Shown here: piece by piece, positions 1-40,105 of the stretch | Numbering within the stretch: position 1 is the first letter of the stretch | Layout of the letters: each line of letters opens with the position of its first letter | DNA from: a virus | Lineage: Duplodnaviria; Caudoviricetes | DNA length: 40,105 bases | Strand: one strand, 5' to 3' | Virus record (IMG/VR): IMGVR_UViG_3300025018_000270 | Location: 1-40,105 of that record | Notes under the pieces: model-generated | What the model saw: the letters and a program-made list of their open reading frames with translations, nothing else | Databases searched by the model: none | Told to the model about the DNA's origin: nothing | Made by a program: the position numbers and the translations under genes

Positions 1-144
1 ACCCGCGCATCGCCGGAGACCCGCGCATCGCCGGAGACCCGCGCATCGCCGGAGACCCGCGCATTGCCGGAGACCCGCGCATTGCCGGAGACCCGCGCAT
101 TGCCGGAGACCCGCGCATTGCCGGAGACCCACGCATTGCCGTAG
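1..144. repeat. 18-bp tandem repeat, 8 units (ACCCGCGCAT[C/T]GCCG[G/T]AG)
   Basis: 3x acccgcgcatcgccggag, 4x acccgcgcattgccggag, 1x acccacgcattgccgtag; encodes V[S/Y]G[D/N]A[R/W] on the minus strand. Confidence 0.98.
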
Positions 145-320
145 ACCGAAAGGCATTCTTCCTTTTCGATCCACCCGCCCAGCGTTCCGGCAACAATACC
201 TAACGCGGCAATATCGGCGGTCGAACGAATGCGATGCAGCGTTATGCCGAACCAGTCTTTAGTTTCGCCAGTAGCTTCGAACTTCGCGTTCGAGAATGCA
301 GGCTTTGCTTTCTTTTCCAT
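1..320 (-). CDS. Hexapeptide-repeat (left-handed beta-helix-like) phage protein, N-terminal part; runs off the left end
   Basis: Hand translation from ATG 320 (GGAG upstream): MEKKAKPAFSNAKFEATGETKDWFGITLHRIRSTADIAALGIVAGTLGGWIEKEECLSVYGNAWVSGNARV...; the LGGWIEKE..LS..GNAWV motif is typical of this phage family; absent from the ORF track. Confidence 0.88.
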   Translation of the reverse strand, partial: MEKKAKPAFSNAKFEATGETKDWFGITLHRIRSTADIAALGIVAGTLGGWIEKEECLSVYGNAWVSGNARVSGNARVSGNARVSGNARVSGDARVSGDARVSGDAR

Positions 321-378
321 CACACAAATCTCCAAACACACGCTGCAACCGCAGGCGCGACAAAAACACAGGCCACTG

Positions 379-657
379 TCACGCAGAGCGCCGCCATCGG
401 GCGGAATCCTTGTCAAAGTCCTTGGCCATACGGATTGCTCTGTCCCATGCGTCAAACACGCCGGCGATGCTGGTAGCGTTGACGCGGCCGATTTGCTTGC
501 TGTCGAGCGTCCGCTCTAGGATAACGCTCCAGCCTATCGCGCCGTCCAGCGCGCGAGGCAGGCTCTCGATTTGCGCGAGGCGCCAGCCGGGCAATGGGTA
601 TCCAGATATCCGCGTCTCGCTGATGGTCTGAATAACGGAGGTCTGTGTGTCACTCAT
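379..657 (-). CDS. Hypothetical protein (92 aa)
   Basis: MSDTQTSV...; start overlaps the end of the upstream small ORF; fits the packed leftward operon. Confidence 0.65.
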   Translation of the reverse strand: MSDTQTSVIQTISETRISGYPLPGWRLAQIESLPRALDGAIGWSVILERTLDSKQIGRVNATSIAGVFDAWDRAIRMAKDFDKDSARWRRSA

Positions 658-829
658 GGCGATAACCCTTTTTCCAGCATTCACGGCAAAAGCGCGGGCG
701 GCATGGCATTCGAGATCCGTCCGCTTGGGGATAGAGGTGAAGGCGCCGGATTACCGGCTGGCCTTCAACCCTGTCGTGATAATCGAGATCCTCGGTCGCG
801 GGGATCGGGGAGAGATAGGGCTCCGTCAT
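650..829 (-). CDS. Small Cys-rich hypothetical protein (59 aa)
   Basis: ATGA overlap with the clamp gene stop; MTEPYLSP...MPCRPRFCRECWKKGYRHE. Confidence 0.65.
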   Translation of the reverse strand: MTEPYLSPIPATEDLDYHDRVEGQPVIRRLHLYPQADGSRMPCRPRFCRECWKKGYRHE

Positions 830-2076
830 ACACGCATGGGCATAAGCACGGTGCGGAAGCCATTGCCCTCCGGCGATGTGATCCGCGTCGGGGCGCCTGC
901 ATCCATCGTCTCGATCAAGAGCGTCTCGCCCTCCGTCACCTCGCAAAGTTCTGCAAGATACCGGCCGTTAAAGCCGATCGTGAAGGGCTCCTTCACACTC
1001 GTTTCCGCCGGGATCCAGGTTGAGGCGGTGAGGATATCCTCGATGCCGGTGGCAGATACCCCCAGCTTCGGCCCGTTCGGGTCGAACGTGAGGCGGATCG
1101 CTTTGGTTTTTCCGCTGTCGGCGGCACTGATCAGGCGCACGGCGCGCGCAAGCTCCTTTCTGCTGACAAGCACGCGCTGATCCTGCTCTGCTGTCGGGAT
1201 AACGCGGCTATAGTCGGGGAACGTGCCATCGATGATCTTGGTCGCGATCGTCACCTTGATCCCGCTCCCGCGCATGGTGAAGGCAAAGGAGATGATTGTG
1301 CCGGCCGCCTGCGGGATGAGCGTCTTGTCGCTGTTCTCCTGCAAGCGCGGGGATATCCCCATGGTTACGCCTCCCTCGATCTTCGGCCGGAGCCGCGCAA
1401 GGAGATTGATCGCCTTGCGCGGGATGATCATGCCGCGCTCCTCGCTCCGCGCGCTGTTCGAGAATGGCAGGATCTTTGCCAGCACGTCGGCGCGTGGCGC
1501 TGCGATCGGCGAGACATAAAGCCGGCGGCCATCGGTCGAGACGGCGCGGAGCGAGTGGGTCGAGACGGTCGAGGGTTCGTCAACCGTGTGCAGATAGAGC
1601 CCGTTCAAGTAATAGCGGGTTTCATCGGTCGAGCATGCCCGGCTGGCGCGGAGCATATCGTCAATGTGATCGAGCGAGAGTTGCACCTCGTCCGCCTCAT
1701 TGCGCGTGGTCTGGATCCGCGGGAAGTCCTCATAGGGCAAATGCTTTACCTGGAGGTCGAGCCGGCCGGAGCGAAACGCGATCGCGGTCTTTTCCTTGTC
1801 GATCGTCGCTTTCTCGATCTCCACCATGCTGTCGCCAAGATTAAGCACGCGCGCGATGCGATCGGGCGCGCCGATCGTGATCGCCTCCAGCCCGCTCGCA
1901 TCCTCAACGCCGATCTCGGCGCGCACTTCCATATCGAGATCCGTGCCGATCAGGATCATGCCATGCACAAGTGGCATGATCGCCATGTTGCCAAGGATCG
2001 GGATCGTGTTGCGCTTCTCCATCACAAGCGATGCGATATTCATCGCCTGGGTGAGGCGCTGCCGGTCAACTTTCAT
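826..2076 (-). CDS. dnaN: DNA polymerase III beta sliding clamp (phage-encoded, 416 aa)
   Basis: KRNTIPILGN, GTDLDME, STDETRYYLNGLYL, VSTDGRRL, IDGTFPDYSRVIP, IGFNGRYL, C-terminal VLMPMRV; start re-called at ATG 2076 behind GAAGGAG. Confidence 0.95.
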   Translation of the reverse strand: MKVDRQRLTQAMNIASLVMEKRNTIPILGNMAIMPLVHGMILIGTDLDMEVRAEIGVEDASGLEAITIGAPDRIARVLNLGDSMVEIEKATIDKEKTAIAFRSGRLDLQVKHLPYEDFPRIQTTRNEADEVQLSLDHIDDMLRASRACSTDETRYYLNGLYLHTVDEPSTVSTHSLRAVSTDGRRLYVSPIAAPRADVLAKILPFSNSARSEERGMIIPRKAINLLARLRPKIEGGVTMGISPRLQENSDKTLIPQAAGTIISFAFTMRGSGIKVTIATKIIDGTFPDYSRVIPTAEQDQRVLVSRKELARAVRLISAADSGKTKAIRLTFDPNGPKLGVSATGIEDILTASTWIPAETSVKEPFTIGFNGRYLAELCEVTEGETLLIETMDAGAPTRITSPEGNGFRTVLMPMRV

Positions 2077-2077
2077 T

Positions 2078-2326
2078 CTATGCTCCTTCGTAAGCGCGGG
2101 CGTAGCACGTCGGGCAAAGATAGCCGCGCTGCCCCATGGGGTTAATCTTGGTGCGTTTCCATCCGGCGATGCGCGCGGCCTCGCGCGCCTTGCTGGATGC
2201 GGTGTCGAAGTCGCGCGCCTCGCCGCCGGGCGCTGCGGTCTGATGGGTGCGGCACCAGTTGGACGGCTTGCCTTCCTTCGTGCGGCCGCCCTCGGCATGG
2301 TCGCAAGTGATATAGATCTGGATCAT
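2078..2326 (-). CDS. Small putative Zn-binding protein
   Basis: CDH...C...CPTC; ATGA overlap with the upstream gene; abuts the clamp RBS. Confidence 0.75.
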   Translation of the reverse strand: MIQIYITCDHAEGGRTKEGKPSNWCRTHQTAAPGGEARDFDTASSKAREAARIAGWKRTKINPMGQRGYLCPTCYARAYEGA

Positions 2327-2535
2327 TCCTCGTCATCCTCGCGGATCGTGCAAACCGCGATCGGCACGCTCTCATATTCGCACCTGATCGGTGCGCCGCA
2401 TGCGGAGCATTCGGTGTCGTAGGACGTCTGATCGCTGTAGCAGCAAGGGGTTGTGAAGATTTCGACGTGCGGCGAATTAGTGCATCTATCCCCCGCTTTG
2501 GCGCTCATCGTGCCATAGGTCTTAGTCATCGGCAT
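2323..2535 (-). CDS. Small Zn-ribbon-like protein
   Basis: TPCC...ECSACGAPIRC; packed operon. Confidence 0.7.
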   Translation of the reverse strand: MPMTKTYGTMSAKAGDRCTNSPHVEIFTTPCCYSDQTSYDTECSACGAPIRCEYESVPIAVCTIREDDEE

Positions 2536-2674
2536 GATCCTCGCAATTGTCGTGAACGCCGCGCTCGCGCTCTCGCGGGGCGTGGATTGTCCGGTTGCAG
2601 ACTATGCAGCGCACGGCGCGCGTCTCCTTGTTCGGCACCGTCGCGCGGGGGAGATCGTCAAAGAGGCCGGACAT
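2522..2674 (-). CDS. Small Zn-finger-like protein (50 aa)
   Basis: MSGLFDDLP...RCIVCNRTI...GVHDNC; internal ATG of the track ORF 2522..2890. Confidence 0.65.
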   Translation of the reverse strand: MSGLFDDLPRATVPNKETRAVRCIVCNRTIHAPRERERGVHDNCEDHADD

Positions 2675-2912
2675 GCGAGCCGCTCCATGAACGCGCGAGG
2701 TGGAGTTGCTGCACAAGCCAATCGAAGGCAAGCGCCTTGTCTGTCTCGGAAAGCTGGTCGACGGGGATCCCGTAGATCGATCCGGTCGCGGCTGGCGCGC
2801 TGACAAAGGCGTGGCGCATGGTGCGCTTTGCTTGTTCGATCTCGCGCTCGCTGGGCTCTCGGATCCCAAGCGGTAGGGTGTCGTCACCATGGCATTGTGA
2901 TTTGTCGCTCAT
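2658..2912 (-). CDS. Hypothetical protein (84 aa)
   Basis: MSDKSQCHGDDTLPLG...; fills the gap between neighbours with short overlaps. Confidence 0.6.
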   Translation of the reverse strand: MSDKSQCHGDDTLPLGIREPSEREIEQAKRTMRHAFVSAPAATGSIYGIPVDQLSETDKALAFDWLVQQLHLARSWSGSHVRPL

Positions 2913-3294
2913 CGTCCGGTTTCCTTGTCGGCTGGGCCTTCGGTGTTGCTGCGGGTGGGGGTGCGGGAGGCGCGCTCGGCTGGGTCGCATTGGCTGCGCG
3001 CGCCCCCCTGATCCGCCCGCTCCACTTGGAGCAAGCGGGATCCATAGGGCGGATATCCGTCTCGCGGCCGCCCTTCCAATGCTCGCCGGATCTGGCGGTG
3101 CATTTGAAATAGGTCTGGCGGAAACGATACTCTCCGCAATAGGTGCAGGATCCGCATGTCTCCCCGACGGGGCCGGTGCCTGGCTTGTCTGCCCATCCGT
3201 GCCGCATTACCGGAGGGCTGCGCCGCCTGCCCTTGCGCAAGCGGCTGGCGGGAACCGCCTTGCCGCCCAGCATGTCGGGCTGCGTCTCGCTCAT
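2884..3294 (-). CDS. Cys-containing phage hypothetical protein (136 aa)
   Basis: PGTGPVGETCGSC...YFKC...TDIR...PACSKW motif set; ATGA overlap at 3291-3294; ends RQITMPW. Confidence 0.75.
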   Translation of the reverse strand: MSETQPDMLGGKAVPASRLRKGRRRSPPVMRHGWADKPGTGPVGETCGSCTYCGEYRFRQTYFKCTARSGEHWKGGRETDIRPMDPACSKWSGRIRGARAANATQPSAPPAPPPAATPKAQPTRKPDDERQITMPW

Positions 3295-3560
3295 TGCCAA
3301 TAAACCGCGATGATCACGGCGGCGATGAGGCAAAGGATCGCGGCGCCCATGCCGTAGGCAATGATGCACAATCGCGATCGATCTTCTCTGGCCTCAAGGA
3401 ACATGATCTCCTCCTTGAACATGAGATCCAGCTCCGGATCGCCGTCGCAAAGGATCCGCATCTCGGCCGCCGCGATCTCGCCAGAATAAAACTCATCGAT
3501 CACCATGCGGCGGTAGGCATAGAGATCGGGATCCGGCCGCGCGTTATCGGTCAAAGCCAT
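3291..3560 (-). CDS. Hypothetical membrane-anchored protein
   Basis: C-terminal hydrophobic stretch LCIIAYGMGAAILCLIAAVIIAVYW. Confidence 0.7.
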   Translation of the reverse strand: MALTDNARPDPDLYAYRRMVIDEFYSGEIAAAEMRILCDGDPELDLMFKEEIMFLEAREDRSRLCIIAYGMGAAILCLIAAVIIAVYWQ

Positions 3561-3670
3561 TTGGTCGGATCCTCATCTTTGATTTTCCCCTCGTGGGCCT
3601 GCAATGCGTGCCACGCCCAGACGTGCAGCAAGAGGCAGACGATCATGAGGATGATGGTCTCGGCGTCCAT
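3551..3670 (-). CDS. Small membrane peptide (39 aa)
   Basis: Hand translation MDAETIILMIVCLLLHVWAWHALQAHEGKIKDEDPTKWL; GGGAG upstream; fills the gap exactly. Confidence 0.55.
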   Translation of the reverse strand: MDAETIILMIVCLLLHVWAWHALQAHEGKIKDEDPTKWL

Positions 3671-3671
3671 G

Positions 3672-4061
3672 TCATGCACTCCCTGCGGCTGGCTTGCTGG
3701 CCATGTGCCAGGTATCGGCGATGAGCGTGCAGACTGCCGACTTGAGATCGGGGTTGTGCATCAACTCGTCCTGGAGCGGCTGGATCTTGTCCAGCGCCTC
3801 CTCGATCGAATTGGCGTCATGCCCGTGCTTGTAGGCAAGCTGCACCATTACGGAGCCGTCCGGCTGCGGGTGGCAAAAGAAACCTCCCTCCGCCTTGCGC
3901 CAGCGCGAGATCCAGTCGTTCGCCTCCGCAAGAGGGAAGGCGGGCGAATAGGTCGGACTCCGCGCCTGATCTGGAGGAGCGAGCGCGGAGCCCTGGGCGT
4001 CGGGCAATAGCGCGCGGGGGGTGCGCGGCAAGCCTTCGCCGTTCGGGTGTTTCTTCGTCAT
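3672..4061 (-). CDS. Hypothetical protein (129 aa)
   Basis: MTKKHPNG... behind AGGAGG RBS. Confidence 0.7.
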   Translation of the reverse strand: MTKKHPNGEGLPRTPRALLPDAQGSALAPPDQARSPTYSPAFPLAEANDWISRWRKAEGGFFCHPQPDGSVMVQLAYKHGHDANSIEEALDKIQPLQDELMHNPDLKSAVCTLIADTWHMASKPAAGSA

Positions 4062-4204
4062 GCTGCAATCCTCCTGTCGCTGCGGATCTCGCGCGCGGCA
4101 TCTTTCCAGCGCTGCTCGATCCGCACAATTGCCAGATGATCCTCGCGCGATGCGCAATGCTGGCATGGTTCGCGGTTGAAATAGGCGCGCTCTGCATAGG
4201 TCAC
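4058..4204 (-). CDS. Small CxxC protein (48 aa)
   Basis: Hand translation (GTG start) MTYAERAYFNREPCQHCASREDHLAIVRIEQRWKDAAREIRSDRRIAA; GTGA and ATGA overlaps at both ends. Confidence 0.6.
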   Translation of the reverse strand: MTYAERAYFNREPCQHCASREDHLAIVRIEQRWKDAAREIRSDRRIAA

Positions 4205-4452
4205 GGGCGCGCCCCTTTCCATGTCACCTCCCGCGCTGCGCGCGCGGTGCCAACCTTCTGATAGACGGCATAGGCTCGATCCTGCGGATCGGATAGCGCC
4301 ATCTCGCGCGCCATGTCGGTTGCCGGCCCTTCGGCTGGCATGTTAGCAACAACTGCAAAAGGGCTCTCGTCAGCGTCAAGCGGCGCGCCCTTTACCTCAA
4401 ACAGCACCACAAGATAGCGGCGCTCATCGTCCTGCTTCTGTTCCTCGGTCAT
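4201..4452 (-). CDS. Hypothetical protein (83 aa)
   Basis: GAGG RBS, ATGA overlap with the upstream gene. Confidence 0.75.
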   Translation of the reverse strand: MTEEQKQDDERRYLVVLFEVKGAPLDADESPFAVVANMPAEGPATDMAREMALSDPQDRAYAVYQKVGTARAAREVTWKGARP

Positions 4453-4682
4453 AGCGCACCTCGCGCGTTCTCAAAGATCACGGCCGCGGTGTTTTCCCAA
4501 GTCGCGCTGTCGAGCGTGTCGAGAGAGACACGATAATCGGCGCGCCGCCCATCGGCGTGCTGCGCGATTGCGATAAGGCAACCGCCGCGAAGTTCGGCCG
4601 TCATCTTGATCTCATCGGTCGAGAGGTCATCAACGCAATCCATGGCAACGATCAGCTTGTCCAATAGCGTCGGGCTGCTCAT
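4449..4682 (-). CDS. Hypothetical protein (77 aa)
   Basis: MSSPTLLDKL...; GGGAG RBS, ATGA overlap. Confidence 0.7.
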   Translation of the reverse strand: MSSPTLLDKLIVAMDCVDDLSTDEIKMTAELRGGCLIAIAQHADGRRADYRVSLDTLDSATWENTAAVIFENARGAL

Positions 4683-4933
4683 GCGATCTCTCCCATGGCG
4701 CGAGCGGTCTGCGGATCGACGCGAGGCTCGAACCGATTGCCGGAGAGATCGATCCAGCCGGAGCGGCACGCAAAGCGTGCACGCGAAAGGACGTGCGCCG
4801 GATACTGACGGCGCCGCTCGATCATGTTGGTGACTGCGGAAACCGCGGCAGCCGGGCCGCTCGCGATCGTGGTGACAAGTTCCGACGGCTCACCCGGAAG
4901 GGATGCCGTCACGGTGTAGTAGCTGATGGTCAT
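4679..4933 (-). CDS. First gene of the leftward early operon, hypothetical (84 aa)
   Basis: MTISYYTVTASLPGE... behind a strong GGAGGAG RBS. Confidence 0.75.
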   Translation of the reverse strand: MTISYYTVTASLPGEPSELVTTIASGPAAAVSAVTNMIERRRQYPAHVLSRARFACRSGWIDLSGNRFEPRVDPQTARAMGEIA

Positions 4934-4953
4934 AATGTCGCTCCTCCAAGATT

Positions 4954-4992
4954 GACAAGCCAAGGCATAAGGCGGGCGCGTGCCCGCGTCAA
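4954..4992 (-). promoter_or_regulatory. Candidate leftward sigma70-type promoter
   Basis: Minus strand TTGACG-N17-TATGCC just upstream of the 4933 RBS; shares TTATGnnTTGGCT(T)GTC with the rightward promoter. Confidence 0.6.
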
Positions 4993-5060
4993 TAGGGCTG
5001 CAACATTTATTATTACGCCATATTATTGACAGGAACGCATGGGGAACGGGCATTCGCCCA

Positions 5061-5099
5061 TTGACGGGTTCGCATTTGGGCGATTATGGATTGGCTGTC
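5061..5099 (+). promoter_or_regulatory. Candidate rightward sigma70-type promoter
   Basis: TTGACG-N17-TTATGGATTGGCTGTC upstream of ATG 5124; a further TTGACA at 5026 follows an AT-rich tract. Confidence 0.6.
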
Positions 5100-5123
5100 T
5101 CATAACAGGAAATCGGGCAACTC

Positions 5124-5444
5124 ATGGATCTCATTGGAAATCTGACCGTGCTGGTCGACCTGTGGGCCGGCGCGCACCGCGCGGCTGGCGCGAGTCGCGT
5201 ATCGCGCAAAACACTGGGCGCGCGGGTGCTGGATGATGCCAAGCTGTTCGATCGGCTGGAGGGTGGCGGCGCTCTGAACGTCCCAAGATTTGAACGGCTC
5301 ATCGATTATTTGTCTGAGCCTGGCAACTGGCCGGAGGGTGTCTTGCCGGAGATGGCGGAGCGGAGGCTAGCGGCAATGGGTGTTGCTGTGCCCGGCTGGC
5401 GCCTGGTGCTGGAGCGGGATCGTGTCGAGCGGGTCGAGGTGTAG
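5124..5444 (+). CDS. Cro-like HTH regulator of the alphaproteobacterial phage type
   Basis: SRKTLGARVLDDAKLFDRLEGGGALNVPRFERLIDYLS...NWPEG pattern; first gene after the divergent promoters. Confidence 0.7.
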   Translation: MDLIGNLTVLVDLWAGAHRAAGASRVSRKTLGARVLDDAKLFDRLEGGGALNVPRFERLIDYLSEPGNWPEGVLPEMAERRLAAMGVAVPGWRLVLERDRVERVEV

Positions 5445-5445
5445 C

Positions 5446-6408
5446 GTGCCAGGCGAGACAATCGATACCCAGGCAATCCGCGATCGCTATCGGATCTCCG
5501 ACGTTGCGGCGCGGCACACAAAGCTGACGCGCTCCGGCCGCGAGTTCAAGGGGCTCTGTCCGTTCCACCAGGAACGCTCTCCGTCGTTTTTCGTGGTCGA
5601 CACAAAGGGCTTTGCTCAATGCTTCGGGTGCGGCTGGAACGGGGACATAATCCGCTTCGTCATGCAAGCGGATGGGCTGTCTTTCGTCGATGCCTGCGCC
5701 GCCATTACCTCCGGAGATCTGCCGCTGGTCGATCAGCAAGCCTTGCGCAAGGCGCGCGAGGAGGATGAGGCGACAAAGCTGCGCGCGATCGAGCGCGCGG
5801 GCGAGATATGGCGCGGATCCGTGCCGCTCCGTGGCACGCTGGGCGAGCGATACCTCCTCTCTCGCGGGATCGAGGTCATGCCCAAGCGGTTCCGGTTCGC
5901 GGTGATCCCGTCCTGGTATGATGATGCAACCGGCGAATGCGGCCGCGATCGGCCGGCGGTCGTGTGCCTCATCACTGATGCGGCGGATAAGGGGATCGGG
6001 ATCCAGCGCATATTCCTCGCCGATGATGGCCTGGGCAAGGCTCCGGATATGAAGGTGCCCAAGCTGTCGTTCGGTCGCCCGGCTGGCGGCGCGATCAGGC
6101 TCGGCCGTATGGCTGGGGATCATGTCATCGTGGTCGAGGGGCCGGAGGATGGCGCGACGGTATCGATGATGCGGCCGGATCAACCCGTGTTCGTGTGCTG
6201 CGGGACGAGCATGATGCCGCTAGTCCAGTTCCCGCCGGAGATCCGGCGCGTCACTATCGGCGCGGATAACGGCAAGGCGGGCATGGCCGCCGCGCAAAAG
6301 GCGCGTGAGGCCTACATGGATAGAGGGCTGGAGGTGCGGACGGTCTATCCGGATCCGGCGTTCGCTGATTGGAATGATGAGTTGAGAGGAGTGAAAAGGA
6401 ATGTCTAG
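5446..6408 (+). CDS. DNA primase (CHC2 Zn finger + Toprim)
   Basis: GLCPFHQERSPSF...CFGCG...GDII; VVEGPEDG, GADN, DWND; start re-called at GTG 5446. Confidence 0.93.
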   Translation: MPGETIDTQAIRDRYRISDVAARHTKLTRSGREFKGLCPFHQERSPSFFVVDTKGFAQCFGCGWNGDIIRFVMQADGLSFVDACAAITSGDLPLVDQQALRKAREEDEATKLRAIERAGEIWRGSVPLRGTLGERYLLSRGIEVMPKRFRFAVIPSWYDDATGECGRDRPAVVCLITDAADKGIGIQRIFLADDGLGKAPDMKVPKLSFGRPAGGAIRLGRMAGDHVIVVEGPEDGATVSMMRPDQPVFVCCGTSMMPLVQFPPEIRRVTIGADNGKAGMAAAQKAREAYMDRGLEVRTVYPDPAFADWNDELRGVKRNV

Positions 6409-6898
6409 TTTTCAATCAAGAAGCGGGTCAACGCGAGATGATTGGCAGACGCCTATGGGAATAATTGAAGCGCTCGGCCCGTTTGACTTAGATGTGGCAG
6501 CAAATTGCGAGGTTCCTAATAGATGCGCACGTCGCGGCCTCACGCTGGAGGATGATTGTTTAACTGCGTCTTGGGGGTGCGCCTTTGTCTGGTGCAATCC
6601 GCCCTATGGTGGGGCGGCAAAACTTTGGCTCGCGCGGATGGCCGATCATGGGAACGGGATTGCTCTTGTACCGCCCAGGATGGGGGCAAAATGGTTTCAG
6701 GATATCGTGCTAGATACGGCGGATACGTTGCTTTTCATGCGTGGTCGGGTGTCATTTATCAATGCAGCAACAGGCTTGCCCGCCGGAGGAAATAATGCGG
6801 ATAGCGTGCTCATAGGGTGGGGTGAAACTGCATCCGTACGGCTAACGTCGTGCGCAATTAAGGGTAAGATCTGGAGGGCTCGCGGTCAGTGAGAGGAG
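6383..6898. repeat. 9-bp direct repeats TGAGAGGAG (6383-6391 and 6890-6898) flanking the MTase gene
   Basis: Exact copies 507 bp (169 codons) apart, in the same codon phase in the primase and DUF3987 genes. Confidence 0.8.
6401..6892 (+). CDS. dam: Phage DNA N6-adenine methyltransferase (Dam family, PF05869-like)
   Basis: DDWQTP, FDLDVAA, VWCNPPY, GIALV, RGRVSF; visibly more AT-rich with atypical codons (ATA, TTA, CTA, AGA). Confidence 0.9.
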   Translation: MSSFQSRSGSTRDDWQTPMGIIEALGPFDLDVAANCEVPNRCARRGLTLEDDCLTASWGCAFVWCNPPYGGAAKLWLARMADHGNGIALVPPRMGAKWFQDIVLDTADTLLFMRGRVSFINAATGLPAGGNNADSVLIGWGETASVRLTSCAIKGKIWRARGQ

Positions 6899-8400
6899 AT
6901 CCCCGCGGCACGGCACAATTCGGAGACAGGTTCGATCCTCATGCCGATTTCGAGGCGGAGGAGCCGCTCCCGCTCTCCGGTGACAATGAGGATGCCGCCC
7001 CCTTCCCTGTCGATTGCCTCGGCATGATCCTCGCCAACGCCTGCCGCGCGATCATGGACAAGGTGCAAGTGCCTGACGGTTTGGCCGCTCAATCCGTCTT
7101 GGGCGCTGCCTCGCTGGCGATCCAGCCGTTCGTCGATATCCGCCTGCCGACTAGCGAGATCAAGCCGACGTGCCTGTTCCTGACGACTGTGGCCGCCTCT
7201 GGCGATCGAAAGTCATCCGCCGATGGGTTCGCGCTCCAGGGCGTGCGTGATGCGGAGGCGGATCTCTGGCGGCGCTACAAGGACGATCGGATGAATTTCG
7301 ATATCGATCTTGCCGCATGGAAAGAGGGCGTTGCCCGCGCCAAAAAGAGCAAGGGCGATGTGGCGGCGGAGATGCGTGCGGCTGGGCATGAACCTAATCC
7401 GCCTGCCATGCCGATCATCCTTGCCACTGAGGGGACGATCGAGGGGCTGCAAAAGCTGTTCGCGGAAGCGCGGCCGTCCATGGGCCTGTTCTCCGATGAG
7501 GGCGGCGTCTGGCTGGGCGGCTATGGGATGAATGACGATAACCGTCTCAAGACAGGCGCGGCCCTGTCGGAGTTCTGGGATGGCAAACCGATCAAGCGCG
7601 TGCGCGCTGGTGAGGGGTTGACGCTGCTGCTCGGCCGCCGCCTTTCGTTCCATATGATGATCCAGCCGGAGATCGCGAGTAAGCTGCTGGGCGATGGCGA
7701 GTTGCGCGGCCAAGGGCTGCTGTCGCGTCTGCTGGTCACGGCGCCCAAGTCCCTTGCCGGATCCCGCATGTATCGCCCGCTCCAGCCGGATACGGATGCG
7801 AACCTGGAGACGTTCCAGCGCCGGATCTATCGGATCATGTCGAGCCCGCTTCCCATGGATCCCGATACCCATGAATTGAAGCCGCGCGCGGTGCCGATGG
7901 CGGCCGATGCGGAGCGCATGTGGTGGGCCTTTGCCGATTACTGCGAGAAGAAAATCGGCCCTAACGGAGAGTGGGATGCAATCCGCGGCGTGATCGGCAA
8001 GCTGCCGGAGCAAGCCGCACGGCTGGCGCTGGTCATTGCCGTGTTCGAGCGCGGGCGTGAGGACGTGGAGACGCTAACCGCTTCGGATCTGGCCAAGGGT
8101 GTGACGCTGGCGGAGTTCTATGCGGTCGAGGCGCTGCGCCTGCTGGGCATTGGCGAGGTGGATGAGGCGACAAAACAGGCGGAGCGGCTGATAGGCTGGC
8201 TCCGGAGCGATTGGCCTGCGCCGCTGGTTGGCCTGCGCCATATCTGCAAGGGCGCGCCGCGCGGGCTTCGCAAGGCGGAGCAAGCGCGCACGGCGCTCGG
8301 TGTGCTGGAGCGGCATGGCCATGTGGTCAAGCTGCCGAACGGCGCGGAGATCGGAGGCCAGCGTCATCGTGAGGCTTGGCGAATTGTAGGAGTGGAGTGA
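6889..8400 (+). CDS. DUF3987/YfjI-family protein, putative replicative helicase/ATPase
   Basis: PFPVDCL, VQVP, VAASGDRKSS (Walker A-like), TIEGL, LFSDEGG (Walker B-like), MMIQP, GLLSRLL; follows the primase. Confidence 0.88.
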   Translation: MRGDPRGTAQFGDRFDPHADFEAEEPLPLSGDNEDAAPFPVDCLGMILANACRAIMDKVQVPDGLAAQSVLGAASLAIQPFVDIRLPTSEIKPTCLFLTTVAASGDRKSSADGFALQGVRDAEADLWRRYKDDRMNFDIDLAAWKEGVARAKKSKGDVAAEMRAAGHEPNPPAMPIILATEGTIEGLQKLFAEARPSMGLFSDEGGVWLGGYGMNDDNRLKTGAALSEFWDGKPIKRVRAGEGLTLLLGRRLSFHMMIQPEIASKLLGDGELRGQGLLSRLLVTAPKSLAGSRMYRPLQPDTDANLETFQRRIYRIMSSPLPMDPDTHELKPRAVPMAADAERMWWAFADYCEKKIGPNGEWDAIRGVIGKLPEQAARLALVIAVFERGREDVETLTASDLAKGVTLAEFYAVEALRLLGIGEVDEATKQAERLIGWLRSDWPAPLVGLRHICKGAPRGLRKAEQARTALGVLERHGHVVKLPNGAEIGGQRHREAWRIVGVE

Positions 8401-8401
8401 T

Positions 8402-9301
8402 ATGGAATATCAACCCGATATCGTCGTCTATCATGACAAGTGCATGGATGGTTTTACCGCCGCTTGGGCGGTGTGGAAGCGCTGGGGCGATGAGCCGTCC
8501 TATGTGGCGCTCAATTACGGCATGGAGCCCGATCTCGATTGCCGCGGCAAGCATATCCTGATCGTGGATTTCTCGTTCAAGGCTGACGTCCTGGCGCGGC
8601 TGGTGGCCAATGACGGCGCCGCGTCGGTGCTGTTCCTCGATCATCACAAGACGGCGCGTGAGGATCTGGCGCCGTTCCTTTTCGAGGAGAGTTTTCCCGG
8701 CGCAATCGGCGCTGGTGACGTCCTCGGCATGCTGCGAGATCTCGATGAGTTGCGCCGCCCGCCGATCCTCGCCGTGTTTGACATGGAACGCTCCGGCGCG
8801 GGTATGGCTTGGGATTTCTGTTTCGGATCCCACACGCGGCCCAAGCTGGTCGATCTTGTCGAGGATCGGGATCTCTGGCGCTTCGCCTTCGGAGACGAAA
8901 GCAAGTGGCTCCACCTCGCGCTGTCGAGCGGTGTCATGGATTTTGCACGTTGGGATAGGCTGACTAGCTATCCTTATGATGAGATCAGGACGGGCGAGGC
9001 AATCGCGGCCTATCGGGATAGCTTGGTCGAGGAAATCGTGGAGCGTGCCGTCCCGCGCTGGATCGGTGGCAAGCGCGGGATGCTGGTCGATTGTCCCTAT
9101 GGCCTTGCCAGCGACGTCGGCAACCGCCTGCTCGATCTGCATCCTGATGCGGAGTTCGCGGCGGCGGAGGTGCGCGGCCCCGATAGCGTCACCTATTCAC
9201 TGCGCTCGCGCGACGATCGTGCGGACGTGTCGGAGATAGCGCGCAAATGGGGTGGAGGCGGTCATCGCAATGCGGCTGGCTTCGAGGTGCCGCGGTCATG
9301 A
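8402..9301 (+). CDS. DHH/DHHA1 phosphoesterase (nanoRNase NrnB-like)
   Basis: YHDKCMDGF, VDFS, LDHHKT, RSGA, EDRDLWRF, YSLRS, GGGGHRNAAGF. Confidence 0.93.
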   Translation: MEYQPDIVVYHDKCMDGFTAAWAVWKRWGDEPSYVALNYGMEPDLDCRGKHILIVDFSFKADVLARLVANDGAASVLFLDHHKTAREDLAPFLFEESFPGAIGAGDVLGMLRDLDELRRPPILAVFDMERSGAGMAWDFCFGSHTRPKLVDLVEDRDLWRFAFGDESKWLHLALSSGVMDFARWDRLTSYPYDEIRTGEAIAAYRDSLVEEIVERAVPRWIGGKRGMLVDCPYGLASDVGNRLLDLHPDAEFAAAEVRGPDSVTYSLRSRDDRADVSEIARKWGGGGHRNAAGFEVPRS

Positions 9302-10164
9302 CGCATTCCGTCCTGTCGCACGGCGGTGTCCGCAAGGCCTATGCCAGCCAAGGGGATGACTGCACGTTCACGCGCTGGATCCGGATCAAAAGATCCAATG
9401 CCCCGCGCGTTGGATCTCCTGCTGATCCGCGGCGCCTCAATGCGCACATGCCGGCAATCCGTGAAGGTCGAACGACATTTCGCGGGATGATCCAGCCTGT
9501 CGTTGTCGACGGAGAGCGCGATCTCCTGGTGAGTGGGCATAACAACATCAAGATCGGCCGCGACGTGCGCAAGGGCCGCATGTTCCGGGGATACTGGATC
9601 TATACCCTGTCGTTCGAGGAGCGCGCGACGTGCCCGCTCACCTGCCTGCATTGGTTCGATTGCTACGGGAACAACATGCCGCTCGCCAAGCGGGTCGACC
9701 ATAGCAATCTGATCGCGCTGTTTGACCGGTTGGCACTGGAGTTGGATCGGCTTATCCCTGCGGCGCCTAAGCGGCGCGGTCGAGGCGGCCAGCGACGGGT
9801 GCGCGAGGGTGTGTTGCTCCGCCTGCATGCGTTGGGAGATTTTTTCTCGCCAGCCTACGTCCAGTTCTGGGCCTACATGCTGGAGAAGCATGATCGGCTG
9901 GGGATCTTTGGTTATACCGCTCACCGCAAGGGAACGCCTATCGGCGATGCGATCGAGGAGGTGCGCCGCGCTCATCCTGATCGGTTCCGGATCCGCTGGA
10001 GCGACGGCGGAGAAGCGGAGGATTGCACTGTCTCGATCACGGGAACGGATGAATGCCCGGCCGATGCGTTCGTATGTCCGGAGCAAACCGGCAAGGTCGA
10101 GGCGTGCGGCAAGTGCGGAGCCGGCTGGGCGGGCAAGCGCAACGTCGCTTTCGTGGCTCACTAG
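9298..10164 (+). CDS. Gp88-like Cys-cluster protein (possible radical-SAM-like Fe-S enzyme)
   Basis: YTLSFEERATCPLTCLHWFDCYGNNM, RLHALGDF, FGYT, CPEQTGKVEACGKCG; ATGA overlap at 9298. Confidence 0.7.
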   Translation: MTHSVLSHGGVRKAYASQGDDCTFTRWIRIKRSNAPRVGSPADPRRLNAHMPAIREGRTTFRGMIQPVVVDGERDLLVSGHNNIKIGRDVRKGRMFRGYWIYTLSFEERATCPLTCLHWFDCYGNNMPLAKRVDHSNLIALFDRLALELDRLIPAAPKRRGRGGQRRVREGVLLRLHALGDFFSPAYVQFWAYMLEKHDRLGIFGYTAHRKGTPIGDAIEEVRRAHPDRFRIRWSDGGEAEDCTVSITGTDECPADAFVCPEQTGKVEACGKCGAGWAGKRNVAFVAH

Positions 10165-10175
10165 AGGAGGTTGGT

Positions 10176-10598
10176 ATGTCATTTTTTCGCGAGAATGAGA
10201 TCAAGTCTGTGCGCAAGGCGCGGGCCTGTGGCGGGTGCGGAAAGCTGATCGAGGCGGGATCCCCCGCCGTGGATCTGGCGTCTCACTATGACGGTGATTT
10301 CTGGAGCGCGACGTATCATCGCGAGTGCCGCAAGGCGGAGATCGACCTGAACCATGAACATCAAGCGGAGGAGTGGATGCCGCTCCAAGATTTCGATCCG
10401 GAGGATGATTGGGAGGTCATCCTGGAGGATCATCCCGTTGTCGCTGCACGGCTGGGTATCACGCAAGAGCGGATCGATGAGATCCGCGAGACGGCGCGCC
10501 GCATGCGCGAGCATTGGCGATTGGATGCGGAGAGGCGTGAAGCGGAGCGGAAAGCTGCGATAGCGGCGCTCCCCTCTATTCATCGCGCTGCACCATGA
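10176..10598 (+). CDS. Zn-binding phage hypothetical protein (140 aa)
   Basis: RKARACGGCGKLI...DGDFW...HREC; GAGGAGG RBS before ATG 10176. Confidence 0.8.
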   Translation: MSFFRENEIKSVRKARACGGCGKLIEAGSPAVDLASHYDGDFWSATYHRECRKAEIDLNHEHQAEEWMPLQDFDPEDDWEVILEDHPVVAARLGITQERIDEIRETARRMREHWRLDAERREAERKAAIAALPSIHRAAP

Positions 10599-11206
10599 CC
10601 GGCTTTGATCCAACTGCATTCCTCGGCGCGGATCCGGAGCCTGCCGCCACGGCTGGCGACGCTTTGGCGGCGCCTGCGCCTGCTCCCGACGCGCCAGAAA
10701 TGGCGGAAAACCGCGACGTCTGGCGTGATGGTGGGCAAAGTGTCGCCACTGCCGCCACTGCCGCCGCTCCTATGGCGGCGCCATGCGAGTTGCTGGCGGA
10801 TCAACCGTTTGCCGCGGATCTTAATCGCCTGTTCCGTTCGCCGGAGAGCGAGCGGTTTACGGGCGAGGCGTGGCGGCGGCTGTGCCTGGCGCTGCACGCT
10901 TTCACGGTCGAACATACTCAGGCCTGCCTGGACGCGGGCTGGAGCGCTCGCGAGATCTATGCGGTGGGCAAGGGCGCGTTTCTTTCGGATAAGGGATCGA
11001 CGTCGGATCCCCGCGCCCTGATGTTCATCGGATCCCCTGCGGCCGCCTTTGTGGTTGGCAAGCGCGAGGTGGTCGAGATCTGTTCCGATTGGATCCAGTT
11101 CGTCGCTGACAGGCATGGCACGCGCCAGCGCCTGATGCGCGATCACAATCCGATCAATCACTCCCCGCTCCGCTACGGGCTGGTCTGGGAAGTGCCGCTT
11201 TTCTAG
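10595..11206 (+). CDS. Hypothetical replication-region protein carrying ori-type repeats
   Basis: ATGA overlap; SVATAATAA is encoded by TGYCGCCAC repeats; LDAGWSAREIY segment. Confidence 0.75.
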   Translation: MTGFDPTAFLGADPEPAATAGDALAAPAPAPDAPEMAENRDVWRDGGQSVATAATAAAPMAAPCELLADQPFAADLNRLFRSPESERFTGEAWRRLCLALHAFTVEHTQACLDAGWSAREIYAVGKGAFLSDKGSTSDPRALMFIGSPAAAFVVGKREVVEICSDWIQFVADRHGTRQRLMRDHNPINHSPLRYGLVWEVPLF

Positions 11207-11380
11207 TCGATCAGGGTGGCGACACCTTGGCGACAAACTGGCGACAGCAAGGCGCTGATCATGCTTTTACCAACAAGGTAAAGGGCTGGCTATCCTATTG
11301 TCCAATCAATGAAAAACAGGGTGAAAATGATGTGTCGCCACATAGTGCCGCCATAGGTGGCGACAGTGGCGACAGTTTTC
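11207..11380. other. Candidate replication origin: TGGCGACA iterons around an AT-rich spacer
   Basis: TGGCGACA at 11217, 11228, 11239 (11-bp period), 11358, 11367; inverted TGTCGCCA at 11333 and TGCCGCCA at 11346; AT-rich 11262-11330; at the end of the replication module. Confidence 0.65.
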
Positions 11381-11386
11381 CCGCGC

Positions 11387-11415
11387 TTGCGGCGTGCGGG
11401 CGGATCGGTGATAAG
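11387..11415 (+). promoter_or_regulatory. Candidate promoter for the packaging operon
   Basis: TTGCGG-N17-GATAAG, then GGAGG RBS and ATG 11434; same geometry as 14468-14496. Confidence 0.4.
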
Positions 11416-11433
11416 CGGGAACGGAGGTGCTGC

Positions 11434-11694
11434 ATGGCGCAAGAGAAACGGGATTACATGGTGATCGATGCGAACGGCCGGGTCGTGCTTTCGCGGATCG
11501 ATATGGCGAATGATTTCACGGTGGCGAATGCGAGCAATGGCTTGGGCTGGAGCGGCGGCGCCGCTCCGTTCAAGGTCTATGCTTCGATCGTCGGCGCGCA
11601 AGGCGGCTATGGCCTGATCGGCGAAGTGCCGGCCGGAGAGGCGCGCTCCTTCACGGATACCGGGATCGCTCCGGATCTGGAGCAAGCGCCATAA
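11434..11694 (+). CDS. 86-aa protein resembling an internal beta-sandwich-like domain of the tail nozzle
   Basis: GGAGG RBS; WSGGAAPFKVY...GGYGLIGEV...SFTDTGIAPDL..P aligns by eye to nozzle WSAPAGATYHRVF...GAFGFVGEV...SFVDDNIEPDL..GP. Confidence 0.75.
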   Translation: MAQEKRDYMVIDANGRVVLSRIDMANDFTVANASNGLGWSGGAAPFKVYASIVGAQGGYGLIGEVPAGEARSFTDTGIAPDLEQAP

Positions 11695-12638
11695 GCGGCA
11701 AGGGAAAGCCGGGCGAGGAGCCCGACATTCCCAAGTGCGATTTACCGGCACGCAAAAAGCCGGGGCGCGCTGCGAAGGCGCGCGCCAAGGCCAAGCCTAA
11801 GCCGGATCCCGATGCGGAGATCCCGCGCTGGGATCCCAAAGAGGAGGCGCGCAAGGCTCGCGAGGAGGTCGCTCGCAAGTCTGGCAAGGGCAAGCTGATC
11901 GAGGCGCCGGAGGGTGCTGTCGTCATTCCCGGCATATCCAAGCGCAAGCGGGTGAAGCCGGAGCCCGCCGCGCCGGTCGAGGAGAAGCGCGAAACCAAGC
12001 GCGAGAGATCTGCGCGGCTGCGCGCGGAGATCAAGGCGGAGGAGGGTGATCCGGAGGCACGCGCGATCGAGCGCGCGCGGGCTATCATCGCGGAGGCCCG
12101 CGCGCGCGATGGCATTGCGATGACCGATGAATTGTTTTTCGAGATGCTGGTTCTTGTGGCTGGCGGCATGACGTTGCGGCAAGTCTGCCGCATGCCGGGC
12201 ATGCCGTCGCGCACCTCGTTTCATATGTTCGTCAACTGCGAGGATCAGGCTTTGGCCAAGCTGCGGGCCGAACGCCTCGCGCGCGCGCGCGGCCTTGGCC
12301 TGGAGATGATCGCGGAGGAGGTGGTCGATATTGTCGATGACGGATCGAACGATTGGATCGAGCGCGAGAAGGACGGTGCGACGGTCATGGAGTTGGATCG
12401 CGAGCATATCGCGCGGAGCAAGTTGCGCGCGGAGATGCGTCTCAAGCTGCTCGCGGTATGGGAGCCGACGCGCTACGGTGCGCGGATCAATCATGCCGAT
12501 GCCGACGGCAAGCCGCTCCGCGGCGATGGCGTGACGGCTTCGGATCTCGCGATCGGGCTCGCCAAGCTGGTCGAGGCGGCGCGCCGCAATGATTTGGCGC
12601 TGCCCGGCGGCGTCACGATCGATCAGGATCCGGCCTGA
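11691..12638 (+). CDS. terS: Terminase small subunit (Sf6-like core) with a Lys/Pro-rich N-terminal extension; probable ATA start (first canonical start is GTG 11952)
   Basis: GMTLRQVCRMPGMPS, ARAR...AEEVVDIVDD, EHIARSKLR..RLKLLAVWEPTRYG; frame open from ATA 11691 with GGAG 8 nt upstream. Confidence 0.85.
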   Translation: MSGKGKPGEEPDIPKCDLPARKKPGRAAKARAKAKPKPDPDAEIPRWDPKEEARKAREEVARKSGKGKLIEAPEGAVVIPGISKRKRVKPEPAAPVEEKRETKRERSARLRAEIKAEEGDPEARAIERARAIIAEARARDGIAMTDELFFEMLVLVAGGMTLRQVCRMPGMPSRTSFHMFVNCEDQALAKLRAERLARARGLGLEMIAEEVVDIVDDGSNDWIEREKDGATVMELDREHIARSKLRAEMRLKLLAVWEPTRYGARINHADADGKPLRGDGVTASDLAIGLAKLVEAARRNDLALPGGVTIDQDPA

Positions 12639-12790
12639 TGCTGCTCGATCCCTCTCGCCGCGACATTTGCCGCGTTTGCTTCACTGATCAATATACCTGG
12701 AGGGAATTAAACCTGCATCCTGGGCAGGATCATCGCTGCTATCGCTGCTTTAATGAGGCGCGCTATCTAGGTTGGGGTTTGATCTTGTGA
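12638..12790 (+). CDS. Small CxxC..CxxC Zn-finger protein (50 aa)
   Basis: Hand translation MLLDPSRRDICRVCFTDQYTWRELNLHPGQDHRCYRCFNEARYLGWGLIL; TGATG overlap with terS and GTGA overlap with terL. Confidence 0.6.
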   Translation: MLLDPSRRDICRVCFTDQYTWRELNLHPGQDHRCYRCFNEARYLGWGLIL

Positions 12791-14388
12791 TTGAGGTGAT
12801 CGAGCAATTTGCCGGGCTCTCGATCTCGGACATGGAAGCGGTGATCCGCGCCATGCCGGCGGCTGATCGCAAGATTCTGGAGGAGATCGCTCTCCGCGAC
12901 TATGCCAATTGGCGGCCGCTGCCAGGGCCGCAAAGCGAAGCCTATTACAGCAAGGCCGATGTGATCGGATACGGCGGTGCGGCTGGCGGCGGCAAGACGG
13001 ATCTCATGTGCGGGCTCTCGCTCACCAGGCACAAGCGTTCGCTGATCGTGCGCCAGGATGGTCAACAGTTGTTCGGGATCCGCGAGCGCCTGGGCGAGAT
13101 CCTCGATACCAACAACGGGTGGAACGGTCAGGATCGCGTCTGGCGCCATGACAAGGGCGTGATCGAGTTGCGCGGGATCCCGCACCTCGGCGATGAAAAG
13201 AAACTGCAAGGCCGTCCGCACGGCCTCAAGGGCTTCGATGAGGCAACCGAGTTGCTGGAGGCGCAAGTCCGGTTCATCATGGGCTGGATGCGGTCGGAGG
13301 ATCCATCCGTCCAGCCGCAAGCCCTGCTCACCTTCAACCCTCCCACTACGATCGAGGGTCGCTGGGTGGTCAAGTATTTCGCGCCATGGCTGGACAAGAA
13401 ACACTCCAACCGCGCGGAGCCCGGCGAGTTGCGCTTGTTCACCACGATCGCGGGCGAGGATATCGAGACGGAGGACGATCGGCCGTTTGTGCTATTCGGC
13501 GGCGAGCAAGTGTTCGATTTCGATCCTGCCGATTTCAAGCCGGAGGAGATCGTGCGGCCCAAAAGCCGCACGTTCATTCCCTCCAAGGTGTCGGATAATC
13601 CCTACTACATGCGGACGGGATATGTCGCGACGATCCAGGCGATGCCGGAGCCGCTCCGCTCGCAAATGCTCTACGGGGATTTCGAGGCTGGTATGGAAGA
13701 TGACAAATGGCAGGTGATCCCGTCGCATTGGATCGAGGCGGCCATGGATCGCTGGCGGCCGCGCAACCGCAAGGGGCCAATGGATAGCATGGGGGTCGAT
13801 CCGGCGATGGGCGGATCTGACAAGTTCGTGATCGCCCGCCGGCATGGCACCTGGTTTGATGATCTCCTCTCTTTCCCTGGCAAGGACGTGCCTGACGGGC
13901 CGACGGGCGCGGGCTTGTGCATCGCCAACCGGCGGGATCAGGCGCCTATCCATATCGACGTGATCGGCTGGGGATCTTCGACCTACGATTTCCTCAATTC
14001 CAATGACGTCCATGCGGTCAAGATCAACGGTGCGGACAAGTCTTTCGAGTTGTCGCGCGATGCCGGCATGCGCTTCGCCAACCGCCGCGCGGAGTTGGTA
14101 TGGCGGATGCGCGAGGCGCTGGATCCGGCCGCTCCTGATCCGATCGCGCTGCCCGATGACAGTGATCTCCTCTCGGATCTTTCCGCCTATCGCTACAAGG
14201 TGACGGCGCAAGGGATCCTGATCCGGAGCAAGGAGGAGATGATCAAGGAGATCGGCCGCTCGCCGGACAAGGGTGATGCGGTATGCTATGCGCTCACCGC
14301 GACAATGAAGCGGGCAACGCTGCAAGAGCAATTCCAGGCACAAGCGGAGGATCGTGCGTTCGATCGTTTCAGCGAGTTGGGCTTGTGA
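12787..14388 (+). CDS. terL: Terminase large subunit (BPP-1-like)
   Basis: WRPLPGPQ, YGGAAGGGKTD (Walker A), FDEATE (Walker B), TFNPP, GVDPAMGGSD, GRSPDKGDA; exact start uncertain (12772/12787/12796). Confidence 0.96.
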   Translation: MIEVIEQFAGLSISDMEAVIRAMPAADRKILEEIALRDYANWRPLPGPQSEAYYSKADVIGYGGAAGGGKTDLMCGLSLTRHKRSLIVRQDGQQLFGIRERLGEILDTNNGWNGQDRVWRHDKGVIELRGIPHLGDEKKLQGRPHGLKGFDEATELLEAQVRFIMGWMRSEDPSVQPQALLTFNPPTTIEGRWVVKYFAPWLDKKHSNRAEPGELRLFTTIAGEDIETEDDRPFVLFGGEQVFDFDPADFKPEEIVRPKSRTFIPSKVSDNPYYMRTGYVATIQAMPEPLRSQMLYGDFEAGMEDDKWQVIPSHWIEAAMDRWRPRNRKGPMDSMGVDPAMGGSDKFVIARRHGTWFDDLLSFPGKDVPDGPTGAGLCIANRRDQAPIHIDVIGWGSSTYDFLNSNDVHAVKINGADKSFELSRDAGMRFANRRAELVWRMREALDPAAPDPIALPDDSDLLSDLSAYRYKVTAQGILIRSKEEMIKEIGRSPDKGDAVCYALTATMKRATLQEQFQAQAEDRAFDRFSELGL

Positions 14389-14440
14389 TCTGCTTCGGAT
14401 CCGAATAGGCCTGCGATCGGGATCCTCTCCCAGAGCCTTG

Positions 14441-14476
14441 GCCCGTCACCTGTAAACGGTGGCGGGCTTGTTTTTT
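14441..14476 (+). terminator. Rho-independent terminator after terL
   Basis: GCCCGTCACC-loop-GGTGGCGGGC followed by TTGTTTTTT. Confidence 0.75.
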
Positions 14477-14496
14477 GGGCAAGGGCAAGCGATAAG
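14468..14496 (+). promoter_or_regulatory. Candidate promoter for the head operon
   Basis: TTGTTT-N17-GATAAG overlapping the terminator U-tract. Confidence 0.35.
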
Positions 14497-14528
14497 TCGC
14501 ACGTCTGCCGCGTTTGAGGGATGGCCCT

Positions 14529-14735
14529 ATGTGTTCTGCTCCTGATGTTCCCGCTCCGGTGTCTCGCCAGGATGCACGCATGCCGGAGCGGCCTGCCCGT
14601 CCAGGCATGGATGGTGATCGCAGCCGCAAGCGCCGCGGCTATGCTGCGCTGCTCTCGTCAACGCCTGCCGGTGCGATGGGCTCGCCTGCCACTACCGCCA
14701 ACGCTGGCGGATCCTCTCCGACGCTGGGCGGCTGA
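14529..14735 (+). CDS. Small pre-portal virion-associated protein (68 aa)
   Basis: MCSAPDVPAP...RKRRG...LLS...G...TLGG, typical of the small gene preceding the portal in this podovirus group; GAGG RBS. Confidence 0.8.
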   Translation: MCSAPDVPAPVSRQDARMPERPARPGMDGDRSRKRRGYAALLSSTPAGAMGSPATTANAGGSSPTLGG

Positions 14736-14738
14736 TCC

Positions 14739-16541
14739 GTGGCAAAGGGCGGGACGCTGACTGTCGCCGCAAAAGAGCGGAGCCCGTGGGCCGATCGCAA
14801 CATGCGAACGGCCCAACCTGTAACGTGGGCGGAGAAACAGGCTGAGGCGCTCAAGGCGATGCGCCAGCCGTTCGAGCAAGATATCGTCCAGATATCCGCG
14901 CTCGCTCAACCCAACCGCTCGCGGTTCATCGCGTCCATGTCGACGACGCAACGCGGCAAGGCAACGCGGTCGAACAACCTCTATGACGGGCACGCTATCC
15001 GCTCGTTCCGCTATCTGACCAATGGCATGTATAGTGGGCTGTCATCGCCTAACCGGCCATGGTTCCGGTTCAAGCTGCCTGACGATGATCTGACCAAGTT
15101 CCATTCGGTCGCGCGCTGGTTGGCTGACGCGCAAGATATTGTCGCGAAGATGCTGGCGACGTCCAATTTCTACACGGCCGCCAAGGTCGGTTATGGCGAG
15201 ATCGGCCTGTTCGGCACCGATGCCTGCATCATGACGGAGGCTCTCGATCACGAAACGGGTCTGACCTATCCCGTCTGCTTCCCGCAAACCTTTGGCGAGT
15301 ATTGGCTGGGGCTCAATGAGCAACTGGAGCCGGAGCGCCTCATGCGCCAGGGGCAAATGACGGCGCGCCAGATGGTGCAGGCCTTCGCGGTCGACCGGCT
15401 GGATCCGCGCAATGTCGATTGGAACAAGCTGTCGCAGCCGGTGATCTCTGCCTGGGATCAGGGCAATTACGATACTGAGTTTCCGGTCATGGCTCTGATC
15501 GAGCCGAATGACGACTATGATCCGCGCCGCGCCGATGCGACCGGCATGCCGTGGAAAATGTGCAAGTGGGAGCCGGGTGCGCGTGCGGCTGGCGAGAAAA
15601 TGCTGGAGACGCGCGGGTTTCACTCGCAACCGTTCTGGGCTCCGCGCTGGGAAGTGACGGGATCCGACGTCTATGGCTATGGCCCCGGCCATGATGCGCT
15701 GGGCGACATGCGGGTTCTGCAATTGCAGGGCAAGCGCAAGGGCGAGGCAACCGACTATGCGGTAAAGCCTCCGATGGTGGCGCCCTCGTCTGTGCGCCTC
15801 AAGTTCTCGCCGGGCTCTGTCAGCCATGTGGCCAATGTCGACCAGGCCAACGTCAAGCCGCTGTTCGAGGTCGACTATCGCGCGATCGAGATCATCGGCC
15901 GCGATGCGCAAGAGATCCGCAATGCGATCGATGAGGCGACTTATGCGCGCCTGTTCATGGCAATCTCCAATCTTGAGGGTTCGGCGGATCGCACGGTGGC
16001 GGAGATCGCTGCGCGCGAGGAGGAGAAGCTGACGCAACTTGGCCCGGTGATCGAGCGGGTCAATAATGAGAAACTGGCGATTGCTCTGGATCGTGCGTTC
16101 GATATCGCGGCGCGCAACAACATGCTGCCGCCTCCGCCGGAGGAATTGCAGGGCATGCCGATCGAGGTCGATTTCATATCGATCCTCGCCCAGGCGCAAC
16201 GCATGATCGGCATGCAGCAAACCGATCGCGCGCTCGCCTTCACTGCGCAGATTAATCAGGTCACGGGAACCACCACGGCAACCGAAAACCTCGATGTGGA
16301 TGAGTTGGTGCGTGACTATTGGGATCGCGCTGGCGCGCCTCCCAAGGGGTTGCGGGATCCGGCGGAGCGCGATGCCGATCGGCAGGCGGCCGCGCAACAG
16401 GCGGCCGCGATGCGCGCGGCGGAGATGGCCAAGGCTGCGCAACCGGCCGCCAATGCCATGCAGACCATGGCGCAAACGCCTGTCGGCGATGGGGAGGCAA
16501 CGCTGTTCGATCGCCTGACCGGCGCGCTGCCGACGGGGTGA
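14739..16541 (+). CDS. Portal protein (podoviral head-tail connector)
   Basis: GMYSGLSSPNRPWF, APRWEVTGSDVYGYGPG, EEKL.QLGPVIER, FISILAQAQR. Confidence 0.96.
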   Translation: MAKGGTLTVAAKERSPWADRNMRTAQPVTWAEKQAEALKAMRQPFEQDIVQISALAQPNRSRFIASMSTTQRGKATRSNNLYDGHAIRSFRYLTNGMYSGLSSPNRPWFRFKLPDDDLTKFHSVARWLADAQDIVAKMLATSNFYTAAKVGYGEIGLFGTDACIMTEALDHETGLTYPVCFPQTFGEYWLGLNEQLEPERLMRQGQMTARQMVQAFAVDRLDPRNVDWNKLSQPVISAWDQGNYDTEFPVMALIEPNDDYDPRRADATGMPWKMCKWEPGARAAGEKMLETRGFHSQPFWAPRWEVTGSDVYGYGPGHDALGDMRVLQLQGKRKGEATDYAVKPPMVAPSSVRLKFSPGSVSHVANVDQANVKPLFEVDYRAIEIIGRDAQEIRNAIDEATYARLFMAISNLEGSADRTVAEIAAREEEKLTQLGPVIERVNNEKLAIALDRAFDIAARNNMLPPPPEELQGMPIEVDFISILAQAQRMIGMQQTDRALAFTAQINQVTGTTTATENLDVDELVRDYWDRAGAPPKGLRDPAERDADRQAAAQQAAAMRAAEMAKAAQPAANAMQTMAQTPVGDGEATLFDRLTGALPTG

Positions 16542-16548
16542 TGATCCA

Positions 16549-16893
16549 ATGAGGCGGGCGGCAAGACGGATCGATCCGGAGATCCAGCGGAGGCGGGATC
16601 TGGAGGTGCTGATGGCGCTGCCGGAGTTCCGCCGGTTTCTGTTCTTTACAGTTGCACAAAAATCGGGCATTGCCCGCGCTGCCAATGGCGACGGAAACGC
16701 AACGTTTGAAAACGGGCGGAGGTCGCTGGGGTTGGAAATCCTTATCGAGGCGGATGAGACGATCTCCGTTCGGGATCCTGCCAATGCGCCCTTTACCGCG
16801 CTGGCTCTCTGCACCGATGAGGCTCAAAAACTTCTAACCCAGGAGGCAATACCCTATGATGAAAGTGATGATGACGAATATGAGCGGCGCTAG
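16549..16893 (+). CDS. Bbp19-like post-portal protein
   Basis: DL..LM..PEFRRF...FENGRRSLGL; syntenic position. Confidence 0.8.
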   Translation: MRRAARRIDPEIQRRRDLEVLMALPEFRRFLFFTVAQKSGIARAANGDGNATFENGRRSLGLEILIEADETISVRDPANAPFTALALCTDEAQKLLTQEAIPYDESDDDEYERR

Positions 16894-17764
16894 CGCGCTT
16901 GCCATGACGGTCGCGGAGCGCGCGGCTGGCCGGTTCATGCGTGCGCCGGATCATGATGCTGGCACGGCTGGCGGCGACGGAGGATCGAATGGCGGAGATG
17001 CGGGAGCCGGAGCGCAAGCGAACGGCGGCGGAGACGGCGCTGGTGCTGGCGCGGATGCGGGCGGTAATGCCGGCAACGATCAGTCGGGCGGCAATGATGA
17101 AGGTGGATCCACAATCCTCTCCGATGCCGCTAAGCCCGACGGAGCGGCCGGAGCGGCTGACGGGCAACAGGGCGATGCGTCGGATGAGGGCGGCGAGGGC
17201 AAGGGTGAAGGCCCGCGCCTGACGTTTGGCGAGGGCGAGGCTGCGGCCGAGATCCTCGGCGCTCCTGAAGCCTATGAGATCAAGGCGCCGGAGGGCATGA
17301 CGTTCGACAAGGATGCGTTCGAGGCGGTCGAGCCCGTTCTCAAGGATCTCAACCTGTCCAATGAGGCCGCGCAAGCGGTGGTCAACGCCTATGCCGAGAA
17401 GATCCTCCCCCTGATGGCGGAGCGCGCCAAGGCGGAGGGCGAGGCGCTGGGCGCTGACATGCGGCGCGAGTGGGCGCAACAGGCGGAGAAAGAGTTCGAC
17501 GGCAAGGAGGGGCGTCCGACGCTCCAGGAAGCCAAGGCGCTATCGCGCCAGGCGTTCCTCAAGTTCGGCGTGGGCGGCAAGGAGGATGATCCGTTCCTCC
17601 AGTTGCTCGATGATAGCGGGCTGGGATCTCATCCTGTCATGGTGCGGACGATCGCGATGATCGGCCGCGCGGTGGGTGAGGGCACGATCGAGACGGGCGG
17701 CACGGGCGGGGCAAAGCCGCGCTTGGCCGATCGGATCTATGGGCAACCCGTCAAGCCCGGGTGA
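16856..17764 (+). CDS. Head scaffolding protein (putative)
   Basis: Gly/Ala/Asp-rich N-terminus, GAPEAYE, LNLSNEAAQ, SGLGSHP.MVR...IG..V.E, ADRIYG; directly before the MCP; AGGAGG RBS. Confidence 0.85.
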   Translation: MMKVMMTNMSGASALAMTVAERAAGRFMRAPDHDAGTAGGDGGSNGGDAGAGAQANGGGDGAGAGADAGGNAGNDQSGGNDEGGSTILSDAAKPDGAAGAADGQQGDASDEGGEGKGEGPRLTFGEGEAAAEILGAPEAYEIKAPEGMTFDKDAFEAVEPVLKDLNLSNEAAQAVVNAYAEKILPLMAERAKAEGEALGADMRREWAQQAEKEFDGKEGRPTLQEAKALSRQAFLKFGVGGKEDDPFLQLLDDSGLGSHPVMVRTIAMIGRAVGEGTIETGGTGGAKPRLADRIYGQPVKPG

Positions 17765-17821
17765 TGCAAGTTAATGGTCGCGGCAATGGTCATGGTTCAA
17801 CAAGGGTAAGGGAATAGAGAC

Positions 17822-18871
17822 ATGGCGGTTCTTGGCACTACTGTCCCGACGCTGGCGGATATCGCTACGTCCATGGGCGCCAACGGCACGTTCGATACTG
17901 AACGGGTCAATCTGCTTGCGCAGACCAACGAGATGCTTTCGGACATGGTGTGGAAAGAGGGCAACCTCCCCACGGGCCACAAGACGACTGTGGTGACTGG
18001 CCTGCCGACGGTCGGTTTCCGCCGGTTCAACGAGGGTGTCGCGCTCTCCAAGTCGACCAATGCGCAGATTGAAGAAGGCGCGGCCATGCTGGAAGGCTTC
18101 TTCCAGGTCGACCGTGCGCTCGCTGTCATGTCTGGGGATCCGAACCAGTATCGCCTCGATGAGAGCGCGATGTTCATGGAGAGCATGAACCAGACGCTGC
18201 AATCCTACATGCTCTACGGCAACGCCTCAGTGATGCCGGAAAGCTTCACCGGCTTCGCTGCTCGCTACAACACCCTGTCGGGTGCGGTTGGCCAGCAGAT
18301 TATCGATGCCGGCGGGTCGGGCTCTGACAATACCTCGATCTGGCTGATCGGCTGGGGGCCGTCGTGCTTCGGCATGTATCCCAAGGGCACCACGGGCGGC
18401 CTGCACCACAATGACGTAACCACCAACCGCCTCGCGGCGGAGGATGGTTACATGGTCGGCGATGTTCTGGCGGATGCCAATGGTCGCAACTTCATGGGCT
18501 ATCGCGATCACTTCCGCTGGAATTGCGGCCTTGTGGTGCGCGACTATCGGGCGATTTCGCGCATTGCGAATATCGATATCTCCGAATTGATCGCGGGATC
18601 GATCAACGCGGCTGATCTGATCAAGCTGATGATCCAGGCCTATTACAAGATCCCGACCATGCTCCGTAAGAACAACGGGCCGAACGGCTTTGGCCGTCCG
18701 GCATGGTATGTGAACAGCACGATCAAGACCGCGCTGCACCTCCAGGCTCTCGAAAAGAACAACGTGCAGCTTTCGCTGCGCGAGGTCGAGGGCGCTGAGG
18801 TTCTGACCTTCCTCGGCATTCCGGTGCGCGAAGTCGATCAGCTTCTCACCAGCGAGGCGGCTGTCGTCTAA
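17822..18871 (+). CDS. Major capsid protein (BPP-1 Bbp17/epsilon15 gp7-like)
   Basis: LLAQTNEML.D..WKEGN..TGH.TTV.TGLP...R..N.GV..SKST, GSDNTSIWL..WG, RIANID, FLGIPVR.VD.L..E..V. Confidence 0.95.
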   Translation: MAVLGTTVPTLADIATSMGANGTFDTERVNLLAQTNEMLSDMVWKEGNLPTGHKTTVVTGLPTVGFRRFNEGVALSKSTNAQIEEGAAMLEGFFQVDRALAVMSGDPNQYRLDESAMFMESMNQTLQSYMLYGNASVMPESFTGFAARYNTLSGAVGQQIIDAGGSGSDNTSIWLIGWGPSCFGMYPKGTTGGLHHNDVTTNRLAAEDGYMVGDVLADANGRNFMGYRDHFRWNCGLVVRDYRAISRIANIDISELIAGSINAADLIKLMIQAYYKIPTMLRKNNGPNGFGRPAWYVNSTIKTALHLQALEKNNVQLSLREVEGAEVLTFLGIPVREVDQLLTSEAAVV

Positions 18872-18939
18872 CGCCTGATCTCCAGGCAACGCCTGCCCGC
18901 GGCAAGGATCAGGCGCAATTCAGGACAAGGATTTGAGAT

Positions 18940-19398
18940 ATGGCACTTACTGACAGGCAGACGCTGCTCTCGAATGAACAGGCGGTTACGGTCACCGCCT
19001 TTTCGACCGATCAGTATGATACCGGCAATGTGGCGGGTGGCCGCAACATTGGCCGCGCTCACCAGCCGCTCCGTGCGGTTTTCACCGTGGATGAGGCGGC
19101 CGTCTCTGGCGGCGCTACGACTGTGGCGTTCGAGATCGGGCATGCCGATGCTGCGGACGGCACGGGCTTTGTCGCGCTCGCTTCCTCGGCCGCGATCGGC
19201 AAGGCTGCACTGACGATCGGCGCAAAGCCGCTCGATGTGGCAATCCCCGACACTGCAAAGCGGTTCATCATGGGTCGCTATACTGTGGCGACGGGGCCGC
19301 TCACCGCCGGCAAGTTCACGCTCTCGCTCCAGATTGGAAGTGATCATCAGCGTGCTTATCCGCGCGGTGACAATCCGAGTGCGTTCTCCGGCGTCTGA
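18940..19398 (+). CDS. Capsid cement protein (Bbp16-like)
   Basis: D....LS..QAVT.TA.STD, RF....YTV..GP.TAGK; follows the MCP. Confidence 0.88.
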   Translation: MALTDRQTLLSNEQAVTVTAFSTDQYDTGNVAGGRNIGRAHQPLRAVFTVDEAAVSGGATTVAFEIGHADAADGTGFVALASSAAIGKAALTIGAKPLDVAIPDTAKRFIMGRYTVATGPLTAGKFTLSLQIGSDHQRAYPRGDNPSAFSGV

Positions 19399-19471
19399 TC
19401 CCCTCGCCGGAGGGTGAGGGCGCCGGGATTAACCGGCGCCCTCCTGTTCCACCGAATGAAAGGCCATTGCG

Positions 19472-19888
19472 ATGAAAAGATACATGCTCACCACTCCGGC
19501 GTTTATCGCCGCAACCCTCCTGGTCGAGGGCTCGATCGTCACGGAGGATGATCTCGGCACGAAAGAGGTTCCCGTGCTGGATAAGGCTGGAAAGCCAACC
19601 GGCAAGACAAAGCGTGTTCAGGTGCGTCCGCCTTCGACTGCGATCGAGGTCAATGCCAAGGGCGAGCCGGTAAGCGATAGCGATGCCGACATGCTGGCCG
19701 CCATGGCGGAAGGCAAAACGGAGATCGCCGCTGTCCGGCCGCACGCTCCCAACCCGACGGAGCCGCAAGGTGCGCCTGCGCAACCGGCCGGCGGCGTCCA
19801 GGTCGCGGAAAACGATCTGTCCACTGAGCCCGCCACTGCTCCGGCAACGGTTGCGGCGGAGGAGCCCAAGCGGCGCGGATCCAAGTAA
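19472..19888 (+). CDS. Hypothetical protein in the head module
   Basis: GAAAGG RBS, phage-typical codon usage, ends before a terminator. Confidence 0.8.
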   Translation: MKRYMLTTPAFIAATLLVEGSIVTEDDLGTKEVPVLDKAGKPTGKTKRVQVRPPSTAIEVNAKGEPVSDSDADMLAAMAEGKTEIAAVRPHAPNPTEPQGAPAQPAGGVQVAENDLSTEPATAPATVAAEEPKRRGSK

Positions 19889-19914
19889 AAGTTCCCCGCA
19901 AGGGGCATTCGGGC

Positions 19915-19954
19915 AGCGGGTCGCGGTCAGGGTAGCCGCGGCCCGCTTTTCTTT
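19915..19954 (+). terminator. Rho-independent terminator ending the capsid transcript
   Basis: GCGGGTCGCGG-loop-CCGCGGCCCGC followed by TTTTCTTT. Confidence 0.8.
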
Positions 19955-19998
19955 ATCGTCGCGTGGTGGCATAACCCGCGCAATTCGAGGAGATCTCC

Positions 19999-20697
19999 AT
20001 GGCTCGCGACAAGGTATCGATCTGCAACGCTGCTCTCGATGAGTTGCCAGCCGATAACATTCAATCGATCGATGATGTGGACAGCGTGGGCGCGCGCGCT
20101 TGCAAGCGCCATTTCCAGAATTGCATCTCCGACATGCTCGGCGATTGGGAGTTCGAGGCCGCTATCCGGCGCCAGGCTCTTGCCCCCACTACAAACGATC
20201 GGGATTATGAGTGGAGCCATGCCTATGTCATGCCTTCCTCGATCTCCTCGCTGCTGCGCGTCCTCCCCTATCGCGCTGCGCTGGATCCTGCGTCAGTAAC
20301 GCTTCTGCCCGGTCAACGGTTGTTCCCTCTGGATTGGGGCTATTTCCCTGAGAATGTCGGGGTTCGGTTCGTCGCGAACAACAACAAGATCTATACCCAT
20401 GAGCCGCAAGCCGTGGTCGAGTTCGTCACGTCGGAGCCGGATCTCGGCCGCATGTCGTCGCTGTTCTCCCGTGCGCTGGAGTTGGAGTTGGCCGCGCGGA
20501 TCTGCATGCCGGTGATCAAGAGCCGGGAGCGCCAGCGCGAATTGATGCGGATGGCGGAGGTCGCGCGCCAGCGCGCGATCGCCGATGATCGCAACAACTC
20601 GCCGGATCGCTATGATACGGTGGCAAGCGAGGAGGCGATGGTGCGCTCTGGCCTGCCTCCGTCGCCGCGCGGTTGGTATAGCGGGGGATATTCCTGA
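19999..20697 (+). CDS. Tail adaptor / tail tubular protein A
   Basis: VSICNAAL..L...I.S.DD...AR.C, W.F.A, W..AY..P, F..AL...LAA.I..P. Confidence 0.88.
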   Translation: MARDKVSICNAALDELPADNIQSIDDVDSVGARACKRHFQNCISDMLGDWEFEAAIRRQALAPTTNDRDYEWSHAYVMPSSISSLLRVLPYRAALDPASVTLLPGQRLFPLDWGYFPENVGVRFVANNNKIYTHEPQAVVEFVTSEPDLGRMSSLFSRALELELAARICMPVIKSRERQRELMRMAEVARQRAIADDRNNSPDRYDTVASEEAMVRSGLPPSPRGWYSGGYS

Positions 20698-21368
20698 TGT
20701 TCCGGCACGGGCTTAACAATTTCAGCAAGGGCGAGATCGGCCCGCAACTCTACGGCCGCGTCGACGTGGCCGCCTACAATGCCGCGGTGCGGCTGGCGCG
20801 CAACGTCGTGATCCTCAAGTATGGCGGGCTCCAGCGCCGCATGGGGACGCGCGTGGTCTATGAAATCCGCGAGCCGGATGCTGGCTGGTCGGATCCCGAT
20901 AGCGAGGCGCGGCTGTTCCCGTTCGAGTTCTCGATCGAGCAAACCTATGCGCTGCTGTTCACGCAAGCGAGCATGCGGCCGCTTGCCTTGGGTGGGGCGG
21001 TGCTGGAGGAGGAGTTGGAGATCCTGGGTATCACAAGCGCCAACGGCGCTGTGGTGACGATCGATTTCCACGATTACGCGGTGGGCGATGAATGGTTCGC
21101 CAGCGGGATCGAGGGCGAGATCGGGGATCTGCTCAATGGCAGGGTGTGGCTGATTACGGAGATTGTCGATGCCGACAATTTCCGGATCAATGCCGATACC
21201 TCTGGGCTGGCGGCCTTCACTGGTGCTGATGGCGGGATCACGCGGGTCGCGGAGCCGGATCCGCCTCCGCCGCCGCCGACTGTGCCTCCGCCATACGTTC
21301 CACCTCCGCCTCCATCGATCGTGCCGCCGGGTGGACGTGGTTTCAGTCCTGATTCCGAGATACCCTGA
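20697..21368 (+). CDS. Tail nozzle (tubular protein B) N-terminal part, with an E1-FCCH-like domain and a poly-Pro tail
   Basis: NFSKGEIGPQLYGRVD..Y...N......GG..RR.GT, RLFPFEFS..QTYAL.F; ITSANGAVVT..H......G..G...LNGR; PPPPPPTVPPPYVPPPPP. Confidence 0.85.
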   Translation: MFRHGLNNFSKGEIGPQLYGRVDVAAYNAAVRLARNVVILKYGGLQRRMGTRVVYEIREPDAGWSDPDSEARLFPFEFSIEQTYALLFTQASMRPLALGGAVLEEELEILGITSANGAVVTIDFHDYAVGDEWFASGIEGEIGDLLNGRVWLITEIVDADNFRINADTSGLAAFTGADGGITRVAEPDPPPPPPTVPPPYVPPPPPSIVPPGGRGFSPDSEIP

Positions 21369-23188
21369 TGGGCGGCCGTCGTCTCTATAGGGTTCCGATG
21401 CCCTACAATGGCCGCGAGTTGCGTGAGATCGATTTCGCGCAATCGTTTGACACAATGTATCTGGCTCACCTCAACTATGAGCCGGGCAAGCTGACGCGCG
21501 AGGATCATGACGATTGGGGTTTTGTCAGCATCCCGTTCGGCCCGACACTCTCCTCGCCAACCGGCGTAGGCGTGACGGCAACGGTCGCGAATACCGATGC
21601 GGGTAATGGCGGCGATGCCTATTTCCCGCGCGCTGCTCGCTACGTCGTTTCGGCCGTCAATGAGGATACCGGGCAAGAGAGCCTGCCCTCGGCGGAGGTG
21701 ACGGCAACGAACGATCTCTCGCTCAAGCGCAATTTCAACACGGTGTCATGGTCGGCGCCGGCTGGAGCAACCTATCATCGCGTATTCAAGGCAAACCTCG
21801 ATGGGGCGTTCGGGTTTGTTGGCGAGGTATTGTCGGGCACTAGCTTTGTGGATGACAATATCGAGCCGGATCTTTCCGACGGTCCGCGCCAGGGGCGGGA
21901 TCCGTTCGCCTCGGCTGGCGACTATCCCTCCACCGTGTTCTTTTTCGAGCAACGCGCCGGTTGGGCGCGCACGATCAACAATCCCAACGCGGTCTATCTG
22001 AGCCGCTCGGCGGATCTGGAGAATATGGATATCTCCCGCCCGCTTGTGGCGGATGATGCAATCACGCTGCGGCTGGTCGCGGAGCGTGTCAACGCGGTCA
22101 ATCAGGTCGTGCCTATGGATGATCTGATCGCGCTGACGTCCGACGGGCCTTTCCGGATCGTGGGGTCGAATGAGGATTACCTGTCCGCCAATCCGCCGCC
22201 GCGCCAGCGTCGGCAAGGGTCGCGCGGGGCGTCACGGGTCAAGGCTGCGATCGCGGATGAGACTGTGTTCTATCTGCCAAACCTCGGTGATGAGGTGCTG
22301 TCGATCGGCTACACGTTCGAGATCGATGGCTATCGGTCAAACAACGTCGCGATCTTCTCGCCGCATTTCTTCGAGGGCTTCGATATCGTCGCCTGGGCCT
22401 ATGCGCGCGAGCCTCTGTCCTGCATCTGGGCGGTGCGCTCCGATGGCAAGCTGCTGTGCTTCACCTGGCAACGCGAGCAAGAGGTCTGGGGCTGGACGCT
22501 GTGCGAGACGGATGGCCGCTATCTCGATGTGTGCGTGATACCGGAACGGCCGGCTGGCGCATTGAAGCCGGAGGATCGGGTCTATTTCATAATCGAGCGC
22601 GAGATCGCTGGCGTCACCCGCCGCTTTGTCGAGCGCATGGCGAGTGCAAAGTGGGAGGATCAGGTCGATGGCTGCTTCCTCGATTGCGCGTTCACGTTCG
22701 TATTCGATGAAGCGCAATCGCAAGTGTTCGTTCCTGTGTTGGCGGGGGCAACGGTCGATATCCTCGCGGATGGCAACGTGTATCAGGCGCGCGAGGTCGC
22801 GGAGGATGGCACGCTGGAGATCGAGTTCCCGGCGAAGATCTGGCATGTCGGCCTGCCTTACGTCTCCACAATCGAGACGCTCCCGCTTGCTCTCCCCAGC
22901 CGGAACGGCGGATCTCGCGCTGGCCGCGTCCAGGACGTTGGCGAGATCGTGTTGCGCGTATTCGAGACGCGCGGTGCGCGCGCCGGGCGCAAGGAGGATG
23001 ATCTGTTCCCGCTCAAGACGCGCCGGCAAGAGCCTCTCGGATCTCCCAAGTCGCTGCTCACCGGGGACTATACGTTCGAGACGCCTCCGGCTGTAAGCCT
23101 GGAGGCGACGGTCTGGGTCAAACAGATTTACCCTCTGCCGATGACGATCTCCTCGATCTTCCTCGATCCGATCGAGCATAATGGCTGA
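21368..23188 (+). CDS. Tail nozzle (tubular protein B) main part
   Basis: PY....L..I.FAQS.D.MY.AH, YPSTVFFFEQR, W.VRSDG.L...T..REQEV.GW, FLDC, HVGLPY.S..ETLP, Q..PLP.TI; TGATG overlap. Confidence 0.9.
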   Translation: MGGRRLYRVPMPYNGRELREIDFAQSFDTMYLAHLNYEPGKLTREDHDDWGFVSIPFGPTLSSPTGVGVTATVANTDAGNGGDAYFPRAARYVVSAVNEDTGQESLPSAEVTATNDLSLKRNFNTVSWSAPAGATYHRVFKANLDGAFGFVGEVLSGTSFVDDNIEPDLSDGPRQGRDPFASAGDYPSTVFFFEQRAGWARTINNPNAVYLSRSADLENMDISRPLVADDAITLRLVAERVNAVNQVVPMDDLIALTSDGPFRIVGSNEDYLSANPPPRQRRQGSRGASRVKAAIADETVFYLPNLGDEVLSIGYTFEIDGYRSNNVAIFSPHFFEGFDIVAWAYAREPLSCIWAVRSDGKLLCFTWQREQEVWGWTLCETDGRYLDVCVIPERPAGALKPEDRVYFIIEREIAGVTRRFVERMASAKWEDQVDGCFLDCAFTFVFDEAQSQVFVPVLAGATVDILADGNVYQAREVAEDGTLEIEFPAKIWHVGLPYVSTIETLPLALPSRNGGSRAGRVQDVGEIVLRVFETRGARAGRKEDDLFPLKTRRQEPLGSPKSLLTGDYTFETPPAVSLEATVWVKQIYPLPMTISSIFLDPIEHNG

Positions 23189-23645
23189 GGCTATCAAGCT
23201 GGTGCCAGCATCGCCGGGGCACGTCGGGCGGCTGGCTACGCGGATGCGCCCGATCGATGTGGCTGAGTGTGCCGCTCGCGGCCATGCGCCAAAGCAATCG
23301 CTAAGGCTCGCGCTCCGTGCCTCTCTCTGGGCTGTTACCGCCATGGTCGACGGGGATCCTCACGCGATGTTTGGGGTAGCGCCTGTGTCGGTTGTCGCGG
23401 ATCGTGGATGCCCGTGGTTTCTGGGCTCTGACGCTGTTCTTGCTCACGGTCGGGATCTTCTCACGATTGGCCCTCTTGTGTTGTCGCGGATGCACGGATC
23501 TTTCGCGCGGCTGGAGAATAGCGTATCGATCGACAATGAAAAGGCTATCCGGCTGCTGTCGCGCTGGGGCTTCTCTTTCGCTGATGACGTGCATGATGTG
23601 GGCGGCATGACATTCCGCAAGTTCTGGAGGGAAAGCTATGTGTGA
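23181..23645 (+). CDS. GNAT-fold internal virion protein A-like (T7 gp13/DUF2833-like)
   Basis: MR..D..EC.A.G..P, AMFG, PWFLGSD, LEN.V...N..AIR.L...GF. Confidence 0.8.
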   Translation: MAEAIKLVPASPGHVGRLATRMRPIDVAECAARGHAPKQSLRLALRASLWAVTAMVDGDPHAMFGVAPVSVVADRGCPWFLGSDAVLAHGRDLLTIGPLVLSRMHGSFARLENSVSIDNEKAIRLLSRWGFSFADDVHDVGGMTFRKFWRESYV

Positions 23646-24165
23646 ACCTGCAACGCTCGCGATCGTCGCAACCGTGGCCGCGACGGCTTCGGCCGGCGTG
23701 GCCGGATATTCGGCCTATCAGCAATCGCGCTTTCAATCCCGCGTGGCCAAAGCCAACGCCTCAATGGAGGCGGAGCGCGTGGTCGGAGAGATCGACCGCG
23801 GCCGCGAGGAGCGGCGCAACCTGGCGCGGCGCAATGCCGCCATGCGCGGAGAGCAAACGGCCGCCATGGCTGCGAACGGGATCGATGTGGATTTCGGCAA
23901 CGCGGCTGAGGTGCTGGGCGATACGGAGCAATTCTATCGCGAGGATACCGCCACCTCGCTCGCCAATGAGCGCGACCGGATCCGCGGGATCGATATCAAT
24001 GCGGCGAATTACCGCTCTGAGGCTGCGGCGGCGCGCTCGCGCGGCACGGGGCAACTGATCGGCACGGCGTTCGACATGGGCGGGACGATCCTCGGCGGGG
24101 TCGGCAGGGTCAACAGGATCAAGGCTGCACAAGCGGGCGGCGGATCCGGCTGGAGTGGTTACTGA
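23638..24165 (+). CDS. Small ejection protein (T7 gp14-like)
   Basis: MCEP + hydrophobic Ala-rich N-terminus, G.Q.A..AANG.D...G. Confidence 0.85.
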   Translation: MCEPATLAIVATVAATASAGVAGYSAYQQSRFQSRVAKANASMEAERVVGEIDRGREERRNLARRNAAMRGEQTAAMAANGIDVDFGNAAEVLGDTEQFYREDTATSLANERDRIRGIDINAANYRSEAAAARSRGTGQLIGTAFDMGGTILGGVGRVNRIKAAQAGGGSGWSGY

Positions 24166-26414
24166 TGGCGCGGGTTCCGATCGCAGGCGGCAATCAACTC
24201 CAGCTTGCGCCGATGCAAGAGCGACGGCTGGCCGCTCCTGATTTCTCGGCTGGTGCGCGCGAGGCGGCGGCTGGCCTTGGCGGGCTCGCCAATGCGACAA
24301 TGCGGTTCGCGGAGGAACAGGATGCGCTTCAGGCGCAGCTTGATCAGGCGGCCGCCAAGGCGCTCGATAACGATTATGCCGAATATGAGCGCGAGGTGCT
24401 GCATACCGGCGAGGCCGCGTTCTACACGCAAGAGGGTTTCAATGCCTCGAACATGCGCGAGACGGTCGAGCAACAGTTGGAGGCAAAGCGCCAGGAATTG
24501 CTCGCCAAGGCGTCCAATGATCGCCAGCGTGCAATGGCAGGCGATGCGCTGGAGCGGCGCGTCGGCGCGGCTCGCACGGGGATCTCCACCTATGCGAACA
24601 AGCAATTGCGGGTCGAGGAGACGCGCCAATCCGCGCGCCGGGCGGAGGCGGCCGCAAATGATGCGGTGATCTATTACGATCAGCCGGAGCGGTTTGCGGA
24701 GGAGGTCGCTGTCGGAGAGACGGAGATCCGGACGGAGTTGGCCAAGCAAGGCGCCGCGCCGGAGACGATCAAGGGCGCGGTCGAAAACTGGAGGTCGAGC
24801 GTCTATCGCCGCGTGGCCGACGGGATGATCTCGCGGCTGGAGGTCGAGACTGCAATCTCCTATGTCGCCAGCAACCGCTCCGGCATGACGGAGGCGGATC
24901 AGGCCGCGCTCGATCGCGCGCTCGCTATCCCGCTCAAGGAACGCAAGATCGACGGGCTGGCGGATTATGTCCTGGGCGAGGGGCGCGCGGTCGCGGTCGA
25001 CGCTGATGATGCGGATCCCGGAGATCCGGATCAGCTTGCAGCCGGGTTTGCCTTGCCGATGCCGGTCGAGGGCCGGATCACGTCGGGTTTCGGCAAGCGC
25101 CGCTCGCCCATCCCCGGCGCCAGCACGAACCATGAAGCGCTCGATATCGCTGCGCCCGTCGGCACGCCTATCCGTGCGCAAGCGGCTGGTCGCGTGGTGT
25201 CTGCCAAGGATGAGGGCAAGGCCGGGCTGGTCGTGCGCGTGGATTACGGCAATGGCGTTGTTGCGTCCTATGCCCATATGCAGGGTTTCGACGTCAAGGA
25301 GGGCGATACGGTCAAGCCTGGGCAGGCTCTCGGCGGTGTTGGGGTGACGGGCAACACAAGCGGGCCGCACGTCCATTATACCTTGCGGGTCAATGGCGAG
25401 AAGGTCGATCCGACAAAGTTTGCAGGCGTGACCGGCCGCCCGTCTGGCGGCCGCCGCACGCCTACGCAGCAAGCGGGCATGTCGCGCGACGAGGCGATGC
25501 GCCGGGTCGATGATCTCAATCTTCCTCTGGAGGAGGAGCGCGCTCTCAAGTCGGAGATCACGGCGCGGTTTGCTCAGGACAATGCGATCGTCAATGATCG
25601 GCGCGAGCGAGCCCGTGAGAGCGCGCTGGAGATCCTCAACCGCGCGGATGCGTCGGGCACGCCGCTATCGCGCGAGAGCGCAATCCCTGCCTCTGTGTGG
25701 GATGCCCTGTCGCCAAGCGATGCCATGGCTATCCGCAATGACATTCGCCGCAATGCGGCCGGCCCCGCGCGCGAGACGGATCTGGGTGCCTATCTGGCGC
25801 TGTCGGATCTCTATGCCACGAACCCGGCGGGCTTCGCGCGCCTCAATCCAGCCGAGTATCTCGATCGCCTGTCCAAGGAGGATTTCGAGCAAGTGTTCGG
25901 GACGTGGCGGCGCGATGCGCTCCAGGGCGCGATCAAGGGCTCTGAAAAGCAAGTGACGCATGATCGGATCCGATCGGTTATGAGCCCGGCGCTGGAGGCG
26001 GCTGGGCTCACCACTACGGGGATCCCTACAAAGGACAAGGAGGCGCGCGATGCCATGGCGGGCCGGATCTACCGCGCGCAAAAGGCGGTGCAGCGCGAGG
26101 TTGATCTGTGGCAGCGTGCCAACCCCGGCAAGGTGATGCCTGACGATCTGATCCGGAGCGTGGTCGACCGGCAACTTACTCCGACGCGCCGCGCGGATGA
26201 TGCTCCGGAGGATAGCGGGTTTCTGGGCCTTGGCGGCAATACGCCAACCTATGTCCCGTGGTTTGAGCGGCGCGCTCTTGGCGAGGGCGGCGCTGTGGTG
26301 CAGATACCGCGGGCGGATCGTGATCGGCTGGCGCGGATCGGCCGGCAAGTGCTGGGCCGGGATCCAACCCCGCAAGAGATCACGCGCGCCTATTTCCTGG
26401 AGTTGCAACAGTAA
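24165..26414 (+). CDS. Ejection protein with an internal M23 peptidoglycan peptidase domain
   Basis: Helical ejection-protein body; PVEGRITSGFG.R...HEALDIAAPVGTP...YAHM...GQ..G.VG.TG..SGPHVHY...VDP at ~25050-25420. Confidence 0.9.
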   Translation: MARVPIAGGNQLQLAPMQERRLAAPDFSAGAREAAAGLGGLANATMRFAEEQDALQAQLDQAAAKALDNDYAEYEREVLHTGEAAFYTQEGFNASNMRETVEQQLEAKRQELLAKASNDRQRAMAGDALERRVGAARTGISTYANKQLRVEETRQSARRAEAAANDAVIYYDQPERFAEEVAVGETEIRTELAKQGAAPETIKGAVENWRSSVYRRVADGMISRLEVETAISYVASNRSGMTEADQAALDRALAIPLKERKIDGLADYVLGEGRAVAVDADDADPGDPDQLAAGFALPMPVEGRITSGFGKRRSPIPGASTNHEALDIAAPVGTPIRAQAAGRVVSAKDEGKAGLVVRVDYGNGVVASYAHMQGFDVKEGDTVKPGQALGGVGVTGNTSGPHVHYTLRVNGEKVDPTKFAGVTGRPSGGRRTPTQQAGMSRDEAMRRVDDLNLPLEEERALKSEITARFAQDNAIVNDRRERARESALEILNRADASGTPLSRESAIPASVWDALSPSDAMAIRNDIRRNAAGPARETDLGAYLALSDLYATNPAGFARLNPAEYLDRLSKEDFEQVFGTWRRDALQGAIKGSEKQVTHDRIRSVMSPALEAAGLTTTGIPTKDKEARDAMAGRIYRAQKAVQREVDLWQRANPGKVMPDDLIRSVVDRQLTPTRRADDAPEDSGFLGLGGNTPTYVPWFERRALGEGGAVVQIPRADRDRLARIGRQVLGRDPTPQEITRAYFLELQQ

Positions 26415-29400
26415 TGGCCATAGTCCCGAATGCTTCGACCGGATCCTATCGCGAGGAGGATGATCGGGATGCTTCTGCTCGCCGCGTGTTCGGCGCCATA
26501 CGCGAGCGCGAGGTCGATACGCGGGTGCGTCTGCCCGATGATGTGAAGGCGGATCCCGATGCGGCCGCACGGGCGCGCAAGGCGGCAAAGTTCACGGGCA
26601 CCTCTGCAATTGCGATCGAGAGCAATATGGCGGAGTTCGATCAGCGCCAGCGGATCTCCTCGGTCGAGGGCGCGATGCGCGAGAGCGAGCGCATGCGGCG
26701 CTGGTTTACCAAGGACGGCGCGGCGCGCGTCAGCCATGACGACGTGCCCGCTCTCAAGGCCGTTGCCAAAACCTATGACGACGCGGATGAGCAAGGCTGG
26801 CTCCCCTGGATTGGCGATAAGATCGTGGAGGGTCTGTCATCGATCGGCACGGGCACGGGTATTACGGGGGACAATGAGGCGCGGGTCATGTCGGGGCAGA
26901 TGGCGGAGGATTTCGCCAATGCCGACGGCTTCCTCGAACGATCCAGGGCGTCATTCCAGCGCACGCTCGCGGGGCTGGATGAGGGCATGCTCAACGCTAT
27001 CGCGCAACTGACGGGCTCTCCGCTCGCTCGCGAGAAGGCGGTCGGGTTCAACAGGGTCGCCTCTGCGCCGATCGCCGGGTTCACCGAATGGGATGCGGTC
27101 AAGGAAAACCCGTTCAACGTCGGCCGCTATGCTCTGGATCAGGGTGTGGCGAGCCTGCCCTATATGGCAGCCGCCATGACGGGCGTGGGCGTGTTTGCGA
27201 TTGGCACCTCGCAATCCGGCAACATTGCTGCGGAGCGGTCGGTCAATAACGGCGGCGCGCGCGGGGATGCCGGAGCATGGGATTTCGCGACGGCTGCGCC
27301 CTATGGCTATGCGGCCGCTTTTCTGGAGAGGGTCGGGCTTAACACGATTATCGCCGGGGCGGGCAAGACGGCAACGCGCCGGATTGCAGGTGCGGCGGCT
27401 GGTGAAGGCCTGACCGAGTTCTTGCAAGGGAATATCGAATATGCCGGCGGCACGGTCGGGACGGAGGCCGGTTTCGATCCCTTGATGAGCCTGGAGCAAG
27501 GCTTTGCGGGCCTGGTCGCTGGCGCTCCTATGGGCGCTGCGCTGCGCGGTGGCGCGGAGATCATCGATGCAACGGCGGTGCGGATGACGCAATATGCGCA
27601 AGCGCGCACGTCTGAGCGGCTGGTCGAGGATATTTTCAACGGCGCGGCAAAGAGTAAGCTGCGCCTGCGGGATCCGGAATTGTTCGCCGAGTTCATGGCC
27701 GCGCAAGCACAAGGCACCTCTGCCGAAAACCTCTATGTGAATGGCGACGTGCTGCGCTCGTTGTTTCAGGATGAGAACGGGCTGGAGATCCAGCGCGAGG
27801 AGGGCGGCATTGATTTCGAGGAGATGCTCCCCGATTTCTGGGATCAACTGGCGCAAGCCGATCGCACGGGCGGCGATGTTGTGATCCCGATGGCGCGCGC
27901 GGCCGCCTATCTGGCGGGCACGCCTGAATGGGAGATCATCAAGGGCGCGTCTCGCGTGGCGCCGGGCGGGCTGTCTCCGAATGAGGCGCGCGGGCTGGAA
28001 AACGATTGGTCGGATACGATCGAGGAGATGGGCCGCCGCGCCTATGCGGAGGCCCGTGCCGACGTGGAGGCGGAGGGGCCGCGCACGCGGGTCTATAATG
28101 AGGTGCTGTCTCAGGCGCGCCAGGCGGGTTTCTCTCTCAATGCCAGCCGCGCCTATGCGGATCTGTGGTCGGAACGATATCAGGCGCGTGCGGAGCGGTT
28201 GGGTGGCGGCACGAATGCCTGGCAACTGTTCGAACAAAGCGTTGCTGGGATCCGGCAGGCGATGCCGGGATCTGTCGATACCTATCGCCGCGGCGATCAA
28301 ATGGACGTGCTGATCAACGCGATGCGCAACAGCGCCATGCCGATGATGCCGGAGGGCGAGGGGCTGATCGATCGGATCATGCGCGGCGGAGGCGTGGTCG
28401 ACGTCAACCTCGAAACCGGCAAGGGCGGCGATATCAAGTCCATGGGCGGGGATCGTGTTCGCAAGGGCGGCGTGTTCGGCCGCCCGCTGCAAACGCTGAT
28501 CGCGCAAGCCAATGAGGCAGGTGAATTTGATCGCTCGCTTACACTGGATGAGTGGGCACTTAACCTGTGGGAGGAGGGCTATTTTGGCCCGCGCGAGGAG
28601 CGCCCTACGGTCAATGAGTTGCTGGATCTTATCGGCGATGCGCTGCGCGGAGAGACGGTTGTTCCGTTTGACAATCGCTCCTCGGCGGTGGTCGAGACGA
28701 ATAACGCAATCGTGGAGGCCGCTGACGATCTGCGCCGCGTGCTGGAGGATGCTGGGCTGGATCCGGAGACGGCAACGCGGCAAGAGATCGATGCCGCGCT
28801 CGATGCCTATCAGGCGTCGGAGGCGGGTGCGCGCGGGTTCGAGCAATCCGCCTTTCACGGTTCGCCATTCACATTTGATAGGTTCTCTACGGATTTCATG
28901 GGAAGCGGAGAGGGCGTCGAGGCGTTCGGCTGGGGGCTCTATTTCAGCAATGCGCGCGAGATCGCGGAGCATTACCGCGATGTGCTGTCACGCGATAGCA
29001 GCAACTTCACCGTGGGCGATACGGGCGATGTGTTCGATCCCTCCAGCCTGCGCCATCTCAACGCGCGCGTGATCGCGCGGAAGAATGGTGCGGACGTCGC
29101 CGCCTCTATCCGCCAGGTGCGCGCGCTCATGGACGGATCCAGCGATGACATGCGCGCCATGCTGGAGGAGGATCTCGCCGTCCTGGGCGAGATCGAGGAG
29201 CGCGGAGGGCTCCGGCCGCCGGGTGAGGGTCGGCTGTATGAGGTCGAGATCCCTGAGGATAATGAGTTCCTGCTCTGGGATAAGCCGCTCGATCAGCAAC
29301 CGGAGGGGATCTGGGATGCGTTCGTGGATGCGGCCGATGCAATCTCCGATGATGCCGGCGGCGCTGATCTGCGGATGATGTTCGAGAGCGGGCAAGTCAC

Positions 29401-32400
29401 TGGAGAGGAGGCCTATAAGTTCCTGGCCGCCACCTATGCGCAAGGCTCGGTTCCCGATGGCGTCGGCCGCTACACGCTGCGGCAAGAGGGCGCGCGCGAG
29501 GCGTCGGAGATCTTGCTTGCGGCTGGTGTCGCTGGGGTCAAATATCAGGCTGGCCAGCTATCGGACAGCACACCCTCCGGCGCGTTCAACTATGTCGTGT
29601 TCGATGCCGGCCGGGTCGAGATCCGGAGCATGTTCCAGGAGGGCGCGCGCGGCCGGATCGATTTCCTCGGCGATGGTCGCGCCATGGTCACGCTGTTCGA
29701 GGGGCGTGATATGTCGACGCTGCTCCATGAAGGCGGGCACCTGTGGCTGGAGGAGTTGCGCACCGATGCGCTTTCCGGCCGTGCGGCTGGTGTCACCCAG
29801 GATTGGAAAACGATCAAGGCCTGGATGAAGCGCGAGACGGGTCTGACGATCAGCGACAAAAAGCCTATCCCCACTGAGGCGCATGAATTGTGGGCGCGCG
29901 CCATGGAGCGCTATTTCATGGAGGGTAAGGCGCCCTCGGCGGCGCTGCGCTCGGCCTTCGCCTCTTTCCGCGCCTGGCTGGTTCGGATCTACAAGCGTGT
30001 CACCGGGCTCAATGCCAATATCGATGATGAGGTGCGCCAGGTCTTTGCTCGCCTGATCGCAACCGATGAGGCTATCCGCTTCGCGCAAAGCGAAAGCGGA
30101 GATCGCGCGCTGTTCGCGGAGGCTGCGGCCGCCGGCATGACGGAGGCGGAGTTCAAGGCTTATCAGGATCTCGTAAGCGAGAGCCGGACGGAGGCCTATG
30201 ACGCGCTGCTCAACAAGACAATGGAGCGGGTGCGGATCGAGCGGACAAAGGAAGCGCGCGAGCGGCGGGCGTCCATCCGGATCGAGGTCGAGCGCGAGAT
30301 CCGCGCGCGGCCTGAGTGGCAGGCGCTCGATCTCATGCGCGGCAATGGCGGCGTGCATATGCCTGTGTCCAAGCTGAGTGTGATCGAGCGGGTCGGGCGT
30401 GATGCGCTGGAGTTGCTGCCGCGCGGCCGCCCTGGCTTCCCGACGTTTACCGATGACGGGCTTGATGCGGATCTGGTCGCGGAGCGGGCGGGCTTTGCTA
30501 CCGGCCATGACATGCTCACGGCGCTTATGGGGATCGGCCTGCGCCGCGCGGAGTTGGTCAAGGCCGGGGATCGGCGCACGGTGCTGGAGGAGGCGATTGA
30601 CGTTGAAACCGATCGCCGGATGACGGAGCGCTATGGCGATATCCTGTCGGACGGCACGATCGAGGAGGAGGCGCTGGAGATCATCCACACCGATGCTGGC
30701 TCGCAACGGCTGGCGGCGGAGGTGCGGCAACTGGCAAAGCGCGCTGGCGAGGCTCCGACGCCGGAGGATGCAATCCGCGATTGGGCGGAGCGGATCGTTG
30801 GAGATGCGCGGATCGTGGATCAGGCGTCGGGTGCGGCTGTCGACCGTCATCGCCGCGCTGCCGAGAAGGCAGGGCGCGCGGCGGAGCAAGCCTATCTCAA
30901 CGGCGATTTCGCGGAGGCCTTCAAGCAAAAGCAACGGCAACAGATTGCCAATGCGTTGTTCATCGCGAGCCGCACCGCGCGCGATCGGGTCGAGGTCATC
31001 GGCCGCCGGCTGGATCGCTATGCCAAGTCGCGCGGCTACAAGGGTATGGCGCCTGAGTATCTCGATCGGATCCATGAATTGCTGGAGCAATTCGATCTCC
31101 GCAAGCGGTCGGAGCAAACGCTCCGCGAGCGCGAGACGTTCGACAAGTGGGCCGCCCGCCAACGGGATCTTGGGATCGACGTCCAGGTTCCGGAGCGCCT
31201 GACGCTCGCCGGAGACAAGCATTTCACGCGCCTGACCTTTGATGAGGTCGTGGCGCTGGATGATGCGGTGGAGAGCCTGGCCAACCTCGGCCGCCAGAAA
31301 ATGCGCCTCAAGCTGGATAAGGAGGAGCGGGATCTGGAGGAGATGGTCGGACAGGCGGTGCAGAATGCCGTCGCCTTGCCGACGCGGCCGTTCGACGCGG
31401 AGCGCAATCCCTCGCGCAACTTCCCGCGCGAGATCAATGCCGCGCTGGTCAAGATGGAGTTCCTTGCCGACTATCTCGATGACAATGATCCCAACGGCGT
31501 GTTCAATGAGATGCTGGTCAAGGGGGCAACGCGCGCGGCAAACCGGCTGGAGGAATTGCAGCGCGACGTGCTGGATCCGCTCGCCCGCCTCTACCTCGAT
31601 ATGCCGGGCAAGGAGCGGCGGCGCTTTGCGGAGCGGATCTCCGTGCCGGAGTTCGTCTCTGTGGATCCTGAGACGCGCGCGGTCACGCCTACGGTGTTCA
31701 TGCGTTCGGAGTTGATCGCGGTCGCGCTCAACGTCGGCAACAAGTCCAATATGGACAAGATGATCCAGGGCGAAACCGGCGCGCTCGCTGCGCTGCTGGG
31801 CGAGCGCGGTGCTGCTCCGCATGTGTGGACGGAGGAAAAGGTCATGGCGGTGCTGAACCGCCACCTCTCGGAGAGCGATTGGCAGTTTGTGGAGACAGTC
31901 TGGCAACGGGTCAATTCGATGTGGCCCGCGATTGTCGAGGCGGAGCGCGAGTTGACGGGCATGACGCCGGAGAAGGTCGAGGCGAGGCCGGTCGAGACGC
32001 GGTTCGGCACGATCGAGGGCGGGTATTATCCTTTGGTCTATGATCCCAACCGCTCGCAGATTGCGGCGAACAATGCCGATCAGGAAGCGGCAGATATGTT
32101 CGGCGCGATCGGGCGGTTCGTGGGCACTCCCAAGGGGCACACGATCAGCCGCACCTCGGCCGCGCTGCCGATCACGTTCTCGCTGGAGCGGGTGCTGTTC
32201 TCGCATATCAAGAAGGTCACCACGCGGATCGCCTATGGCCGCTATGTGCGCGACGTTCTCAAGTTCACCGGGCACCCGAAGATCCGCAAGCTGTTCGATG
32301 ATCATCTGGGCATGGAATACCACACACAGATCAAGCCGTGGCTCAAGGAGCAAATCCAGGATGCGTCCATGGATATGAAACACCTGGCCGCGCTGGATAG

Positions 32401-33547
32401 GATCCTGCGGCAATTCCGCGTCAACATGACGCTGGTGGGGCTGGGGTTCCGGTTCACTACCATGTTTGCCCAGGTCGCCGGCTGGCATAACTCGCAAGCG
32501 GAGATCGGGACAAAGTGGCTGCTGCGCGGTGTGAGGGAGATGGCACGCAATGCGGGCTCGATCCGCTCGTTCGTGTTTGAGAAGTCGCCGGAGATGGCCG
32601 GCCGCGCGCAAGCCTTCGATCGCGATATCCGGCTGTTCTATCAGCAAGCCAATGAGAGCGGCCGTCGCCGCGGCAACTCATGGATCGACAAGGCTGCGCA
32701 AGCTGCTGATGCGGCTGGTGTGCCCAAGATCCAGGCGGCCGCGTTCTGGGGCATTGGCATGATCGATGTTTACATGGTCGCCATGCCGACGTGGCTGGGC
32801 GCCTATCACAAGGCGCTGGATGCGGGGATGAGTGATGCGGAGGCGTCGGCGGCTGGTGACAAGGCGGTGCGCAAGTCGCAATCCGCCGGCCGGTCAAAGG
32901 ATCTGGCGGCCGTGCAGCGCGGGCCGGAAGGGATCCGCGTGCTGACGACGTTCTACTCCTATTTCAACGTCCTCTATAACAAGCAATTTGAGACGACGCT
33001 CCTGGTCAAGCGCGGCAATGAGGCTGGACGGCGCGGAGACAAGGCGGGCAAATATGATCATTGGCGCCAGGCGGCGATGAATGTCTGGTGGATCATGCTG
33101 CTCGCGCCTGTCACCTCGGCGCTGCTGACCGGAGATCTGCCTGATGAGGATGAGCGGGATCTGGAGGGGCTCACCTCCTGGGCGATGAACCGGATCTTTT
33201 TCGGGCTGTGGGCCGGCGTGCCGGGGCTGCGCGATGTGGCAAGCCGCGCGCAACGCAAGATCGAGGGCGAGTATGCCGGCAATGTGCAGTCGCCTTTCTT
33301 TACCGCGTTCGATGCGGCGGAGCGGCCGCTCAATGACCTGTTCTCCGTTTTGCAGGGCGATGAGCCTAGCGAGCGCTGGATCAAGAATGCGATCGTGGCG
33401 CCGGGATATTTCCTTGGCCTGCCTACGGGACAGCTTGGTTCGACGGTGCAGTATCTTGCTGATGTGGCGGAAGGGGATCAAAATCCCGATGACGCTGGCG
33501 ATGTGGTGAAGGGCATTGTAAAAGGCCCGCAACAAAATCAGGAATAG
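26414..33547 (+). CDS. Large ejection/polyvalent protein (2377 aa) with ART-PolyVal-like and HExxH metallopeptidase-like modules
   Basis: AFHGS...FD.F....G.GEG...FGWGLYFS...LYEV.IP...NYVVFD (~28850-29620); STLLHEGGH (~29715-29740) and HELWAR..E.Y..EGKAPS; IEGGYYPLVYD. Confidence 0.88.
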   Translation: MAIVPNASTGSYREEDDRDASARRVFGAIREREVDTRVRLPDDVKADPDAAARARKAAKFTGTSAIAIESNMAEFDQRQRISSVEGAMRESERMRRWFTKDGAARVSHDDVPALKAVAKTYDDADEQGWLPWIGDKIVEGLSSIGTGTGITGDNEARVMSGQMAEDFANADGFLERSRASFQRTLAGLDEGMLNAIAQLTGSPLAREKAVGFNRVASAPIAGFTEWDAVKENPFNVGRYALDQGVASLPYMAAAMTGVGVFAIGTSQSGNIAAERSVNNGGARGDAGAWDFATAAPYGYAAAFLERVGLNTIIAGAGKTATRRIAGAAAGEGLTEFLQGNIEYAGGTVGTEAGFDPLMSLEQGFAGLVAGAPMGAALRGGAEIIDATAVRMTQYAQARTSERLVEDIFNGAAKSKLRLRDPELFAEFMAAQAQGTSAENLYVNGDVLRSLFQDENGLEIQREEGGIDFEEMLPDFWDQLAQADRTGGDVVIPMARAAAYLAGTPEWEIIKGASRVAPGGLSPNEARGLENDWSDTIEEMGRRAYAEARADVEAEGPRTRVYNEVLSQARQAGFSLNASRAYADLWSERYQARAERLGGGTNAWQLFEQSVAGIRQAMPGSVDTYRRGDQMDVLINAMRNSAMPMMPEGEGLIDRIMRGGGVVDVNLETGKGGDIKSMGGDRVRKGGVFGRPLQTLIAQANEAGEFDRSLTLDEWALNLWEEGYFGPREERPTVNELLDLIGDALRGETVVPFDNRSSAVVETNNAIVEAADDLRRVLEDAGLDPETATRQEIDAALDAYQASEAGARGFEQSAFHGSPFTFDRFSTDFMGSGEGVEAFGWGLYFSNAREIAEHYRDVLSRDSSNFTVGDTGDVFDPSSLRHLNARVIARKNGADVAASIRQVRALMDGSSDDMRAMLEEDLAVLGEIEERGGLRPPGEGRLYEVEIPEDNEFLLWDKPLDQQPEGIWDAFVDAADAISDDAGGADLRMMFESGQVTGEEAYKFLAATYAQGSVPDGVGRYTLRQEGAREASEILLAAGVAGVKYQAGQLSDSTPSGAFNYVVFDAGRVEIRSMFQEGARGRIDFLGDGRAMVTLFEGRDMSTLLHEGGHLWLEELRTDALSGRAAGVTQDWKTIKAWMKRETGLTISDKKPIPTEAHELWARAMERYFMEGKAPSAALRSAFASFRAWLVRIYKRVTGLNANIDDEVRQVFARLIATDEAIRFAQSESGDRALFAEAAAAGMTEAEFKAYQDLVSESRTEAYDALLNKTMERVRIERTKEARERRASIRIEVEREIRARPEWQALDLMRGNGGVHMPVSKLSVIERVGRDALELLPRGRPGFPTFTDDGLDADLVAERAGFATGHDMLTALMGIGLRRAELVKAGDRRTVLEEAIDVETDRRMTERYGDILSDGTIEEEALEIIHTDAGSQRLAAEVRQLAKRAGEAPTPEDAIRDWAERIVGDARIVDQASGAAVDRHRRAAEKAGRAAEQAYLNGDFAEAFKQKQRQQIANALFIASRTARDRVEVIGRRLDRYAKSRGYKGMAPEYLDRIHELLEQFDLRKRSEQTLRERETFDKWAARQRDLGIDVQVPERLTLAGDKHFTRLTFDEVVALDDAVESLANLGRQKMRLKLDKEERDLEEMVGQAVQNAVALPTRPFDAERNPSRNFPREINAALVKMEFLADYLDDNDPNGVFNEMLVKGATRAANRLEELQRDVLDPLARLYLDMPGKERRRFAERISVPEFVSVDPETRAVTPTVFMRSELIAVALNVGNKSNMDKMIQGETGALAALLGERGAAPHVWTEEKVMAVLNRHLSESDWQFVETVWQRVNSMWPAIVEAERELTGMTPEKVEARPVETRFGTIEGGYYPLVYDPNRSQIAANNADQEAADMFGAIGRFVGTPKGHTISRTSAALPITFSLERVLFSHIKKVTTRIAYGRYVRDVLKFTGHPKIRKLFDDHLGMEYHTQIKPWLKEQIQDASMDMKHLAALDRILRQFRVNMTLVGLGFRFTTMFAQVAGWHNSQAEIGTKWLLRGVREMARNAGSIRSFVFEKSPEMAGRAQAFDRDIRLFYQQANESGRRRGNSWIDKAAQAADAAGVPKIQAAAFWGIGMIDVYMVAMPTWLGAYHKALDAGMSDAEASAAGDKAVRKSQSAGRSKDLAAVQRGPEGIRVLTTFYSYFNVLYNKQFETTLLVKRGNEAGRRGDKAGKYDHWRQAAMNVWWIMLLAPVTSALLTGDLPDEDERDLEGLTSWAMNRIFFGLWAGVPGLRDVASRAQRKIEGEYAGNVQSPFFTAFDAAERPLNDLFSVLQGDEPSERWIKNAIVAPGYFLGLPTGQLGSTVQYLADVAEGDQNPDDAGDVVKGIVKGPQQNQE

Positions 33548-33559
33548 GGGCACGGCTCA

Positions 33560-35524
33560 ATGACTGTTGGAAGCGATATCGCACAATCCGGCCCTTATTT
33601 TCCGAACGGGGTGACGACGGCATTCCCGTTCGGCTTCGATATTTCCCAGGCGTCGGATCTCGCCGTGGTGTGGCTTTCGGAGAGCGGCGAGGAAACGATC
33701 ATCCCGACGGCGGCGTATAGCGTCACGATCTCGGAGACGGATCCCGGCGGCACGGTGACATTCGGCACGGCGCCTGTGGTTCCGCAGGCCGGCGATGAGT
33801 TGTGGATCTTCCTCGATCCTCAATTCGAGCAACAAGATCGATACTCGGATGAAGGGCCGTTCAATCAATCCCTTCTGGAGGGATCGCTTGACCGCCTTGC
33901 GCGCCTTTCGATCTGGCTGAAAAACAGGGTCGACCGCGCGGTTATTGGGAGCCTTGGGGATGAGGGATTGCGCCTGCCTTTGGCGGGCGGGCGCGCAAAC
34001 AAGTTTCTGGCATTCGATGCATCTGGCAATCCTGTCGTGTCGAGCGGAACGGGGGCTGATGCGGGGCTTAGATCTGATCTTGCTGTGCCGCTTGGCGCCG
34101 CGCTGGTTTCGTGGATCGGAAGCGGCATTGGCGCCGTCATGCGGAGCGTTCTGAACAAGCTGCGCGATTATCCGACGGTCGAGGATTACGGCGCGGTTGG
34201 GGATGACGTGACCGATGACACTGCCGCAATCCAGGCAATGATCGATGACGTCGGTTATTTCCGGCTTCTGGCAAAGACCTATCGGATTACCGACACCCTG
34301 ACGATCCCCGCGCACACGCAAACCCTCAAGTCGATCGGTGCCAGGTGCGTCGGTCAGGGTATGGAAAAGTCGTATCTCAATTGTGTGGGGATGGCTGGCA
34401 AGATCGCGATCGGCAACCGGATCCCCACCGGCCTATACCGGATGAGCATGAGCGATTTCGGTATCAAGGGCGATGCCGATACTTGCGTTGGCTTCACGCT
34501 CACCTCTGGAGCGGATCAGCTTTATCAAAGCGAGTTTCGCAACATGGTTTTGTCATGCGCGGGCGATAGCTGCTTCAAAGCCAATTTCCACTTCTCTTGC
34601 GCCTGGTATAATATCCACACGTTTAGCGCGGGCGGGCATGGCATAGAGATCGTTGGCGGAAACAGCACGGTGCTGGTCAACTGCTACGCCCATAACAGCG
34701 GTGCCGGCAAGGCAGGCTATCGCATCCGCGGCGGTGCGGTGCTGATTGCCTGTAATGGTGTCGATGGTGGCGGGGATATATGGGGCGAGTTCGGTTCTTC
34801 AACCTTGCTGGGGGATCCGGCGCAAGGCCAATTCCGGATCGTCATGATCGGCTGCAATATTGAGGATTGGGTGGATGACGCGATCGTATTGCGCAACACT
34901 GGTAGCCTGACGCTCGAAACCTGCATTTTCCAGGCGAAGGCCAGCGGGACGTTTAACTCGCTGATCACGCAACGCCTGACCGGCGCCGCTTCAATTTGGA
35001 AAATTATGGAGCGCGGGAGTATTTTCCAGTCGAAAGGATCGACGCTTGCCGGCGCGAGCCGGATCATAATGAACTCCTCGCCCGAATTGATCGAGAGCCA
35101 CGGCAACTTGTTTACCGATGTTCGCCTCGCTAATCAGTCGTTGACCTATACGATCCCGCGCACGCGCACCACGATACCGGCCTTTTCTATTTTTGCTCAC
35201 CAGTTCGAGAATATTACCTATACTCGGTCTTATGGATTTAACCTGATGGCGCCGGTGACGATCACGGCGAATGCAACCACATTCGACGGGACGCGGCGTG
35301 AAGTCCTGCAAACTGCGAACACGGTTGCGACGAACCTCGATCAGGTGACGGGCGGCATTGATGGGCAAACCCTGACGCTGCTGATTAAGGATGCGAACAC
35401 CACGATCCGCCACAACATCGGCGGATCGGGTCGGTTTAACAATACGTCGGGCGCGAGCATTGTGGCGGCGAACGGGGACGTCTATCGCTACGTGTGGAAC
35501 GGCGGGGGCTGGAAGCAAATATAA
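33560..35524 (+). CDS. Tailspike/tail fibre: T7 gp17-like N-terminal anchor + right-handed beta-helix (pectate-lyase-like) receptor-binding domain
   Basis: NGVTTAFPFGF...DL.V...GG.VTF...E..LDRL; VEDYGAVGDDVTDDTAAIQA; Asn/Cys/Gly-rich beta-helix repeats. Confidence 0.9.
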   Translation: MTVGSDIAQSGPYFPNGVTTAFPFGFDISQASDLAVVWLSESGEETIIPTAAYSVTISETDPGGTVTFGTAPVVPQAGDELWIFLDPQFEQQDRYSDEGPFNQSLLEGSLDRLARLSIWLKNRVDRAVIGSLGDEGLRLPLAGGRANKFLAFDASGNPVVSSGTGADAGLRSDLAVPLGAALVSWIGSGIGAVMRSVLNKLRDYPTVEDYGAVGDDVTDDTAAIQAMIDDVGYFRLLAKTYRITDTLTIPAHTQTLKSIGARCVGQGMEKSYLNCVGMAGKIAIGNRIPTGLYRMSMSDFGIKGDADTCVGFTLTSGADQLYQSEFRNMVLSCAGDSCFKANFHFSCAWYNIHTFSAGGHGIEIVGGNSTVLVNCYAHNSGAGKAGYRIRGGAVLIACNGVDGGGDIWGEFGSSTLLGDPAQGQFRIVMIGCNIEDWVDDAIVLRNTGSLTLETCIFQAKASGTFNSLITQRLTGAASIWKIMERGSIFQSKGSTLAGASRIIMNSSPELIESHGNLFTDVRLANQSLTYTIPRTRTTIPAFSIFAHQFENITYTRSYGFNLMAPVTITANATTFDGTRREVLQTANTVATNLDQVTGGIDGQTLTLLIKDANTTIRHNIGGSGRFNNTSGASIVAANGDVYRYVWNGGGWKQI

Positions 35525-35552
35525 GGTGTCATGCCGGTCGTGCCGGCTGCAA

Positions 35553-35581
35553 TTGCGCCATGTCTCTGCATCCTGTATCCT
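35553..35581 (+). promoter_or_regulatory. Candidate promoter for the lysis cassette
   Basis: TTGCGC-N17-TATCCT in the intergenic gap after the tailspike. Confidence 0.45.
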
Positions 35582-35605
35582 CTGGGGATCTAAATGGGGC
35601 GCGCG

Positions 35606-35986
35606 ATGGTTAGTGAGTTGAAAGTGCAGTCCGCTTCGGCGGCGCTTGCCGGGATTAGCGCGGTCATGGGGTTCGTGGCCCCATGGCCGCATGTGGTCGC
35701 CGGATTGTTTTTTGCTACGGCCGGCGGCTTCGTCGGGATGACTGTTTCCCCTGCGAGTGAACGGCTGGCATTGCCGTTCACTGTCCTGGCGGCGATTGTG
35801 ATCGGGATCTTTGCCGGTATCGCTCACCCGCATTTCGTGCAGGGCGGCGCCTGGATCGGCTGGATCTCGGCCCTGCCCGTTCAACTCGTCATGGGTGTGG
35901 CAGGGCTCGCCTCTCCGTGGATTGCGCGGAGGGCGGCGGCGGGCGATATCTCGCTGCCGTGGAAAGGAAAGGGTGAGCGCGGATGA
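35606..35986 (+). CDS. Multi-pass membrane protein, putative holin
   Basis: 3-4 hydrophobic segments, basic C-terminus, upstream of the endolysin. Confidence 0.65.
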   Translation: MVSELKVQSASAALAGISAVMGFVAPWPHVVAGLFFATAGGFVGMTVSPASERLALPFTVLAAIVIGIFAGIAHPHFVQGGAWIGWISALPVQLVMGVAGLASPWIARRAAAGDISLPWKGKGERG

Positions 35987-36267
35987 CGCTGATTATCACA
36001 CTGACCTATCTGATCTCTGCGGGGATCATGTTCTGGCATTCGGCGGAGAGTGATGAACGGCGGCCATTGCATCGCGCCATGCTCTACGCCTTCGCCTTTG
36101 CCATGATGTGCTGGGGATCTGCGAGGATGCTGGTGATGTTCGGCTTTCCCGCGCAGGATTGGAACTGGATGATCGATCTCGGCCATGCGTCAATGGTCGC
36201 TTTCGCGGTCATGTGGATGCACCGCGAGATCCGCGTCAAGCAACTGATCCGTAGCGGAGTGGAGTGA
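35983..36267 (+). CDS. Membrane protein, putative holin/antiholin
   Basis: Three hydrophobic segments; ATGA overlap; adjacent to the endolysin. Confidence 0.65.
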   Translation: MTLIITLTYLISAGIMFWHSAESDERRPLHRAMLYAFAFAMMCWGSARMLVMFGFPAQDWNWMIDLGHASMVAFAVMWMHREIRVKQLIRSGVE

Positions 36268-36268
36268 T

Positions 36269-37069
36269 ATGAACCGCAAGGCTGCATTCGACGCTGTTGG
36301 TGCGCTGATCCCCGGCATATGGAATATCCCCGGCACGATCGAGGATATGGATCGCCTGCTCGATCGCCTTCCTCCCGATGCGCAAACCTCCTACGCCTTT
36401 CCGATCTCCGCAATCGACGTCGCGCTCCTCTCGATTACCGCTCCGCACCTGACGGAGGGTGCGCTCAAGCCTTGGGTCGCACCATTGCGCGAGGCCTGCC
36501 AGCGGTTCGAGATCAACTCGATCCGCCGGGTCGCGGCTTTCATCGCCAATCTCGCGCATGAGGGTGGCTGGGCGGTCGGCCGGCGCGAGAATATGAATTA
36601 CTCTGCGGATCGGTTGGCGGCCGTCTGGCCGTCACGCTTTGCCGCCGGCAAGGGTGTGCCGAATGCGCTTGCGCGCTCACTGGCACGCAAGCCGGAGGCG
36701 CTGGCCAATCATGTCTATGCGAACCGCATGGGCAACGGCGGGCCGGATAGCGGAGACGGCTGGCGCTATCGCGGCAACGGGCCGATGCAACTGACCGGCC
36801 GCGACAATCATGCCGCGTTCGCAAAGGCGATGGGCAAGACGGTCGAGGATGCGGCGGCGTGGATTGCCACCACGATCGAGGGTGGGGTCATGTCGGCCGC
36901 ATGGTTCTGGGATGAGAATGATATCAACCGGCTGGCCGATACGCCAGGCGTGGAGGATGAGACGCGGCGGATCAACGGCGGGCTGATCGGGCTCGCGCAT
37001 CGCAAGCAACTGTTCGACGCGCTGGTAAAGCGGCTGCTGGAGATCGAGCAAAAGGTCACGGTGCGATGA
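36269..37069 (+). CDS. Endolysin, glycoside hydrolase family 19
   Basis: R.AAF.A...HE.G, EN.NYS, YANRMGNG, GDGWRYRG.G..QLTGRDN, SAAWFW, TRRINGG..GL..R. Confidence 0.93.
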   Translation: MNRKAAFDAVGALIPGIWNIPGTIEDMDRLLDRLPPDAQTSYAFPISAIDVALLSITAPHLTEGALKPWVAPLREACQRFEINSIRRVAAFIANLAHEGGWAVGRRENMNYSADRLAAVWPSRFAAGKGVPNALARSLARKPEALANHVYANRMGNGGPDSGDGWRYRGNGPMQLTGRDNHAAFAKAMGKTVEDAAAWIATTIEGGVMSAAWFWDENDINRLADTPGVEDETRRINGGLIGLAHRKQLFDALVKRLLEIEQKVTVR

Positions 37070-37398
37070 TTGCAGGATGGTTCATGGCGCTCGGCCTGTC
37101 GGAGCGGGTTGCGCGGATCCTCGCGCCGATCGCAATTGTGGTTGTGGCCCTGGGCGCGCTCTGGCTGCTCCTCGATGCGTATGGCGATGCGCGCTATGAT
37201 GCGGGCAAGGATGAGGCGGATCGTCAATGGCGCGCGGCTGCGGAGCGGCTGGAGGCGCAATCGGAGCAAGCGGGATCCGCGGCTGACAAGCCGGCGGATG
37301 AGCGCGAGAAGGCCTATGCCGATCGGCTGGCTGAGGAAAAGGAGAAGATCGATGCGGCGATTGCTGACGGTGGGGATCCTCTGGATATCATGTTCTAG
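37066..37398 (+). CDS. Inner-membrane spanin (Rz-like)
   Basis: N-terminal TM segment then a charged coiled-coil; follows the endolysin. Confidence 0.8.
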   Translation: MIAGWFMALGLSERVARILAPIAIVVVALGALWLLLDAYGDARYDAGKDEADRQWRAAAERLEAQSEQAGSAADKPADEREKAYADRLAEEKEKIDAAIADGGDPLDIMF

Positions 37399-37711
37399 CC
37401 TGGCCGCGTGCGGGCCGGAGAGGCTTGCTGTGGCGCTGCGGCCGGATCTCGATCATCCTGATCGCCTGATCTGCATGTCTGCGCCTGACGCGCGGCCGGA
37501 GCGCGGCGAGGCCTATACTATCGATTGGAGCAAGGTCGAGACGGTTGCCCAGGCAAAGATCCAGCACGGGCTCTATGTCGAGCGCGAGCGGCTGCGCAAT
37601 GGTGTGGTGGCCGCCTATGTGCTGGAGATCGAGGGGCGGCTGTTCACCTGTTCCAATAACGCGCAATGGTGGCGGGATTACTGGAGCCGCATGCCGGATC
37701 CGGCGCAATGA
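37352..37711 (+). CDS. Outer-membrane spanin lipoprotein (Rz1-like)
   Basis: MRRLLTVGILWISCSSLAAC lipobox; overlaps the i-spanin 3' end in the +1 frame. Confidence 0.8.
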   Translation: MRRLLTVGILWISCSSLAACGPERLAVALRPDLDHPDRLICMSAPDARPERGEAYTIDWSKVETVAQAKIQHGLYVERERLRNGVVAAYVLEIEGRLFTCSNNAQWWRDYWSRMPDPAQ

Positions 37712-37740
37712 AAAGGGCGGGGATTTCTCCCCGCCCTTAG
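37711..37740 (-). terminator. Terminator between convergent operons (U-tract on the minus strand, possibly bidirectional)
   Basis: AAGGGCGGGGA-TTTC-TCCCCGCCCTT perfect 11-bp stem preceded by an A-run. Confidence 0.85.
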
Positions 37741-37778
37741 TGCCCGCGGCATCGGACGATCCAGATATATCGAAAGGC

Positions 37779-38015
37779 CTATGCCATGCCAAGGGCGTTC
37801 TTGTAGGTTTCGAGGATCATGTCCTGCTCGTTGCGATCGTCGGGCTTCATCTTCCGCAAACGCACGATCTGGCGCATAATCTTGGGATCGTAACCGACTG
37901 CCTTCGCTTCGCCATAGACGTCGCGGATATCGTCGGAGATCCCTTTCTTTTCTTCCTCCAGCCTCTCGATACGTTCGATCAACAGGCGGAGCCTGTCGTC
38001 TGTGCTGTCAGCCAT
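37779..38015 (-). CDS. gapR: GapR/DUF2312 nucleoid-associated protein homolog (78 aa)
   Basis: [51 protein letters not shown]...E....LETY..ALGM; AGGAG RBS. Confidence 0.95.
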
Positions 38016-38235
38016 TGCTCTGCTCCTGGAATAGATCCGGCTGATCTGCCGGGTGGGCTTCGTCATATGCCTCCAGCGCGGCGCGGTCTTTCCCAAGCTG
38101 GAGGCTCGCAAGCGCCGCATCGCGCTGGGCGGCTAGAAGTTTGTCGACCGCGCGCGTGCATCGCCGCTCGCTAAAGGCGAGGAGCGCGAGCAAGCGCTCG
38201 CGCTCCGGATCCGGTGCTGGCGGATCAATCGCCAT
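38008..38235 (-). CDS. Small coiled-coil protein with a C-terminal QPDLF motif (75 aa)
   Basis: [16 protein letters not shown]...; overlaps both neighbours. Confidence 0.7.
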
Positions 38236-38596
38236 CGGCGGCGTGCAGCCGGTCGCGCAAGGCAAAGCCCATGAGCGGCCATATCTGCCGCACTGCGTCC
38301 TCGTAGGCGAACATGCGGCCTTTATCGCGATCGAAGTTCTCCGGCGATGCGGGCGCGCTCTTGCCGATGATCGTGAAGCCGTTGTTCATGACGACTAGGC
38401 AGATAGTGAGGAGGTTAAGCGCGTCATGTGCGGTAGCGCTGGGCGCGTGGGTGTTGCCGGCAATCGCATCCTTGCCGCTGACATAGTGGATCTCGGCGAT
38501 AGCTGCATTGATATCGGCGATGCTGACGCGGGGATGGGTGGCTCCGTCTGCGCCGATTGCATCGGTCGCCTCCAGTGATGGTGTGTTCAATGTCAT
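38225..38596 (-). CDS. N4 Gp49/Sf6 Gp66-family protein (PF13876-like)
   Basis: PRVS...I.A.I, LTIC..V..NGFTI.G.SA.ASPENFD...GR..A...A..QIWPL.G..L. Confidence 0.9.
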   Translation of the reverse strand: MTLNTPSLEATDAIGADGATHPRVSIADINAAIAEIHYVSGKDAIAGNTHAPSATAHDALNLLTICLVVMNNGFTIIGKSAPASPENFDRDKGRMFAYEDAVRQIWPLMGFALRDRLHAADGD

Positions 38597-38901
38597 TCTC
38601 CTTTTGGGTGATGAACGGCAATATCGATATCGTTCCCAAGCGCCTCGCGGAGCGCGGCCTGGGCTGCATCGATATTGATCGCCGGCGCTGCTTCAACGTC
38701 GGGGATCTGGATGGTCGCGCGGAGCGACGGGGTTCGAAAGATCTTGCTCGGCACTGTGATCGCGAGCGCGAGCGCGCGCTCATCGCGCGCAAGCTGCGCT
38801 GCGGTGCGCGTCATGCGCGCGGATCCGTCGGCGGAGAGGATGATGTTCATGTGAAACGTCATCTTCCCTGCGCGATGATCGATATCTGTCATGCGGGCCA
38901 T
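38593..38901 (-). CDS. Hypothetical protein
   Basis: GAGGAG RBS; ATGA overlap with the downstream gene. Confidence 0.75.
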   Translation of the reverse strand: MARMTDIDHRAGKMTFHMNIILSADGSARMTRTAAQLARDERALALAITVPSKIFRTPSLRATIQIPDVEAAPAINIDAAQAALREALGNDIDIAVHHPKGE

Positions 38902-38911
38902 GGCTGTCTCC

Positions 38912-39517
38912 TCAATCCCAAGAGCGGTGATAGGCGGTAACGCGGCATTCGACGGGGAGATCTGTCACCCGCTCGATCTCGGCGCGGTTGCACCACTGAT
39001 CTCCGTCCACGATTTTCTTGGCGACAAGATAATCCTCCAGCGCCTTGATCCGGTTGGTCACGTCGCCTTGGTGGCTGATGTTCACCGCGATCGAGATCCC
39101 GAACGGCCGGCGGATGATCGGCTGGGTCGGGTTCACGGGAACGCCTTGCTGGCGTAGCTGCTGCGGCACTGTCCAGGTGGTATGTTCCAGCCATGCTCTG
39201 TAGGGCTTCGTCTTGACGCGCTGCTTGCCCCTGCCCTTCACCTTGCCGGCCGCCTCCACATAGAGGCTGTTGGTCGACGGAGGGAGAGGGAGATCCAGCG
39301 TCACGCTGTCACACAGTTCGAGCGAATGGATATAGTCGCGCGTGATCGCGTAGGCGAGCGCGAGCGGGAAGCGCGGTGCGAGCGCAACCTCCATGATCTC
39401 CCCGCTCGGCTGGCCGTTCACGTCAAGCCATGCGCGCTCCTTGCGCGAATAGATCGCGCATGGCCATTGCCCGCGCTCCAGCAATGCGGCTGGTGGCAGG
39501 GTTTCGCGGTCGATCAT
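38912..39517 (-). CDS. rusA: RusA-family Holliday junction resolvase with an N-terminal extension
   Basis: LDLPLPPSTNSLY, KT..YRAW, GDVTNRIKALEDYL, IVDGDQ. Confidence 0.8.
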   Translation of the reverse strand: MIDRETLPPAALLERGQWPCAIYSRKERAWLDVNGQPSGEIMEVALAPRFPLALAYAITRDYIHSLELCDSVTLDLPLPPSTNSLYVEAAGKVKGRGKQRVKTKPYRAWLEHTTWTVPQQLRQQGVPVNPTQPIIRRPFGISIAVNISHQGDVTNRIKALEDYLVAKKIVDGDQWCNRAEIERVTDLPVECRVTAYHRSWD

Positions 39518-39702
39518 CGCCGCGGGATGAAGCCTGCGCCTGGCCGCTTGCGGCTGGCATGCTGTTCGAACACGGCTGCGGCCTTGTCGATCTCGGCGGC
39601 GCGGGTTGGGTTGGTCACGCGCACGCTGGCCGCCATGGCGCGCAAGGCCTTGGCGGCGCCGGGCTCGCCGGCGCGGATGATGAATGTCGGTTCTTCGTCC
39701 AT
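39514..39702 (-). CDS. Hypothetical protein (62 aa)
   Basis: MDEEPTFIIRAGEPGA...; GGAGAG RBS; ATGA overlap with rusA. Confidence 0.7.
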   Translation of the reverse strand: MDEEPTFIIRAGEPGAAKALRAMAASVRVTNPTRAAEIDKAAAVFEQHASRKRPGAGFIPRR

Positions 39703-39741
39703 CTTACTCTCCAATCGTTTCGCGAACGCGGGATAGGGTGG

Positions 39742-40105
39742 TCATGGGGTGGGTTCCTTTGTCACAGGCGCATCAAAACCGTGGATACGGGACTGCGCTT
39801 CAAGCAGATCAAGAATAGCGAAAGTCTCGTCACCAAGCGGAGTCCCGCCACGCGTCCGCGCCCAATGCTCGCGGGCTTGCTCAAACGAAAAATACCGGCA
39901 ACCCGCGATGACGCGCGGGCCTTCAGGCGTGGGTGCAATGGTAAATGTGTAATTGTCGCTGCGAACAGCAGTCAGGCCGACTTTGTAGACCCGCGCATCG
40001 CCGTAGACCCGCGCATCGCCGTAGACCCGCGCATCGCCGTAGACCCGCGCATCGCCGTAGACCCGCGCATCGCCGTAGACCCGCGCATCGCCGTAGACCC
40101 GCGCA
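39742..40105 (-). CDS. Hexapeptide-repeat protein, C-terminal part (continuation of 1..320)
   Basis: Hand translation ...(VYGDAR)6 VYKVGLTAVRSDNYTFTIAPTPEGPRVIAGCRYFSFEQAREHWARTRGGTPLGDETFAILDLLEAQSRIHGFDAPVTKEPTP-stop. Confidence 0.88.
   Translation of the reverse strand, partial: ARVYGDARVYGDARVYGDARVYGDARVYGDARVYGDARVYKVGLTAVRSDNYTFTIAPTPEGPRVIAGCRYFSFEQAREHWARTRGGTPLGDETFAILDLLEAQSRIHGFDAPVTKEPTP
39989..40105. repeat. 18-bp tandem repeat, 6.5 identical units ACCCGCGCATCGCCGTAG
   Basis: Direct reading; same unit family as 1..144. Confidence 0.98.

Follow-up and report, generated by a model that had tools for sequence, protein, structure and literature searches.

A free-standing homolog of the nozzle insert domain encoded ahead of the terminase genes of a BPP-1-like podophage

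Why does a podophage genome carry, directly before its terminase genes, a small gene whose product resembles a piece of the phage's own tail nozzle? The window, that is, the whole stretch of DNA analysed here, is a virus record 40,105 bases long with a CheckV completeness of 93%, and the initial annotation described the small gene as a free-standing paralog of an internal nozzle domain. The genes follow the order of BPP-1-like podophages: primase, helicase, terS, terL, portal, protease, capsid, adaptor, nozzle, internal virion proteins, tail spike and endolysin. Both ends of the window (1-140 and 39980-40105) lie within a tandem array of one 18-nt unit, and this shared end repeat suggests that the record is probably a whole circular assembly, which probably closes inside a repeat-bearing reading frame. 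No integrase was found among the 47 ORFs scanned against PHROGs. The gene for the DNA polymerase III beta clamp (826-2298, minus strand), which has ~75 extra N-terminal residues, finds its best plasmid matches in alphaproteobacteria at ~32% identity, a weak hint at the host. The replication block includes a DNA methyltransferase-like gene (6401-6892) and a DHH phosphoesterase gene (8402-9301), and 26414-33547 encodes a protein of 2377 aa, probably an ejection protein, that has an LPD22 domain and whose residues 813-859 match an ADP-ribosyltransferase (ART-PolyVal) below threshold.

The small gene and the nozzle insert domain

The ORF at 11434-11694 on the plus strand is present with the 86-aa product first quoted for it. 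Its codon score is +0.46 per codon in frame versus at most +0.01 in the other five frames, and its GC3 (0.74) is on par with that of the phage's remaining genes, so that it has the character of an ordinary gene of this phage. The ribosome-binding site claimed for it was also found, the GGAGG core at 11423-11427 being part of a Shine-Dalgarno (SD) sequence, GGAGGT (11423-11428, plus strand), within the 18 nt that separate the -10 box from the ATG. Among 14 starts tested, this one has the strongest anti-SD pairing (-10.8 kcal/mol), which gives no ranking of copy number because the major capsid gene scores only -6.0. Judging from these sequence signals, the protein is likely to be made in quantity late in infection. 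None of the 17 listed runs holding the sequence is an RNA run. Four sequencing runs over the small gene have no substitutions among those listed, and a contig from a second habitat that spans 11403-11737 has 57 substitutions and one in-frame 3-nt insertion. Neither an N-terminal signal nor a membrane stretch is visible in the protein. It is acidic, the net charge being -3 to -8 in 16 of 16 free-family members checked, and the nozzle insert domain is equally so (net -6). A -1 frameshift fusion to terS was ruled out, as the ORF contains no X XXY YYZ-type site.

The nozzle itself is encoded by a split gene. The N-terminal half, with a proline-rich tail (20697-21368, plus strand; phrog_376 profile positions 9-108), overlaps at ATGA with the C-terminal half (21368-23188, plus strand), which is of the BPP-1 Bbp13 / Carin-1 type (phrog_376, E 8.5e-126; 34% to Bbp13; 8CK1, E 2.5e-63). 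The nozzle is split in 15 of 49 locus rows, representing nine distinct records including this phage, and the split is conserved in a clade; the genes of BPP-1 and Jess A are unsplit, and that of phage A1002 is split in another manner according to the accessible text of PMC13730344. The insert domain occupies residues ~58-177 of the C-terminal half (21539-21898, plus strand) and is predicted to be a seven-strand, circularly permuted Fn3 domain. The counterpart of the free protein, placed initially at 21638-21886, was located there as residues 91-173 of the ORF at 21368-23188.

The two are homologous by several measures. BLASTP aligned the free protein with the nozzle segment at 22/69 identities (32%; pairwise E 4e-8), and when all 745 stop-to-stop frames in the window were searched, it recovered the nozzle at E 4e-6, the next match having an E of 6.6. 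The local alignment score was 87, while 2000 shuffles gave a mean of 32 (sd 4.9, maximum 62). In hhalign, 15 free proteins versus 21 nozzle domains reached a probability of 98.3 and an E of 2e-14 over 73 columns (query 7-86), and the alignment originally made by eye therefore proved significant between profiles. At the DNA level, blastn of the small gene versus the nozzle copy gave no match longer than 14 nt, which agrees with the earlier statement that this is no fresh duplication.

Residues Y8, N26-D27, W39, G60-x-I-G63, F73-x-D75, P80-D81 and P86 are common to the free protein and the insert of Bbp13-type (PHROG 376) nozzles. However, the free protein is the product of a separate gene and has no counterpart of the first strand of the insert (about 21560-21580). 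The E-S-x-x-S motif, 90-100% conserved in nozzles, is absent from the free form, whereas R6, D12 and P45 are invariant in the free family alone. By sequence homology (hhalign and profile matches to nozzles), the free protein belongs with the nozzle insert, or tip / IG1-like, family, but it lacks the seven strands and ESxxS of that family. It is no PHROG 376 nozzle, a protein of 600-1000 aa with a beta-propeller and platform, having 86 aa, no PHROG match and a sandwich only.

AlphaFold2 predicted the free protein confidently on its own as a six-strand permuted-Fn3 sandwich (pLDDT 92) and the nozzle segment as seven strands (pLDDT 90), of which the first is the additional one. The top two solved-structure matches were the same for both models, namely SPO1 capsid chain 9VEL_C and the crAss001 muzzle IG1. 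The nozzle domain matched 9VEL_C at Z 9.2 (rmsd 3.4, 103 aligned) and IG1 at Z 7.5 (rmsd 3.0, 106 aligned), whereas the values for the free protein, Z 5.7 (rmsd 2.8, 81 aligned) and Z 5.2 (rmsd 3.3, 84 aligned), lie below 8, in a range that may reflect merely a common arrangement, and a shared fold shows no function. By these common matches and the correspondence of strands, the free protein has the same permuted topology as the insert. Foldseek against the PDB gave no match at E <= 0.001 for either model, and a sequence search of solved structures with the free family gave none. Among predicted viral structures, the best match to the free protein was a stabilization (nozzle) protein (E 2.8e-4, TM 0.65), followed at weaker E by tail connector, major tail and major capsid proteins; matches across several virion proteins suggest that the module occurs on multiple kinds of them. 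The ESM Atlas yielded clusters without names (96-144 aa, best score 0.93) and weak matches to crAss_MUZ, which are leads only.

The nozzle-domain profile matched Fn3 structures (3MPC and 7JGU) at E 3e-4 to 1e-3. Profile positions 62-112 aligned with 3MPC 12-65, and positions 14-60 aligned, weakly, with 3MPC 45-90; these two out-of-order pieces point to a circular permutation in the nozzle domain. The permuted Fn3 model (window 21509-21910) also aligns with alpha-latrotoxin 339-457 (Z 6.0, rmsd 4.2) and with alpha-latrocrustotoxin (Z 5.5), in both cases as a shared fold only.

Where on the nozzle does the insert lie? In T7, according to the accessible text of PMC6702177, a loop of propeller blade 3 carries the nozzle tip, which lies distally and points to the outer membrane, and the fibre dock comes after the propeller. 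The tip of A1002 gp42 (124-231) lies inside the propeller (PMC13730344), and the crAss001 muzzle IG1 (163-292) lies between propeller blades 2 and 3, below the propeller (PMC10172136), as far as these sources were available. From these layouts and the IG1 match, the insert domain is likely, by analogy, to be the distal tip. A fibre dock was rejected, because the insert sits in the early part of the propeller, the place of the tip or IG1 in T7, A1002 and crAss001. The insert is variable, and the corresponding stretch of the Carin-1 nozzle fails to align.

A family of free proteins and its origin

A search of 5.8 billion proteins gave eight more proteins of 85-87 aa with 60-86% identity to the free protein, and throughout these the start and the final proline are identical. 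When 1.84 billion representatives were searched exhaustively, 14 matches at E <= 0.001 emerged, consisting of 11 short free proteins (85-158 aa) and three long proteins with Fn3-like repeats, and a family-profile search among longer proteins gave two matches, both nozzle-like by sequence. The free-standing status of distant members is that of the database protein calls; their shared short N-terminus and loss of ESxxS make them unlikely to be cut-off nozzle genes. One member, P0024, has ~70 extra, helical-looking N-terminal residues and is a possible fusion. The reading frame is intact in every free homolog seen, down to ~32% pairwise identity, which rules out a decaying fragment, and the fold-defining and family-specific residues are invariant in 15-17 members at 32-87% identity. 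PHROGs, Pfam and NCBIfam hold no family for the free protein (P0001). No paper on a free nozzle-tip protein was found in a literature search that included the accessible text of a counter-defence review (PMC13728456) and in which subscription papers were thinly covered. Free nozzle-tip proteins are a real, old family without a prior name.

The gene is patchily distributed. A family-profile search of 36 whole related phage records gave a single match in 26 of them, always in frames of at least 345 aa and at the nozzle position where checked; a free copy was found in none of the 36, which include nine of nine near-complete records, BPP-1 and Jess A. There was likewise none in 401 sampled genomes from the class of a Brevundimonas record, where the seven matches lie in frames of at least 432 aa. 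In 50,697 phage records, tblastn of P0001 gave no match, and tblastn of P0023 gave 33 records, all with nozzle-type genes bar two weak unrelated rows, and no free copy. Viral-contig scans with P0001, A1, P0023, A5, P0022 and terS returned, among the matches listed, only this phage or none, a metagenome scan returned the window's own contig only, and a genome scan with A5 returned none. The small gene is rare and accessory. Standalone homologs, which the initial annotation had proposed to seek in other phages, thus exist as a family of free proteins but were found in none of the 36 related phage records.

A tree built from 20 free proteins and 23 nozzle domains places all the free ones on one side of a branch with 99/95 support; it omits nine nozzle loci whose first half is unalignable through insertion or divergence. 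A core-only tree of 15 free versus 21 nozzle rows supports the branch at 95/87, the trees having few columns and no root, and the free set having been gathered for its similarity to P0001. Free proteins share on average 47% identity with one another and nozzle domains 44%, compared with 28% for pairs of a free protein and a nozzle domain. Grouping of seven close free proteins with the window's own nozzle was rejected (p-AU 0.00035), and the free protein is 30% identical to its own nozzle, within the 23-33% range for other nozzles; both results reject a recent paralog. Our reading of these sequence data is that the family may go back to one old excision, not to a duplication in this phage. The earlier idea of an excised Fn3/Ig-like nozzle domain kept as a separate protein accordingly holds for a nozzle-derived free domain, but not for a derivation from the phage's own nozzle lineage.

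The long homologs P0037 and P0038 have, by eye, an additional domain between the first strand and the remainder, an insertion point that is exactly where the free protein begins. The ancestor may have been cut from a nozzle gene at this frequent insertion point, between the first and second strands. The excised piece would have become a gene in its own right, in which R6, D12 and P45 are invariant, and in this lineage it would have been placed at the head of the packaging transcript.

The start of the packaging transcript

The small gene heads the terS/terL operon, as first noted, and is the first gene before terS. The terminase small subunit gene with a K/P/A-rich N-terminal extension (11691-12638, plus strand; PF20901, phrog_1482) precedes that of the large subunit (12772-14388, plus strand; phrog_2, phrog_979). 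Five relatives share this gene order at a capsid identity of 75-79%; in them the homolog of the gene at 10595-11206 is followed directly by terS, and in a DNA alignment with four of them the ATG of the small gene stands in the column of their terS ATG. The terS ATG of the relatives lies 6-7 nt past a -10 box and has no SD sequence (L025:3604-3641, L064:3834-3871, L035:3984-4022, L028 and L026:698-736), and their terS appears to be leaderless. A candidate late promoter, TTGCGG-17 nt-GATAAG, lies at 11387-11415 on the plus strand of the window. A scan of 10500-15000 for consensus promoters gave 0 sites, but the geometry TTGC..-17-GATATT/GCATAT precedes terS in five of five relatives examined; the promoter first proposed for the small gene thus stays a candidate solely by virtue of this geometry, conserved in the relatives.

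The terS of the window keeps the N-terminal extension found in the five relatives, including its DIPKC motif. The frame has no ATG, GTG or TTG between 11514 and 11951 (none before 11952), and as the extension has no usual start codon, a standard ORF caller misses 11691-11951, a segment with a codon score of +0.27. SD-like sites are found at both ATA 11691, which overlaps the TAA of the small gene, and ATT 11727. One of these two non-ATG codons is the probable start of terS, and translation would be coupled from the small gene to terS. With the small gene in place, terS has likely changed from a leaderless gene to the second of two coupled genes, with a non-ATG start, in which case the small gene would be translated strongly from its leader, and terS would follow by weak coupling. 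Two close relatives appear to share this layout, and the upstream over-call of P0011 reads like translated upstream DNA of the window.

Upstream of the operon, a cluster of TGGCGACA/TGTCGCCA repeats with a conserved GGGCTGGCTATCCTATTGTC element occupies 11217-11374. It is conserved in four relatives as TGGCTACA repeats, and one run lacks the 9-nt unit at 11357. Repeats of TGGCGACA are found in both orientations at 10741-10760 as well as 11217-11374, and the gene at 10595-11206 contains an inverted repeat set with 26-nt arms that are 88% complementary. The repeat region is possibly origin-like or a packaging-control element.

Possible roles and comparison with known systems

We tentatively favour the view that the free protein is an optional accessory of the virion surface, because its close structural contexts are all virion proteins and because its gene, which has a strong start, comes first on the morphogenesis transcript. 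The protein would dock onto the outside of the particle via a virion protein, possibly by accepting a strand of its partner into the edge vacated by the missing first strand, and would contribute a module for surface adhesion or stabilisation. The two top solved matches, which it shares with the nozzle domain, are both virion proteins, and its best predicted viral match is a nozzle protein, with connector, tail and capsid proteins weaker. The strongest SD pairing of the 14 starts and the frames kept intact down to ~32% identity agree with a virion role. Its patchy presence (0/36 relatives) fits optional decoration proteins, which it also resembles in its late, morphogenesis transcript and in being dispensable, to judge from absence in the 36 related records. 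On the other side, it is a single domain without a recognisable anchor that folds confidently alone, its Z values are below 8, SD pairing is a poor guide to copy number (-6.0 for the major capsid gene), and the genomic context is that of this phage, with partial context from two close relatives. A complex prediction with the free protein and two copies of nozzle residues 1-445 gave no answer (score 0.00) and weighs neither way.

The patchiness, the small size and the position at the head of the operon are just as compatible with an anti-defence gene. An intracellular decoy, made first and strongly from the late promoter, that occupies a sensor or restriction factor for the nozzle-tip fold without activating it is possible, if doubtful; it suits a small, acidic, accessory gene placed ahead of all structural genes, although the nozzle domain is just as acidic (-6). 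Nozzle-sensing immunity of this kind exists in Avs13, which reads structure and not sequence, but according to the accessible text of PMC13581612 the conserved core folds are what Avs sensors bind, variable extensions staying unbound, which weakens the idea for Avs13. The insert is indeed variable, as the Carin-1 stretch shows, and the free protein does not follow the nozzle of its own phage (30%; AU p 0.00035) and lacks one strand. It is rather unlikely that, as a counter-defence, such a nozzle-tip mimic, placed before the entire packaging and tail operon so as to be made first, saturates a pattern receptor that recognises the nozzle. We consider it quite improbable that the protein is released at lysis to bind the surface target of the tip and keep progeny from firing on debris. 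The T7 tip does point toward the outer membrane (PMC6702177, accessible text) and strong late translation is inferred, but action at the surface before lysis is precluded by the lack of a visible signal or membrane stretch, the surface of the protein has diverged from that of the cognate tip, and the separate tail spike (33560-35524) is a likelier receptor binder.

A role as an assembly chaperone or timer, capping nozzle monomers at a tip-to-tip interface and delaying the hexamer until packaging ends, is no less improbable. T7 nozzle subunits meet at the platform, propeller and tip in the accessible text of PMC6702177, and the small gene would by position be expressed ahead of the nozzle gene; however, the gene is missing from this position in five relatives of the same gene order, so that normal assembly does not need it, and the domain lies at the end distant from the portal and adaptor. 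For the same reason, a timer that keeps tail parts off the portal, as initially suggested, is unlikely, since the domain maps to the distal tip in T7 and crAss001. Very improbable, finally, is a cis element, that is, an ORF kept since its translation sets terS output by coupling, the protein being minor: the ORF takes up the position of the terS start, with a stop codon overlapping the probable ATA start of terS, but residues invariant in 15-17 members (32-87% identity) would be needless in a leader peptide.

Whichever role applies, a surface module of the podophage nozzle exists as an independent, long-conserved gene family, here caught inserted exactly at the terS start codon. If it is a virion add-on, it offers a small, stable handle on what the nozzle tip binds. 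A decoy would directly oppose the recently described immunity that senses core virion proteins, and the counter-defence reading, if true, would imply an unrecognised sensor of the tip fold and make free-standing pieces of virion proteins a general search route to such decoys.

Ig-like and Fn3 modules are known to be shuffled between virion proteins, and free Ig-like decoration proteins are known as well; phage L Dec and T4 Hoc are optional ones. T4 Hoc, T5 pb10 and phage L Dec are like the free protein in being optional, small or modular products of late genes with surface-type beta folds. Unlike it, they have a defined capsid-binding part or oligomer, and none of them is known to derive from a nozzle tip. 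Canonical Fn3 domains are similar to the nozzle domain by profile, and three long proteins with Fn3-like repeats match the free protein, but the strand order is permuted in the nozzle domain, the free form has six strands, and a Pfam Fn3 family was found for none of 15 free-family members at E <= 1, so that the free protein is no canonical Fn3. Residues 279-401 of 9VEL_C, which we take from its chain length to be the SPO1 major capsid protein, are the best solved match for both models, but they are a covalent part of the capsid chain. The nozzle model aligns with residues 161-292 of the crAss001 muzzle, in which IG1 is 163-292 (PDB 7QOK), but identity to IG1 is 10-11%, IG1 lies within a chain of 1,361 residues, and no free form is described in the accessible text of PMC10172136. 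One permuted Fn3 fold thus links the nozzles of BPP-1 type, the IG1 domain of the crAss muzzle and a domain of the SPO1 capsid.
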